A stretch of DNA of 64,000 bases from Cenococcum geophilum (taxonomy: Eukaryota). The number at the start of each line of letters is the position of its first letter. Position 1 is the stretch's first letter. This document shows positions 1-64,000 of this stretch, piece by piece. The notes below the pieces were generated by a model that worked only from the letters and a program-made list of their open reading frames with translations, was not told where the DNA came from and ran no database searches. The stretch spans positions 9,176,001 to 9,240,000 of the forward strand of contig CP158635.1 in the NCBI GenBank assembly GCA_050273025.1, in the 5' to 3' direction. The position numbers and the translations under genes were made by a program.

Positions 1-1947
1 TATTAGTATTTCCCTTAAAAAATATTAGTAGATAATATTTAAACGTTTAAAAACCAGCTTAATAAAATTAATACCCTTAAGGAAGGAATAGTCGCAAGAG
101 AGGAAAACATTAAAAAACTTACGGAGGGGTTAGTTGTGTTTATTAAGTTACTAAAGAAAGTAGGTATTAATTATAAGTTAATAACGCTAAGCTATATTAA
201 GATTAAAATTAAGTAGTTAATTAACGAATCGCCAAATATTACTACTATCTATTTAGCCTATTTAGAGGCCTTAAGAGGCCTAATACTTAAGCAAATGGCG
301 GTATAGAACGATGTTAGACTATAAGTATAGGAATTTTTTAACTTAGCCTGCTAAAAGAAGTCCGTAGTAAGAGATATATCTCTAAAGAATATAATTAAAG
401 TAGCTAAATAGAAAAATATCGAGCTTATAAGAGTTAATAAAGAGCTTAACCTAGTTTTAACTAATTATAAAATACTAATTTAATCTATAAAAGAAATTCT
501 TAGTATTTTAGAGATACCTAATAAGGACATTTAAGAATAGAAGAGAGATGTACTTATACTTAGGATTAAAGCGATATTATTATTTAGAGGTATTAATGGT
601 ATAAGTACTTAGATTCCTAGAAAGAAGCTAGTACTATTTATAAGCGCTATAGCTTAAGAGAGTTTAAGGCTACTAAACTCTATAAAGGGCGATTTAGCCG
701 AATAATTAAGCAGCGCTAGCGGTGCTAGGCCATCTATAAAGATTAGCTCTACTACTACTAATGCATTAAGCTCTACTAAACCCTCTATAGGTATTAACCC
801 CACTTTTAGAGTAAGTAATACTAAAGTAAGCTCTGCTAAACGACCTATAAAAAGTAGCTCCCCTGCTAAAGTAGTAAGTTTAGCTAAAGTCGGCAGTTTT
901 ACTAATAAAAGTAGTGTTAATAAACCACTATTTATTTTTAAGGAAGAAAGCTTTACTAAATCGCCTATAAAGAGCGGTTTTACTACTAAGAGGGTAAGGT
1001 TTATTAAACTATCTAGACTTAACGGAAAAAAAGCTAAAAGCGTTTTACCTAGATAGGACGCCCTAGAACCCGCTATAAGGCGAATACTTATAGTTCATCC
1101 CCCTATAAGGCTATTAGCTATAGCCTTTATTGCTCCAGAATATTATATACTAGAGGTAATTAAATCTGTAGAGTCTAATATAGATATTAATATAGACCTT
1201 AATAATCTAAACTCTTAATTAAATGACGATTATATTAAGATGCCTTTATATAAGGATAGAAGGACGGAATTTAGTATTCTAGAGGCTATAAGACCTTATA
1301 AAAACAAATAGTAAAGTTACTTTATTATTAATGCGGGCACAGAAAACCATCCGTTTTACTAAGTAATTAGTAGCTACTAACTTGCGCTAAGAGGTGCTGA
1401 TAAGCTCTAAAGTATAGAAGAGAAATACTTTAAGTTTAATAAGAAATGGTATAAGGCGTATATAAATAACGGGAGTAGTAAAAGAAAATGAATTAATATT
1501 ATTAAGAAACTTGGCCCATATATATAGGTCCTATAATTTTATAATAATAGTAAGCGAAAGCTAGATACCTATATTAGAACTAAGGTCTATAAGGAAAAAA
1601 CTAAAAACCCTTACGCTAATAAAATGCCGCTTATTAACTAGTTAATTAAATTAGAAATAGTTAAAATAAGTAATAAGCAATAGGGAGAGGCTTAGGTAGA
1701 GATTTTAACGCAAGCTTATATAAGGAAGAGGAAGGTATTTAAGAAATTAAGGATATACTGGCTGCATCCTAATATAGGGAAGCCACTATCAAAGGAAGAC
1801 AGAATAAACGAGCTATGGCTATTCCTAGATGTAGAAGGGTCTCTAAGTAGTTTAGATAGTGGTAGGTAATAAGCTAGTAAAGAAATTAATATATCTAGTA
1901 TTAAAGTTAATAGCTCTAGCTCTAATTCCGATTCTCTTTACAGCTAA
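1..1947 (+). pseudogene. RIP-degraded gene of unknown function (coiled-coil N-part, degenerate ~60-bp S/K/P-rich repeats at ~720-1000); 5' end outside the window
   Basis: One + frame reads as protein apart from TAA/TAG stops, e.g. LHPNIGKPLSKEDRINELWLFLD at ~1760-1830; ends in a Ser-rich tail with TAA at 1945-1947. Confidence 0.5.
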
Positions 1948-2424
1948 GGCTAGATTAGTACTTTAGTATATTTAGTTATATCTATAATTAATATTTAATA
2001 TTTAATATTATATAGAGTAAAGGATAAACTATAACGGAGGAACTATAGCGGCTAGCATTAACTACTAATTATCCTTGTTTACTAAACCCTAGATTTAAGC
2101 TATACCTTACCTACTTAGCTTCCCGATAATACTTAACAAAATGCTGAATAATAATAACACTAATGCTGACTTAAAAAATGGGTATAAAGATTTTAATTGT
2201 CCTTCCCGCTTTAGTTAATAACTTTTAAATATAACTTATAAAGGGTATAGTATAGGTAAAGATATAGAAAAGAGGTAGGAAATAGGTAAAATAGAATAAT
2301 ACTGCTATATTTATTATAGAATATTCAATATTAAATATAGATAAAAACACTAAGGACTATTATATATATTAAAGATAAACGCTATATTACAAATAGAAGC
2401 TACAAATTCTTCTTATACAACTAT

Positions 2425-4044
2425 AACCTATAACATATATCTACCCTCATCTATTTATAGGTATAGTGTAGTAAACTAACTCTTATTAAAATTTGTCTAG
2501 TAGAATCTATCTATAGATTTATTAAATAGAGATACTTAGTTGCGTAGCAAGCCTTATATTTACGGTATATAGTATCCGCTCTATTAAGTTTTAAATAGTA
2601 TAATTTTGGAATAAGTAAATCAGCTATATAGAAATCACCGCATATTTTGGTTCTAAAAGGCGCCATAATATAATAGTTTAATGTTTTATATTCTTAGGAA
2701 CGAGTAATAATTCTAGCCAGCACTGCCTTTTGGCCTTTAATTATATCTAGTTCCGCGTTAGTTTTGGAAAGGTTATAGAACTAGAAAACCTAAACAGTTT
2801 TAATATAGTTAAATTTATATAGGTTGTTTTTAGCGGTCTCTCTAAACTATAGGTAAGTTTGGTTTATAGGTAGCATATTAGGATTAAAGTTCGCAGCAAT
2901 AAATTTAAATAGTTGTGATATTGGTTTTATAATCTCTAAATAAGGCTAGATCCTAGTGGATATAAATATTAAAAGTTAAGTAGTAAAAGAAACGTTTAGG
3001 GTTTAGTAAAAACTTATATTTATTTATAGTTTGTTTATATACGGAAGCTATAAGTAGAGCTTACTGTTTATATAAAATATTCTATATATATAACCTATAT
3101 CTACAATATAGGCTTTAGTTATTATAGTACTTTTTATAAAATATTCTAGCTTAGCTTGCGAAAGGATAACTCCTATATAATGTCCTAATAGGTAATAACT
3201 AAAATCCTTATAGATATAAGGGCTGGGAACTATAAAGTGCCTAAAAAAATCTAATACTCTTAGGTAAATGTTAACGTTATACTTATCTTCTTTTAAAGTA
3301 TTCTTTACCGCTAAATCTTATCTAGGATGTTTATAGAGTTTAAAGTCAGTATTAGAAATAGAGATGGTTAAAAAGTAAAGATAGTTAGGTATGAGGTAAG
3401 ATATAGTATTAGGGCTTATATCTAAAATAGACGGCTAGCTTATAACGCGAGGTGAGCTTTAACTAGCTAGAAAAATTATTTAAAGGGAGATAAAAGGTTA
3501 TAGAATACTTATAAAAAATAACTTATTAGCGGATAGAAGGAGGTTTTAGTACATAGTCGCTTACCTAAAAGTTAAGTATAGTTAGTAGTAATATAGCCAT
3601 TATTATAAGGTATATAATGCGAATAAGGTCTTTATTAGATAGAGTATATAATCCTTAGGGGTCTGTTTAAGTATATAGAAGACTTAATTAGCCTAAAACT
3701 AACTTCCTTAGTGCTGCATTAATGGCAAGGCGTAAATTGTGGTGTAAATTATAAAGGCTTATTTTATAGGCATTAATACCTAACTAATACCAGTGCTGTG
3801 GGTAATGAAGACCAGTAGCTGCTTGTCTTAAACGCATTAAAGCCTAAATTAAAGGCAAGTGTGCCGTAGATATATATATAGAGGTTACTAACTAGTAGGA
3901 GGGGAAGTAAAGGGTTCCTATAGGGCAAAAATTGCCTTACTTTTAGCTATACTTTAGACGCTAATAGAATATAGGGCCACTATTAGTATTACGGAGTAGA
4001 GGTTGGTAAAGGTTAAAAATAGTACTTAAGGCTTAAGTTGGCAT
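2425..4044 (-). pseudogene. RIP-degraded orphan gene, paralog A (intron-containing)
   Basis: Minus frame reads LLGHYIGVILSQAKLE...[intron]...FIAANFNPNMLP...VLARIITRS...YRKYKACYATKYLY. Homologous to 6500-8420 along its length. Confidence 0.55.
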
Positions 4045-4479
4045 TGCTATATATAAAGACGCCACTAATATAGTTCTTAATAAATCCCCGGATATATCTA
4101 AATCTTAAATATATAATAAAGGGGAAGGACGGACACTTAGAAATATATAGAGCAATTAAAAATACTATCTTCTAAAATCTATTAACTTAAGGGATTAGTA
4201 GCTAATAGTATAGTAAGGTAATACTATTTACGTATTTATAATTTAATTATAAGAAATACTAATAGACCCTACTTTAGATATCCTTATATAGGTACCTAAA
4301 TAAACGTTATAGCAAAATATATAAGATCGCTTAGGGCTTTTATATACACTTTTATTGCTATTTTAGGTTATTAATATAATGCACGAGAAATTAAGAGCTT
4401 AATTTAAGTGTTAAAAGTAAAGATTAAAATAGATTATAGCGGTCCCTAAAATCGAGGAGCTATTTTCTATATTAAGTAA

Positions 4480-5400
4480 TTTAGTAAGTAAAAGTAAATT
4501 ATTTAGTGTTGCGGGACTTAAAGGATTGGGCAGTATAAACCCCTCAGCCACTATTAAGTCCTATAATTCGCCCCCTAACTCCTTAACTAGTTTATTTAGA
4601 GTCCCTTTATCTTTAACGCATCTATAAGCGTAGCGCTATCTATATCTCTAGCTATGTCGTTATATTCTTTATCTAAAGTAGGTGTATTTTATAGGGGGGA
4701 TCTTCCTTCTAGAACTTTACTAGAGTTAATGCCTAAAACTACTCCTTTTAAGAAACTTTATACTTAATAACAGAGAGACCATCTATTGCTTTATCTACGA
4801 TAATAGTAAGGTTATAATGTAGCGGTCTAGTCCTAGAAGCCAAGGCGAAAGTTTAAAGCTTATTATAATATTATTCCCTATTTATGCTAATACTAATATT
4901 CTTACCTTTATGCTTTATTAATTAAAGCTCTTAGTAAAGTTTCGACTTAAAGCAATGTTTATTTATCTTATTTATACTCTTTAAAGAAAGGATAGCACGT
5001 TTTTGTAATGCACTAATAAGAGCCCTTACTTTATTATCACTCTTTATTACCTTCTTAAAAAGTTCTCTCGCTGCGGCGTTATTAGTATTCTTTATTATCT
5101 TAAGGAGAGACTCTACTTTGTACTTAAGACTATTCTTATATAGATATAAAGTTACGAGTGATATAAGCTTAAAAGGTATCTTAACGTTTAAATAGCTGCG
5201 TATTATTTTTAATAGATCTAGATCTATATAAAATTTCGGTTTAAATAGCTATACCGTATTATCTTGGAATAAAACCCTGGGGGGGGGGGGGGTAAGAAGC
5301 AGGGGGGTTAGGGGCAGTGGTAACGGCAGTAGTAGTGGCGGCGGTAGTAGTAGTAATAGGAGGAGGAGGAGGAGGAGGAAGAGGAAGAGGAATGTTTAGT
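4480..5400 (-). pseudogene. RIP-degraded orphan gene with Pro/Thr-rich N-terminus
   Basis: Minus strand of 5270-5395 encodes PLPLPPPPPPPITTTTAATTT...PPPPP, followed by a helical region; probable GTAAG intron donor at ~4905. Confidence 0.45.
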
Positions 5401-6499
5401 ATAATTCTTAGTTTTTAAGTTAAAAGATATTAGAAAGAATAAAGTTAAGATATTCTAATACTGGGGAGCTAGATATATAAATAACCGCTAAAGCCGTATT
5501 ATATTAAATTATGGGACTAGACCTACACTATAGAAGGCTCTTCTAATCTAGATTATACATTTAGCCTAGAAATTATTACCGCACGCATTATACTAATTTA
5601 TTATCGTGCGTTTGTGTATCTGCTTAGTGTTACCTAATACTTAACCTTTAAGGGGGTATATATGCGAGCTTAAAGAGATACTGCCAAATGCCATTTAATG
5701 TAAAAGGAAGGCGCTTATACGCCGGCAGGAGGCCTAATTTTATAGCTATATATTACATTTACACCTTAACTATAGTTAAATAATCGTTATAGCGCGGCCA
5801 GTACATTATAAACGACGACACTAAGTTAAGAATTAAGTGCATTAAGACTTAGCGATATTAAGGATTTTAATATATACAAAACCAAGACCTCTAAGACTAG
5901 AGACTTTATATTTATATTAGTATAAAAATGCTAACCATTAAATTAGATCCCTAACTAGCTTTTAAATTTACTAAATAAGAATCCCTTATTATATATAACT
6001 AGGCCCTCTTGTTACATAGGCTAAAAGAAATATTACTTTAAATGGCGATGCGGATAATCCTACCCTGCTACTAGATGGCTTTAATTTCGATAATATATCC
6101 TTATAATTACCTAGGAGGAAAGAGTTCGTATTAGCTTATAGTAGCTTATAGATAGTTAGCCAAACCAACTATAGTTTTTATCGAGCCTATACTCTCTATA
6201 GGAAGCATTAATTACCTATTATAAAATAATAAGAAAGGAGCTGGCTTTTATATCGCTATAATATTTGCTAGATATCTTTTTTATATCTCTTAGTATTTTA
6301 TATACTAAGCTCTTACTATATAGCGGAGATAGGTATAATTATAGTAGACTTAAGTGTAATTACACATTTCTAAAAATAATAAAACGGCGTGTCTTATTCT
6401 TAATAAGAATAATAGCTAAGGAACGAGTATTTATATTATAGTAAAGTAGCTATTATCTTTAGATATCCCGTGTAGGTCTAAAGGAAGAAGAATAACTAT

Positions 6500-8420
6500 T
6501 AATACTATATAATCTATAGCGCATATCTGCCCTTATCTATTTATTTAATAATAATTCACTATAGATCTATAGGTATAGTAGTAGACTAATCCTTATTAAA
6601 ATTCGTCTTATATAACCTATTTATATATTTATTAAATAGAGATACTTAGTTATGTAGTAAGCCTTATATATACGGTATGCAGTTTCCCCTCTATTAAGTG
6701 TTAAATAATACCCCTTTAAAATAAAGAAATCGCCTATAATTAAAAGATCATTTTATTTATTTTTATAATTAGTAATAATATATTTATTAAACGTTTTAAA
6801 TTTAGGGGGATAAATAATAATTCTAGCTAGCACCTCTTAACTGCTAGTTAAGCCTTAATTACTATTAGTTTAGGGAAAGTCGTTAAGTTAGGAAACCTAA
6901 ACTGTTTTAATACCTTTATATATTTGTAAATTTAGATTATAATATAAAATTCCTTATAAGTTTACAGCTTAGGTAGTATATTAGGATTAAGGTGCGCAGC
7001 TATAGTTATAAGTAGTTATAACTTTAGTTTTACAATCGCTGCCTAAGGCTAAATCCTAGCGGACGTAAATGTTAGGGGTTAAGTTACGAAAGAAACTTTC
7101 ACGGTAAGTATAAACTTACATCTATATATAATTCGTTTATATATAGAAGCTATAAGTAGACTTTCTTTCTTAATTTAAATGTTCTGTATATACAATTTCA
7201 ATATACTATAAAGGATATAGCCGTTATACTATTACTAGTTATAAAAGATTCTAGCTAGTCTAGAGGAAGGATAACTCCTATATTATATCCTAGTAGCGAA
7301 AGACTAAATTTTACGTTACTTTATATGTAAGTCTATATAAAAATATAAACATATAGTTAAATATTAGATTAGTGTAATAGGATTATATTAAGTAAAACGA
7401 ATTACTAAAAAGTAGTTAAGAATCTATTAGTAGTAGTAAAGACGCTGCTTCTATAGAAAGCTTAGTAATTAACTAGCATAGCTTAGCTAAAAGTATTAAA
7501 TTCTAAGGCCGCCTCTACTTTTGGTTTAAGCTTAGCTTAGCTAAGAGTATTAAATTCTAAGGCCGCCCTTACTTTTAGTTTATAATATAAGCCTTTAGCT
7601 ATACCCTCTTAACTATTACCGCAATAAGCGCCCGTTGGCCGCTATTTATAGTAATACTCTTTAGATAAGATAATATAACTATATAACTAAACTACGGCAA
7701 TAGTATAGTGGTGACCTTTAACTACCTTATCCTAAACGTTAATATATATATCCTAATATGCCTAAAATATAGCCTTAGCTATTGCTATAAAATATTAGTA
7801 GTATATAGCAAAAGTAAATATTAGTAAACTAAAAGAGAACTAGTCTAAAGTCTATTGTTAACGGTATTATACTAATATAGTTATGCCGATAGGAGTAAGG
7901 AAACTATAGTTTTCTATTAATGTCAGCTTAAGAAAATATTAGTTAGAGGTAGAAACGTATAAATCGTTAAGATTAGCGCGTAGTAACTAGTGCTATTACT
8001 AAAATTGTAAGGTATAGGTCGTAATATAAAGGATTTAATAGAGAAGGTACGGGTTTCTTAGTAGCCTTTTATATTATAGTACTAACTTAAGACTTAGCTT
8101 CTAACGTATAAAGAATAGTAAAGGGCGCGTTAATTGCGGTGTGCTTAGGCTTAGAAAGATTAATCTAACCTATATATATATATACGACAGGTAACGAAAA
8201 CCGGTAAGTATTTATCTTAGAATTGTTAAGGCTAGATTGCGGACAGGAGGTGCTACTAATATATATTTAAAGACTATAAGGCCATAAAAAACTTGCGTAA
8301 ATACTATCTCGCGTCTAGCTATACCCTAAACACTTATAGAATATAGGGCCGCTATTAGTATTATGGGTAGTAAAGATTAATAAAGGTTAAAAATGATGTT
8401 TAAGGCTTAAATTGGGATTG
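6500..8420 (-). pseudogene. RIP-degraded orphan gene, paralog B (contains an in-frame 54-bp tandem duplication at 7481-7585)
   Basis: Shares blocks with paralog A, e.g. ATTAAATAGAGATACTTAGTT at 2521 and 6631, GGATAACTCCTATA at ~3165 and ~7270, same intron position (GTAAGT donor at ~7119). Confidence 0.55.
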
Positions 8421-9008
8421 CCAGACGGTATAAGATAAGAAGACGCTATAAATGTATTTATAAAAGCCTATTCTGTGCCGCCTTTAAGTTCTTTACTCTG
8501 CCGCCGGTTTTAGTAAATATACGCTACTTAATAACAGTATTCTTAAAGTAGGGTGTAAATTAAAAGGCACTAAATATAAGGGAGTTTAGGGAGAATTTGC
8601 ATATACGACTACGGAGGGTAAGATATTAGTATCTTATTCTAAATAGAGACGCTAGTTATAGAGCTACTTACCTAAAAGTATTGCCTTTAGGATTAAATAA
8701 GAATTAGTAGGCAAAATTAATAGCTATATATATGTTATTTAGAGGATGCCGCGCGCGATAAAGACCGGTTAAAGGTCGCGTGCTATATACTGCTAGTAGA
8801 TCTTATTATAGCTATATATAATATTTAGGCTACTAAATATTATAAAGGGCAGGAAAGGTGATGCAAATATATTTATATAGGATAAGATATTAGGCGTCTA
8901 ATGTATATAGCGGCCTATACAGCAGCTATTATATATATTAATTATAGGGTACTATATGTAGCGGAGATTGTTTAAGGGTTATATAGTGTAATAGTTATAA
9001 GCATACCT

Positions 9009-9770
9009 ATGGAAAATAAAGGGTTAATAGCCTATTGCAGGTAGAGAGATGCGGGTTATATAGTTGCTTACCTTTAGCGGTGTATTTAAGGTATTAAAAA
9101 TATTACTACTAAATCCTTACTAACAAAAATAGTAAAGCCTAAGTATTAATAGTAACGTTTACTTAAGCGTTGGGGCATAGAATGTTTAAGGCTTGTTTAA
9201 GATACTAAGCATTTTAATATTTATATACGTTTACTATTTAGCGGAGGTTAAAAAGTAAAAAGCCTAATAAAACTTGCCCCTTTAAACCGCCTGCCCTACT
9301 ACTAAGTTAAATTTCCCAGTAGCGTTTATACCAAATTTGGATATAATAGCGTAAGTATAAGTAAGAATAAACTGCTTAAGAAAGCTCTCCTAGAAAGTAA
9401 TATTGTTATACCTATTATTAAAGTAAAGTATATAGACTTTACACAGTCCAGCCTTAAGAAGACAATTAAGAAGATTATATAAACTAGCAAAATATCTATA
9501 AGCCCTTTTATTAGTCTAAGTAAGACTATAAAAAGCTCTTAAGCGCGTTAATGTGCTATAACTATACGTTTACTTTACCTTACTTCTATAGAGTAAGTTA
9601 GACGGCTAACGTAAATAAGATACTAAGATTAAAGATGCTAGAAATACTTTATAGGCTAGGGGTTAAAGTAGATAATATTTCACTTATAATAGGCCTAATA
9701 CTCTATTTTATAGGGAAGTATACTTAAATATACTATCTATATAAGTCGGTTGTTTATATATTAGTATTTA
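9009..9770 (+). pseudogene. RIP-degraded orphan gene with one intron
   Basis: ATG at 9009 opens MENKGLIAYCR*RDAGYIVAYL*RCI...LLKRWGIECLRLV. GTAAGT donor at 9351; the frame resumes after ~9393. Confidence 0.45.
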
Positions 9771-9949
9771 GCTATTATAGGGACTTATAGGTCTTAGATA
9801 GTAATAAGGTTCTAAAAGTTAAGAGCAGTTAGGGTTATTGCTAGGCTAGGCTGTAATATGTTAAATAGAAAGGGAGCGAAGGCGGTATTAGTGTAATTAT
9901 AACAGTTTCTTTTATAAGCTTAGGCATTACTGCTAGTTCTGCTTTATAA

Positions 9950-11971
9950 ATAGTTAAATAATTATATTATATTAAAAATTTAAAGCTTAGGTTTAGGAAT
10001 AACCCTTATATACCTATTATAGAGCATTAAACCTCGTCCTTACTATTACTGCTTTCCGGTAGAATGTTAATGGCGGTATTAGGCTTATATCCCCATTCTA
10101 GAGCATTAAACCTTATCTCTATATTGTTGCTACTTACTAGTAGTATATTAGTAGTAGTGTTACCCTTATATGCCTATTATAGAGCAGTTAAACTTACCTT
10201 CTTACTATCGCTGCTTTTTGGTAGAATGTTAATGGCAGTATTAGGCTTATATCCCCATTCTAGAGCATTAAACCTCATCTCTATGTTATCGCTGCTTGCT
10301 AGTAGTATATTAATGGCGGTGTTACCCTTATATGCCTATTATAGAGTAATAAAACTTATTTTCTTGCTATCGCTGCTTGCTAGTAAAATTTGCGTAAGGT
10401 TGCCGAGGGTATTAAAAGGGGTAGGGAAATTTTATAATAAGCGTTCTTAACTAAGGCGTAGTATAAGGGATTCGCCTACTAGCTTAAAGGTTTAAGGATG
10501 TTATTTAATTAATTATAGAGAAGATGTTCTATGGCCTTTAATAAGTTAAAGGTTTGCTATCTAGAAGCACTATTATACTCTTATATATTTATATACTCTC
10601 TACCTACTAACTTATAACTAATGTAAGTATTTTTAACTACTCTGCATTCTAGCCTTCTAGCTAATTTAATTAGTAATCTTATTTATTATCCGTTTCCTAG
10701 TTAGAGCTACCTCCTAATAAATAGTTTAACTAAAGTTTAGAGTTTAAGTAGATTCGTTTCCTACTCGGCTAAGGAAAGGGGAGGACTTATTTAGCTAAGC
10801 TTAACTAGGCTAGACTAATATAGTTTAGAGGGTAATTAACTTACTGTTCCTACTGGAATATAAAAAAAGAGATACTTATAAGGGGAGTAAATACTAACTT
10901 ATTAAATACCCTACCTATATAGATTAACTTATACTAATTAAACCAGTTTATTATCTCCTATGTAAATGTTAAAATTTCGGGATATTGTTTATTCTGTAGC
11001 TATTGAATAAAGAGGGGTACCTTGCTTATATTTATTATTTAGAAATCTCTTATAAAGTAAAATATAAGAGCTGATATTCTAGAGGTCTTTAAACTAGCTT
11101 AGATAATAAAATGCTTAATCCTAAATAGAAGATGTTGTCTAGCTATAGGCTCTTTAAAAAAAGTTCTTTAATCTCTAGAATTCTTTTATATGTTTGCCTT
11201 TTACAAAAGTAAATAGATCCTTAATTAATATCTAAAGTTTTAATCTGCCGTAAGTGGCTATTTCCTACTAATTAAAATTATTTGCTAAGTTTTAATTAGT
11301 AAGGTAAGTTTAAAAACGTCTTCTAGGTAAATTATAGCCGTTAAATTTAACTATATTATTAGTCCTCTAATCTTTTATTTTCCCCTCTTTATTAATAAAA
11401 AAAGTAAAGCTGCTCTATTTACAATATATGCACGGATTTCTTTAAGGCTTAATTATAATTTTAGGATTAATTTTTTATAACTAGTGTTTTTATCTAGTTC
11501 TTTAATATTAATAGTAAGTAAGGGAGGTAAAGTAGGAGGGGAAAGTTAAGTAGGTTCGCGGTTAGGGGTAGCTAAATAACTAGCCTTATTCTTTTACATA
11601 CTTTTATATTCTAAAGGAGGTAAAGTAGGTTTGTAGTTAGAGGTAGCTAAATAACTAGTCTTATTTTCTTAGGTGCTTTTATATTCTAAAGGAGGTAAAG
11701 TAGTTAGGAAAAGTTATATAGTTAGTTTATAGTTAAAGGTAGCTAAATAACTGGCCTTATTCTCTTTAGTGCCTTTATACTCTAAGGAAGGTAAAGTAGG
11801 TAAGGAAAGACGTTAGATATATTTATAGCTAGAGGTAGCTAGCGGGTTAACCTTATCCCCTTAAGTGCTTTTATTTTTAGAAGGTAGTAAAATAAGTTTT
11901 AAAGGTAATATATTAAGCCTCTTAGAGGCTAAACGTAATTAAGGAAGACAACGCTAGATTTCTAAAGGCAT
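9950..11971 (-). pseudogene. RIP-degraded orphan gene with two internal tandem-repeat arrays
   Basis: ATG at 11971 (MPLEI*RCLP*LRLASKR). About four 72-99-bp repeats at 11520-11900 and an 81/162-bp array at 10000-10385; unit lengths are multiples of 3. Confidence 0.5.
10000..10385. repeat. Tandem array of alternating 81-bp units (162-bp higher-order period), about 4.7 units
   Basis: ACCCTTATATGCCTATTATAGAG recurs at ~10162 and ~10324 (variant at ~10002); the ORF track shows a 54-aa period. Confidence 0.9.
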
Positions 11972-13089
11972 GGTATTAAAAAGAATATCTATAAATAGAC
12001 CTAAAATATAACCTAAGTCTAAAGATATAAATAAACTTATAATAATGGCTGGTAAGTTATTAAAAGGTCTAGTTAATATAAGGGGGTTGAGAATATCTTA
12101 GGTTAGGACCCTATCGCTAAGTTATTAAGTTTTTAAAAAAAACTTAGCGACTTAGTAATAGGGGTTTTTTAGCGCTAGTGCGCTAATTTAGGCAATATAG
12201 CAACGGGATATATATATAGGACTTTAACCTTTAGCGATATGCTTATTAATCGATATTCCTTTTATGTAAGTATTTTAGAATATCTATAATCCGTAAGTAT
12301 ATACTTTTTTAAGCCATCTCTATTAGTTAATTAATCTCTACTATTTATAGTAGAGAGAATTAACCTTATTCTTTGCTATACCCTTTAATTAGAGTGAGAT
12401 GTGCTGTAAGATTAAAGGGGCTAAACTATTAGCTATAGATATACCTTCTTAAACTGGGATTTTAACGCCTTAATAGGAATCGGCAAGCGGCTTTATAGAC
12501 GTTAAGTATAAATCTTAGTTTTATATTTACGGTATACTCTACTAGCGCTCCCTAAAAAAGAAAGAGGTAATTACTATTATAATATCTCTTTATTAGGGAA
12601 ACTAACTTTAGCTTATAGAGGAGGGTAGTTCTTAATTAATCCTTAAATATATCTAAATCTTAAATAGCGTAGTAAGGGGAGAACGGACGCTTAGTAATAT
12701 ATAGAGTAATTACGCCCCATCGGCTAAAGATATATATTAACTATATAGTTGCCCCGTTACCTTAAGGCCTTACTAATTCTCTCTACTTTGTATTCCCCCA
12801 TATTTACACCCTACTACTTAAAGTGTTAGGCTAATCGTTATTTGCCCCGTTTCTATAGTATTAGGCTAAGGCTAATATATAGTATACTTATTAATATAGA
12901 TTCTGTTCTTCCCCTTATTATTATTATACTTATAGCCTACGTAGTCGCGATCTTTAGTAGTACTTACACCATTCTTGTTACTAAAAGCCCTTTTATAACC
13001 TATATTACGCCTTATTTAATTACTTATAACGCAGTATATTTTATTATCCTTACTATAGTATACAGATTATTATTAGGTATTAGGTAGTA

Positions 13090-13705
13090 GGATAAGTTAA
13101 ACTAGGCCCTCATAAAGGCCGCTTTGCTTCTTATAACTATTTTAAAGGTAAGTATAAAGCCTAAGTCCTTTATATATAACTAATACCTAATTAGATTTTT
13201 ACAGCAGCTATTTTTCTTCCCTTAAGTGTAAAGAATATATCCCTTATAGGTATTTTAAGATGGGTATATCTGCTTAGGAGTTCGGTTATTATAGTACTAG
13301 GGGTATTTTTAACAATATTTTTTGCGATTATGTATATAAAAATTCTAAATTAGGGCTCTAACACTGACTTTGCTAAAGTGGAACTGCTGTTATAAAAATT
13401 AAGGTATATTGTGGAATACTGGCCATCCTTCTCCTTAGGAGCGTAATTATCCTTTCCTTCTATATAGACTACTATAAGTCTATATTTGGCTTATAAGCCA
13501 TAATAATTAGAGATTAGGGTTAGCTGTAAGCTAGCTTATACGGATTTTTTATTATCGCGATTAGTATAGCTATAGGCGTATTATTAAAATTCCCGGAATG
13601 AGGTTATAATATAAACTAGGTATACCTTTACAAACTACTTTTCTTTTAATTACTAATATTTATAGGTCTTTTTTTTTTAATAATATCTGTTTTAAACCTT
13701 TGCAT
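13090..13705 (-). pseudogene. Possible RIP-degraded orphan gene
   Basis: Minus frame G*LRS*GEGWPVFHNIP*FL*QQFHFSKVSVRALI; stops are at RIP-type codons. Confidence 0.3.
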
Positions 13706-14199
13706 TATACTATATAGTAGTATTAAACACCTTAAACTATCCTCTTCCCTAAATTAATATACCGGTAAAGATAATATATTAACTGTCAGGTGACGAAGTC
13801 ACCTCGCCTATATGTATTGTTCCGCACAGCCGTGTCTGGCATCAAGCCAGTCACTTGCTTACCTTTTGCGGGTTTGTGTGGCTGAGTGGTGCGGAGCTTA
13901 TCACCTCACATTAACTATTAATCTACGCTTAATAACTGCTAGCAAATTATCTGTTAACATAGATCTAGAATTAATATCTCCTCCTCCTTTTTCTCTTTTT
14001 TTACTAGTTTATAAAACTAAGTTACTAAATAGGATCTACCGTTATTTATACTCTTAGATTATACAGGAAAATGTTCCCCCTTATTATATTACTAGTTTAT
14101 TATCTAGCGCTACTAAAGCCTAAATAGAACAATTTTAGGGGGATCTACTACTTGGGTTGGCCGCTTACCGTAAGCTTTGTCGGCGTTTTTATTTAAATA

Positions 14200-15250
14200 G
14201 TAAAGTTATAATTAATATCGCGTATAAACTGATTTATATATTTAGCAAGGAAGAATAAATATATTTCTATACCTGTGACAATTTTAATAAAGACTGTAAC
14301 ATTATTATAAGTCCGCATTTCTTTAAGCTAGGAGGAATTAAGGAAATGGAGAAAATGGAGACCACCGTTATGCAATTAATGTTTATCTTATATTTTTTCT
14401 AGCGGGATCTTAATAGTAGTTATAGGTGTTATAAATTCCCACTATTACTAGATTAGATTTCTATACGTAATTATAATTAACTTTCTTATATTTTGGTTAG
14501 ACCGCCCTTACTATAATATAAGAAATTTGCAATTCTGTTCCTATAGTTATTTATTAAATTAAGTTAATAAAGGTAATATCTATCTAACCTTTGTTTTACT
14601 ACCTAAACTAGTAAAGCCACCGCCTGTCTAAATTTGTAATAAAGTGCTACTAGACTAATTTGCCGGAGTACCTATCCGTAATAGCTCCGATAGTGCCCTT
14701 ATCCGGCTAATAAATTATATCTCCCTATGCTTTCTTTAGCAGTCTCTTACTATTTAGCTTAGCAGTCCTCTGCCTAACCTATATATTTATTCAAAATAGG
14801 TTACTTAGCCTTTTTAGCTTTATCCGTTAATGGTATATATATAACGTTCTATACTTTACTTAGTACTTACCTCTTCCCTATTATAATTGTTGGTTGTTTT
14901 AGCTATTGTTATATATTTTCTCTTAGTCTTATTAAATAGTTAACTATTAGGCACTAAATACTAACGAGCTAAATATTAAAGATCTTATTTTCCCCTCTTA
15001 CAGCCCTCTGTAGACGTTAAATACCTTTTTCTTAACTTGGCCTAGAGCTTAAAGTTTTATAACCTAGAAATAAGGCAGCCGTAACTCCTTTAAATCACTT
15101 TTTAGATATAAAATCTTCTTAACGTTTATACTTAGATAAGATATTCCTTAATACTAAAGAGGAACGAACTATACAACCTTATAAAGAAGAGTATTACTTT
15201 ATACCCCCCTTATAGAAACCTATTATATTAGTTTAGATCTTTCTTTAATA
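14200..15250 (-). pseudogene. Possible RIP-degraded orphan gene
   Basis: Minus frame reads GHYRSYYG*VLRQISLVALYYKFRQAVALLV*VVKQRLDRY; family not recognised. Confidence 0.35.
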
Positions 15251-15412
15251 AGTATTAAAAGATGTTGTAAAACTAGTAAATAAGTGACTAGCAGTTTAGA
15301 GGATAAGTAGAGTTACTAAGACTAAGGGGAGAGGTATTATAAGTAAAAGGAGATAAATAGTTGGAAGTAAAGGATCCTAATAGACGAAGGATTTAGAATA
15401 GACTTGTATAAT

Positions 15413-15664
15413 AATAATTTCGTAAGTAAAGCTCTATCTGCCTTTTTATATTACCCTTAAGATTGTTTATTAATAACGCATTACCTTTATAAAAGAGAGG
15501 AAAGTAAGAGAATAAAAAGAAGAGATAGAATAAGAATAGCGATAATTCCGTAAGTAAAGCTCTGTCTACCTTATTATATTACCCTTAAAATTGTTTATTA
15601 ATAATATATCGCCTTTATAAAAGAGGAGAAAGTAAGAAAATAAAAAGAAGAGATAGAATAAGAG
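15413..15664. repeat. Tandem duplication, 128-bp unit x2
   Basis: AATAATTTCGTAAGTAAAGCTCT at 15413 and GATAATTCCGTAAGTAAAGCTCT at 15541; differences are mostly transitions. Confidence 0.9.
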
Positions 15665-15996
15665 GTCGAAAATTAGAAGTAAGTAGGCAGTTCCTATGCT
15701 TCCCTTAAGTTAAGAGATCTTAATCTAGGCTATAAACTATCTAGACTTCCTTAGGGAGGCATTTCTATGCGGTATATTATTAAGGCCGGAAAAACTAAAA
15801 AATAGAACTTATAGTAAAGTTCCTGTAAGAATTCCATATACGCCCCTACTTTATAAATAGGAGGGAGCTCGCAGTAAGCAGCCCCTTTAGTATAAGTTTT
15901 TCCTTTATATCCTATTATAACATTAACTAACCCCTTAGTAGACTTAGCCTACGCCCTATAGATTAGTTTTCCTAAGGATATCCAGTATAAGCTAGG

Positions 15997-16150
15997 TATA
16001 GAGCTTTATATAAGCTTTATATAGAGCTTTATATAGAGCCTTTGTAGAGCTTTATACAGAGCCTTTATATATAAAGCTTAGTATAGAGCTTACTTAGCGC
16101 AGAGCCTTTATATATAGAGCTTTATATAGAGCTTCTGCTAAGCTTTATAT
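15997..16150. repeat. Degenerate 12-16-bp minisatellite (TATAGAGCTTTA-like)
   Basis: About 10 copies of (T)AGAGC(C/T)TTTATA. Confidence 0.8.
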
Positions 16151-17185
16151 CTATATAATATTACTTATCCTTAGGATATTTAAATAAAAGTGCTATTATT
16201 TTTAAGCGCTTTATAAGCTCTATAAATCCATACTAATAGAAAAATTATTTATTTAATATTGGGGGGTTTATTATAAGTATAAGTATATTAGGGTATTTTG
16301 CTAAAACTATTAGCTAATAGGTCTATTATCTAAGAGGCCTATTTGGCCTCTCCTCTATAGGTCTAGACTAAAGAAATCCTTATTGTTTTTCTGTTTTTTA
16401 GTTCTATTTTTGGTTTTCTAAATCCCTAATCCTAACTTTAAAATATTTTTTTATATTTAACGTTTAGTAAAAATAAGTAATAATGGTCTAATAAAATAAA
16501 TACCTTTTACGTCACCTCTTCTTTTATAGATATGTTTTAAACCCTTTTATAGTAAAGGGTAATCTACCTTATATTTGCTAGGCTGAGTTATAGGACTTAT
16601 ATCCTTAAAATATACTTTAATACTACTATATAGCCAGCTACTTAGATAGTAAGCCTTTTACTACCAGGTTTTTATTAATTATTTAGATCCTAATAATATG
16701 GAGCTAATATATATATCTCTCTTTGTCTAGAAATACCACTGCTTTTATTAATAAATAAATTACCACAGCGCTTTAAAAGTTTGGCATTATTATAGACTAT
16801 AGAATATAGATAAGAAGCGGAGTTTTATATTCTACTGGAATTAGGAGCTAATATTTAAGTAATGAACGATTTTAGTTAGACGCCGCTGTTACTGGCTACG
16901 AGTAACGGTTATAAGGTGGTGGTAAAGCTACTTCTTATATAGAATAACATCGATCTAAACTCCGAGGATAAATTTAGGGCTATACTACTATTATTAGCTA
17001 TAGAATATAGAAGTAAGGTAGTAGTAAAGCTATTACTTATATAGGATAACGTTAACCTAGATCCTAAGAGCGCTCTTAAAGATATACTACTATTATAGGC
17101 CGCGATAAACAGGTATAAGGGAGTAGTAAAGTTACTACTTATATAGGATAGTGTTAGCCTAAATCCTAAAGGCTTCTATAATTAA

Positions 17186-18164
17186 TAATAATTCTTTAAT
17201 TAACGTCTAATACGGATATTACGCGGCCCACACAGACTACTCCGTTACAGGGGGGAAAACTTATATATTTACAGGAAGAAAACCCCTGCAGTTTAGGGGA
17301 GGAAAAACCCTATAAGCCACCTTAGTAGGATAAAAAACCCCAATTTGCTATATCCGTCCGTAGCGGCGGCCCTACAGGCCTATAGCTACGTCCTATCTCC
17401 TTAGATGTTTTAAACTCCTTAGGTACTACTACTTCCCTCTCTAGCTTATCCTAAGTTAGGGTTTACTACGTCCTAGCTAGGCCTTACCAATCGATCGCCG
17501 TGTATTATTATTATCGTTTCCTATATTATTAACCGTCCTCTATATACTATCTCTTATTAACCATTACTATATACGCTATACCTCCCCCCCCCTAGGGCCT
17601 ATCGAAGGCGTAAGGGGGATTTATTTGTTCTAACCACTTAATACTAAACAGCGAGCGGGATATATGTGTGTGTACTTTGGGTATCTTTTATACCTAGGCC
17701 CTAGTTACTAGGCCCTTTCTAAGGGTTACTACTCCGTTAAGAGGAGACGAGGAAAACCATATCTTGTGATCCGGCTGCTAGTCAGTACGGCAGTAAGGCG
17801 GCGAGTAACTGTATGCTCCGCGGGCGATCGCCTTAGGGGTTAGAAGGGGCCGTATATTTGCTCATTCGTTCATTTATCCGCGTTTATTTATCAATATAAG
17901 GTTATTAATGCTTTTAATTAGGGGTTAGGGGATGTTAAATTCCGTATATATCCGCGAGGATTATATAGGGTTGGAATAGGAAAATATAGCAGTAGTCTAC
18001 TAAGAAGGGGGCACCATTAGTAGTGGTGGTTTTCGAGATCTCACCATCCCATATAAAAACTTTTCACTACCCCCTATAACGTTTCGACAACCACCAGATC
18101 CTACCCGCAGCTATACAACGTCTCTACGTTAGCTCTGCTGAGTCCAATTTTAAGAACTAGGCTG
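17186..18164 (-). mobile_element. Non-autonomous SINE-like / LINE-derived retroelement (~980 bp)
   Basis: 10-bp TSD CTATAATTAA (17176-17185, 18165-18174) inside the ankyrin frame. AT-rich tail at the left end; terminal motifs shared with the LINE at 28005-39425; no recognisable ORF. Confidence 0.7.
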
Positions 18165-18240
18165 CTATAATTAAATACTATTATTAGCGGCTGCGAAACG
18201 CGGGTATAAGGTAATAGTAAAGCTATTGCTAATAAAGGAT

Positions 18241-18443
18241 TGTTAGGCCATAGAGACGCACTAGCCGTAACCGGCTTAGCGCAGGCGAGGCGCAGGCGAG
18301 ACGCCTACAAAACATAGTCGCCCCGTATTAGAGAACAGCAGAATTTAGTTCTATAGTTCTACTTCATTAAGAACCAGATACTCTTTGCATCCCGTTACTG
18401 TTGTTACGTTACTATATGCCCTAAGGACCTTAGCGTCCTAATA
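18241..18443 (+). repeat. 5' LTR of Gypsy #1
   Basis: TGTTAGGC...CCTAATA; colinear with 24643-24845, differing by transitions. Confidence 0.95.
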
Positions 18444-18579
18444 GTACTAAATTCTCATCCCTTTTTAGGGGTAGTAGCCTAATAACACAGCGGTCTACAA
18501 AGGCCACGACTATATAGCGGCAACCCTCTGTTAAGAAGACGACCTATATTTATTAACTACATCACAGCCCATCGACCTA

Positions 18580-21500
18580 ATGGCGAGACGCGGGCGTACT
18601 AGCGCAGTACGTACTACCGAGTCTAGGAATCAGCCCTAAAATAACATAGGTAAACCCTTATCCTGGACAGAACCGAAAGTTACGGGCGAAGGGGATATAT
18701 AGGAAGAAATACAACGGCTAGAGAACGAGAAGCTACAACTCCTAGAGCAAAGAAAACTATACTTGCTTAGGGAAGAGGTGGAAGTGCTAAGACGGCGTTA
18801 ACGCGATAAGGTAACGTCGACTCCCATTCCTAACCCATCTCTATAACCTTAAATAGTCCCATTAGAGTACTTAGGGGGTAGCCTAATGCATTCGAGCCTT
18901 AAGCGGAGGGCTACTGATATATTAGGCGCTCCGTTAAAACGGGCCGTTAAAATAAAGAAGATTGCTCCGTATTATGGTAAGACTATATAAAAGCACTAAG
19001 ACTTCCGCGACAGCTTAAAGCTAGCATTCCGCCTAAAGCGCGACGGCTTTATAGATAAGAATACTAAAGTCGCGTTTACTATATAATATATAAAGGGGAC
19101 CAACCGAACCCTTTAGCTATAGTACGAAGATAACTATTTAGACACGTAGTTTACCTAGGAGGAGCTTATAGAATTCCTACTTAACCAGATTAAAAGTCCT
19201 ATTAATTAAGAACTCTATATAGCCCTAACCTATTTAAGGGCAATACAGCGAACCGATTAACTAGTAAATAAGTTTACTGCTTACTTAACCTCCTTAGAAG
19301 CGTAAATTAACCCTCCTTATAATGCAAAGTATCTAATAATATATCTGTTCGCGAAGCTGCGGCTAGAGCTACGGGTTGCTATTACTAACTATTAAGAATT
19401 CCCTTAAACTCGAGACTAGCTAGTTTCCCTAGCTGCCCTATTAGAGGAAAACCAAAAGAGCGTAAGCGTCCTATAGGGTAGAAGCAATAGGCGCGCCGCA
19501 AACTTAAATACCAAAACTACCCAGTTAGGTAACTTAGGAAAAGTGGACTCTAAAACCACCGCCGGCGATTTAACGGCGGGGCGAAGCAATACCGCCGGGG
19601 GTTTAATATAGCCTAAAGGAAACTACACCAAATATAGGCAGCTAGGACATTAGTGGCGATAATATAAAGTGCAGCAATAGAATCAACTACCGCTTAGCAG
19701 CGTAAACGCTACCTCTATACTAGAAAAAGATAAGCGCCCTTAAGTACCCTTATAGCCCTAGGGCGTAAGCTCCTACTAGATTATAAGGAAGCTATTACTG
19801 TTTTAGGTAAAGTCCTCTTTAAGCAGACCTAGAAGGAGACCTTAGTAATGCTTAATATCAGTGCTAAAGTAAATATAGTTAACTAGCGATTTGCTATAGA
19901 GTGCAACTTTAAGATACTAAATGTAGAGCTACCTACCTACTCCTAGTTAAATAAGACTTAGGCATATTGCTATAAGGCCTATAAGGTACTACTAAGAATA
20001 AAGGACAGCTAGGGCAAGATTAGGGAAGTAACCCTTATCTACTATAGAATGGCTAATACATCCCCTACTGTTACCCTAGGTATACTAGGGTTAAAGAAGG
20101 CCCAACTTTTTATTAACTATAAGGCGAAGGCGTGGCGATAAAAGCTAAATGGCTCGTCCCTATTACTACAAACCCTTAAGGGTTTCGTAGAGTCTCTCCA
20201 AACAGAATTTAGGGTCTTTACCCTATTGACTTCTGGAGTAATACCTAGTAAGTAAGACGACGGCAGCTTACTAGTCCTCCCCCCATAGTTAAAGGAAGTT
20301 AACAATGTCTTCTCCTATAAGGAAGTAGGAAAGCTACCCTAACACTACTAAGGCGACTATGCTATTGACCTAGAAGAGGGATAGGAGGCCCTATATGGGC
20401 CGCTCTATAACCTCTTAGCCAAGGAGCTAGAAGTCCTAAGGGAGTACTTAGATAACGCCTTAGCTAAAGGCTAGATTTAACTAAGTACTAGTCCCACAGG
20501 GGTACCTATCCTCTTTATACCTAAAAAGGATAGGAAGTTGCGGCTCTATATAGACTATAGAGGCCTTAATAAGGTAATGATCAAGAATCGTCTTACACTA
20601 CTATTGATTAGTAAGACCTTAGACCGCTTAGCAGGTTTTAAGATCTTTACTAAGCTGGACCTAACGCATACGTATTACCGCCTTCGTATCCATTGTGGCG
20701 ATAAGTAGAAGATAGCATTCCGCACGCGCTACGGCCACTTTAAGTACTTAGTTTTGCCTTTTAGGCTAACTAATAGACTAGCGACCTTTTAGGGCTACAT
20801 TAATTGGGCCTTATTAGGACTGGTAGACGTCTTCTATATAGTCTACCTTAATAATATTCTAATTTTCTCTAAAAATCTAGAGGAATACTGGCGCTACGTA
20901 CTAGAAGTGCTATATAGGTTGCGATAATATTAACTATATATAAACCTTAAGAAGTGTAGGTTTAGTATACGAGAGGTTAAGTTCCTAGGATATATTATTA
21001 GTCCTAAAGGCGTAGTAATAGATCCTAGCTGGGTAGAAGCTATTACTAAGTAGAAGAGCCCTCAATCCTATAGGGATATTTAGGTCTTCTTAGGTTTTGC
21101 TAACTTCTATCATTAGTTTATTTATAAATACTCTGCCATTGCGAAGCCTATTACTAATCTCCTAAAAGAAGTAAAAAACGGCCGTAAAGCTAGGCCTTTT
21201 AATTGGCTAGAGGAGGCGGAGCAGGCAATACGCTGGCTCTGCGACGCCTTTACAACGGCGCCGCTTCTATAACACTACACGCCGGGCCTACCGACTTAGT
21301 TAGAGACTGATGCCTCTATATAAGGCCTAGCAGCAATTATATTATAGCTATTTAAAGATAGCCTTTAGTATCTAATAGCCTTCTAGTTTAGGAAGCTTTT
21401 GCTAGTAGAGCGTAATTATAAGACCTATAATTAGGAGCTACTAGCTATTATAGAGGCTTTTAAGCATTGGAGATACTATATTAAGGGGCTATTAAGCCGC

Positions 21501-23450
21501 CTAAAAGTGCTCTTAGATTATAATAATCTAAAGGGTTTTATAAAAGTAAAAGCCCTTAATAAACGGCAAGCTAGATAGGCTATAACCCTGGCTGCCTATA
21601 ACTTTATTATTAAGCATAGGGCGGGAAAAATAAACCCCGCAGACGCGCTGTTAAGGCGACCCCTAGGCGTAGAGGGTCCGCCAGAAGAAAACACCATGCT
21701 ACTACTACTCTAAAGGACTTTGGGAATATAGGGCCACTAACTTAAGGTAAAAGTCCTATTAGGTATATAGGAAAGCGAGCCTTCTATAGAGGTGTCGCTT
21801 TTATAGCTATAAGCTAGCGACCTAATAGAGGTACGCCTAAGCAATGTAGTATTATAGTTTAACTGGGTAACCGGCACGCATGCTGTTAAGTAGCGTGTAA
21901 TAAGGACCTAAGTTAGAGTAGCAAGCGCTTAAGAGAGTGCCTATAAGTTTAGTACGGAAATAGTCGTTAAGCTTATTAAAGGACTTTAAACTATAGATAA
22001 CTTTGTGCTACAAAAGCGCAGCGACAGCGTAGATACGGCGAGAAGCCGTTAATGCGCCTACTTGAAGCTAGTGTGGCAGTTTAATTCCGATGGACTACTT
22101 TGTCACCACGGGAGGCTATATATACCCCTAGACCCAGTAGTTCGTATAAAACTCCTATAGATCCACCATGATAATACCCTAGCTAGGCACTTTAGTAAGA
22201 AAAAGACTCTAGATTTACTTACGCGTAAGTACTACTGGCCTAGTATAAATGCGGACGTTGTGAGCTATATCTCTACCTATAATCTATGCTAGCGTATACG
22301 TGCGCCTTAATATCGCCCTTATAGCGAGCTCCAAGCGCTACCTTACCCAGATTAGCCGTGGTAGGAGATTATAATAGACTTTATTATAGGCCTACCGCCT
22401 AGTAGACGAGGCGATAAGGTATATAACGCGATATGCGTAATAGTTGACCGCTATACTAAGATGGCCTTATATCTGCCTATAGTAAAAACTATTACTATAA
22501 CCGAACTTGCGGATCTCTTCCTTAACGAAATAGTACGCCGTTTTGGAGCCCCTAGAGGGATTATATCTGATTACGGTAGTATCTTTACCAATAAGTTCTG
22601 GTCGGAGTTATGCTTTACTACGAAGATTAAATGTAGGCTAAGTACGGCCTTTTACCTATAAACGGACGGGTAAACAGAACGCCAGAACTAAACCCTAGAG
22701 TATTACCTTTATGTATTCTATGACGAGAAGTAGAGCAACTGGGTAGGCCTCTTATTGCTAGCCGAATTTGCCTATAATAATGCTAAACATAGCACGATAG
22801 GTATAAGCCTATTCTATACCTGCTATGGGTTTTACCTACGTCTAGAATACAAGGTTAAGGCAGACGATAGTAGTTCTATTCTAGCCGCCTTTAAGAGGAT
22901 TAAAAGAATATCCCTTAAACGCGAAGCGCTGGCGAAACGCTAAAAACACGCCGCTAAGGCGCAGGCGAAATACTATAATCGTTATTACTAACCACAGGTA
23001 TACAAAGTAGGGGATCTAGTCTTGCTATTAACTAAAAACCTTAAACTAAAAAGGCTAAGCAAGAAACTCACAGCACGTTTTATTGGACCTTTTAGTATAG
23101 CCAAACCAGTTAGAAAGTAAGCATACCGACTATATCTACCTACGTCTTACCGTATCCACCTAGTATTCCATATTAGCTTACTAGAGCTATATAAATAACG
23201 TAAGGGCACTACTAAAGACCCTCTACTAGGGCCTATTAAGCTAGACGATTAAACGGACTAAGAGGACCAATACGAGGTAGAAGAAGTACGTAGAAGGAAG
23301 GGACGTAACCAGACCCTACAGTACCTAGTTAAGTAGAAAGGATGGCTAAAAGAATATAACTAATAGGTCCCTATAAAGGACATTAATAAGGACGCAAAGG
23401 AGACGTATAATAGTTACTTTACACTAAGGGGTAAACGGAAGAGAAAGTAG
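18580..23450 (+). pseudogene. gag-pol of Gypsy #1
   Basis: RT VYLNNILIFS (YLDD) at ~20841; RNase H LETDAS at ~21301; integrase IISDYGSIFT in ORF-track fragment 22461-22661; chromodomain YEVEEV...YLVK*KGW at 23271-23350. Confidence 0.92.
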
Positions 23451-23559
23451 GCGGGAAAATAAAAAACTTTTAATTATAACTAAGATTACGCCCTACTAGC
23501 GGGGCGACAATAGAACGACGGCGGAGTGATAGCAGTACGCCGACAGAAATATAGATACT

Positions 23560-24347
23560 CTACAGCTCTAGCGAATCTTCCCTCTCCTCCCCTCCTTCTT
23601 TATCCTCCTCCTCCTCTCCCTCCTTATCCTCCTCCTCTTCCTCCTCCTTATCCTCCTTACCCTTATTCTCCTCCTTATCCCTTACAATAGGAGGCATATT
23701 GGCTTATAAGTACTATTAGTATATACTACGACGGCGAAACACCTGCGCTACAATACGTACTAAAGCGCGTATTACGTTAAGAATTCCTTTAAGAGTATAA
23801 CGGATGGCCTATAATTCCTGTACTTAGAGTAGGGGAAAGTCTTCGCCCTTTAGGCGCTAGCGGAGACCGTGCTTGGCGCTAGTGCGTACTAAGGCCTTAA
23901 TATCCTTCGTGAAGGACTTCTAGGCGGCAGCGACGCGAGCGTTAAGGTCAGCCGTGTCTCCGCTAGCAACCTACCGGCGCTTAGCCCTATTAATAAGGGC
24001 GAGTAGCTTATTTAGGCGGCTATAGAAGGCCTTAGGGACCTAGTCTATTAGCTATTAGAACCTAAACTAACGCATTTAGACTTACTGGTTGATATAACTT
24101 ATTTAGTTATTGGCAGTACCGGTAATTGCGGTTGGTCTGCTTGCCGTAGGTGGCCCGCCTAGTGGTGGCTATACGCTTAGTATAGCGGAGGTAGATTGGT
24201 TTTAGTAAGGCTGGGGGAGCGGCTTGCGAGTGATGTGGGAGCTTTAACGGTGTCTAGTAGGGTTAGTGACGGCTACAAGCTAGTATAAAGAATACTTATG
24301 GAAGGTTCACTAATAGGCGGACCGATAGCTTGGCGCTTGCGATTTAT
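23560..24347 (-). pseudogene. Antisense spliced accessory gene inside Gypsy #1: six-Cys cluster (inferred), helical region, acidic tail
   Basis: Introns 24254-24299 and 24040-24085 (GTAAGT-type donor, CTAAC/CTAAT branch, TAG acceptor) join a continuous frame. E/D-rich tail at 23575-23685; TATA-like CTATAAAG at ~24447-24454. Confidence 0.7.
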
Positions 24348-24642
24348 AGTTAATTAGAAGTTGTGAAGAAGGCGAGTCGCAGGCTAAACGAATTAAAATG
24401 GAATTGGAAGGGAAATCTAATATCCTACCTAGGTGGGAACTCCTACCTTTATAGATCTCTATAAGGTCCTATTATTACATTATTCTATTATTATATTGTC
24501 CTATTGTTATATTGTCCTATCGTTATATTGTCTAATTTACTTAAATTTATCAAAAACTTTTTATTTAGAGAAGGACAATAATAGCACTCCTATTATATAA
24601 TAGCGTCGGCTAAGGACAGCCGCTTAAGAACGGGGGGGTAAT

Positions 24643-24845
24643 TATTAGGCTATAGAGACGCACTGGCCGTAACCGGCTTAGCGCAGGCAAAGCGTAGGCG
24701 AGGCGCCTATAAAACGTAGTTGCCCCGCATCAAAGAACAGCAGAATTTAGTTCTATAGTTCTACTTCATCAAGAACCAGATACTCTTTATATCCCGTTAC
24801 TATTATTACGTTACTATATGCCCTAAGGACCTTGGCGTCCTAACA
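24643..24845 (+). repeat. 3' LTR of Gypsy #1
   Basis: TATTAGGC...CCTAACA followed by TSD AGGAT. Confidence 0.95.
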
Positions 24846-25599
24846 AGGATAGTATTAGCCTAAACTCTACTAATATTAAAGGTCGGACTCTACTTTTATA
24901 GGCTGCAGAGTGTGGATAAGAAGGGATAGTAAAGCTACTACTTGTATAGAAAGGCGTTAACTCTAATTTTAAGGATAGTAATAGTCGGACACTACTCTTA
25001 TAGGCTGCTTAATGGGTATATAAGACTGTAGTAAAACTATTACTTAAGGACGGCGTTAACGCGAAATCTAAGGATAAATATAGTAAAACGCCGTTTTGGT
25101 GGGCAGTGGAGGGCTAGTATAAGATAAAAGAAATATATTTATTAAATACGTGGCTAATAGGGTTAATAGATAAGATATATAAACTAGTGGTTTAGCTGCT
25201 GCTTAGAAAGAATAATGATATAGACTTTAATACTATATATACTTGACTTTTATTAAAAGACTAGTTACTAAGAAAGAGTAAAGGCTGTGGTTAACTTCCT
25301 TATGCTAAGTAAACTATTGTCGCTAACTCTAGTATTATTCTCTTCTTTATTTTCTTTCTACCTATCTTTATACTAGCTACCTCTTAATTTTATATTGTAT
25401 TAAGTTATAGGGGCGTAGCCTTATTTAAGAGATATCTGGCGATCTTTTAGTAGATCGCGTAAGAGCCCCGCTATATTAAAACTTTATACGTTATAAAACA
25501 AACTAAAACTAATAGGTATGATTAGTTATAGACCTAAAAACGCTGTATATCCACACTGTTTGTTAAAAATTCACCGCCTATTTCTATTACTTACTATCC

Positions 25600-27904
25600 C
25601 TTTTTAAAAATTTATTATTTATTGTCCTTTTTTAAGTAAATATGCTATATTTAAGATCCTAATTTATATAGTTTTGGCGCTTAAAGCAGCACTAAAGGAT
25701 TAAGCCGTAGCGCCTATATTATTCCCACCTACGCCCTATACCTTATTGTATTCGCTAAGACTAGAATAATAAGGCTTTTTTTTTTAAATTTAGGAAGTTA
25801 TACGATGCTATTGCCGCCAATAATTAAACTTTTAAATTTATTATTTACTATTTCTATAAGCGTTCTAATAGCCCTTCTAATAGGCCTTTAATGGGCCTAT
25901 TCTGCCTTTAATTAATAAAGGAATTATTATTAGCTCTCTTTATTATTGCTATCTTCCTTAGTTTTTATTTTTATTTTTACCTATAGCAGACTGCGCTAAC
26001 TCCGCGGTTTAATAGCTACCTTTAAACCTTTACTAACTATCCTCTAAAGTGCTTGCTTATTAGATTAAGCCTAAAGCCTTAACGTCTGCTATTAGAGATA
26101 TTTTTTACTTTCTTTAGGCGCAAGATAAATATTCCTACGAGTATCCTTAATCTCGGATTTAATTAATATTTATCCTTTTACTTTTAATTTACTATAGATT
26201 ATAGGCAACCTACTATTTCCTAAAAGGACTCCACTATTAGGATTTTAGCTTATTTGTAACTACGTATTAATATAATATGCGTTTTTTATTACTATTAAAT
26301 TATAGTACAGAACCTAAATAAAAAAAGCGATTAAATAAGTAGGTATACCTATAATATACCTATAACTGCTCCTTACTATAATTAGGGTTATAATAGTGCT
26401 TATAGATAATCTATTTAAACGAGATATATATTTAGTTACCCTTTTTCTAGCCCTTATAATCGCCGATGGCGTTATTAATGAAATTTAAAGTATTTTAGAT
26501 CTATCTTTACTCTAATTTAATACCTTAAATAGATTCTTCTAATTATTCTTTAATGCGGATATAGATAAGGTTTTTATACTGCGACTAATATGCCCTATAG
26601 GGAGTATAGCGGCCAACTCTGTAATAAAACTAGTAGTGCTATAAGATATAATTAAAGAGCTCGTAAAACGCGGGTGCTATAAGCGTATATTAACGGCCTT
26701 GCTAAAGAATAATTATAGAGCCTATAGGAAAGAAGTAAATATATAGAAAAGTAAGGTAATATATTATTTATATAGTTTTATACTAACATTTTAAAACTAA
26801 CAAAAGCTATTAGATAAGCTATTACTAAGCTAGTTATATTCGCAAGAGGATAAAAAGAGTAAATTTTAAGCCTCTTATAGTCGAACTTAGTTCCTATAGA
26901 GGTTACTAGTGCTTAAACTTTTAAAGCTAAGCTTAGAGATATCAAATTACCTTAAAACCTTAAATGTCTACTAAAATATAAGCCCTTAAGATATAAAGTT
27001 ATTTACAGCTTCTATCGTAATTAGCATTATACCCTTAGTAAAGTTATTTAACCGTTAGTAAAAATAGCAAATAGCGTATAATATACCGTTTATTTTCTAA
27101 AGGCTGAGCCTAATATTATAGGTTGCTGTCTATGGTATAAAAAGCGCCTTTTAAGGTAAGACTTTAGCTTAGTATAGGAAGGCGTTTGCTTATCTTTTTA
27201 ATAGGATTTTAATAAAGTTATATCTACTCTATTACTGCTAAGAGAGTAAAGCTTTAGCTACTAGGGAAATTTTAATAGCGTGACTTAAAGACTATATGCT
27301 AAAATGCCCTTGGGCTAGCTGCTCTACTTTATTTAAGTATATTAGCATTAATATCGCCAAATAGGTTGTATTTTATATTACTAGCTATTTGCTATCTACG
27401 GCCTTAAAGTATTATTTATAGAACGGGTGCCTCAGCCCTATAGAAAACTATATTAAGCTTAGCTTATACCTCTTCTAGGACTATAGCGTTTTATATAAGC
27501 TAACTTTACTAATAAGCGTATATTTCTACTATAAATGTTCTTTATAGATAGAATTAGACTTAAATTGGGCTAATTATTATTCTAGCTACCTTTAAACCCC
27601 TTCTATATTCTGCGGCCTTGTATATACTTATAAAATTGTCGCTGTTACTAGGCGCTGCCTATTTTGCTTTAGCTAATTATAATATTAACAATTTCTAAAA
27701 CCGCGTTACTTTAATATATATATTAATTAGTATATAAATAAGTTACCTAAGGGGCCAGTAGACTGTTTAGTATGTAAGTATACCTTTTAGAATCCTTATA
27801 AGTTGCGAAGTTACTTAGATAAAATCTATGGAGTTTATTTTATAGGTATAGGAAAGAGCCTAAAACATAAAAGAGAGAGAAATAACAGAGGAGGAGATAT
27901 ATAA
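25600..27904 (+). pseudogene. DUF3435-like (Starship captain-type tyrosine recombinase family) gene with C-terminal Cys/His zinc-finger region; RIP-degraded; 5' boundary uncertain
   Basis: KPKA...FL*AQDKYSYEYP*SRI*L at 26065-26165 (family pattern LWxxDxHxYxHPRxRxQ); GLHY*DF; VTLFLALIIADG at ~26435-26470; C-terminal YFLKAEP...GCC, FCGL...RCLFCF and CLVCKYTF...L.SYL..IYG; stop at 27902-27904. Recognised from memory of the family, not by search. Confidence 0.7.
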
Positions 27905-28249
27905 TTTTACGCTAGCAAGATATAATATTTATTAGATATTTAAATAATATAATACTATTTTACTTTATAATTATTCGCCCTATATTCTTACTTAACCTAA
28001 ATTAATTAATTAATTAATTCTATTTATTGCCCGATTCGGTCCCTTTTTAGGTCCATATAGGCTACTACTTTTCTATATAGGAAAAATCCCCATAGGGGGG
28101 AAAAACCTAGGTATTTTAATTTAGCTAGTCCTACGCGTTCCGCCTTCGCCTAGCCAGTATATCTTTATATCTTTTAGTCTGCCTTATATACTATGCTTTC
28201 TAGGTATATTAGAAAATCTAGGAGGTAAGGGGAGTAGGAGGGTTTAGTG

Positions 28250-31200
28250 TCTCACTAGTGTGTCGCCTATAGCTAGGCGGGGGGTAACTAGTCCCTAAGG
28301 GACCGGAATAGGGCATATCCTTTAGTGTCCTCCTATTAGATTTCGTATGCCGTTTAGAACTGTTAGAGGATTCCTTATTCTATAAGCCATTTTGCTGCTG
28401 CTTATAGGCCCCTATTTATAGATAGCATCTAGGTAATATTATTTGTGCCTACGCTAGTAAGTAGCTAGTCCCTTACTAAGCGGTAGCTGCAGAATAGTAG
28501 TATATGGCGTACTGACTGGGCAGGCTAACCGTATATGCATTAGGGTGTGGTATTTAAGACGTAGATACTTATAAGCTATACATTTAAGCCTAGGACCTCC
28601 ATCCTTAGTAGGAAGGCGGCCGTAGCTTTTACCCTTATTAGTCCTTTATATAGGGGGAGAGTTAGTATTAATTATAGGGTGTTCCATATAGCTGCGTCTT
28701 ATATTCTCGCTTCCTCCTTCTATCGTTGTTTCTACTTAAGGTCTACCTATCTTGCTATTAATATGGTGGACCTTTATCTATATTAATAGCCTCCTATCCT
28801 CTATTGTCGCCGTTATAGCGCTTTGCTAGTGTAGCTCTAGGTCTCTACCTAGTGGGCTAGTAACTCCTATATTTCCTTTTCTTTTTCTACTACTTATAGG
28901 TAGAGGGCTTCCTGGCTAGTATGTTTAGGCGTATCGCCCCTTTAAGGGGCCCTCGCTCCTTATATGTGTCTCGCTCTTTATATATATCTCGCTCCTTATA
29001 TATAGTTTAGCGTTTAGCGTATATTTTCTTCTACTGGCTGGCCTTATACTATAACTGCTCTTTATATTACAGTTATATTAATATATAAGTCTAGTGGTAA
29101 AACTACTGCTTTGCATTTTAGTGCTATGTGTGGTGTTTTCTTATAGGCCCCTATGGTTCTGCGTAGGTATTAGTTTTATAGCTTAGTTAGTAGCGCTAGG
29201 GAGCTTCTTACTAGCCCCGTACTATTTAGTCCTAGGCTCTATATCTAGGAGCCGTATAGCATTATTAGCTTTACTACAGCTATATATAGTAGGCGTGTGT
29301 ATCTAAAAGAGAGTCTCTAAGTTAAAGCAATAATTCTGTTACGGCTTAAATAAATACCTCTAAACCGAAGCTTAAACGAATGCTATATTACGAAGATACT
29401 AAGCTAAGGAGAAGGAAAAAAGGGGTCGCTAGGACCGATGTAAACAAATATATAGGGTAAGCCGCTAAGGCGCTAGCTTTGGGCGAGCTAATCGTAGGTT
29501 AGCAGAATATGGTAGAATTTAGCAGGTAACGTGTAATAGCGCCGTTACATCACCCCCCTCTTTAAAAGAAAGCCTGCCTTTAGGCTTAGTTAGAAATAGG
29601 GTAGCACTAGGCTTATAAATATAGGATTATAAAAATATAAGATAAGGAGATAAAGGGGATATAAGTACGTCCAGACTAAGTACAAAGGGCAATTATGGGC
29701 TAAGTGGAAGCACTAGGCTAGAAAGAGTAGCCGCTAAAAGTCTTAGCACAGATCTAACTAATTAGACAACTTTAACCGGCGGTCGAAGTTCCTAAATATC
29801 TAAAATTTTACAGTACTAACCGAAAACGGCAGAATATAGCAGAATTTGGCAGACAGCTATATTAGGGCTTTAGGGCGTTTTTGTCCCTATATTCTTCTGG
29901 TAACTTATTATCTTTATTATACTAGCATTCTATCTATTCGTCTAGGTACTTTAGGGGTTTAGGCGTATTAGGGTATTAGTTACAGAATTCTTTAAGCTTT
30001 TGGGGGCAGCCTATAAAGTTCCACGTAGAATACTAGGTTAGGTTAGGATCGTAGCCTTTCTATTAGATATGGTATTTTAGCGTTCCCTATACTATTTTGC
30101 ATACCAGTATTTCGTTAACCTCCTATTTATTATTACCGTTTACTTAAACTAGTAGGGGAGGCTCGTTCTTTTGTCTAGGTAATAGGTTATTTATAGCTTT
30201 CTATAACTTATCTGGCGAGAAAATAGGGTAAACCTTAATTGAATCTGGGAGCTTTATTTTGTACAAGTTGCCTATCTTCTTAAAAACCTTATATAGTCCT
30301 ACTATCTAGTAGTCTAGCTTACGGCTAGGTCGTTCAGTCTTTTAATTCCTTATAGTAACCCAAACTATATCGCTAGGGGCAAAATCGGGCTCTTGACGGT
30401 GTTTATTTGCCCGCTATTTTATTAACCTCTAAGCTTTTTCTAGGTTCTTACAGGCTACCGTCCAGGCCTCCTCTAATCGTTTAGCGTACTATTAGGCCTT
30501 AGTATAGAATAGCTTCTCTTATATAGTTTAGGGTTCTTTTAGCCTTTTCCAGTTAAAGCTTATACGGGGTAAATATCCCATTTCTAGCTAAATTAGGGCA
30601 AACCCTGTGGAGTTATAGGGTAGTGTTGCTTGCGCGTAGTCTATTAAGGGTAGTAGTTTAAACTAGTTGTCCTAGAAATAGTTAACAAAGGGCCTAAGCC
30701 TCTAGTCTAGGTACTAATTTATAATCTCTATCTAACCGTCTGTCTGGGGGTAATAAGCTATAAAAAGCTTTAGCTTAATGCCTAGGATCCGGGTAAACTT
30801 ATTCTAGAAGGCCGATATAAACTATAGCCTATAATTAGACATAATAGTATCTAGTGGTCTATAGATTTGGTAGACGTAATAGATATATAGCCAGGCTGCC
30901 TTTTTAGCATTAATGTTCTTATAATAGGGAATTAAGAATAGGCGTTTACTAAAGCGGTTAACTATAACTATAACTATATCGTATCCGTTATGGTCCCTAG
31001 GTAGTTTATAGAAGTCTATAAAGATATACTACTAAGGGCGCTTTAGTATTGGGAGTGGCTTAAGTAGTCCTAGGGTCTTATTCCGTGGGATTATAGCTCT
31101 CTAGTAGTCTTCGCAGTTCTATATATATTAATTAATATCCACAACCATTCTTAGCTAGTAGTAGCGGTAGTTAATAATTTTATAAGTTTTATTCTTACTA

Positions 31201-34200
31201 GGGTATGCCGTAGAGACTTAGCAATAAGCTTCGCGGATTAGTTCAGTCCATAGATTATTAACGTTAGGGACTATAAGCCGCTCCTAGTATAGGAGTAATC
31301 CTTCCTCCGTCTTAAAATCGGGGTCTCCCTTTATAGCTTATTCGCGGAGAGCCCTTAAGGCATTAGCCGTACGGTTTATAGTTAGGAGGCGGTTAATTAG
31401 CCCTATTAGCTTATCTAAAGACTCCTCCATTGGTGCTAGCTTATTTTACTATAAGTTTAGCTCCTTAAGGATCCGTAGGTTAAGCTGTTCTAGATAAAGG
31501 AGGGCGCGCGTCTAATATTAGGTCTTTAACTTATCCTAGGGCCCTATATCTTATTCTCTTTAGGTTAGAGTATTAGCCTTAAAGTTTTACTTACTAGAAC
31601 GATATATAATCGTAAAGAAGAATTAGGAGAGTATTTTAGCCTACTAGGCTTATTATCTAGTAAGCTGCTTTATAGTTATAAAGTACTCTAGGGCTTTATA
31701 ATCTATATATATCTTAATCTAGGAGTTTATACCTTTAAGCTTTGCGCGCTATTAGGAGAGTAATTAAATAATAGCTAATATTTCTTTATTGTATACTTTA
31801 TAGTTATACTTAGCTAGGTCTATTATTTTTAAAAAGAAAGCCATAGAGTACCATTTACTGTCTAGATATAACTGTAATAGGATTCCCGCTATAACCCTAT
31901 TAGAGGCGTCCGTTTCTAGCATTAATTTAAGGTCTAGGTTATAGTAATAAAGGATTAGGGAAGAGATAAGCCGATCCTTTATCTCTTTAAAGGCTTCTAT
32001 ATACCTATTATTAAAGATAAAGGGCGTGTCCTTCCTGGTTAGTTGTATAAGAGGTTTTACCGCAATTCCGTAGTTATAGATAAACTAGTAATAGAAGTTA
32101 TAAAAACTAAGGAAGGATTAGATTCCCTTTACTATATAAGGGGGCTTCTAGTTATAGATTGCCTCTACCTTTTTAGGGTTAACCTTAATTCCTTCTATAG
32201 TTATAATAAACCCAAGGTATTTTATATGTTTTACCTTAAACTCGCATTTTTTAATATTAACTTATAAGCCTACGTTCCGTAGTCTCTCCAGAACCTTCTT
32301 AATATAAACTTAATACTTAAGTTCGTTGTCTAAGTATATAAGAATATCATCTAGGTATACCGTGTAGAATTTGTTAAGGTAATTAAAAAGAACGTTATTT
32401 ATATACCTTTGGTACGTAGCTGGTCCGTTTATTAGTCTAAAAGAAAGAACTTTATATTTATAGGAACCATAACGGGTACGGAACGTTATTAAATCTTTAG
32501 ATGCAGGGTTTATCCTAATTTAGTAGAAAGCTTGGCGGATATTAAGTTTAGTAAAGATCTTTACCTAGCTTAGACGTGTAAGGGTCTCGTTAATTAAAGG
32601 AATAAGATACCAGTCCTTTTAAGTAATAGCGTTTAGCTTTTAATAGTTAATATAAAAATAAAGGCCTTTATTAGGCTTTTTTATAAATAAGATAGGGGAA
32701 GTAAAAGGGGCTTAACTTGGCTTGATAAACCCTTTATTTAGGTAATTAATTAAGTACTACTTTATTGCTTTTAGCTTATCCGTTAATTAATAGTAGAGGG
32801 GGCTATAGCCTAGCGAGTTATTGGCTTCTAATTAAATCTTATAATTATACGTCTAGTAGGGGGGTAACTTGTCTAAGGCCGCCTTTAAGAATGCATCCTT
32901 ATAGTTTATATAAATGGTAGGAAGGAGGCGTTTAACTAGTTCCTCGTTGGTTTCCTTAGCTGGCCTTTCCTCTCTATTATTAATAATTCGGTTAATTTTA
33001 TATATAGGCTTATTATAAAGATCTTATTGTCCTTTTAGTATATATTAAAGTAAAACGCTATAGCACTAATTACAGCGATGTTTATAGTGGGGGGGTTGCC
33101 TAATAATAGGAGCGTATATAACTTTAGGGACTTCCGGGGTACTAGCGTTATTATTACTTCTTTTAGCTCCTATTGTATCTTTTAAAGGTTATCCCTCATA
33201 TCCTATTAATACGTTCTTTTCCATACCGGTTAAATCCGTACAATTTAGACGTTATCTATATTACTATCTATCCCGCTTCTATACATAAAGTTTTTTTTAA
33301 ACGTAGCGCTTTAGGAGAGTATCTTTATCGGTATAGAGTTCTTTCTAGCTTTACGGCGGGCGTCTTCTTAGGTAAAGGCTAGGTTACAGGCCCTAACATC
33401 CTACTAGTATATAGGGTTAGCCCTTACGGCTAGTGTCTTATGGTTAGTTCGGATCTCCCTAACAAAGGAGGGCAACTTTGGTCTATCCTCCGGCTAGACA
33501 AACCGTCTTTATTACACGTTTAACTAAATATTAAAATAGGACATCTATTTTCGTCTAAGGATTATATTATAAAACCCTAGGTTTAGGATGCAAAAGGGAA
33601 TACTATATTGGCGTCGTCCGTTAAGAGCGATATGCAACTTTAAGACGTGGGTAATAGGCCGACTAGCTTGGCCGTTATAGCCTTTTACCTAAATAGGCTT
33701 CTCTAGTCGGATAGCTTCTGCATTTAGAAACTTGGTAACATTATTCACATAGGCAGTATTTATAAAGGCGAAGCTATTTACTCTAGTGTTAATAAGGGCT
33801 ATTATATTAACTCTATATCCATTTTAAGATACTATATATAGAACTATAAAATACTTTCCACCTATTAACTAACTAAGATTAATCTCTTTAAGATTAATAG
33901 GGTACCCTAGGGGGGAGTCTTTTCCTAGGGTTCTTCTTTTCCTAACTTATCGGACGTTTCTCCTTTCTCTATCTCCTTAATATCGCCTATATCCTTTAGC
34001 TCCAAGCAGGATAAGGTAAAGTAACCCTACTTATCGCAGTTATAGCATATAGCCGAGGCAGGGTTAATTAGAGTATTGCGGTAAATACTAATCAATAGCG
34101 TGGTATGTAACTGGTTAGGTAAGGCTTACTAGTGCGTAGTTATAACCGCCTTTGGTATAGGAGTAGTTATAACCTATCTTCCGGCTCTAGCTCCTATAGG

Positions 34201-37200
34201 TGTAGTTAGCGAGTTCTAATTATTATGGAGTTGCTTCTACTAATTAGGGCGGGTGTTAATCCGCTTTAGTTTTAAGTCTAATAATAGGTAACGAGCTGTA
34301 AGTTTTTCGTGGGTTAGTAGGTTATCTAAGGTTATAGCGATCTTTTCTTATAGCCGGATTGTTAGCTTATTATATAGGTCTAATTAGTAGTTCTTAAGGG
34401 GAACCTAGCCTTTTCCTATAAGGTATAGGAATTAAATCTAGAATTTGGCAAAGGGTTGGTTTAGTTTTATTATTAGGCGATTATAGTTATAACGGGCATC
34501 CCGTACTTTGTTTGGGTTAACGTAAATAGCCGCTAGGTACTATATTATCTTATTAACAGATATAAATTAGATAGGGGAGTTGTCCTTAAACTTAGCTTAA
34601 AGGTACCGTTAGGCGTCCCTAGTAGTTTAACCAAAGACATAAAGCATTTTGGCTTCTTTAGAAAGGAAGTAGTTATAGTTAACACGGAGCTTTCCTTATA
34701 CTTAAATCCTCTAATTCTTAAAGGTAGGGTCTATTTTATTAGATAGTAGTAAGGGGTCGGGGAGCTTAACGGACTTTAATTGCTTTATTATTATATCTAT
34801 ACTCCCTAGTATATCGTATTTAGTAGAGTAAATAGGTCGGCTAGGGCTTTAAAAAGGGGAAGCTAGGCTATTTTATAGGGCCGCGAGGCTTTCTAGGATC
34901 TCTTATAGGGTTTCTTATATATTTCTCGCTTTAAGACAATCGGCTTCCTAGCTAGCTGCAAGGGCGCGAATCTGCTCGCGTATGTTTACGATATTATCAT
35001 TGTCTTTAATTTCTAATCCCAATTAGATCTTAGGTTCCTCTTAGGTAGAGGCAGCTCTCTTAAATAAGCTTACTTTAGGTGCTATTATTAGCTTCCTAAG
35101 GTTTGTCGGTATTATACGCTTTGGTTTTAATTTTAGGGGTATAGGTCTAGTCCTATTTGGCTTATAAGGTGGGATATTATCTAGGCCTTCCCAGGCAATA
35201 TAGAGTTGTTTTAGTGTCTAAGTATAGCACATTAATGCGTTATTATAGACGAAGTTTCTTTAGGGTGGGATATTATTAAGGCCTTCCTAGGCAAGGTAGG
35301 GAGAGCTTAGTATAATATTATAGCTTAAACAAATGCCTCTAAACCGAAGCTTAAACGAATGCTGTATTACAAAGATACTAAGCTAAGGAGAAGGAAAAAA
35401 GGGGTTGCTAGGACCGATGTAAACAAATATATAGGGTAAGCCGCTAAGGCGCTAGCTTTAGGCGAGCTAATCGTAGGTTAGCAGAATATGGCAGAATTTG
35501 GCAGGTAACGTGCGATAGCGCCGTTATAAATTCGTAATGCTGCTAAGAATGCTACTGCTCCCCTACGGGTCGCCTATATAATATACTTGTTCTAGTTTAG
35601 TTTAGAATCTACCTAGACTCCTAGGACCTTAAGGGTAGCTTCTAGTTTTACTTTACAGCCCTAGATATTTACTGTTAAGGCTAGGTTACTACTTGCCCTT
35701 TTTTTCCTTATAAAGTGGATAAGCTAGTATTTATCTGGTGCAAATTTAGCGCCATGTTATTTTGCCTATACAATACACCTATTATACGCCTAGTTTAGCC
35801 TAGCGCAGTTTTCTACTGCTGTGTTTCCCTATATAATTAGGTTTGTATTGTCTATAAATCCTAGGGCTATTATATTCTGGCTATTATTAAATATCTCTAG
35901 TAGTTTAGATATAAAGAAGAGGAATAGGATTAGTAATAGGGGTGATCCCTATAGGATGCCTATAGGTGTTAGGATTAGTTTGCTTTTATAGCCCTTAATT
36001 ACAATCTTTATAGTACGCCCTATTAAAAAGGCTTAAATAAACTTAATTATCTAATCTAGAAGTCCTTTCTTTCTTAGGATCTATAGAAGTCTCTTATATA
36101 ATACGTTATTAAAGGCTCCGCTTAGGTCTAGGATTAGTATAGATATAGTACATCCTAGGTGGGTTTACCATGCCGCTTAAACGCTAGAGGTAATTAGGGA
36201 GAGAGCTAAGAGGGTTAATTGTTTCTTTCTTGCGCCTATTTATGTCCACGGTAGCAGCTTCTGTGCTTTTGCCGCTTCTTATATACATTTTATAACTATC
36301 TTTTCTAGGAGTTTTCCTAAGGTATTTTCTAGGGCAATTGGGCAGTAGCTTCCTAGAAGGGAGTAGTCTTTTTTCTTTACCTTTTATAGGATAACCATAG
36401 TTATTACTTTACAGTATTTGGGTAGTTTACCTCTCTAGAGGTAGGTAGTTATAGCCTTAGTAAGTAGTATTGCTATCGCTTCTGCCGCGGCTTTAATTAC
36501 CTCGTTTGGGATCTTATCTAGCCTTAGCGCTTTACTAGTGGGGAGATTTTATATAGCGTCCTTTATTTCCTTTACTAATATTATATAGCTTATTTTAATA
36601 GGTGGGGGGTAGGATTAGATGCTAATATCCTATAGGTCTACTTGGCCCGCGCCTAGGAAGAACCTCTCTGCTAGTATTTTAATTTTTTCCTTATTGTTAT
36701 TTATATACTAGTCTTATTCTGTCTAATAGAGTGCGGGTAAGTAGGGGTCCTTTAGCGTTTCTTTGGCGGCTTATTTACTCCACTTTAATATGCGCCAGAG
36801 TCCCTTATTATATAACTTAGTAGGGTTTAAGGTAATTTTTTCTAGGAATTAGCGCCAGTTATTTCTACCCTCTCTCCGTATTGTCTTCTTAAGCCTGTTT
36901 TTTAGGGCCTTATAGCTCTAGTGGTAGTAGGCTTTACCTATTACGCTATACTGTTGTCTCGGCCTTCTTACGCCCGTAAGTAGCTGGGCCGCCTTTAGCA
37001 ACTATTTACGGCGGGCGTGTTTACTAGGCTGGGCCTTTAGGCAGTATTCTTCTAGGCAGTTACTTATAGTCTACTAGATGTCCTCTAGCGATGCCTAGGG
37101 TATAGCTACTAGCCTATTAGAAACTTCCTGGGTGTATTTTTCCTGGATAAGTTTTTTAGTAGCGTATCTCTGGCGAGTTCGTTACGCTAGTGCGGTAACG

Positions 37201-37830
37201 TTAAGCGCTATCCGTATGGGTATATAGTCTGCAGTAATTGCTTATATATCTTCTAGTCCGCAGAATTTTAGTTAGTTTGTAAGTGTTTCTTATATAAATA
37301 TAAGGTCGATTATGCTCTCTTAGGTTCCTCTTTTCCAGGTAGGTTTACCGGTTAGGGTGGTTAGGGCAAGCCCCCGTATTACGAGCTCGTTTAGTAGGTA
37401 GGTCGCCTGTGCTTTGACTATAGCCTACTGCCCTCCCTACGCTATATGGTGTGTGTTAAAATCCCCTAGGATAATTACCTCGCCTTCCGCTGTGTCGATG
37501 GCCTGTTAAAGTAGCCCCTATGTAGCGATTTGGGGCCCGGTGTCCCCCAGGTTATAGACGTTAATTATACTAATTTGGCCCCTATCGGTGTCTAGTTATA
37601 GTTTATCTATATTGGGGCTAATATTATGGTAGCTCTATGCCTATATGTTAATGCGTTAACTAACTAGGAAGCATATACGGGTAGCTGGGTTTGGTTCGTA
37701 TAGGAGGTAGTATCCTTTTAGTTAGTATATTTTGCGTATTTACTTATTATGTGCCGGTTCCTATAGGGCTATTATCTGGTGCTCTTCTGGGTCTAAGCTG
37801 TTAAATAGGGGCAGGTAGTTATATAGTAGA
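28250..37830 (-). pseudogene. LINE ORF2 (APE endonuclease, RT, zinc knuckle), split by Gypsy #2
   Basis: Removing 29337-35533 joins AALRI to IALT*RLSFRYTRLLYIAVVKLIMLYGS in frame. Confidence 0.85.
29337..35528 (-). mobile_element. Ty3/Gypsy chromovirus LTR retrotransposon #2, nested in the LINE
   Basis: 213-bp LTRs (29337-29549, 35316-35528), TSD AATTC, PPT AAAGAGGGGGGTGA; RT VYLDDILIY at ~32335-32360; RNase H LETDAS at ~31905; chromodomain at ~29950-30130. Confidence 0.97.
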
Positions 37831-40049
37831 GTTCGACATACCTGCTTATCCAGGCCTCTACCTCAGTCCTTAAGTAGCTTTCCCTTACTAAGCCTTAGGG
37901 CTTAGGGCTTTCCACAAGCAGTTAGCTGTTACCACCAATAATACGGGGATTTTCACCAGTTCTCTTGGGTATCTTATAATAGGATTAACCTAAGTACTAG
38001 TCTGCCCCCTAGCAGTCTATATAAGAGTCTCCTCCTAGAGTTGGTACGCTTTTGCACGGCTTAGGAGCCTTCTATAGCCTCTAGTTTTACGCCTTTTATC
38101 ATCGTTTCCGCCGGCACGGGCATAAGCTGCCATTTATAGGGGTCGCAACTCCCGTCTTACGCGCCTACTGACGTAATCCTATAAGGGCGTCGTAACTGCA
38201 TCCTGCAATGTGGAAGCCTTAGGTACCTTCTACGGTTAAGGCCAGCCAAGCCTCTCCCGCCTAAGTAACTCCTGTTTGCTCCTTAAGCGTACCTTACTAG
38301 CGTACTGCCCTAGTGAGCAGCCGTACTGCCCTGGCGAGCAGCCGTACTGCCCTAGCGAGCAGTCCTATCTATTAGTACACCGATACGCGTATCCGTTCTC
38401 TTGAGCCATGTAGTAGTCTCTTTAGCCAGGATGTAATCCTGCCTGCCTACTAGGTGCACTAGGGGTTAGAGCCCAGCTAAGGGGTAAGGTCCCTAGAGCT
38501 AGCAGTAGCTACTACGTACTACGCCCTGTAGGAGGCTAGTAGTAGTATAGGGGCGCAACACCCTATACTACTGCTAGTTCCCGTTTCGCGTTGCCTGTAA
38601 GAGTCTCCTTATAACAGGCCGACCGTGTCTTGTAGGAGGGGTTGTAGATGCTCGGTCCCGCGCCAGGCGACCTACTCTGCCCTCTCCTACTAACTAAGCT
38701 TGTGTCCCCCCTCCTTATAAGCTGGCCTGTGTCTCTAACTTATCGAGTCCTTGTACGACTGGCCTGTGTTTCCTTAGAGCCTTCCCCATATGTATGCGCA
38801 GGTTGCGTGCACCACGCCTATTAAGACCCTCCTGTGAGTCACCTGGTCGTCGAGCGCCATGGGGCCGTCGAAGCTGGCCTATGTTTCCGCTGCCTAGAGC
38901 TTTGCCCGTGTTTCCACCTCGTTAAGCCGTCTGGTCGCCGTCGCGTCGCTATCGCGTCGCTGTCGCGTCTGTCGTCCAGGTCGCGCGCACTACGCCTATT
39001 AAGACCCTCTTCTAAGTCACCTGGGTGTTGTATACCAGATAGGCCCTCGTAGAGGGGCCTTAACGAGTTTTTTAGGCAGGGCCCTAACAAGTTCTTCGCG
39101 GTGGCCTTAGGGCCTTAATAAGTTTTGTACAATTCTGCGACGCGTTAACCTTAACAAGTTCTTATAAAAAGAGGTTCCCTACGCCCTTGCCGTGTCCCTA
39201 TGGTTTCAGAGCTAGTGTAAGCCCAAGGGTGTCCTGTTATACGACTAGGACGCGTCTATATCGACTGGCTAGGTAATAAGGCCAGTTTCGGGCCTGGCTA
39301 CGAGCCAGGTAGTCGTATATTGGGTGGTTTTCGTATCCCAGTTTCCCTTAATGGCCCCCCTAGATAGTAGAGCAGGAGCCTCAGGCCGGGGCAGTAGGAC
39401 TCCTGGTGTTGTTGAGGGCGATGCTTTACTTAACCTAAATTATAATAAAAATATATTTATATCCCAGTTTCTAAATTTATTATTTTTATTTTTAGAATAT
39501 ATTCTATAAATAAAATCTAGATCTTGGTTAATGGATTTAGAATATAGTTTTTTAAATAACTTAACTTTATATATATATCTGCCAGCTAAGCCGTTTTTAC
39601 TAATTTCTTTATAAAGCTCTTTTACTCCCTTACTTACTTATAAGGCTCCCTTACTCTATTATAAAGCCTCCTTATTTCTATATAGTTGTTTAGGAAAAAT
39701 ATATATCTTTATCTTTATAAGAAGCCCCCTAAACTTTCTTAGACTACGACGCCTATACCCTAGACATAGAAGATACTACCTTATATAATTAACTAACTGG
39801 GTATTTAACTAAGGGGACGAAAATCGGTATACCGATTATTAATTACCTCTAGCGTATTAAAGTGTTCCTTAGGAAAGCCTAGCTAAGTTTAACTTTAACT
39901 AATCTTAAGTCGATATAGACGAAGAAGATTTTGTTAAATTAGAGCGGCTGTATAATTTAGCTAAGGTACCTATTAATTAAGGTATTTAGTAAGCTAAAAT
40001 TTAAGTAACGTAGTTAAGGTGTACTATAAAATTAACTTAATAGTAGCTA

Positions 40050-41700
40050 GAATATTCTTATATTACTCTAGGTAGTAAGATAAAATTAATATATCTAAGA
40101 GTGGGAATTATAAAGAAATCCTTTTTCTTTAATTACCCACTAATATGGGTAATGTACTGTTTCTATAGCTTAGGACAGGTTTTAGATAGCCGCACTATAG
40201 CAATTAATTGTCCTATATCCTTAAGGCAAGGCTAGTAGCGATGGTTGTAATAATGTGTATATAAAAAAAACCTAAGCTTTTAGGCGTTCCTAAAGTTAAT
40301 CTAGCGTAACTTTTATAGGGCTCTTTTATATGCCCGTTTAGTTAGTAAGTAAGGATTATAAAAGGCGCCTATAAGTCTGTATAAGGCGCAAGCCTTAAAT
40401 AAATATATATTTGGTATTGTATATTTTTATTAAAGGCTATATACTAAATCCATTTTAATAATAGAAGCAAGTATGGCTAAAATAATTATATTATTATATC
40501 TTAATATGCGACTAATATATTAGATGCAAGACAGCTATTAGGAGTAGTATATATAGATTTAGCAAGATATTAATAACTAATGATACTAAAAGTCTTTATT
40601 GAGTGGCGTTAAGCCTAGTGTATACTAATCTCCTTATATTGCAATTGTTTCTATCCTATTTCGCATATAGTAAAAATCTTAGCATATACTATCTTTTAAA
40701 AAAGAGTAAGAAAACCGCAAAGGGCCTATAAGAGCAGTTTGGCTATTATCCGACCTTTTATAGTAGGAGGGATAAGAGGGTAATAAACCGGTTAGGGTGA
40801 TAGAAGGTATTCACGTTATAATTTGCTAGGGTCTTCTCTAGCTAATGTAGGTAATTTAAAACTTTAGCTAGTTAGTAATAAATCGGATATACTATAAGGA
40901 GAAGTTCACTATTATAAAAGGGATATTATAGTCCTTATAAGTAGCTACTAGTAATATATACGCTAGGATAGGGAGTACTATAATGGCGTTTATAAGGACT
41001 ATTATGGTAAGCCTTTAAATAGGGTTATCACGCTCTATAGTAAATAAATTAAGTAATTCTTAGCAATAGGAGCCTTAATAGTTTATAAAATCAGGCTGCT
41101 TTCTAATACGGCTTTTAAGGAGAATTAAATATACGCAGGTAATAAAGATCTCTTTAAGGCTAATAAGGCCAACCTCTAATATAAACTAAAAGTGGGAACT
41201 CTCTAAGAGGGATATATGGCCTACTTTAGCAACTAAACTGTAGGTATAGGTTAGTGGGAAAGGTTAAGAGAGTATATAGGGAGAACCTATAGTTTAAAGA
41301 GTGCTATTCTTAATAAGAATACTACTACCCTAACCCCCGTAAAAATTGGCTTGCTACTATTAACTTTAAAAAAATTATTATTTAGCGACGTATACTATAT
41401 TTATTAGCTTTACCCCTCTATAAATTTACTTTATAAATTACTTTAATAATTAGAGGAATAGTTATAAACCCGCATAAAATAATAAGCGGTAATCTTGCGT
41501 TAGCTATAATAGGATATTAGTTCTGTTTCTGGCCTAAAAATTAACTATAGTTTAATATATAGTGTATATAATCCCAAAATATATTAATAATAACTAAAAT
41601 AATAGCAGAAATAAATTGGGATAATGAGAGGAGGGCTGCTAGTACTAAAGTTTGTTATATTACTTTTTGTTTTTTATTATAAAAATAAAAATAGAAGTAA
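40050..41700 (-). pseudogene. RIP-degraded orphan gene
   Basis: Minus frame YARLTLGTPKSLGFFYIHIITTIATSLALRI*DN*LL*CGYL at ~40180-40310; family not named. Confidence 0.4.
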
Positions 41701-42969
41701 AAACTTAGGCAGATAAATATATAAGTAGTTAAGATATACTAAAGGAGAGTTGTTAATTTTATTATAATAGCGGTGAAGAAGAGTATCTATATAAATAAAT
41801 GAGGGCCGCGATATATATATATACGTACGCGGCTAGCATACTTTTAGGATACAGTTTTGCTTTATTTTACTCCTTTACTTAGCGCTTAAACTAGATATAG
41901 TCAGCTTTAAATAATATTTAGTTAGTCCTCTATAATAAACCTTAGTGGCCTAATTAAAGAGTATCGCATTTTAGGGCGTCTTATTTTTGGCCTAGATGCT
42001 TATACTCTAAAATTCTTATAGTTAGGAGCTCGAACTTTAGATTACTTTTAGGCCGGAGCCTATGCTTTAGGGTTACTTTCTATTTAGGCGCCTGTACTTT
42101 ATAGCGTTACTTTTTATCTAGGCGCCTATACTTTATAGCGTCTTATTTTTAATTCTAGTGCCTATACGCGCTGGGGAGAAAAGTATAAGGAAGAAAGCAA
42201 GGTGGGAGCGAATATAGAAAATTAAAGATTAGGTATAGAAAAGTCAAGCTAACCTAATATAGCTCGGACTAAGGCTTTGTAGGGCTTAGTTAAATACCAA
42301 GCTATAATAACTAGTTTTAATTTGTTCTATAATATATAAGGCTTTAATATAATAGGGCTTCTGAGAGCGGGTTTTCTAGGGTTAGTTATATATATAATTA
42401 TATGGCTGGTCCTAAAATAAGCTAAACCTAATATACTAAATATAGATAGTTAACCTCTTTTTATAGCGGTTAATTAACCTATTTTCTAAAATTAGGATCT
42501 TATTTCTTAAAACTAGATCTAGTTTTTAGGATCGCGCCCTTTTTATAGTAGTTAATTGGCTGTCTCCTACGGCTAGGTTTAGTTTTAGGATTACAATTTA
42601 AGCTAGGGTAAAAATAGCCCTGTGCTTACTCTTCTAAGACTATTAAGCCGCTTAGCTTAACCGCTATACCTTTTTAGCCGTATTTGGTGTGTTTGGCTTA
42701 GTAGATATTTCTAATAGTTAATTAGCCCATTCCCGAAAATAGACTTAGGATATAGTCTTTAGAATTAAAATGTAGTCTTTAGAATTAGACCCAGTTTTTA
42801 GAATAAGATTTAGTTTTTAGAGCCGTAACTTAGGCTAATATTAAGGGATATATCCTATATTTACTCTTAACATTCCTATCTTATTAATATAAAATTTAGT
42901 TAACCTATATGCTAGTTATCCTATAAAAACACTAGAGAGCTACTAAGCTATTAATTATTTATTACAGTT

Positions 42970-43260
42970 ATATATCTAAACTAAAGATTACTATTAAGGT
43001 TAAAGTGAGCCGTAAATAGGAATTTTTAAAAGTAAAAGGGGACCTTCTTAGAAAAGGCCAATAGATTAAAGTAACACTTTAACGTAGATTGCTATATCCT
43101 TATATGGCGCAATAGTCGATTTTATATTTATATATCTATAGATTAATTTTTATAGCCTCTAAACCTATAAGACCTAATAGGCCCTCTTTTCTTTATTACT
43201 ATATAGAATATACTAACTATTTTAAAGGAAAAATTCTATCCTGTTCTAGTTAAGAAGACT
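42970..43260 (+). pseudogene. Small MADS-box/SRF-like protein gene (RIP-degraded)
   Basis: NF*K*KGTFLEKANRLK*HFNVDCYILIWRNSRFYIYISID*FL*PL at 43021-43160 resembles the SRF-type pattern F.KRK.TL.KKA.EL...C..DV.+I+...G+.Y.Y.S. Confidence 0.6.
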
Positions 43261-43508
43261 TTAGTACATTTTAACTAGGTTAAACAGGATAGGTTAATAA
43301 AGGTTAATTCTAAGACATCTAGATTAGAAAGCAATAACCTTAAGGACTAAGTAAGTTATAGGGCGGCTGACTTATTACTGCTAAGCATATAAAGGTAGAG
43401 GACTTATTAAGCTTACTATAAGCGAGTCTCCAACTTTAATCCAATATGTAAGAATTTGTTTATTTATATATAGATAATAACGAGAGATTCTTAATATGGA
43501 AGCAACTA

Positions 43509-45521
43509 ACGTCTTAGCCACCTAGACGAGACAGCTACCTACCCGAGACAGTGCACGGACCTCCTACAAAAATCAAAATCAATTTAATACCAAAATCGAC
43601 CCCAAAATTAACCCCAAAGTCAACCTAAATCTACCCTATTATATAAATACACTATAATCCATTGGTAGTTCCTTCTAAACTTCTTTGTAAAGGTAATAAA
43701 CCCCCTATAATGCAGCCTTTCTTTCCTTTACCCTCTTCTCTTCCTGTTCCTTTTAAAGCTTTTTGTTGTTCTTCTTCTGTGCCTCTGCTACTAATAAAAC
43801 TTATACCTTCCTATAGGCAGCTCTTGTCTTACTAATACGCTCCTTCTTCTGTCTTTTAAGAAGCTCCTAATTTATTCGCTTAAGGATTATATTATTAGCT
43901 ACTGTACTTAATATAAACTGCCGAATATTATATATAACTTAAAAACGTAGGGGTGATGCACCTTATAAGAGCTGCCTAAATATTTTAGTAAGTCTCTCCT
44001 CTATAGAAGGAGACACGGGTATATTAAATTTATGGCTATTCTTGTCTGTAAAGCTTATATAGGAAGGAGTTATTAACTAAATCTTTTTTAAAATAACTAA
44101 AGGGTTAAACGGTAAAAGGCCAGTTGCCCGCCATGCACTTACTATATTAGTTAATAATATAGCTTCGTCTTGTATAGCTTAGTAATACTTAAGGAACGTA
44201 GGCTTAGTAATATTAATAGCTCTATAAAAGGCGAAGTTGTAAAGGCGTTTTTAATAGGCTTTTAATAAGGAGCTAAATATGCTAACATCTAGGGGTTAAA
44301 GTAGGTGTGTTAAATGAGGTAGTAGACAGAGAGGGATAATCTTATAAGCCTTGCAATACTTAATAAATTGCATTAATACGTGGCTCTTATATCCGTTAAG
44401 AATTAATAAGCAATAGGTTCCTTAAAGGCGTGGCTCTGTATACTGGTTAAAGTGTTTTAACTAATTAACTACAATGTCCGAATTTGTCTACCCTAAATCG
44501 CTTACTTAAATTACTGTCTCGCGATTAAGTCCAGGTAATATCTAAGATCGTTGCATTTGCTTTCCTTAAAAGATAAGGTAGGGAGGTAATCGATATTGAC
44601 CTCCTAATTGACCTCCTAATTGACCTCCTGATTAACTTCCTAATTAACCTCCTAATTGACTTCCTAATTGACCTCTTAATCGACTTCCTAATTGACCTCC
44701 TAAGTAACCTCTTAATCGACTTCCTAATTGACCTCCTAATTAACTTCCTAATTAACCTCCTAATTGACTTCCTAATTGGCCTCCTAATATGCACTTAATA
44801 ATAAACACCTAATTGCGATTGCCCGGCTCTATAATAAAGGCTTAAGCCTTTAATTAAGGAATAAGCTCCTTAACCTTATTGCCTAACCTTATTGCAATTC
44901 CTTTCTTATCCATATTGTATTAATTGCCTAGGGGAATTACGTACTTAGTAATAGTAGCTTTATAGAGATTAAACCACTCTTTAATAATCTCTGGATCCTT
45001 AGTATCCTTTTGCTTTTAATTAAGGCCTTAGGTAAATTAAGCTTTAAGCTCTAGGTATCGGGTAAAGAAGTTTTTATACTAGTGTTAGCTAAGCTCTAGA
45101 GGACGCTTCTTTGCAGTAAAGATACTTTTAGCTATAGATTTAAGGTATTAAATTTAAGGTAGCTAACCCCAGGCTCCCATTATATTGATCCATTTAACTA
45201 GGGAGTCCTCCTTAATAACTGAGAGCTTTTAAAGCTTTTGGTGATACTCCTTGCTTAATTAGCGGCCGTTACGATGATAGTAAATAGAAGAAGGTAATAG
45301 ATCGTATATTCGGGTAAGCAAACGGCTAGATTGATTAGGATTGGCTTCTAATAATTAAAGAACTATTTGCATTCAATCTTCTTGGCCAAGTAATAGTAAT
45401 TAGGGGGTAGTAGAGGACATAGTGGTGATATAGTAGAGGAGTATTTTGATGTTTTGATTTTCGTAGGAGGTCCGTGCACTGTCTTAAGTGGGAGGCTATC
45501 TCGTCTAGGTGGCTAAGACGT
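43509..45521 (-). mobile_element. Fot1/Pot2-like (pogo, Tc1-mariner superfamily) DNA transposon
   Basis: ~70-bp TIRs starting ACGTCTTAGCCACCTAGACGAG, TA TSD on both sides. Transposase on minus strand from ATG 45420 with YNMDKKG (~44900-44920), LILNGYKSH (~44380-44405), PHLTHLL*PLDV (~44285-44320). Confidence 0.95.
44596..44787. repeat. 12-bp minisatellite (TTGACCTCCTAA) x16 inside the transposase gene
   Basis: 192 bp = 16 units, directly visible. Confidence 0.95.
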
Positions 45522-45559
45522 TATATAGAAACAAAATACCAAGCTAAGGAAATCCTAAT

Positions 45560-46500
45560 TAACGTCTTAATTCTGAATAAATGCTAAAAGAAATAAATGT
45601 AATTGCGAAAGTCTTTCCTTATAAGAAATTTATCATTCCTTAGACTTCTTAAAACCTCTATCTCCAGTATAAACCGCCTTTTTTTTGCGTATCCTTCTCC
45701 TTAATAGCTTTTTTAATAAATCCTTTAACGCCCTCTTAACTATCTCTATTATAATATCTTTAGGCGGATTATATATTTTAGTATAATAATAGAGGAAATA
45801 AGGGTTCTTAGTATAGTATATTATAAGTCTCTCTTGCGGTATATCTATGACTAAAACCTAAGTAGGGTGCTAGTATATTACTACGATAGGGCCAAACATA
45901 GATATAATTGCTTTATAACTGGGGCATTAAAGACGTCTCTAGTTCTCTATTATATAATAAAAAGGCAACTATAAGACGAGATATTTTAGTTATCCACGCG
46001 AAATCGTAGTATTAGATATTGTTAATACTTTAGATAGGGGAGATATAACTTTAAGAAAGGTTATGAGATTAGCTAAGCTATTCTCTACTTACTTATTAGT
46101 ATTGCTAAATAAATATAGGGGTCTTATAAATATACCTAGAGTTATCGGCGAAATACGTTTAAAAATCGCGGCTATATCTGCTGGTTAAGGCAAGTCTATC
46201 TTAGCCTCGCTATAGTCCTTTATTAGCTTAGGTAAGCCTATTTTATCTTTACTATAGCCTTCTAATCCCCTAAAATAATTAAGGTATATTTTTTATATAC
46301 CTCCCTAAACCGTATCCTCTTATATACCGCCCTTTATATTATTATCGTTTTTGTAAGATTTGACTTTATTAGGTATTTAAATAGGCGTATAAGGTATCTG
46401 TTTTTACATAGGGTTAGAAAGCTGTAATTATTTCTTCTCCCTACTAGCAGATGCTGTGTCTTTGTTGTTAATGCAATTTTAAGATTTAAGGTTTCTAGTA
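45560..46500 (-). pseudogene. Possible RIP-degraded orphan gene
   Basis: Minus frames PADIAAIFKRISPITLGIFIRPLYLF and YDFAWITKISRLIVAFLLY...YVWPY, separated by a probable intron (donor GTAAGT at ~46090). Confidence 0.35.
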
Positions 46501-49079
46501 GGTTAATAATTAGGTATATTATCTCCGGGACAGTAATAAATAGTGATTTTTTCCTAATTAAGGACCTATAGGTTATATTAGCAACGTACCTAAGCTTAGT
46601 TAAGGTAATATATATAATATCTAGTATTCTTATAAGGGCGGTAAGGGATATATAGTTAAGAGGTCAAATTTAAAGGTAAGTTGAATTAATGGTATATAAA
46701 AACTAGGAGTATAACGTTTATATTCTATTTCTCTTCTAGGGCGAAGTTAGGATAGAAGGTAGAAGGGAAAGACGGAGTATACTAGCCGCCTTCTCCCACT
46801 TTATGTAGTGTCTATAGTATAATATTTAGTAGCTATAATTACTCTTAGCTTACGTATTGTCTGCGCCCGAAACTATAGGCGCCTAGAGTGATCTATAAGT
46901 AAGGCATTATTAGGAAGTAGCTATTAGCTAAGCTATTACTAAATACAAATAACTAACAATCCCTAATAGACGCCGCATGCCTTAATAGGGTTTAGTGGAA
47001 TTTATATAAAGTTATAAACTAGAACTAGAAGGTAATAATAATCCCCTAATAACGCCTCCCTTGGTAAGATTAGTATTATATAATTTACTTTTAACGCCCG
47101 TCCTTTACGGAGCAAGACACTACTTAAGTAGTAAACTTACCCCAGCTAGTTAATCTTGTATATTAACTCCCTATCTATAGTAAAGGAGCTATTAGTGCGC
47201 TGCTAGGAGGCTTAATTAGCATCCTAGCTAAGCCCTTTATAATGCCCCGCCTTATATAGGCGGTATAATAACTTTTACTAGTCTACCTTGCGCTAAGGGA
47301 GGACTTATATTTAAGGCGCTAAGTAGCTAATATAGAGGTCTATAGGCTAGCTCTATATCCTAATAACATTAACCACGATTTCTTTTTAAGTGGTATTCCG
47401 TAACCCTAAGTACTTATAAATATAGCGTCCCTAAATTATTAGCTAGTAAGTAGGCGTTTATAAATAGAGAAATTAGCTTTAAAGATGGTAACGGTAATAT
47501 AGAGGCGTTAACTAGTTAGGAGAGTAACTCTAGTAATAAGGATTAAGAATAGGACGTAGAGACATTATATAGCGGAGAAAATTGTTTTAGTACTAAAGGT
47601 TAAGAAATATGGGTAGATAGTAATAAAGAGATATTAAGTAATAAGGCTATATAGGCAATAATTAAATATAGTAGCCTTAGCTTTATAGTCTTAAATCTAT
47701 AAGTATAGAATATAAATATAAAGAAGAGTTCTAATAAAAGCTAGTAAAAGGGTTAAAACTTTAGCCTATCGCGAAATAAAACAATATTTTACTATTCTTA
47801 CTAGAGTCTCTACCCGCTTAACTTATAGCGAGCTATAAAGTATTTGCGACAATCTATACCTTCCCTTAGATAAGTTTATTTACTACCTTAAAAGTAATAA
47901 TAAAATGTAAATCTATGCTAGCGACCTAGGATTTTTTATATTTCTTATAGACCTAGAATACATACCGCCTTACTAACTATTGGTCGTGTTTAAGACTACG
48001 GCCCTTATGGATTTATACCTTAAGGATATAAATATGTTATTTTATAGTGTTTTCTTTTTATTTAAGTCGTTTCTCTACTTATTATATATAGTGGTTATTC
48101 GTCTATTCTGGTATAGTAGGGAGGGGTAGTTAGGTTACGTAAGGGGGCTTAAACTTAGAGCTATGCTTATAGGGCTGTTTATATAGGGACTTCTTTAGGT
48201 ATATATAAGGGGGCTTTAAGTCGTTATAAAGTTTATAAGAGTTATTATATGGGAATTTCTTTTATGTTTCTAGATCTGGTCTTATATATTTCTTTTATTT
48301 CTAATTTTAGGATTTTTATAATATTTGCTTCTTATTAATTTAGATTTATATATAACATATAAGGCTTAAAGCAAGGCTAAAGAGGACGCTAGCGTAGAGC
48401 TTAAAATTTGCATCTATCCTTAACTTAGCTATTTATTGCGGGTTCCGGATTATTAGTAAAACCATTTAGATATTTATATTAATCCGCTCCGCCTAAATCG
48501 CCTAAGGGCTAGGCAAAAAAGTTGTAGCTACGTGAAAACAGCTCCCTATAACTTCGCACCCTTATAACTCTATAACTACGCACTTAATATATATAAATAA
48601 TAGCTTATTTTAAAGAATAAAGCCTATAAAATTTTTTCTATTACTATATACTAGCTAATTTAGGTATTAATTATATTGTGAAGTAATATAAATAAAGAAC
48701 CCTTACAGTAACGGTTTAGTAAGGAATTGTATAGTCTTATATACGACTAGCTTTCCCCCCCCCCTTTAGCAAAAAATATATTCGCTACGTAGGCCCCCTT
48801 TTTTTCTATTATTCTACGAACTAACTTCTATTTTAAGGACAATGCTATCCTTTACTAGTAAAGAAGACGCTAGTAAAGCGACTAGACTTAAATACGTAAT
48901 AGGGGAACGTGGTTCTACTTGCTTTAGACGCTAAGCTTAATTAGATCTACTAATTTATTACTAATTAAGTATATAAATGCGGTAAATACTCGCTATAAGG
49001 GGCGGGGCTGTTTAGCTTAAATTTAATATATAAATTTACTTTAATAAGTAAATAATATAAGACTAAAGAGCGCACTATT

Positions 49080-49468
49080 TAAGCTAATAAATTTCCTCCT
49101 TAATTCTGCAGACTTCTTTATTCTTAAGCTAAGCGTGCCCTTTTCCTCTTAAATGCTATAACCTTATTTCTTACCTTTGCAACCCATTTATCTCCGTAAT
49201 CTAAAGTTTTATTACTACCTCTTTTAAGAGTATGGATTTTGTTTTAAAGCCGCTTAATAATATCTCTTATCTCTTTCCAGTTACTTCTTAGGTTGTTAAT
49301 CCGATTATTAACCTTCCCTATATAACTTATAATGTAGCAGTTACATTTTTTAAAGCTGCTAACTCTTTTATTAAGTTGGCTAGACCTATAGCTAAGTTAA
49401 TTAACTAAGCTACTTAGTCTCTCTATTGCCCCTAATAGAGTAAGCTAGGGGTTAGTAAGCTTTATTAA
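49080..49468 (-). pseudogene. 3' part of a coiled-coil protein gene, cut by Gypsy #3
   Basis: Minus frame NNRINNLRSNWKEIRDIIKRL...KWVAKVRNKVIAFKRKRARL runs up to the LTR junction. Confidence 0.4.
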
Positions 49469-52400
49469 TATAACGGAACCTTATAGCAGGAACTACGATG
49501 GGCTTGTTATTAGGCTAGGTGTATAGATAATATAAATTAAAGTTAACAACGTAATAATAACTAGTGGAGTAGTTGCCTAATAGATTAACTCTAATTATAT
49601 TCTAAGAATTACTACAAGGAAGGAACTATCTAGGTAGGGACTAAAGGTCATTAAATATACAACCGTACTCCTATAAAAGCCTTCTTATATATAAGGTATA
49701 TAAGTTCCTCTTATTCCTTCTGTTTAATATATAGTATATTATATAACCTTAGTTACTATTCCTTATTACATAGTTCTATTGGCTCTATTCTAGACTATAC
49801 CTAAATTAACTAACTAGCTTCTTCTAACTTCTCTTCTAGTAGTTATAATATTGTACTTAAAGCGTCCGTAATACTATTTCCCTCCTTTTTATCTTTATCC
49901 TTAAAGATTCCTAGTATCTCTAGGTTATTTATTAGAGGTATAATATCCGTCTAATTAATTTAGTTAATATTGTTACTTATTATACCTAAAGCTTCTTCTT
50001 CTTTACATACCCAACATCGTGCTCACACTATTGCTGCAATATTATTACTTAGTAAAATTATACCGTCTTCGTGTTCTCGTTGTTTAAAAGAGGGGTTAGT
50101 TTACGTTATATTAGTAAGTCTATCCTTATAATAGCCGTCCTCTTATTTAAAGTGTACTAAAGCGAATATTTACTTATGCTATAACGTTTATTCTACTTCT
50201 AATGCTAAATATACGCGTCCTATTACTCTTAATAACCGTCTAGTTCCCTAATTAATTTATCTTAAGGTCTTATGTTTAATTTACTGCTACGCGGCTAGAT
50301 AGTAAACTATCTGTTGCTTTAGCTAAGCTAAAACGTTCTTATAATATAGAGTAGAAGGCCCTTAAAGCCCATATTACGGCGTTTACTTAGTTACTCTGTC
50401 TTAAGAAGGTTATAAAAAGGTTTATTTTAAGGAGTAGAAGCTTATAGAATAGGGTCTATAGGAACTTAGTGATAAAAGAACAGATTCTCTTCTATTTAAG
50501 AAGGAAATAGATATAAGTAGTTTAGCAACTGCTTTTTTTAAGTCCCCCTTAGGTAGCTTATTTTTTAGTAATCCTTTTTTATTAATACTGCCTAACCTAA
50601 TCTCTTCTAATACTTTTATACCTTTCCTATAGCGTTTTTTAGGTTCTCTAGTGGTTTCTAGATAATCTTATTATAGCCTATCTACTTTACCTTATACTAT
50701 ATTTTATTATTAATATCCTTATAATTAATAATCTTTAAAAGTTACTATTTATCTTCTTTTTGTCCTCTATATGTGTCTACTTTATAAACTAGTGGCTTAA
50801 TATTCCTATATACTGGTTTTAGTATTGCGATATACTATATAGGGTAGATTTTTATTTTAGCTAGTAGGTTTAACTTAAACGTAACTAGTAAAATCCTCTA
50901 AATAATTTTAAAAGGTCCTAGTCTAACGTAGTTTAACTTCTTACTTAGTTATTAACTCTTAAAATTTTTGTGTAGTAGCTATACTTTATCTCCCTCCTTA
51001 AGATCCAGTCCCTTAGATCTCTTAGTATTATAGTATCTTTTTATTCTTTTTTATACTTTCTTTACTAATTCTATAAAGTCTATATAAAGATTTATTAACG
51101 TCTTTATTCTTTCTTTAGCTATACTACTTATTTTCTTTACTTATTATAGTAATAATAATATTCTTAGCTTATACCCGTAATTTGCCTTAAATAGTAATAT
51201 ACCTATTCCTTTTTATAGTGTTATATTATATATAAACTATATAACTGGTAATAGTAATACCTAATTATTCTACGCGTAATTAATATAGTATCTTAGATAC
51301 TGTTCTAGTGTCTAATTTAGTTTCTCTATTTAACCGTCTGTCTGCGAATAATATACGGTAGAAGTTACTGCTTTAACTCCTTATTCCGCTAAGAATACCT
51401 CTTAAAATACTATTACAAATCTTAGATCTCTATCTAATATAATTTTACTTAGTACTCTATGTCTTATAAATACTTCTTTAATATAGATTTTAGTGATATC
51501 TTTTACTAATATTTCTTCTGTATATACTATAAAGTATCCCTACTTTATAAGCTTATCTACTATTACTAAAATTATATTATAATCTTATCCGGTAATAGGG
51601 TCTCTTAACTTTAGTAACTTAATAATAAAGTCCTATAATATAACCTCCTATAGTCTTTCTGGTATCTTAATAGGTTATAGCCCTCTATATAGCTTATACC
51701 TTATTAGTTTATTCCTTTAGCAATCTAGATATTCCTTTATAACTTTTTATACTAAACCCTAGATTTTATTAATAATATACTCCTTTTAAAGTCTTAACAC
51801 TAAGCCTATGGCTCTATTATGTCCTTAAGTTATTTCTTTATAGAAATCTTTTACAAATTGCTCTGCTATGCTTCTTAGGATATACCTTACTTCTTAATTT
51901 TTGTATATATTTATCTATAGATCTTCTAGCTATGCCTTTAGAATTCTTTATGCCTAAAAGCTCTCTAGTAACTTATAAACTTTCTCTAGTTCCTCTTAAG
52001 TTGCTATAATTTTTAGATAATTATATCTAATTAATCCATCTATATTTTTTAATAGTAAAGCCCCTAATAGCTTCTCGTTATTTTATAGTTTGGCTTTTTA
52101 ACTTAAAGCGTCTGCTCTTATATTATTTTTACCCTTAGTATACTAAATCTTAAAATAGTGTTCTATAAGCATTCCTACCTATTTAACCTATCTTTAGTTA
52201 AGTTTCTATATTATTAGGAATCTTATTAGGTTTTTATAATCTATTTTAACTATAAATAGTTTTTTTATACCTTATAAGAATGCTCTCTATTTTTTTAGTA
52301 CTATAACTATACCTAATAATTCCTTATTATAGATGTTATAGTTTAACTCTAATAGTATTATCTTCTAACTATAATATACTACTAGGTGCTATCTATTTTA

Positions 52401-55400
52401 ATATTTTTTATATAAAGTATACCCCTAGTATATAGTCTAATGCATCCGTTTTTATAACTATCTCTAGTTCTAGTTAATAGATCTTAAGAACTGGCTCCTA
52501 GGTAAACAACTTTTTAACTTTTTTAAATAATTCCTATTGTTCCTCTCCCTATACCTATAGTTCTTTTTTCTTTATTAATTACGTAAATAGTTTAATATCC
52601 TTTAACTACTACGTTATAACCCTTCTATAGTAATTATAAAACCCTAGAAATAATCTTAACTGCGTAATATTCTCTAGTTCTTACCAATTTACTATAGCCT
52701 TAATTTTCTTTAAATCTATATTAAGTTGGCCTAGTTTAATAATAAATCTAATAAAATTGGTCTTCCTAGTAAAGAACTCGTATTTCTTAATTGCTACTAG
52801 CATCTATTCCTCTTATAGTCTCTTTAAAACCCATTTAATATATTCTCTATATTCTTCCTTACTTATTAAGTAAATAATAATATTGTTAAGATATACTATA
52901 ATAAATTTATCTAAGTATTCTTCTAATATATTATTAATACGCTTTTAGAACGTTACTAGTGCGTTTATAAGCCCGAATTGCATAACTAATAGTTTATATA
53001 GTCCTTCCTTTAACCTAAAGGCTGCCTTTTATTTATCGCCTTTCTTAATCTTAATTTAATGATACGCCTATCTTAGATCTATCTTTATAAAGATTTACAT
53101 ATTACTTATCCTATTTTAGATCTTACTAATTAAGGGTAAAGGATATCTATCCTTTCTAGTAATGCTGTTTAACTATCTATAGTTAATATACAGCCTTAGT
53201 TTACTATTTTTCTTTAGTATAAATAGTACTAGATAACCTACTAATAACTGCAATAGTCTAATATATCCCTTTTATAGATTTTCCTAGATAAACTCTTTTA
53301 ATGCTCTACCTTCTTCTTTAGTAAGCTTATAGATTAGAAAGAACCTTAGACTTATTTTTAGTTCTAATTCTATCTTATAGTTCTATACTATATACTCTAA
53401 TAGCTTTTTACTTTCTAGTCATTATAGTTTCTTGCTATACTTGTGGTATCTTTTTAGTATATAACTTAAGCCTTACTTAGTCTCTTTATATATTACTCCA
53501 ACTTAGTACTATACTAACTTAGCTTATTATTATATCTTACGGCGTTAAGTATCTTTAATATTAACTTAACCTAACCCAATTAATTTTTAGATTATATTTC
53601 TGTAACTAAGGCATTCCTAGTACTGCCTTATTATTCCCTAATAGTAATATATTAAAAGACATCTTAATCTATCTCCTTTTAATAGTTAACTAAATAGGTC
53701 CTATTTTAAGGTTAATAATACCTCCTTTATAGGCTATCGGATCTCCTAAAATTATTACTAATAGGTAAAGATGCTCCTTTTTCCTATATAGTAACCCTAT
53801 TCTTTTAACTGCTACTAGTAATATATAGTTCCTTATTACTTTACTATCTATTAATGCTTTAAACTATTAATCTTGCCACTTAACTTATAAATTTAGGTAT
53901 TATTCTTAAATTCCTTTAAGGGTTTAAGGCTTTACTACTAGTTCTCTCTAGTTTTATAGGCCTCTACTTTTCCTAACTATTAGCTGCTTAATCCTATTTA
54001 TATTTAGTCTACTTTTAGCTAATACTTAGTTTACTTTTTATCCTTAATATACTATAGATATATATTCTTTAAGTATTCCCACCACTATTATCTATCTAGG
54101 TATTTTTCCATAAGAAATCTTCCTGGTTAAAGTATTAAGTCCCCTTAGCTTTATACTTCTACTAGGTGCTAACTATATATATACTTAGTATTTCTATATT
54201 TTACCTTATCCGTTATCTAATATATTCTTTTTAGATACTTTTAGTTTTTATCTTTAAGTACTCTATATATATTATATATATTATTTACATACGTAATCTA
54301 TGCTAATGTATAATATACTTAGTGTTTTAGGTTAACTCTTAGCTCGTTTTTATCCTTAAGTTTAAACCTTTCTTATATTAATCTAAGCGTTACGACTTCG
54401 TTTATAGGTACTAAGATTTATCTTTTACTTCTTTAGTCCTCTAATTGCTCCTCTAAATCTTTTAATATTATAATTAAGGCTCCCTTAATATAAGTTATAG
54501 CCTTTTCTGTAATTAGGTGGTCTTAGATAACTTTTTCGTCCAGCTATATATAGAAATCTTCCTACTTATTATTATATCGTTGTCGATACTACTTTTAGTA
54601 TAGCTGTTTAAGTATATACGGCGTATCCGTAAGGAAGTATCTTCTTATTACTATATCGTAATAGCCTTTTATATGTCGTTCTTTAAACCTAGTTAGAATC
54701 CCTAGATCCTCTTCTTATTCCAGTTTAGTAAGCCACTTAGCTTTTAGTGTGCCTATCTTAGGCCTATTAGTAATTCTTCGTACTAATACTCTGTCTCGTA
54801 TACGTCTTAATATGCTAGATCTCTTATCTAGTTTCTAATCTTGCTATAAGGTGATTTTTGCTCTAAACTCCTATAGTTTCTTTCCTTTCGCGTCTTACGA
54901 GTAGATCCTTAAAGTCTTTTTACTTCTTAATCTTTATATTAGTCTTCCGATCTTTAGGCTAAACACTATATTCCCCTAGTAAGTCTTTTAGGTCTATATA
55001 CCTATCTCCTAGTCTTATTACTATTTATACCGCAGATTCTCTAATCTTATTAATAGTCCTTATTTATATCTTAAAGTCTTAGTTCTATAGGATTCTTAAT
55101 CCTAAGCTCGCTTCTAACTTAAGTTTAGCTCCTACCTTAGTCTAACTAGGCTTAGGTGTTCTTATCTCATCTTAAGAGTCTTAAATCTTACTTATCTTGT
55201 CTTAAGAATCTTATATCTATAGGAAACTCTATTCTAAGCTTATTTGTATATCTTTAAACTAAGCTACTACTCTGCTCTATTGGTTTCTGTCCGTTATAGG
55301 TCCTTAAGCTTACCTTATCTTATCTTAAGAATCTTAAGCCTTTAGCCTTTTGCCTTTATCGAGTGCCAAAGTGGTTCACTGTCCTACTTCTTTTACGTCT

Positions 55401-57320
55401 TATAAAGCGATAGGCATTATATCTAGTGGGGTCTTAATCCCTACTAATGTTCCCTATTCTGTAGTGGAATTATCCTTTACCTCTTATATAATATCTCTAA
55501 GGTCTATATACTTCTAGTAAGCTACCTTCGTTACCTTATCGTTATAAAATATTTCGCCTACGTTAAATTTATTGTCCTTAATGTCCGATCTACGAACTAG
55601 TTTATTAGTTCCTCTATACGCTATAGGGTTTAGCTCCTATAGCTAATAGCTTACGCTATACTTAGCGTTTTTATAAATTTAGTATACGTTATTATAATAA
55701 AACGTAAAACTTCTAATTAAACACTCTTTTATTCCTTATAGTACACTATTATTTCTCTATATATATATATCTCCTCCTATTAGTCCTATTCTCTTTATTA
55801 TATAGTAACTCTAACTATCTTTACAATCCCTTATAAAATAACCCTATTTTCCGCAATTTATATAAGCTCCGTTTTTAAACCATTAACTTTACTATAGAGT
55901 TCGCCTAAATATCTTCTACTACTAAGATCCTTAGTTTAGCCTTTACTCCTAGGTCCTATAATTACTAAATCCTTAACCTTTAGGTTTCTATAGTTTCTTA
56001 CTCTATCTCTTATAGTTTTCTTTAGTACTACTTAAGTCTATTAGCTCTGCGTTATACTATAGTTTCTAACTTAGCTTTAGTTATTACGTACTTTACGCCT
56101 TATATAACTATAGAACTCTATTCTAACCTTTCTTAGCCTGCTCCCTTTAGTAGATCTAATTGTTAATCTTAATCGCTTAATCTATTAGGTCCCTTAGGGT
56201 ATCCATATCTTCTATTAGAATAATTACGTCCTAGACTTTAGCCTTAAGTCCTTATTTATACTGTGCTATAAGCGCCCTATTATTCTACTTAACTTATATA
56301 GTTAGCGTTTAAAACTATATTATATACTTAATTGCTAAGGTTTATTACGTAATATTCTAAAGTTTTCTTTTCGCCGTAGTTGTTCCTTCTAGGTCTCTAA
56401 ATATTTATATAAGTCGCTCTACAAATCCTTCCTAGCTTAAGAATATAAATTATACCTTCTAATTGGTGGTTGTTATTTCATTTATCTATATCTCTATAAG
56501 GTAAAGCTTAAATTATTTAAGTGCTCTTCCTAATAGAAATAGTCCCGCATAGGCTATTTAATTTATAGATATTAGTAGCTTTACCCCTTCTTATATAACT
56601 TTAAAGTGCATTTACATAAGAAATCCTTTAAGCTTTAATCTTTCTCCTAAGTATCTCTTAATCGATAGTAGCTTAATCTTCGCCGCTTCTATCCTATTAA
56701 CCCTTTCTTCTAGTACTATATTATTAGTTATTAACCGGTTAATTACCTCTTATAATTATCTGACCGTTATAGGTTGCTATAAGTTAGTATCTACTATACT
56801 AGTGTCGTTTGCTAACCTTAACGTAGTTGCCGCCGTCGTTAGTGTTATAGTGGCTGCTTTTAGTGGCATATTATTCGACTTTCTATATTTAATACTATAA
56901 CTAGGTAGTAATTATATAACGGAACCTTGTAGCAGGAACTACGATAGGCTCGTTATTAGGCTAGGTATATAGGTAATATAAATTAAAGTTAATAACGTAA
57001 TAATAACTAGTGGAGTAGTTGCCTAATAGATTAACTCTAATTATATTCTAAGAATTACTACAAGGAAGGAACTATTTAGGTAGGGATTAAGGGTCCTTAA
57101 ATACACAACCGTACTCCTATAAAATCTTTCTTATATATAATATACGTATGCTCTATCTACTCTGTTATAGATCTTATAGATTATATTATATAACCTTGGT
57201 TATTATTCCTCGTTATATAGTTTTATTAGCTCTATCTTAGACCGTGCTTGTATTAACCAACTAGCTTCTTCTAACTCTTCCCTAAGTAGTCGTAATATTG
57301 TACTTAAAGCGTCCGTAACA
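49469..57320 (-). mobile_element. Ty3/Gypsy chromovirus LTR retrotransposon #3 (no TSD; LTRs divergent)
   Basis: ~405-bp LTRs (49469-49873, 56915-57320), PPT AAAAGGAGGGAAATAG. gag from ATG 56869 with CCHC knuckle at ~55825-55865; protease ALIDS at ~53850; RT VYLNNIIIY at ~52880; integrase; chromodomain at ~50590-50760. Confidence 0.95.
49982..50663 (+). pseudogene. Antisense accessory gene inside Gypsy #3: Zn2Cys6-like cluster plus coiled coil
   Basis: [M]PKASSSLHTQHRAHTIAAILLLSKIIPSSCSRCLKEGLV[Y]VILVSLSL**PSS[Y]LKCTKANIYLC, then a probable intron, then RLDSKLSVALAKLKRS...KLIE*GL*EL. Confidence 0.7.
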
Positions 57321-57718
57321 GTAATAGCTTATATTAGCTACTCGTAGGTATATTACCTCCTTACGTCCTTAACCCTTATAATTAATCGCGTAATGTCTTA
57401 TAGTCTCCTTAAATATATACGCTCTATAGCCACTACCTATATTCTATAATATTACGTTACGCCTTTTTACTACTAACGCTTAGCCTATAACTAATTTTAT
57501 ATATTTATAATACTATAGGCGCTGCTAAAAGCAGTATATCTATAAATTATCTTACTTTATACTTCTAAGAAACCTATAATAGTAAAATAATATTCCTTAC
57601 TAGCTATTATATTAAACCTAAAGAATAACCTAATATCTATATTTAACCTATAACGCCAATTAATCCTAAAAGAATTTAATTTATTAGCCCTAGCCTTAAC
57701 CCCTAAGGAGATAGATAC

Positions 57719-60700
57719 TGTTTATATTAATTTAATAATATAAGGCGAGTTATATCCAGGGGCACGAAATACATATGGTATTGTATGCTCTTTTAGATGG
57801 TAGTAACTGTTAATTCTATTAAGGTAGACTACGTGGTCTATATACTAACGCACCTCCCCCTAATTAGTCAGTGCTTTATAAGTGCACTAGACGCGTAAGT
57901 AGGTGGTTAGTGCACTGAACGCGTAAACGCGTACTCGGCGTACCAAATGCGTAAGTACGTGGTTAGTACGATAGGTGCTGTAATTATACACTAGCGGTAC
58001 TTGGAAGATGAAACCACTTATATACAGCCTCTGTAATTGCTTTAATAGACCCGTAAAACACGTAAGAAAATATATAGGAAATCCCTCCCGAGGTGCCTTC
58101 TGGGCTGCCTTCTAGACGGTGCTCTAAGCTGGCCGTAAGTCCTGCTTACGGCCCGTAAATAAACCGTACGGCCTTCCGACAGGCCGTAAATGAACCGTAA
58201 GTGCTCCGTTAGTCTCGCTCTACCCATTCTATAACCTTTAGGTTAAGCTTGTTTATATCAATTAGGGTTTTAAGGGCTTAATATGGCTTTACCTTAGTTA
58301 TAGCGTCTACTAGGTTATCTCCGCTGCTGATCCATTTGACCTCCGTAATCTTACGTCGTTCGTAGGCCTAACGTAAGTATATTAGGTCGACTATAAGCCT
58401 CTTCTCTTATATTATACCTAGTTTAACTAGGCAGTTATAGAGGGACTTTAAATCGGTGTATAAAACCAGGGGTAGCTGCTTCAATTATAGGATCTTCTAG
58501 ATTATTAATTTCATTGCGGCTGCTATATTAAATCTATAGGCTAGTGTATATAGTTTAGAGGCTAGTATACTGCGGGTTACTTATTTGCACTTAATTAAAG
58601 ACTAGTGCAGAATGTTTGCGTCCTAATTATAGTCCATAAGTACGATTATAAAGCCGATTTGTAATAATAGGTCTCTATTATTAGTAAAGGAGGCGTCCGT
58701 AAATACCATTACGCCAATAGAATTTAGGTCTAGCGGTATAAAAGTAAGTCCTCTTATCGCATTATCAACCTGCTATTAAATGCGCTTATTAAGCTGCTTA
58801 AAATTTTCTTCTTATAGATTTACTGCCTAGGCTGCAAAGGATAAGTTATAGGCAGATTTGGGTTAGCAAACTGTGGCAATATAGGCGCCTCTTACACGCT
58901 ATATAGCGTATTAGTCCTTTATATTTTACGGTCTTATAGGTCTCTTTATGGGAACTAGTAAGGTCCGTAGGCTTTACTATAATAAGCTTTAGGTTTTAAG
59001 CTTGGCGTTCCTAGATTAGCTAAATTAAGTTGCCCTTTTATATAATTAAGCCTCCGTTAAACTTAATTGGGGTCTACTTAGTTAACTGCTCTTACGGCTT
59101 TGCCAGGAACTTAGCTTCTTATAGTTTAGTCTCTTTAGCGTCCGCAAATGTCTAGTCCGCTAAGAAGAGGGTATTATCTGTTTAAAGTCTAACAATACTA
59201 AGGCCGTTTAATAGGGTGTATAGGAGGTAGGGGTTATAGGTCGATTATTCTATTTTAAGTTTATAGATATAATGCTAGTAATATGTCTTAAACCAGTAGT
59301 TTCTAGCTTCCGGCACTCCGTAAAGTAGTTTTATAACCTATAAAATTGTTCCTAGTTACAGATTAAGCTTAAGCGGTAGTCGTATAAAGATGTCCCTACT
59401 TAGGTAGGTATTAGACTGTATATAGGCTTATAAAATGTCCCATAAGTAAAGGGCTACGGGTTTTATTTATTGTAGTATAAGCGTAAGCGTAAGTATAATC
59501 CGTTAACTGACCTATTAAATTATAGGCGATTACGTAAGGACTAAGTCTTTCCCCTAGTCGTTATAAGCTTATATAACAAGCCTTAACTTTTTAAAGGCTT
59601 TATTAGTATTAGGGTGCTTAATTTTATTAATAAAGCGCAAGCTAAATATACGGACGCCTTACGGAACGTCTCTCTCTATTATAACTATAAAGACGCCCTT
59701 TTTAAGTAGTCCGTTAATCTCTTTGCGTTATAAGTCCGTAAAAGGGGTTTTTTTATACTAAAACTAATATATCTATAGGCGGAGGTTGCCTTATGGATAT
59801 ATCTACGGAGGTTAAGTAATTCTTTATTATGGGGTTTTTAGTTACGGGGTGCTTCTAGGGGTGTCCTTAACTACGCTTTATAGTAGGTTTAGCGGATTTA
59901 GTAAGTTTACGGGGGACTTCTAAAGTAGGTAAGGGTGCTTCTAGTCTATCTAGTTTAGCGGGTACTTTTAGTTTGTCTAGTTTAATGGGTACTTCTAGTT
60001 TGTCTAGTCTGGCGTTATAGGTATATTGGGCCAAAAGTAGGGTTTTACGGACGTGCTTCTAAAGTTAGTTAGTCCGCTAGGAAGTTATACGTAATATATC
60101 TCATCTTCTATAGCTAGTAAACAGTAAGGTCTAGTCTAATTGCCGCTCTCGCGCTATATAAGGACTTTAAAATTAAGCGGGAGGTTATATACTAAGGTTA
60201 TATTAGGTCCGTTACGGTAGTATAAAGCGTTATTAATAGTTTATTTAGCCCGTAATTTAATTATTTCGGCTATTACCTTCTGTATTATAGCTGCTTAATC
60301 TGTAACGGACGGGGCAGGAGGGTCCAGTTTGCTTATCTTTAGGTAGGCTCCGTAAACTAAGAGGGTAGGTATTAGTCCGTCAGGGCTAGCGGTATTATTA
60401 ACGGCTTTTACGGCTATCTATAAAGCTAGTTCCTTTTAGATGTTCTTATACTCGTCTATAATAATCTAGTAAGCTCTCTATAGAGCTAAATAAGCTTACT
60501 TAATAAGCCTAATAGACTAGTACGCCTTAACTAGAACAGCTTTTATTAAAATAGCTATAGCTATAGTGTACTGTTAGAATTCCTTACTGATAAAGTTCCT
60601 ACTAGCGTTGTGGGTAATATACTTAGGAGGTCTAAGATATATATTAATCTAGCAGATCTATAAAATGTTCTAAGTATATTTTATAGATATATTTTACAAC

Positions 60701-63700
60701 TAACGGGCGGCTTAATAGTGGGTTACCTTATTAATTATATATAATACTAGGCTGCCGTTAATATATATAATGTCTACGTATACTAAGTGGTTAAAATTAA
60801 GGTCTTTATAAAGAGTAAACTTAAATCGGCCTAGGGAACGTCCGTATTTCTAGTAAAAGGAGCAGTATTTAGTTAGGTAGTCAATTGCCTTCTTATTAAC
60901 GTTATTATATTTAGAACGTTTAAGGACTTTATATAGCTTTTCGGCTAATAGGTAGCTAAAACGGCGGTATAGGTGGTAGATTTCCGTACTGGTAAGGTAG
61001 TATGGGTTATAGTCGAAAGATTCCTAAATATAGGTCCGTAAAGTCTCTCCCTATATAAGGAACAGGTGTCTAAATCGTTGTATAATTGGTAGGGTGATAT
61101 TTTTACTTTTTAGGGCAGTTATAGGGCCAATTAGAGTATCTATAACATTGTTATAGTAAACCTATAGTCTATCTATATCTGTAAGGTAGAGTAGAAAAAG
61201 GGTGTCCGCTTTTACTATATGGAAGTTAACTAGGCTAATTAAAGTCTTAACTTTAACTAATCTAATTAATGCGGTTAAGCTAATACTAAATTAGATATTT
61301 ACGGCCCTAGTTTATATAGTATCGATGTCCGTATTATCCTTTATAGTAGTCTTATATATAAGGTATTATCCGTAACCTATAGTAAACTTCTTAAAAGCAC
61401 CTATATCAATTATAACGCCGTAGAATTCTTTAGGGGTATAGCGCTCTATAGTAATATATATAAATAGGTCCTATTCGCGGTCTATAATGTCCATAATAAG
61501 TCTAATAGGTATACTTATAGGCCAGTTTTCGGGTATAATTAAGTGTATAAAGGAGCGGTCGGCTAATATGGTTGTAATATTAAAGGCTTAGCTATCTATA
61601 AAAGGTCTAAAAGTAGTTAAGAATATCTCTAAGGTCTCCTATTCCTAAGTATCTAAGTTAAAATTAATTATAAGGGCTTCCATTGACTTGTTAAGAGACT
61701 CTTCTACTTCCTTTCCTTTATAGTCTAAGATAAACTGGTTAATTTGTCTGTTAAATCTCTTTTTAAACTTGTCGCGTTCTTCTTAGATATACTTTATAGA
61801 CTAATATCCTTTCTTACTATATATAAAGCACCTCTGATTGGTTTGTCTTTGGGGGTATACTTTTATATAGGAGTTGCTATAGGGGTTATAGGTAGGACCT
61901 AGTCGATGTGGGTTCTGCTAGCGGTAGCGGCGGTCCGTAAAGTAGGCATCTAAGTTAGTTTGCGGATTTTGTAGGTCTGTAATAAAGGCTTAAGTATTAC
62001 CTAGCGGGTTTAAGGCTTCGTATGTTATAATAGAGGACCGTAAATTGTTAATAAGGCCAGCTATGGTGTCTGCGGGCTTATAATAGGCGTATTTGCAGGG
62101 TTCTATTTCCTAGTAAGCCGTAATAAGTTTATTATACAGAAAGTCGTCCGTTTAAAGCTTGATATTAAAACTGTGCTATAAGTGGCGGAGGTCTTTAATA
62201 AGGATTTGCAGGTACTCTATGGTCGATTTTTTAGTATTTTTGTCCATTACAGTCCGTAACTTAGTCGCATTCTATTAGGTACGGATATTACGCTTATATT
62301 CCGGTCCTTTAAAGTAGTTATATGTGGCTTCGTATAGCTTATTAAAGGGAACACCAAGGGGGTTATTCTTAAGGTTGGTATAGTAGTGGTTAAGTACTAG
62401 GCCGCGCAGTATAGTAGAGTAGGCTTAACTAAACTCCTATTTAGGAATATCGGCCTTCTAATAGAGGTCCGTAAAGATAGTTAGTTTAAAGTTAAAGTTA
62501 TCGTTTTCACCGCTATACTTAGATTTATCGGTATAGAGCTTAGCTAGGTTAGCTAGTTCCTTACTATAGGTCTTTACTTAAGTAGTTTATAGATCTGTAA
62601 CTTAAGTGACAGAAGGGTTTTAGTTTATATTTTAATTTATAGAGGTATTACGGTCCGTAATTTGGGTTACGGGATTATTATAGTCCGTAACTTAAGTACT
62701 AGGTATACTTTAGCCCGTAAAATTAATTCCAAAATCGCTTAGATTTATAGGACAAATTTAGTTAAGTAGGTTAGGTATAAGGCTAGTAATACTATTAAGT
62801 TTAGGAGAAGTAAAGAGTTTATTAGTGGCTTTAACCTAGTTTAGGATTTCCTCTTTAGTCTATTCCATTTAGTTCTCCTCCTATATTGTGTTGTATAAGG
62901 ACTATATAATAGTAACTCGTTTATCCTTTTTAACCCATACACCTTAGTAATATAAAAGGGTTTATAGGTTATGGATAGCAGTAGGGTTACAAGCCTTAAA
63001 AATAGCTTCTGTAAAGTCCGTAAAGTCTTCCTTATATTACTCCTATAGGCTATTATTTAGGAGCTTATAGTATCCGTATTTAAGGATTTTAAAATTAATG
63101 TAGTCGTTAACGCCGTCTGTAGACGTAAGGTCGACTCCCTAACTCTACTTTTTTTAACCTTTACTAATTTGCTTAGTTATATCTGCCATATTATGTAGCG
63201 TAGTATGTCTATATAAGCTGTAACGGGTTAAGAGGAGCTTGTAGCGGGTGGAAGTGGATTATAGCGGGTGGAGGAGGTCTTATAATGGTCCGTAAAATTA
63301 ATTAACGGGTCCGTAATAGTTTGAGAGATCTTGTAGTAGTCCGTAAAGGCGATTAATAGGTCTGTAATTATTTACAGGAGGGTAGGGGTTTCCGTAAAGG
63401 TCTATATTTATATCTATTACACTTTTAGTAAACCGTATTAAGACTTAAATAAGTATATAGAGTTAGTGATAGGTCCGTAATCCCTAACTTCCAACCTTAT
63501 AGTAGGTCGTACTAGGATTAAACGGGTAGTCGCTGTCGTGTATCGCTTGGGGGGGTGTTAAGTAATTGCTAATCTATGCGCGCTTACTAATCAGTATTTA
63601 TATTAATTTAATAATATAAGGCGAGTTATATCCAGGGGCACAAAATACGTATAGTATCGTATGCTCTTTTAGATGGTGGTAACTATCGATTCTATTAAGG

Positions 63701-63839
63701 TAGACTACGTAGTCTATATACTGACGCACCTCCCCCCTAATTAGTTAGTGCTTTATAAGTGCACCAGACGCGTAAGCGGGTGGTTAGTACACCGAACGCG
63801 TAAGCACGCAGTTAGTATGACAGGTGCTATAATTATACA
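57719..63839 (-). mobile_element. Ty1/Copia LTR retrotransposon (full length, RIP-inactivated)
   Basis: LTRs 57719-57990 and 63595-63839, TSD GATAC. gag-pol 63189 to 58209 in IN-RT-RH order: ITHNASRNFISKEF (~60580-60620), RL*TDNTLFL (GLQTDD, ~59165-59190), KCK*VTRSILASKLY and YTDLKSLY...NLVDAITK. Confidence 0.96.
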
Positions 63840-64000
63840 GATACTAATAATATATTATCCTTTATTAACTATATAACTACGAATAAGTAAATAAAAGAGC
63901 TATTACCTATTAAAATTAAAATACAAGACGCTAAGATGTTTATAAAAATGGTAGTATAAGACCCTAATAAATACTACCGCCTTTTATAGAACTACTACCT

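Follow-up and report, generated by a model that had tools for sequence, protein, structure and literature searches.

LTR retrotransposons are usually viewed as gag-pol machines, and it is accessory genes that make retroviruses "complex". In HTLV-1 a spliced minus-strand gene close to the 3' LTR encodes HBZ, a small DNA-binding factor that dimerises and modulates proviral transcription. The closest precedent in fungi for the locus described here is brtn, an extra antisense gene of Boty-like elements (Zhao et al. 2011, Virology 417:248; cited in PMC7264820, PMC8365987, PMC4227169 and PMC5987419), which was the only fungal case of such a layout in the accessible text of the literature searched. 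As described by these citing papers, its home is a fungal chromodomain Gypsy element, whose copies carry it antisense in the interval separating pol from the 3' LTR. The original prediction, which took fungal Gypsy elements to encode normally only gag and pol, overlooked this case (PMC7264820 and PMC8365987). Apart from brtn, the literature searched, the coverage of which stopped at subscription papers, yielded no report of an antisense six-Cys gene carried by a Gypsy element. In plants, antisense reading frames placed between pol and the 3' LTR (aORF-3R) include Grande1 gene23, RIRE2, Retand ORF4 and PvRetro13 ORF2; the review describes them as present in most copies, conserved like the other proteins of the element and suspected of a nuclear role (PMC7264820). 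Transposons also carry small cysteine-rich Ascomycota proteins without known function: the class II transposon REP9 of Zymoseptoria tritici, for instance, bears DUF3716 (PF12511) proteins (PMC8232023).

The locus compared here with these systems lies in a window of 64,000 nucleotides of Cenococcum geophilum DNA, on the minus strand of a RIP-mutated Ty3/Gypsy chromovirus whose gag-pol is degraded and carries many stops (Table 1). It shares with brtn, as described in the citing papers, the type of carrier, the position, the orientation and the presence in the copies of its family. The likeness is one of layout; three introns, a six-Cys module and quantified purifying selection are shown in addition for the present gene. 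No BRTN-named or Botrytis protein appeared among the 19 of 21 phmmer matches whose names were checked. Position and orientation are also those of the plant aORF-3R frames as reviewed: the present gene is antisense, is flanked by the pol stop and the polypurine tract, was found in every one of the aligned loci (see below) and is conserved like the proteins of the element. It differs from them in kingdom and in its short fungal introns; the likeness to them is one of layout and conservation, and the review does not call the plant proteins six-Cys. The DUF3716 carrier REP9 belongs to another element class than Gypsy. One ESM Atlas cluster at score 0.78 had DUF3716 on 28% of its members, while exons 2 and 3 of the least mutated sister copy (L001) and 15 relatives gave no match to PF12511 at E ≤ 10.

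Table 1. Features of the element and of the antisense gene, in positions of the window.
Feature	Position	Strand	Description
Target-site duplication, left	18236-18240		AGGAT, 5 bp, adjoins 5' LTR
5' LTR	18241-18443	+	203 nt; begins TGTTAGG, RIP-mutated end CCTAATA
gag-pol, degraded	18444-23450	+	RVT_1 20481-20708, rve 22365-22661, chromodomain-like tail 23271-23447
pol stop codon	23448-23450	+	after chromodomain-like tail
Antisense gene CDS	24347-23560	-	four exons, three introns; between pol stop 23450 and polypurine tract 24626
Exon 4	23560-23703	-	acidic E/D-rich tail; stop codon 23562-23560
Intron 3	23704-23760	-	57 nt; intact copies GTACGT..CTAAC..AG; here acceptor AA, branch CTAAT
Exon 3	23761-24039	-	93 codons; helical domain, ends EGILDV.R in relatives
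Intron 2	24040-24085	-	46 nt; GTAAGT..GCTAAT..TAG
Exon 2	24086-24253	-	56 codons; six-cysteine module; one in-frame TAA here
Cys codons of exon 2 (first bases)	24193, 24184, 24148, 24124, 24115, 24094	-	here TAC, TAT, TAC, TAC, TGC, TAT
Intron 1	24254-24299	-	46 nt; donor GT here AT; branch CTAAC, acceptor TAG
Exon 1	24300-24347	-	16 codons; start ATG here ATA
16-nt tandem repeat	24466-24532	none	4.2 copies; 120-185 nt upstream of antisense start
Polypurine tract	24626-24638	+	AAGAACGGGGGGG; conserved
3' LTR	24643-24845	+	203 nt
Target-site duplication, right	24846-24850		AGGAT, 5 bp, adjoins 3' LTR

The carrier has the hallmarks of a chromovirus, namely LTR ends TG..CA, a 5-bp target-site duplication, a polypurine tract and the pol domain order reverse transcriptase, integrase, chromodomain. 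The two LTRs are 91% identical, all their differences are transitions, and they become identical after collapsing transitions. Pfam recognised RVT_1 (E = 4.8e-4) and rve (E = 2.3e-8) in the degraded pol, and Chromo with E = 0.044 only, on a 21-aa piece. An integrase and a chromodomain-like end are visible in the open pol tail of L001, to which the stretch 21894-23423 of the window is 78% identical (tblastn). The pol stop is separated from the polypurine tract by 1,175 nt of extra DNA, in line with the roughly 1.2 kb first claimed. Within the window, BLASTN of the element matched the LTR pair only, a transition-collapsed BLAST added short noise to the LTRs, and tblastn with homologues gave no second copy of the gene. 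No intact gag-pol was found in the 16 loci of the family with both LTRs, where the longest sense frame had 261 aa.

The splicing proposed from the letters of the window was largely recovered. Both 46-nt introns were located, the third, regarded as probable at about 23703-23760, was found with 57 nt, and the one Cys and five TAY codons at 24092-24193 matched their proposed x2-x11-x7-x2-x6 spacing exactly. What had been read as a TATA-like box (ACTATAAAT, about 24350-24342) is instead the RIP-mutated context of the start codon, which in the least mutated copy reads ACCATGAAT. The spliced frame, claimed to be continuous, is interrupted in the window copy by six in-frame stops, five of them in exon 3, each a TAG or TAA where intact copies read CAG or CAA; continuity holds for two sister copies, L001 and L031. 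With these stops, an ATA start and one of six Cys kept, the antisense gene of the window is a RIP-killed pseudogene. The intron-like pattern of donor, branch and acceptor is found 12 times in the window, counting both strands, and 13.4 times on average in 50 Markov-1 simulations; since the signals of the window alone are not above chance, the proof of the gene lies in its sister copies. On that comparison it is almost certain that the gene is real, and dead in this copy.

Sister copies were taken from metagenome contigs, and 30 loci were aligned with the window to give a 31-copy set. Colinear alignment from the LTR to the pol tail was obtained for 34 of 35 loci; L035, a bacterial contig matching by one peptide pattern, was dropped. 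Four partial or rearranged loci (L017, L020, L032 and L034) were excluded from the counts, and these carry the gene too, at 58-98% amino-acid identity. All 30 aligned loci contained the antisense gene. In three DNA runs the stretch 22900-24900 of the window was wholly covered by contig pieces (3,910, 3,037 and 3,347 pieces, 80-99% likeness), with a depth over the extra region like that over the pol tail and with differences that were nearly all transitions.

L001 (GC 0.55, TpA/ApT 1.16) starts with ATG and reads through 211 codons without a stop, with six Cys and three introns of the form GT..CTAAC..AG. L031 is also fully intact, with six Cys and 205 codons. Among the 31 copies the start codon is ATG in 9 and ATA in 22, the donor GT of introns 1, 2 and 3 is kept in 24, 31 and 29, respectively, and the acceptor AG in 29, 28 and 29. 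Branch sites read CTAAC or CTAAT in all copies, and the splice-site deviations are all of RIP type. The six Cys sites contain TGY or TAY exclusively, with TGY in 22, 10, 20, 13, 23 and 26 copies for sites 1 to 6, as expected from the proposal that the TAY codons derive from TGY by RIP. The central claim of a spliced antisense accessory gene inside a Gypsy element is thus borne out by intact frames and conserved splice sites: the six proposed codons go back to cysteine rather than Tyr or His, the frame and its splicing are conserved, and the segment is not unique to the window copy.

The spliced length is a multiple of three in all 31 copies. Columns variable by transversion number 10, 5 and 30 at codon positions 1, 2 and 3, with 211 columns each (chi-square p = 8.6e-6), and the same bias appears in exons 1 to 4, each in its own phase (2/0/3, 2/1/8, 4/3/8 and 2/1/11). 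Exons 1-3 show no length change, exon 4 differs in length by multiples of three only, and indels that are not multiples of three are confined to intron 2 (+1 in 10 copies, +5 in one). Comparison of the three least mutated copies gives a dN/dS of 0.09-0.20, as against 0.30-0.38 for the last 83 codons of pol, these values being approximate because RIP biases substitution patterns. Purifying selection preserved the frame as at least three subfamilies of the element diverged. In the unspliced L001 sequence every frame on both strands is closed (2-16 stops) and codon periodicity is blurred.

The explanation preferred here, and considered very probable, is that the minus strand from 24347 to 23560 is a RIP-killed copy of an accessory gene of the family, kept by selection and most likely encoding a protein that serves the element. 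Introns antisense to the genomic RNA survive retrotransposition: since they lie opposite the genomic-RNA strand, splicing of this RNA cannot remove them and they are copied at each retrotransposition. Since selection on a retrotransposon gene works via transposition success, the protein most likely serves the element. In the mechanism preferred here, transcription of the gene would start in the 278-nt spacer or on the antisense face of the 3' LTR. The product would be a nuclear regulator that binds zinc and, probably as a dimer, DNA, with an acidic tail for activation, and may act on the element's own transcription, either as transactivator or as copy-number brake. Such a mechanism would work like that of the antisense-encoded HBZ, a functional analogy with a bZIP protein of a vertebrate retrovirus that has no homology to the present protein.

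The product of the intact copies has 205-211 residues and is composed of a short basic N-terminus, a six-Cys module, a helical domain of about 90 residues and an acidic E/D tail. The spacing of the module is CX2CX11CX7CX2CX6C, with X10 for the second gap in three relatives (P0035, P0038 and P0040). In the Gal4-type consensus, CX2CX6CX5-12CX2CX6-8C, the second gap is invariantly 6, and small Gal4-like activators have their Cys module first, a helical or coiled-coil part next and an acidic tail last. The module resembles PF00172 in its six Cys, arranged as two CX2C-containing halves of which the second (CX2CX6C) is canonical, in the basic residues after the first CX2C, and in the helical or coiled-coil stretch and the acidic end that come after it. 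The difference lies in the first loop, whose 10-11 residues in place of 6 do not match the Zn2Cys6 consensus, and in the insignificance of the family and fold matches. Therefore, of the Zn2Cys6-like cluster originally claimed, the six conserved Cys stand, while the spacing is non-canonical, a significant PF00172 match is missing and the fold leads are weak.

Pfam assigned no family to four ORF pieces of the window or to six read-through frames of the extra region. The intact L001 exons had no match even at E ≤ 10, PF00172 included, and Zn_clus (PF00172) matched 1 of 15 relatives, with E = 2.2 and below the gathering score. Sequence searches of PDB, run with one protein and with two profiles, returned nothing meaningful; the best hit (E = 0.0049) was to part of a mitochondrial ribosomal protein. 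In the AlphaFold model of P0035 (mean pLDDT 85), short helices at both CxxC pairs (23-26 and 46-51) precede three long helices. In Foldseek against PDB, 8 of its best 50 rows were Zn2Cys6 DNA-binding domains (Pho7, PPR1, Leu3, Put3 and Gal4; E 1.3-6.4, insignificant), and 5 of 10 ESM Atlas structure rows were Zn(2)-C6 factor clusters (TM 0.23-0.34, insignificant). Exon 2 of L001 folded alone gave a poor model (pLDDT 65.9), with seven weak Foldseek rows (RING, zinc ribbon, C1 and nuclear-receptor DBD) and none for Zn2Cys6. VIA-align of the P0035 model returned long-helix or coiled-coil rows only (Z about 6, uninformative). In L001 a CCG-N4-CGG occurs once within the LTR and a CGG-N10-CCG once next to the polypurine tract; single occurrences of this kind are compatible with chance. 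The six Cys probably bind zinc; that the product is a DNA-binding transcription regulator is plausible at somewhat less than even chances, and true membership in the Gal4-type Zn2Cys6 family appears doubtful.

A selected gene could also encode a protein other than a transcription factor: a zinc-knuckle-like binder of nucleic acid or chromatin with an acidic tail, which might serve as a chaperone, a histone or nucleosome binder shielding new insertions from silencing, or a factor controlling packaging or copy number. This is a possibility to be taken seriously, although not a probable one. The missing sequence link to Zn2Cys6 in Pfam and PDB and the resemblance of the L001 exon 2 model to other zinc modules speak for it, and histone chaperones often have long acidic tails. 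On the other hand, the better of the two models, that of P0035, and the Atlas lean to Zn2Cys6 DNA-binding domains, and the domain order is that of a small Gal4-like activator. Plant antisense aORF proteins have no assigned function, and some of them are nuclear (PMC7264820), which fits a binder of this kind as well.

The protein also has distant homologues. A phmmer search with exon 3 against 1.84 billion representatives gave 21 matches at E ≤ 0.001; among the 19 whose names were checked, two carried a species name, both of Dothideomycetes. The Cys module and the helical domain are contiguous in 4 of 13 retrieved homologues (P0035, P0038, P0040 and P0045), at 33-44% identity, and in all four the joint (..C-x2-VP..) coincides with the predicted exon 2/3 junction. 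Two of these contiguous homologues are annotated as hypothetical proteins of Zopfia rhizophila (KAF2175606.1) and Clathrospora elynae (KAF1936232.1), and the six Cys are also found in P0035 and P0038. Three ESM Atlas clusters from Ascomycota, with 157, 77 and 63 members, resemble the antisense-gene family. A profile search with the homologue alignment A3 re-found four input proteins and nothing new, and longer forms of exon 3, spliced or fused, were absent among 1,606 candidates, which is weak evidence.

Annotation of homologues as ordinary hypothetical genes in two Dothideomycete genomes, together with the Atlas clusters that resemble the family, would suit a captured host gene that rides as a passenger, without a role for the element, and acts on host genes or not at all. 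This is improbable: purifying selection in at least three element subfamilies is hard to explain unless success in transposition depends on the protein, and the gene is present in every aligned locus. If the gene instead serves the element, as preferred here, one may go further and imagine, tentatively and against the likelier course, that small Gal4-like transcription factors of their own are encoded by many LTR retrotransposons of Ascomycota, each with an expanded-loop zinc cluster, dimerising helices and an acidic tail for activation. Antisense placement would let the introns outlast reverse transcription; the factor would control the LTR or reprogramme host genes, and would be the fungal counterpart of retroviral transactivators such as HBZ or Tas, the three Atlas clusters then being one widespread, unnamed transposon-borne family.

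Sequence comparison thus gives a Gypsy family that has maintained an intron-bearing antisense gene for a predicted cysteine-rich, acidic-tailed protein, and the comparative proof is unusually clean, with intact copies, exon-respecting indels, third-position bias and junction-spanning homologues across species. If the protein regulates transcription or silencing, it would open a direct route to studying how genome defence is evaded or tuned by elements in RIP-competent fungi, would account for a set of Ascomycota "hypothetical proteins", and would warn annotators that such genes are masked along with repeats. For the window itself the practical message is modest, the copy being a dead pseudogene.

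The absence of any gene, with the frame and the splice-like motifs as chance features of a long non-coding 3' region, is very unlikely. It would agree with the chance rate of intron-like motifs in the window, with the six stops of the window frame and with the only RNA run examined (X21, about 12% read), whose 40 reads showed no splice joints; 38 of these were under 90% alike and 34 fitted partly, mostly on the low-complexity tail and the LTR. This reading is already contradicted by the intact frames of L031 and L001, the third-position bias, the indels, the dN/dS and the homologues that cross the exon junction. That the region encodes an env-like or additional pol domain in the sense direction, with the antisense frame as its shadow, is the least credible reading of all, since the open sense stretches of L001 over the region (179, 107, 152 and 159 codons, one with third positions in common with exon 3 as worked out by hand) are set against sense frames that are all interrupted across the region (2-6 stops), exon 2 variable positions that coincide with first codon positions in the sense frame overlapping it, no Pfam match in any sense frame, and homologues that all match the antisense product.

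Upstream of the antisense start, the 16-nt tandem repeat is a candidate promoter element of the gene, and its copy number differs between element copies.

The window is AT-rich and TpA-rich except for a block of about 40–44% GC at 17–25 kb, inside which the LTRs of a plus-strand element are recognised as a direct repeat of 203 nt. The LTR pair is 91% identical and becomes fully identical after collapsing transitions, a pattern characteristic of repeat-induced point mutation (RIP). The LTR ends are TG..CA, with the CA of the 5′ copy mutated to TA, and the pentamer AGGAT flanks the element on either side. The gag-pol region is full of stops, with matches to RVT_1 and rve, and is followed by 1,175 nt up to the polypurine tract, in agreement with the ~1.2 kb of extra DNA first noticed between the chromodomain stop and this tract.

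The original prediction placed a spliced gene on the minus strand of this extra DNA. The minus-strand codons at 24092–24193 read TAC, TAT, TAC, TAC, TGC and TAT with the claimed spacing, and donor-, branch- and acceptor-like motifs are found at the claimed positions. By themselves, the intron-like signals of the window are no better than chance, since the pattern occurs 12 times against 13.4 in simulations. The spliced frame, described as continuous, contains six in-frame stops, and no Pfam family was matched in any of the six window frames. The window copy of the antisense gene is a pseudogene. Compared with the least mutated copy (locus L001), its coding sequence (24347–23560) has 92 differences, 84 of them G>A or C>T (46 in TpG/CpA and 30 in CpG context); the latter count indicates that CpG sites, too, mutate often in this genome.

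Contigs of three DNA runs span all of 22900–24900 in thousands of pieces with 80–99% likeness, and the depth over the extra region is similar to that over the pol tail; therefore, the extra segment belongs to a high-copy family. These contigs differ from the window almost exclusively by transitions. The translated minus frame 24039–23719, with stops set to X, had 28 matches to short predicted proteins (E ≤ 0.01, 32 candidates), which present Gln at window TAG/TAA and D, E, G and H at window N, K, S and Y. A search of metagenome contigs with one of them, P0003, gave 35 loci. The segment is not unique to the window copy, as 34/35 loci are colinear with 24845–23200, from LTR to pol tail; L035 was a bacterial false positive. 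The alignment comprised the 30 gene-covering loci and the window (31 copies), with L017, L020, L032 and L034 excluded as partial or rearranged. Gag-pol is intact in none of the 16 loci having both LTRs. L001 (GC 0.55, TpA/ApT 1.16) has a pol tail that stays open for 520 codons, at which point the contig ends.

Features of the element and of its antisense gene (window coordinates; sequence details of the gene from L001)
Feature	Position	Strand	Details
5′ LTR	18241-18443	+	203-nt direct repeat
Chromodomain-like pol tail	ends 23448-23450	+	closes gag-pol
Exon 4	23703-23560	-	46 codons; acidic, TAG at end
Intron 3	23760-23704	-	57 nt; GTACGT..GCTAAC..TAG
Exon 3	24039-23761	-	93 codons; helical domain
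Intron 2	24085-24040	-	46 nt; GTAAGT..GCTAAC..TAG
Exon 2	24253-24086	-	56 codons; ICLRCAKRVATAGRATCGKQANRNCGYCRRLNKSC
Intron 1	24299-24254	-	46 nt; GTAAGT..GCTAAC..CTAG
Exon 1	24347-24300	-	16 codons; ATG start, in-frame stop 9 nt upstream
Polypurine tract	24626-24638	+	AAGAACGGGGGGG; precedes 3′ LTR
3′ LTR	24643-24845	+	203-nt direct repeat

The sister copies confirmed a spliced antisense accessory gene of a Gypsy element, and the core of the original inference is right. Fully intact genes were found in L001 (211 codons) and L031 (205 codons); two further copies are stop-free, but with the start mutated or Cys codons lost. The predicted interval 23560–24347 is exactly the coding sequence, while the supposed TATA-like box turned out to be the start codon context, ACCATGAAT changed to ACTATAAAT. 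The spliced length is divisible by three in all 31 copies, with GT donors in 24, 31 and 29 and AG acceptors in 29, 28 and 29 of them for introns 1, 2 and 3, and CTAAC or CTAAT branch sites in every copy. The start codon is ATG in 9/31 and ATA in the others. The six Cys sites read exclusively TGY or TAY (TGY in 22, 10, 20, 13, 23 and 26 of the 31 copies, in order). Since RIP changes TpG to TpA, Cys is the ancestral state at these sites, and the TAY codons descend from TGY as proposed.

Purifying selection keeps this antisense, intron-bearing gene in the retrotransposon family. Transversions are not produced by RIP, and the transversion-variable columns at codon positions 1/2/3 were 10/5/30 (p = 8.6 × 10−6), with the third-position bias visible in every exon in its own phase. 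Across the 31 copies, exons 1–3 are constant in length and any length change in exon 4 is a multiple of three; intron 2 has one additional base in ten copies and five in another. In the unspliced L001 control, neither strand has an open frame and the codon periodicity is blurred. The dN/dS, a measure named in the original prediction, was 0.09–0.20 for the three least mutated copies, which represent three subfamilies by transversion distance, and it was higher (0.30–0.38) in the last 83 pol codons.

A phmmer search with L001 exon 3 against 1.84 billion representatives gave 21 matches at E ≤ 0.001, with identity down to 31–45%. Four of the 13 fetched matches (P0035, P0038, P0040 and P0045) have a Cys module ahead of the helical domain, with the pattern CX2CX10CX7-8CX2CX6(C/Y) in three and longer loops in P0045. 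The predicted exon 2/3 junction coincides with the point where module and domain meet, ..C-x-x-VP-x-x-F.., and two more relatives start shortly before it; the distant relatives confirm the gene model independently. Most relatives diverge immediately past the conserved EGILDV.R-x-x-V, as would be expected if intron 3 were in the same place and read through by intron-ignoring gene callers. P0035 is annotated as a hypothetical protein in Zopfia rhizophila, as is P0040 in Clathrospora elynae, and three ESM Atlas clusters of hypothetical proteins from Ascomycota (157, 77 and 63 members) are P0035-like.

By sequence, the protein fits no described family: the intact L001 exons gave no Pfam match at E ≤ 10, Zn_clus was found in 1/15 relatives (E = 2.2) and DUF3716 in 0/15, and no meaningful PDB match was obtained. 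The AlphaFold model of P0035, a confident one (mean pLDDT 85), shows a short helix at each of two CX2C pairs, then three long helices. Foldseek against the PDB gave no significant match; Zn2Cys6 DNA-binding domains (Pho7, PPR1, Leu3, Put3, Gal4) were 8 of the best 50 rows, all insignificant, with E = 1.3 and rmsd 2.0 over 40 columns for Pho7. Among ESM Atlas structure rows, 5/10 were Zn(2)-C6 factor clusters (TM 0.23–0.34). L001 exon 2 modelled alone was poor (pLDDT 65.9) and matched other zinc modules instead. The six-cysteine module probably binds zinc and may be related to the Zn2Cys6 cluster as a form with an expanded loop. It is not filed in that family because of the missing sequence match, the insignificant fold rows and a first loop of 10–11 residues, whereas Gal4-type clusters have six. 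The six cysteines of the predicted Zn2Cys6-like cluster stand; any family assignment would be tentative.

According to PMC7264820, the plant elements Grande1, RIRE2, Retand and PvRetro13 carry an additional antisense gene in the interval from pol to the 3′ LTR. PMC7264820, PMC8365987, PMC4227169 and PMC5987419 give brtn of Boty-like elements (Botrytis and Sclerotinia) as a fungal counterpart, likewise antisense and between pol and the 3′ LTR, and the literature searched contained no other description. Of the 21 HMMER matches, 19 were looked up by name, and none of these was called BRTN. The present gene is a well-proven new case of a known, little-studied gene type.

Splicing cannot take introns out of the genomic RNA when they lie antisense to it, so they last through retrotransposition. 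Selection on a gene found only in element copies would act through transposition, so the product presumably serves the element. Tentatively, it could regulate transcription of the element as a small, dimeric DNA-binding protein of the nucleus, given the order of its parts (a basic N-terminus, then the Cys module, long helices and an acidic tail), its convergence with pol (109 nt between both stops) and the 278-nt spacer ahead of its start, which contains a 16-nt tandem repeat. The main rival, a product binding chromatin or nucleic acid, seems somewhat less likely. For a transcriptional regulator, candidate sites in L001 are one CCG-N4-CGG in the LTR (1796–1809), most commonly AGCCGGTTACGGCC (10/31 copies, the remaining forms differing mostly by transitions), and one CGG-N10-CCG beside the polypurine tract (1852–1867). 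In their general form, both are like the sites of zinc-cluster factors, but as single occurrences that could be due to chance they are leads only. No expression was seen in one RNA run, about 12% of which was read, with 40 poorly fitting reads and no splice joints.

The 16-nt repeat (24466–24532, 4.2 copies in the window) lies 120–185 nt ahead of the start codon of the antisense gene and may act as a promoter or binding element; L001 (at about 1940–1990), L006 and L031 have fewer copies. In L031, a third LTR copy (5628–5830) immediately upstream of the element points to a solo LTR or to copies arranged in tandem or nested in one another. The host site of the window element is another repeat of 102-nt tandem units, running on both flanks (16912–17169 and 24873–25084). 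Two more Gypsy-type pol remnants are on the minus strand (30219–31427 and 50640–51722), with 26–27% identity to the L001 pol tail and no detectable accessory-gene homologue nearby. An isolated GC-rich island at 38001–39300 (GC 0.55 vs. ~0.30–0.37 around) has a longest frame of ≤91 codons.

Follow-up and report, generated by a model that had tools for sequence, protein, structure and literature searches.

The locus considered here raises the question whether a captain-like DUF3435 gene of Cenococcum geophilum has lost the catalytic part of its tyrosine recombinase and, if so, whether what remains is a decayed Starship captain or a shortened, non-catalytic paralog. It lies in a window of 64,000 nucleotides (contig CP158635.1, positions 9,176,001 to 9,240,000), which is the whole stretch of DNA analysed and to which all coordinates refer; the features described are on its forward strand. 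The gene, at 26064-27925, is very probably a pseudogene: a member of a repeated family of DUF3435 (Starship-captain-type) tyrosine recombinases with a C2H2-like zinc-finger tail, killed by RIP and with a core that does not contain the His...Tyr block.

Identity, layout and decay of the gene

Pfam did not recognise the locus itself. No match to PF11917 was obtained at E<=10 with the six read-through frames of 25000-28500, with exon-sized pieces or with the open reading frame fragments of sister copies, P0003 and P0004 (the gathering score is 25.8 bits), although this test is limited by RIP damage and split frames; the raw frames gave weak, unrelated rows alone (ELF, E=0.21; DUF4337, E=0.19). 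Since the raw frames give no PF11917 match, membership of DUF3435 is assigned indirectly, by sequence similarity to proteins that do carry the domain. These are P0020, a protein of Westerdykella ornata, and five relatives found by a protein search from it, P0022-P0026, all of which match PF11917 with E values of 1.5e-18 to 3.6e-36. The profile comparison proposed in the first-pass annotation thus failed on the raw frames, but the PF11917-bearing relatives match the locus collinearly, as seen by tblastn for all six (best E=3.3e-6).

The same relationship was seen in a RIP-aware spliced alignment, in which PF11917-bearing relatives scored 296, 164, 194 and 127, the best being P0020 (296). Controls reached 41-48 on the reverse strand, 37-54 with reversed proteins, and a mean of 44-49 with a maximum of 69 on 16 control strands; the controls may be summed up as 44±7. 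A jump cost of 14 led to over-fitting, with 10-15 jumps, and a cost of 25 was used with the controls. The failure of Pfam on the raw frames could be read as a sign that the resemblance arose by chance in AT-rich DNA with no DUF3435 kinship. The probability of this is close to nil; it is refuted by phmmer, tblastn and the RIP-aware alignment together, as the C-terminal domain finds matches with E values down to 3.8e-10 against 1.84 billion proteins, four collinear blocks score at least 10 standard deviations above the 16 control strands, and the frame changes fall at GT-AG introns.

Two or three short introns interrupt the gene; the earlier reading had named unrecognised introns as a limit to its certainty. 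The first exon-like block (26064-26338), which holds the start of the DUF3435 similarity, aligns with residues 147-248 of P0022 and 153-252 of P0020, its codons beginning at coordinates divisible by 3; tblastn matched residues 147-189 of P0022 (E=0.01) and 153-222 of P0020 (E=0.16), and RIP-aware block scores were 67-85. It is followed by a 47-nt intron (26339-26385, GTAGGT...TTAG), the sole GT-AG pair of the needed phase in 26320-26400, of a kind offered by 3% of random RIPped 80-nt stretches, and which accounts for the frame change between the first two blocks. The second block (26386-26750) aligns with residues 249-355 of P0022 and 63-176 of P0023 (block scores 41-74; tblastn E=3.3e-6 for P0023, 5e-6 for P0025 and 1.8e-4 for P0022), and P0003 and P0004 are 66-67% identical to it. 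It carries the motifs C-P-V...F-L-A-L-A-L-A-D, P-I-L-R, Q-R-A-G-Y and F-R-R-A-Y, the last two reading KRGCY (26666-26680) and N-Y-R-A-Y (26711-26725) here.

A second, candidate intron of 56 nt (26751-26806, GTAAGG...ACTAAC...AG) has the phase required for the frame change, but an intron of this sort can be found in 20% of random 215-nt stretches. Reading through it scores 30 units better with P0020, and the two models differ by 2-4 with the other relatives. The third block (26944-27155) aligns with residues 464-534 of P0020 and contains motifs resembling P-S-R-Y-L-Q (P at 26950) and L-S-Q-V-I-P as well as the first C-x-x-C (27127-27138); its frame is shared by the tblastn matches of P0023 (residues 327-398) and P0009 (81-135). 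A 49-nt intron (27156-27204, GTAAGA...AATAG) then lies just upstream of an H-L-L-R-C motif, with a phase that fits the frame change into the fourth block. The ORF-called relatives P0008, P0010 and P0006 start at or shortly before this motif, which would fit an intron ahead of it in them too.

The outer limits differ from those first proposed. A start at 25600 did not hold, homology being detectable from 26064 only: the AT-rich stretch between an ankyrin-repeat remnant and the first homology (25130-26063) is where about 150 N-terminal codons are expected, but nothing recognisable was found there, P0022 and P0020 scoring 23-28 with their N-terminal 150-156 residues, against control means of 28-29. 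At the other end, the stop at 27902 behind the earlier limit of 27904 corresponds to a glutamine in P0005, and the gene instead ends at the stop codon 27923-27925.

The fourth block (27205-27925) is a C2H2-like zinc-finger array and agrees with the Cys/His-rich C-terminus that had been noticed by eye. It shares homology with the domain at the C-terminus of DUF3435 proteins; a phmmer search gave 21 matches at E<=0.001 among 1.84 billion representatives, including P0006 and P0008-P0021 (E 3.8e-10 to 1e-3), and one of these, P0020, combines PF11917 with the same C-terminal domain. In alignment A1, with 14 relatives, the C-x2-4-C ... H-x3-5-H spacing is kept. Cysteines are kept in other copies from the same genome at 27136, 27233, 27293 and 27527, and the tyrosine of the window copy at 27136 is a cysteine in most of them. 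A literature search for DUF3435 together with C2H2 returned no title about captains.

It is clear that the gene is heavily decayed, and by RIP as had been suspected. GC content is 28-30% over 25-28 kb of the window, and TpA occurs 561 times against 32 for CpA and 77 for TpG. The composite model has 35 stops in 574 codons (22 TAA, 12 TAG and 1 TGA), 34 of them premature in about 570. At conserved C-terminal columns His has become Tyr in 11 of 12 cases, Cys has become Tyr in 3 of 12 and Trp a stop in 2 of 4. At places that read TAT or TAG in the window, CAT, TGT or CGG is retained in other copies, for example TGT against TAT at 27136 and CGG against TAG at 27022. RIP destroyed this copy, through the premature stops and the change of nearly all zinc-binding histidines to tyrosine. 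Because of those stops and the loss of the zinc-binding histidines, the relic yields no protein and has no activity at present. One RNA run (X21) gave 0 reads on the stretch, a result that carries no weight as to expression. The description of a decayed, captain-like DUF3435 gene is therefore borne out by its collinearity with PF11917 proteins, its premature stops and its RIP signature.

Active-site motifs and the catalytic segment

Captains are described as carrying an R-K-H-R-Y pentad, and the Y416A mutant of the captain HhpA as inactive (PMC10104507). The first arginine motif is represented at 26196-26207 by R-L-stop-A, at the same place as the G-x-R-P/L-G-E of the relatives (G-S-R-P-G-E in P0022, G-C-R-L-G-E in P0020), so that the earlier reading of RL*A at the expected G-x-R-P was correct. 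The first arginine of the relatives is aligned either to AGA at 26196 or to TAG at 26202, the alignments disagreeing; the TAG is derivable from CGG by two RIP transitions. Directly behind the motif 6-8 codons are absent compared with the relatives. Further on, KRGCY lies where it had been placed, aligned with the Q-R-A-G-Y of the relatives.

From this point the first reading had found nothing of a Y-x-x-R-R...G-H...Y stretch, and this has to be divided. A remnant of the R-R of [H/Y]-x-x-R-R is present as Y-R at 26714-26719, aligned with the RR of P0023. In the sister copy P0004 the same place reads H-K, and both Y-R and H-K could have arisen from Arg codons (CGT/AGR) through C>T and G>A transitions; the residue three positions before the remnant is K or L, neither H nor Y. 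The G-H...Y part, on the other hand, was undetected. The linker in which the second histidine and the tyrosine nucleophile are expected (26741-26943) shows neither in any frame. The 69-residue catalytic block of P0022-P0026 scored 14-20 in every frame of 26700-27000, where controls averaged 22.9 (sd 3.4, n=256), and across 25000-28100 nothing rose above controls. Scans with blocks of P0022 gave collinear scores of 41-85 for residues 116-368; from residue 323 on they fell to the level of the controls (26-35). The linker of P0020 reached 32.8 at best in 26741-26943, against a control 95th percentile of 32.0, and was not counted as above controls.

Three candidates for the block were rejected. 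A match at 27916-27969 (31.7, z ~2.8) comes after the stop codon, another at 27378-27557 (34.5) overlaps with the frame of the zinc fingers, and the two stay within the maxima of 24 control strands (34.6-38.4). The frame-2 sequence H-F-K-T-N-K-S-Y-stop-I-S at 26787-26825 was considered as M-G-H...Y-Y-I-S, and the block score of that frame, 14.7, is below the control mean.

The interval is also too short, as had been suspected. From the R-R remnant to the PSRYL-like motif (26950) there are 58 codons with the candidate intron removed and 76 if it is read through, compared with 147-152 in the complete relatives and 104 in P0020. The second-His/Tyr-nucleophile segment is missing in this sense, being undetectable and having a gap 70-95 codons shorter than in complete relatives. 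The complete relatives compared are five proteins from one order with about 30% identity, and a strongly diverged catalytic segment could escape such a comparison. Splicing, the route by which a complete catalytic set might have been regained, recovered none, the block being undetected in any frame.

The nucleophile is expected about 31-35 residues behind the second arginine; in HhpA, Y381 to Y416 is a distance of 35 residues (PMC10104507). No tyrosine stands at that distance in the locus: with the intron removed there is none from +4 to +62, and read through there are tyrosines only at +16, +17, +19 and +41. RIP cannot alter Tyr codons, and therefore did not erase the nucleophile.

Alternatively, the gene could have been a complete, ordinary captain whose His...Tyr segment is hidden by RIP, small indels or a mis-set frame, with, for example, I-Y-Y at 26759-26767 as the nucleophile. 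In frame 1 read through, the T-V-M-Y-Y of P0023 is weakly aligned to K-V-I-Y-Y at this place, most other copies also read ATA TAT TA there, and read-through is the model favoured by P0020. However, the I-Y-Y match adds just 2.6 units with P0023, and the block as a whole stays below the control mean. I-Y-Y, the sole conceivable Tyr remnant, lies about 14-17 residues behind R-R, compared with 28-29 in P0022-P0026 and 35 in HhpA (PMC10104507), no His or His-derived Tyr is found at the right spacing, and I-Y-Y itself falls inside the candidate intron. A hidden active site is for these reasons decidedly unlikely.

A repeated family with a short core

Contigs of one genome run (X1) were placed on the locus, and 358 contig pieces matched at >=80% likeness, a single position being covered by as many as 19 contigs. 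Summed contig depth was 300-1000 against 36 for the exact-match contig, which is not a strict copy number. The copies differ at 291 transition and 11 transversion places; the indels listed leave out 1-3 nt, and several copies have deletions of 45-245 nt. None of the placed contigs has inserted sequence between 26740 and 26950, these contigs being short (150-380 nt) so that a copy with a large insertion could be missed, and among the loose ends listed those at 26739 and 26746 are collinear sequence. Because the copies differ mostly by transitions and none has extra sequence at this place, the short architecture appears to belong to the family. Since Tyr codons are RIP-proof and other copies have the same short layout, the loss of the catalytic segment would predate RIP, or at least the last round of copying. 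The copies may owe their origin to a complete recombinase that acted on them in trans, or they may have been carried along within a larger duplicated element.

The first-pass annotation proposed a search for intact orthologs with the same deletion, and P0020 (annotated as 'C2H2-type domain-containing protein', EI97DRAFT_440482, 767 aa) is an apparently intact relative that also lacks the block. Like the relic it has the order DUF3435, linker and zinc-finger array and no M-G-H...Y-Y segment, and its PF11917 match ends at model position 211 of 418, compared with 274-318 in the five other relatives. Unlike the relic it has an open frame; the two are about 24% identical in the C-terminal domain, and the distance from R-R to PSRYL is longer in P0020, as given above. 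The 30-residue gap in P0020 may, however, be a gene-model intron or artefact. No closer full-length relative was found, either for alignment A1 among proteins of 759-2165 aa or for P0008 among longer proteins. Metagenome contigs (alignment A2) gave one locus, L001, where the match is at the contig end, with no upstream recombinase part.

It had also been suggested that a shortened paralog might act as an accessory or regulatory partner. The window copy is not a working partner of this kind, because it cannot encode a protein. For the family, a working non-catalytic paralog, that is a captain-derived zinc-finger DNA-binding accessory or regulator, would agree with the family-wide shortening of the recombinase core and with P0020, annotated as intact in another fungus with the same domain order and no block. 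It is nonetheless very improbable: the window copy has its premature stops and has lost conserved His ligands in 11 columns, the RIP-type transitions and the deletions are those of decaying repeats and not of a conserved host gene, and the gap in P0020 is open to the doubt just mentioned. Before RIP, the captain-derived family might have proliferated already without its Tyr-nucleophile half, keeping the DNA-binding N-terminal part and a five-finger tail, as a non-autonomous 'captain' mobilised in trans or as a DNA-binding competitor at element ends, with P0020 as a living example; we regard this as rather unlikely.

Kind of element and comparison with known systems

The surroundings of the relic are poor in landmarks. 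It is flanked within 1-1.5 kb by LTR elements and the ankyrin remnant, a six-frame Pfam search of the surroundings found ankyrin repeats alone, and no cargo or Starship ends are visible around it, the flanks being RIPped and nested with LTR elements. Crypton DNA transposons consist of a tyrosine recombinase and a DNA-binding domain. It is possible, if clearly short of an even chance, that the relic stems from a compact DUF3435 transposon resembling a Crypton, a few kilobases long, and was not the captain of a giant Starship, which is compatible with the pseudogene explanation. The number of contigs over one position is high for a captain, the visible surroundings hold LTR elements and an ankyrin remnant in place of cargo or ends, and in another fungus repeats that carry DUF3435 had initially been annotated as Cryptons (PMC9156397). 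Against this, the relatives match PF11917, a clade outside which the Crypton recombinases are placed (PMC9156397); furthermore, the ends of a compact element were not found, and the flanks are so degraded that a derelict Starship would still be compatible with them.

The preferred reading remains that of the RIP-killed pseudogene, and on it the relic belongs to a familiar class of derelict mobile-element genes, an unremarkable piece of genomic debris apart from one slightly unusual trait. Its importance is small, as RIP-degraded DUF3435 genes are expected by thousands in Pezizomycotina genomes and the window copy is inert. Starship pipelines that count DUF3435 matches would miss it, because Pfam fails on it, and more sensitive searches might wrongly count it among the captains. 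A multi-copy family without the nucleophile does make one ask whether genes derived from captains are able to spread non-autonomously or to act as accessories that bind DNA.

Compared with Starship captains (DUF3435, PF11917; for example HhpA of Hephaestus and Kirc of Enterprise), the relic is homologous over the N-terminal two thirds, approximately model positions 8-211, including the first Arg motif and the region of [H/Y]-x-x-R-R; it differs from them in the added C-terminal C2H2-like zinc-finger array. The Pleosporales DUF3435 proteins P0022-P0026 (from Alternaria, Pyrenophora, Lizonia and Clathrospora) have a core collinear with that of the relic and share its C-P-V..F-L-A-L-A-L-A-D, P-I-L-R, Q-R-A-G-Y and F-R-R-A-Y motifs, and P0023 has a zinc-finger tail as well; unlike the relic, they have M-G-H 21 and Y-Y 28-29 residues behind R-R, and the full distance to PSRYL. 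With Cryptons, by their description, the relic shares a fungal origin, a tyrosine recombinase and a DNA-binding module at the C-terminus, and elements of both sorts can be small and multi-copy. RIPped 'derelict' Starships have been described, and many pseudogenised solo YRs are expected among 10,212 solo YRs (PMC11162782). The relic resembles these in that it is a DUF3435 gene mutated by RIP and lies in an AT-rich region of nested transposons, and differs from the derelict solo YRs as described there in the shortened catalytic core common to its copies and in being multi-copy in one genome.

Homology of the relic to DUF3435 proteins and its decay

A HMMER check against PF11917, suggested in the first-pass annotation, gave no row at E<=10, whether the query was one of six raw read-through frames across 25000-28500, an exon-sized piece or one of two sister fragments; membership is instead argued via PF11917-bearing relatives. 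With the frame-1 read-through of 25400-27904 as query, an exhaustive phmmer search of 1.84 billion representatives gave 21 matches at E<=0.001. Six of these (P0001-P0005 and P0007) are short ORF fragments from metagenome assemblies with 64-73% identity, and are further copies of the relic's family, likewise altered by repeat-induced point mutation (RIP). The remaining 15 show 21-31% identity and are confined to the Cys/His-rich C-terminal part. In one of these 15, P0020 (767 aa, Westerdykella ornata), PF11917 precedes the Cys/His-rich C-terminal domain, and a homologous-protein search led from it to five Pleosporales DUF3435 proteins (P0022-P0026). When P0020 and these five were compared to the window by tblastn, collinear matches were obtained on the forward strand: residues 147-189 of P0022 at 26064-26192 (E=0.01), residues 63-176 of P0023 at 26390-26737 (E=3.3e-6; E=5e-6 for P0025 over the same stretch), residues 327-398 of P0023 at 26959-27129, and the zinc-finger part at 27290-27840.

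A custom RIP-aware aligner was then used, in which each window codon is scored against a residue by summing over the codons that C>T and G>A changes of the RIP type could have turned into that window codon, introns and frameshifts being permitted as fixed-cost jumps (cost 25 for the scores given). On 25000-28100 of the forward strand P0020, P0022, P0023 and P0025 scored 296, 164, 194 and 127, compared to 41-48 for the reverse strand, 37-54 for reversed proteins and an average of 44-49 (sd 6-8; maximum 69) for 16 strands of equally RIPped window DNA. Because these scores are above all controls, the relic is a true relative of the PF11917 proteins and nothing beyond that, the Pfam profile itself being unmatched.

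It is clear that the gene is dead and was killed by RIP. The window is AT-rich fungal DNA bearing a RIP signature; GC is mostly 24-33%, with 28-30% between 25 and 28 kb, and TpA occurs 561 times in 25000-28100 versus 32 for CpA and 77 for TpG. The composite model holds 35 stops in 574 codons (22 TAA, 12 TAG and 1 TGA). Of the 12 C-terminal alignment columns with His in at least 70% of 14 relatives, 11 read Tyr in the window and one is a gap; in the same alignment three of 12 conserved Cys have become Tyr and two of four conserved Trp have become stops. Other genomic copies keep CAT, TGT or CGG where the window has TAT or TAG, for instance at 26142, 26211, 27022, 27136, 27233, 27293 and 27527. 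The description of a decayed captain-like gene is thus borne out, and the stops exclude, for this copy, the proposed accessory or regulatory protein partner.

Anatomy and the catalytic segment

The relic (26064-27925, forward strand) comprises four blocks. Block 1 (26064-26338) aligns with the start of the DUF3435 domain and has, at the place of the first Arg motif, the noted R-L-stop-A (26196-26207) where G-x-R-P was expected; directly behind it, six to eight codons are absent relative to the relatives. Block 2 (26386-26750) carries the motifs C-P-V...F-L-A-L-A-L-A-D, P-I-L-R, Q-R-A-G-Y (26666-26680, the KRGCY noted previously) and F-R-R-A-Y (26711-26725, reading N-Y-R-A-Y). In block 3 (26944-27155) the first C-x-x-C accompanies a motif like P-S-R-Y-L-Q, and the zinc-finger array makes up block 4 (27205-27925). 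A gene start at 25600 is unsupported, since the N-terminal 150 residues of the relatives are undetectable upstream of 26064; nor does the gene end at 27904, as the sister fragment P0005 has Q in place of the stop at 27902 and both sequences stop after S-K-I (27923-27925).

All three frame changes coincide with GT-AG introns (47, 56 and 49 nt) that would give the exact phase required. The first is the sole fit within an 80-nt span (chance expectation 3%), and the third, as judged by eye, fits in phase. A candidate, not an established intron, is the middle one (26751-26806, GTAAGG...ACTAAC...AG): such an intron is present in 20% of random 215-nt stretches, and read-through beats the intron model by 30 units with P0020, and by only 2-4 with the other relatives.

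In P0022-P0026, R-R is followed after 21 residues by M-G-H and after 28-29 by Y-Y, with roughly 120 further residues to P-S-R-Y-L (147-152 in total from R-R). The claim that Y-x-x-R-R is untraceable was wrong as regards R-R, which survives as Y-R at 26714-26719 and as H-K in the sister copy P0004, as would be expected if both derived from Arg codons. The reported absence of the G-H...Y stretch, by comparison, holds. The 69-residue block that begins with E-K-T-A-T-P and ends with P-P-G-S-Q-L scored 14-20 in every frame of 26700-27000, under the control mean (256 windows; mean 22.9, sd 3.4, maximum 38.4), and over the whole locus nothing rose above 24 control strands. In a sliding scan with P0022, blocks within residues 116-368 scored 41-85 at collinear places and dropped to 26-35 from start residue 323 on. 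The room between R-R and P-S-R-Y-L is 58 codons without the candidate intron and 76 when read through, against 147-152 in the relatives and 104 in P0020. Tyr codons (TAT/TAC) contain no G, and mutation of their lone C yields another Tyr codon; RIP is therefore unable to delete a Tyr, and the lack of a well-placed one is no RIP artefact. The sole candidates, Y-Y at 26762-26767, follow the first R by 16-17 residues and fall within the candidate intron. As far as can be read from its sequence, the relic's recombinase core lacks the nucleophile segment.

Copies of the family

The relic stretch is represented in genome runs of two organisms (two studies, each with at least half of its words) and in a root metagenome run. 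Contigs of three runs (X1, X5 and X6) and one RNA run were compared with the window at >=80% likeness. In the genome run X1, 358 contig pieces fit, with up to 19 distinct contigs over one position. Because the summed depth there is 300-1000 versus 36 for the exact-match contig, the family is multi-copy, at roughly 10-20 copies, the summed depth being no strict count. In the root metagenome X6, 121 pieces were found at this likeness; it and the root and soil metagenomes X15-X17 and X20 (small shares) contain parts of the stretch.

The window differs from the other copies at 291 transition and 11 transversion places, and the indels among those listed are omissions of 1-3 nt only. At 26739 and 26746 the loose ends consist of collinear, less mutated sequence (N-A-W-K-S-K-A-I-Y), and no contig among the matches listed, where repeat contigs are short and beyond which lie 19 further loose ends, has extra sequence between 26740 and 26950. 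Single-contig joints in X1, X5 and X6 give deletions in some copies of 45 nt (26993-27039), 81 nt (27293-27375) and 244-245 nt (27220-27468), in the zinc-finger or linker region. The layout without the nucleophile segment is thus common to the family. In P0020, too, the PF11917 match breaks off early, at position 211 of the 418 in the model, while in P0022-P0026 it reaches 274-318; the early end may reflect either a genuine deletion or a stretch skipped by the gene model. P0009, with only the linker and zinc-finger part, is also from Westerdykella ornata, which suggests at least two paralogs with this architecture in that genome.

Genomic setting and relation to known elements

LTR retrotransposons are nested in the window (LTR pairs 18239/24641, 29344/35323, 49463/56909 and 57721/63597). 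A RIPped ankyrin-repeat remnant (24873-25130, forward; Ank_2, E=4.6e-19) is immediately upstream of the relic, about 900 bp before the first detectable DUF3435 homology. A second (16830-17141, forward; RIPped; Ank_2, E=1.1e-9) is about 70% alike in DNA, and between them lies a retrotransposon (18239-24843; 203-bp LTRs, 18239-18441 and 24641-24843, 91% identical) of about 40% GC, less RIPped than the DNA around it, whose open stretch 22365-22661 resembles an integrase core by its reading only. Three LTR-like direct repeat pairs, at 29344-35526 (95% identical), 49463-57323 (81-91%) and 57721-63808 (89-93%) and spaced 5.9-7.4 kb, mark nested retroelements. Also present are a tandem array of about 20 12-nt units (44563-44812, consensus near ACCTCCTAATTG) flanked by inverted repeat arms (43507-43578 and 45452-45523), three copies of an 81-nt repeat, 68-88% alike, within a Leu/Ser-rich 139-codon open frame (10031-10450), and a GC-rich island isolated amid AT-rich DNA (38001-39000, GC 0.547), accompanied by a 91-codon open frame on the reverse strand (38839-39114).

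The relic is a derelict member of a multi-copy DUF3435-plus-zinc-finger family, inert today. "Derelict" Starships hit by RIP, along with numerous pseudogenised solo YRs, are already expected according to PMC11162782, and DUF3435 repeats were originally named Cryptons (PMC9156397). The source element may have been a Starship captain or, alternatively, a compact transposon of Crypton-like type. The captain pentad is given as R-K-H-R-Y in PMC10104507, where HhpA, the captain of Hephaestus, requires both Y381 (H/Y position) and the nucleophile Y416, whereas the relic has no detectable nucleophile segment. P0022-P0026 keep M-G-H...Y-Y behind R-R, which the relic does not in any frame; P0020 is like the relic in that its DUF3435 part stands before a zinc-finger domain.

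Follow-up and report, generated by a model that had tools for sequence, protein, structure and literature searches.

A retrotransposon of Cenococcum geophilum carries, beside its 3' LTR and on the strand opposite pol, a damaged reading frame with a row of cysteine and tyrosine codons. Is this frame the remnant of a gene that belongs to the element, and could its product have been a zinc-cluster protein? Both ideas were put forward in an original prediction, together with the proposal that such a gene recurs in unrelated fungal chromoviruses. We examined these questions in a stretch of 64,000 nt, referred to here as the window (assembly GCA_050273025.1, contig CP158635.1, positions 9,176,001 to 9,240,000 of the forward strand), and in related copies of the element. 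Extra genes in LTR retrotransposons are, to our knowledge, rare, and we know of almost none with a known function.

The host element

The frame lies within Gypsy #3, one of three Gypsy elements in the window, which spans positions 49469-57320 (7.85 kb) and has pol on the minus strand. This element is a Ty3/Gypsy chromovirus, as seen from its pair of LTRs, the polypurine tract, and the succession of reverse transcriptase, integrase and chromodomain along pol (Table 1). The two LTRs are 85.9% identical over 410 columns, and the same LTR was found in 120 sister sequences. The reverse transcriptase regions of the three Gypsy elements share 40-43% identity in tblastn comparisons, with E-values down to 3e-28. 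In L072, a sister copy with fewer mutations, Pfam recovers the domain order rve, SH3_Tf2-1 and Chromo. More specifically, rve scores 18.7 bits and SH3_Tf2-1 42.6 bits in this copy, and Chromo, found at the same place as the remnant in the window, stays just below its cut-off of 25.1 with 22.9 bits (E = 8.4e-5). For the polypurine tract, the 120 nt upstream display low transversion diversity (0.010-0.036 by phase).

Table 1. Features of Gypsy #3 and of its antisense accessory gene; positions are those of the window.
Feature	Position	Strand	Remarks
3' LTR	49469..49873	-	405 bp; TA..TA here, the RIP form of TG..CA
Polypurine tract	49874..49900	-	purine-rich on the minus strand; directly inside the 3' LTR; sequence reading
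Antisense accessory gene, exon 1	49982..50210	+	76 codons plus 1 base
Six-Cys cluster remnant	50072..50182	+	C, C, Y, Y, C, Y in window
Intron	50211..50265	+	55 nt; AT..AA in window, GT..AG in consensus
Antisense accessory gene, exon 2	50266..50632	+	long helical heptad-like region, Ser/Pro-rich tail; TAG stop at 50630-50632
pol stop codon	50401..50403	-	TAA in 73/75 rows, CAA in 2/75
Chromodomain remnant, pol C-terminus	50603..50750	-	translation reading
Integrase C-terminal SH3 domain (Tf2-1 type)	50811..50993	-	Pfam SH3_Tf2-1, 25 bits in window
Reverse transcriptase region of pol	52615..53394	-	tblastn among the window's three Gypsy elements
5' LTR	56915..57320	-	direct repeat of 49469-49873

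A two-exon antisense gene and its dead copy in the window

The accessory gene sits in the pol-to-3' LTR interval and runs opposite to pol (49982-50632 on the plus strand, against a pol stop at 50401-50403 on the minus strand), and its place beside the polypurine tract and the 3' LTR agrees with what had been predicted. Since pol ends at this TAA codon, it covers the final ~230 nt of exon 2 of the antisense gene. The overlap with the end of the chromodomain, likewise predicted, comprises about the last 10 chromodomain codons together with the post-chromodomain tail of pol. The end of the frame, which had been placed at 50663, needs correction to the TAG codon listed in Table 1.

The copy in the window is heavily damaged. 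It contains eight in-frame stops, its start codon has changed from ATG to ATA, both splice sites are mutated, and exon 2 has lost 21 nt after position 50357 and 1 nt after position 50410, the latter deletion causing a frameshift. The plus-strand interval 49982-50632 is a RIP-inactivated, dead copy of a two-exon accessory gene and is without present-day function.

The ancestral form of the gene was approached through sister copies. A scan of metagenome contigs produced 624 pattern matches and confirmed 605 of them, which sets the number of related copies at no fewer than 605; of these, the top 80 were retained, representing 78 loci. Many of these loci carry whole elements of ~8 kb that share 78-85% identity with 49469-57320 and have the ORF at the corresponding site. 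The antisense gene is present at this place in all 74 sister copies that span 49860-50820, the set to which every count out of 74 refers. No copy among the 74 is intact, the number of in-frame stops being at least three with a median of seven. The start codon is ATG in 20/74 and ATA in 53/74 copies, and the intron donor is GT in 6/74 and AT in 68/74, all losses being of RIP type. The acceptor AG is found in 69/74 copies and the terminal TAG in 73/74. A divergent copy in L037 is truncated and therefore cannot demonstrate a second carrier lineage.

A RIP-aware consensus, built without the window copy, reads through 205 codons with zero internal stops. The predicted product of ~205 residues has a basic N-terminus, followed by a six-Cys cluster, a short linker and a helix of ~75 residues with heptad-like hydrophobic spacing, and it closes with a Ser/Pro-rich tail that also holds acidic and hydrophobic residues. 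Sixteen proteins without names share 53-74% identity with exon 1 of the window, with stops read as X. A family profile searched against 1.84 billion representative proteins retrieved 222 clusters at E <= 1e-3; none of the 10 clusters that were looked up bears a name, and other relatives are annotated only as 'hypothetical protein' or are nameless. The search for longer relatives yielded only ORFs that enter from the LTR, and a scan of viral contigs returned zero relatives.

Evidence for splicing

An intron had been predicted as probable, and the consensus bears this out, with a GT..AG intron at the junction of the two exons. The codon phase moves by one base across it, matching the prediction from splicing. 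The near-intact relative P0171 (152 aa) lacks the intron exactly, and the family HMM matches this protein in one stretch across the junction with 179 bits. Furthermore, its junction residue is Trp, as predicted from T and GG being joined over the 55-nt intron. P0055 is likewise without the intron, and one X3 contig joins position 49910 to position 50266, which is the acceptor of the intron model. P0171 and P0055 derive from short contigs of 1246 and 2113 nt, which could be cDNA, intron-less DNA or a spliced gene model; due to this ambiguity, splicing of the accessory gene is strongly suggested by the sequences rather than proven. RNA run X1 (~9.3 million records) gave 113 placements, all partial and 98 of them less than 90% alike, with no joint at the 50211-50265 intron among them; the run is uninformative on expression.

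The six-cysteine cluster in comparison with GAL4-type proteins

The original prediction described the pattern C-x2-C-x6-Y-x13-Y-x2-C-x7-C at 50072-50179, in the plus frame from 49982, with four intact Cys and two Tyr codons of RIP type. The pattern is present as described, and both Tyr codons are Cys in sister copies. The count of four Cys does not stand, because the register at the end was off by one. The last Cys codon (TGC, 50177-50179) is a private Ser-to-Cys change of the window, at a position that is Ser or Phe in 71/74 copies and TCC in 46/74. The sixth position of the cluster is the following codon, 50180-50182, which is TAT in the window and in sister copies encodes Cys (33/74) or Tyr (41/74).

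Sister copies place the ancestral Cys codons at 50072, 50081, 50102, 50144, 50153 and 50180, corresponding to the spacing C-x2-C-x6-C-x13-C-x2-C-x8-C. Three of the six are retained in the window (50072, 50081 and 50153), and the other three (50102, 50144 and 50180) have become RIP-type Tyr codons. In 74/74 sister copies, these six positions are exclusively Cys or Tyr, and all six Cys are present in the proteins P0171, P0021, P0093 and P0132. The motif by itself is not significant: a [C/Y] hit with at least three Cys turns up once or more in 34/100 block-shuffled versions of the window, against one such hit in the actual sequence. It is the comparison with related copies alone that leads us to count it as real.

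GAL4-type clusters follow the pattern C-x2-C-x6-C-x5-12-C-x2-C-x6-8-C. The ancestral x13 loop exceeds the 5-12 range by one residue, and the remaining spacings fall within the pattern. Like GAL4/PPR1-type Zn(II)2Cys6 factors, the accessory protein has its six Cys in two C-x2-C-x6/8-C halves. GAL4-type dimers are arranged as Cys cluster, linker and long helix, and the predicted accessory protein shares this order. Unlike these host proteins, it comes from a gene within a retrotransposon, measures only ~205 aa and is without their large middle regulatory domain; it differs from them also in the x13 loop, in a Pfam score below cut-off and in a cluster fold for which there is no confident model.

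Profile and structure comparisons give a mixed picture. Pfam Zn_clus (PF00172) matches P0171 with 13.6 bits (cut-off 21, E = 0.075). The match is confined to the second half of the model (positions 18-36 of 39), and the 20 other relatives scanned have none. Pfam DUF3716 does not match P0171 at E <= 10. Among PDB sequences, P0171 is matched best by PPR1 (1pyi), a Zn2Cys6 protein, though only at an E-value of 0.56; the family profile has no PDB match at E <= 10. AlphaFold2 predicts a helix over residues 77-151, with a block-mean pLDDT of at least 94 from residue 81. It also models a short helix behind each of the first and fifth Cys, at residues 35-39 and starting at residue 56 or 59. The heptad-like helix that had been expected downstream of the intron is thus recovered after position 50265; in its best heptad register, 11/21 a/d positions are strongly hydrophobic. 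The Cys region reached a pLDDT of 50-66 in two AlphaFold2 runs, and a cleaner alignment brought no improvement. Foldseek of the predicted structure found no match in the PDB, and VIA-align returned nothing beyond generic long helices (tied at Z 7.4), in rows that cover the long helix alone. The first match in the ESM Atlas (score 0.90, 200/256 shared features), a cluster from Ascomycota with a length of 204 aa, carries the automatic name 'Zn(2)-C6 fungal-type domain-containing protein'; we regard it as a lead only. For the Zn2Cys6-like identity that had been proposed, the spacing is the only pointer and the Pfam threshold is missed; membership in the GAL4 type is not established.

A different kind of protein has also to be considered. 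The gene may be real and its six Cys may make up a small module of another type, metal-binding or disulphide-linked, instead of a GAL4-type DNA-binding domain, in which case the product would act through contacts with proteins or RNA (Gag, integrase, the chromodomain or the host silencing machinery) and not as a transcription factor. Besides the subthreshold match to half of the Zn_clus model, the blank PDB search with the family profile, the x13 loop and the low AlphaFold2 confidence on the cluster, one residue points in this direction: GAL4-type clusters have a second basic position between the second and third Cys, and P0171 lacks it. Against it stand the otherwise agreeing spacing of the two halves, the GAL4-type order of cluster, linker and long helix, the identity of the top, though insignificant, PDB match as PPR1, and the Zn(2)-C6 name of the nearest ESM Atlas cluster. 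We consider such a module rather unlikely. A zinc-cluster dimer that serves as a regulator is our working model for the protein, put forward tentatively and at somewhat less than even chances.

Purifying selection on the antisense frame

Selection on the frame was examined through transversions among the sister copies. Transversion diversity at the three codon positions is 0.050, 0.016 and 0.124 in exon 1 (p = 1.1e-9) and 0.10, 0.06 and 0.23 in the part of exon 2 outside pol (p = 9e-7). Among the controls, the LTR shows no such periodicity (p = 0.3), and the coding regions RT (p = 3.8e-9) and IN do (both p <= 6e-7). In exon 1, 64 transversion sites vary, of which 37 are synonymous when read in the plus frame, against 24% expected (p = 1.2e-8), and the three minus frames give 8-31%. 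In exon 2 outside pol, the synonymous share is 42% in the plus frame (p = 0.004) and 40% in the wobble-aligned minus frame (p = 0.01), and the two frames are not separated.

Neutral evolution across related elements had been named beforehand as the finding that should count against the gene; the periodicity and the synonymous excess in exon 1 reveal a region that is not neutral. As judged from these substitution patterns, the accessory protein was under purifying selection while the Gypsy family diversified. We regard a real, selected antisense gene as very probable.

It is highly improbable that motif and frame are products of chance in AT-rich, RIP-mutated DNA, with the conservation stemming from recent copying or from cis sequences near the polypurine tract. 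The ease with which shuffled sequence reproduces the motif, the stops and frameshift of the window copy, and the failure of Pfam to match the window's own exon translations would all fit such an origin. Chance is opposed by the three-base periodicity of the antisense frame and its phase shift across the intron, the confinement of the synonymous excess in exon 1 to the plus frame, the restriction of six positions to Cys or Tyr and the conserved stop codon, the existence of intron-less relatives with open frames, and the open RIP-aware consensus. Equally remote is a periodicity produced by minus-strand pol being read past its apparent stop, with no antisense gene: the CAA found in two of the 75 rows means that the stop could be RIP-made, a liberally de-RIPed minus frame is open for some distance, and one minus frame equals the plus frame in the synonymous-site test of exon 2 outside pol, but the wobble position of the pol frame there falls on the least variable position, two different minus frames would be needed, one on each side of the intron, the best minus frame in exon 1 reaches 31% synonymous sites versus 58% for the plus frame, and the minus frames contain stops even in the liberal consensus.

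Distribution among the Gypsy elements of the window

The same gene, in the same position and orientation, had also been claimed for Gypsy #1 (18239-24843). Two family HMMs, run against all six frames of the window, match only 49982-50629, which does not support this claim. The antisense frames of Gypsy #1 offer no more than a helical stretch and a C/Y pattern of non-canonical form, Pfam has no match on the antisense side of this element, and a [C/Y] motif scan of the 64-kb window finds no second site with at least three Cys. At the DNA level, the Gypsy #1 interval has no match at E <= 1e-10 among the 78 loci, and this comparison is thus uninformative on Gypsy #1. In Gypsy #2, neither the two HMMs nor a reading of the antisense frames revealed a counterpart. 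Of the proposal that an accessory gene recurs in fungal chromoviruses, the part that holds is a genuine gene of the Gypsy #3 family; with no homologue detected in Gypsy #1, the window provides a single carrier family, and recurrence among unrelated chromoviruses is not supported here.

A possible role and its relation to known antisense genes

In the working model of a zinc-cluster dimer, the accessory gene would be transcribed inward from the side of the 3' LTR, and its intron, being antisense to the genomic RNA, would survive retrotransposition. The protein would bind two zinc ions through its six Cys, dimerise through the long helix and, in the nucleus, act as an element-encoded DNA-binding regulator of its own or nearby transcription or silencing. 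Weighed as one blended proposal, a selected antisense gene together with this regulator is moderately probable. The full form of the model, in which a widespread lineage of ascomycete chromoviruses possesses a dimeric zinc-cluster transcription factor of its own, encoded antisense, spliced and expressed from the 3' LTR side, seems unlikely to hold in every part. If true, such a factor would tune transcription of the element or counteract its silencing, and fungal retrotransposons would gain an element-encoded regulator.

A comparable arrangement exists in a vertebrate retrovirus, HTLV-1, whose HBZ is an antisense-strand bZIP protein made from a spliced transcript of the 3' LTR. In its putative role, the accessory protein resembles HBZ as a small dimerising and DNA-binding regulator that stems from a spliced antisense gene in the 3' portion of a retroelement. 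HBZ carries a basic zipper, whereas the accessory protein has a Cys cluster, and no common descent is suggested. If the model holds, these retrotransposons would be 'complex' in the manner of HBZ-bearing retroviruses, by means of a factor from the 3' LTR side.

The layout as such is already in print. The Boty-like elements of Botrytis carry brtn, an antisense extra gene between pol and the 3' LTR (Zhao 2011, Virology 417:248; PMC8365987, PMC7264820, PMC4227169, PMC5987419). Like brtn as described there, the accessory gene belongs to a fungal chromovirus and lies opposite gag-pol in the interval from pol to the 3' LTR, and it is by gene position and orientation only that Gypsy #3, with its 405-bp LTRs and 7.85 kb, is likened to Boty. 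In the descriptions of brtn given by citing papers, Cys motifs, a coiled coil and an intron go unmentioned.

Antisense ORFs located in the stretch from pol to the 3' LTR (aORF-3R) are also described in the plant Ty3/gypsy elements Grande, RIRE2, Retand and PvRetro13 (PMC7264820, PMC11963269), of which Retand represents a non-chromovirus lineage (PMC11963269). They occur in most copies of a family and are conserved like other element proteins (PMC7264820). The aORF-3R portrayed in these papers and the accessory gene match in position, orientation, presence in most copies and protein-like conservation; the former differ in their plant hosts, and a zinc-cluster-like product is not reported for them there. 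Full-text literature searches found no paper on a zinc-cluster-like antisense gene of a fungal retrotransposon.

Dead copies alone suffice to show a selected, protein-coding accessory gene in a fungal LTR retrotransposon, and they make the hypothesis on its product concrete: a small zinc-binding dimer encoded antisense beside the LTR. Should the zinc-cluster regulator fail, the accessory gene would be one more member of the brtn-type class. Should it hold, many Ascomycota orphans of ~200 aa that are annotated as 'Zn(2)-C6' or 'hypothetical' would be retrotransposon genes and not host regulators.

The antisense gene of Gypsy #3 and its host element

From the sequence evidence assembled here, we read positions 49982-50632 as the dead copy of an antisense accessory gene that was real, under selection and very probably spliced, and that belongs to a fungal chromovirus. 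The gene lies in the pol-to-3'LTR interval of Gypsy #3, on the other strand. The three mapped Gypsy elements were equated with those of the original prediction by their order. The domains of Gypsy #3, taken together with the Pfam order in a less mutated sister copy (metagenome locus L072: rve, SH3_Tf2-1 at 42.6 bits and Chromo at 22.9 bits, cut-off 25.1), identify the element as a chromovirus. The pol stop at 50401-50403 (TAA in 73 of 75 rows, CAA in 2) means that the final ~230 nt of the antisense gene lie within pol.

Features of the three Gypsy elements and of the antisense gene
Feature	Position	Strand	Basis or remark
Gypsy #1	18239-24843	pol on +	direct-repeat and tblastn mapping
Gypsy #2	29339-35526	pol on -	direct-repeat and tblastn mapping
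Gypsy #3	49469-57320	pol on -	direct-repeat and tblastn mapping
LTRs of Gypsy #3	49469-49873 and 56915-57320	-	85.9% identical to each other
Purine-rich tract	49874-49900	-	directly inside the lower LTR of Gypsy #3
Exon 1	49982-50210	+	
Intron	50211-50265	+	55 nt, between the two exons
Exon 2	50266-50632	+	
Chromodomain remnant of Gypsy #3	about 50603-50750	-	
Integrase SH3 domain of Gypsy #3	50811-50993	-	
RT of Gypsy #3	about 52615-53394	-	tblastn

The window is AT-rich, with a GC content of about 0.3 across most of its length, and all of its reading frames are crowded with stop codons, the pattern that fungal repeat-induced point mutation (RIP) leaves. A GC island of 0.547 at 38001-39000 may be an unmutated gene or repeat fragment. 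A RIP-mutated remnant of a DDE_1 (pogo/Fot1-type) DNA transposase lies at 44131-44607 (-; Pfam DDE_1 50.4 bits, cut-off 22), overlapped by a tandem array of at least 15 copies of a 12-nt unit (44559-44822). Two further pairs of LTR-like direct repeats, 57721-57931/63597-63808 (5.9 kb apart) and 2468-3203/6578-7308 (4.1 kb apart, only about 75% identical), may bound other LTR elements. In a RIP-aware consensus of 121 LTR copies, columns about 255-300 hold three to four tandem 9-nt GC-rich units containing CGCGG, which could be a candidate factor-binding repeat in U3; the 3' LTR in the window (49469-49873) lacks 20 nt at these units.

Relatives and sister copies

With the X-read exon 1 as query, 16 unnamed proteins were found at 53-74% identity, and a profile of these, searched against 1.84 billion representatives, retrieved 222 proteins (E <= 1e-3), with lengths of 48-233 aa among the 150 listed. 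All 10 relatives looked up were without a protein name. A metagenome scan gave 624 pattern matches, 605 of them confirmed, and the best 80 of these were retained as 78 loci. In many of the loci a complete element of ~8 kb is present, sharing 78-85% identity with 49469-57320. Seventy-four copies spanning 49860-50820 were aligned with the window.

The cysteine motif and gene decay

The predicted pattern C-x2-C-x6-Y-x13-Y-x2-C-x7-C is present at 50072-50179, in the + frame from 49982. Alone, the motif is weak: when Tyr was accepted in place of Cys and at least three Cys were required, at least one match arose in 34 of 100 block-shuffled versions of the window, against one observed, and Pfam found no match in the window's own translation. 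The sister-copy alignment places six ancestral Cys codons at 50072, 50081, 50102, 50144, 50153 and 50180, which hold only Cys or Tyr in all 74 copies. Cys to Tyr, as TGY to TAY, is the change made by RIP, and in the window the six positions are, in order, C, C, Y, Y, C, Y. The last Cys of the original prediction (50177) has to be corrected: 71 of the 74 copies encode Ser or Phe here, so the Cys arose privately in the window copy, and the true sixth Cys is the next codon. The corrected spacing in the family is x2, x6, x13, x2, x8.

The start codon is ATG in 20 and ATA in 53 of the 74 copies, the intron donor is GT in 6 and AT in 68, the acceptor is AG in 69, and the TAG stop at 50630-50632 is retained in 73. 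The window copy is dead: it has ATA at the start, AT at the donor and AA at the acceptor, its frame is broken by eight stops, and 21 nt following 50357 and 1 nt following 50410 are missing. Compared with the RIP-aware consensus over 650 positions, it shows 213 differences; C>T or G>A changes make up 171 of them, a direction that the consensus rule itself favours. None of the 74 copies is intact (fewest in-frame stops 3, median 7), and a consensus built without the window gives an open frame of 205 codons.

Selection on the antisense frame

Diversity was counted from purine/pyrimidine differences only, which RIP does not make. It was periodic over the three codon positions in exon 1 (0.050/0.016/0.124, p = 1.1e-9) and in exon 2 outside pol (0.10/0.06/0.23, p = 9e-7). 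The part of exon 2 overlapping pol showed lower variability and no periodicity (p = 0.19). As controls, the LTR gave p = 0.3, and RT and IN were periodic, as positive controls. The phase shifts by one base over the intron, so that one minus-strand frame cannot account for both exons. Of the 64 sites in exon 1 that vary by transversion, 37 are synonymous when read in the + frame versus 24% expected (p = 1.2e-8), and 8-31% are in the minus-strand frames. For the stretch of exon 2 outside pol, this test puts the + frame level with the wobble-aligned minus-strand frame.

Probable splicing

The relative protein P0171 (152 aa, from a 1246-nt contig) has all six Cys and few RIP signs, and shares 73% identity with the consensus product across 129 residues. 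The full-length family HMM aligns it as one stretch over the exon junction, where its residue is Trp, exactly as predicted from T (last base of exon 1) and GG (first two of exon 2). The intron is absent from a second relative, P0055, too. Both proteins come from contigs that may represent cDNA, DNA without the intron or spliced gene models. A single contig in sequencing run X3, whose RNA nature is a guess, joins 49910 to 50266, the same acceptor. This contig (748 nt, depth 25) skips 49910-50266 and 50315-50499, and may stem from an alternative transcript, or from a derivative that has lost these stretches by deletion. By established reasoning, an antisense intron is not removable from the genomic RNA of the element, and the intron therefore persists.

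Predicted product

AlphaFold2 predicted P0171 with a mean pLDDT of 81 (48 aligned sequences) or 79 (17 aligned sequences), as a single long helix over residues 77-151 (block-mean pLDDT at least 94 from residue 81), with a short helix following each of the first and fifth Cys; pLDDT in the Cys region was 50-66 only. When the best heptad register is taken, strongly hydrophobic residues occupy 11 of its 21 a/d positions. The overall layout matches a small GAL4-type dimer, which falls short of establishing GAL4-type membership. Pfam Zn_clus scored 13.6 bits on P0171, below the cut-off of 21, and the top PDB match in phmmer was PPR1 (1pyi) at E = 0.56. The family profile had no match in the PDB, Foldseek gave none, and VIA-align returned generic long helices only. 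The first ESM Atlas match (score 0.90) was an Ascomycota cluster, 204 aa long, that carries the automatic name 'Zn(2)-C6 fungal-type domain-containing protein' and whose length agrees with the predicted 205 codons; we treat this as a lead rather than a test. Judged from sequence, a zinc-cluster regulator is a plausible reading of the antisense gene.

Antisense accessory genes of this kind are already known. The closest system is brtn, an extra gene that Boty-like elements of Botrytis and Sclerotinia carry in antisense orientation between pol and the 3' LTR (Zhao et al. 2011, as cited in PMC8365987, PMC7264820, PMC4227169 and PMC5987419), and a figure legend in PMC2864245 marks an 'additional ORF with unknown function' in fungal Gypsy elements. 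Full-text literature searches turned up no account of such a gene with a zinc-cluster-like product; Zhao et al. 2011 may say more.

Gypsy #1 and Gypsy #2

Over the window, the family HMMs matched at 49982-50629 only, with no match in Gypsy #1 or #2, and Pfam found no match on the antisense side of Gypsy #1. Among the 78 metagenome loci, none contained a DNA match to this Gypsy #1 interval at E <= 1e-10 that could serve as a sister copy. The claim that Gypsy #1 carries the same kind of gene is thus unsupported, though not disproved. At metagenome locus L037, positions 593-3832 (-) encode a Gypsy pol with an RT that shares 52-55% protein identity with that of Gypsy #1, so that a relative of Gypsy #1 lives in the organism of L037; its pol-to-3'LTR interval extends past the end of the fetched stretch. 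In Gypsy #1 itself, the interval from pol to the 3' LTR contains a low-complexity stretch (23514-23719), which is Pro-rich in the + frame and Glu/Lys-rich in the - frame.
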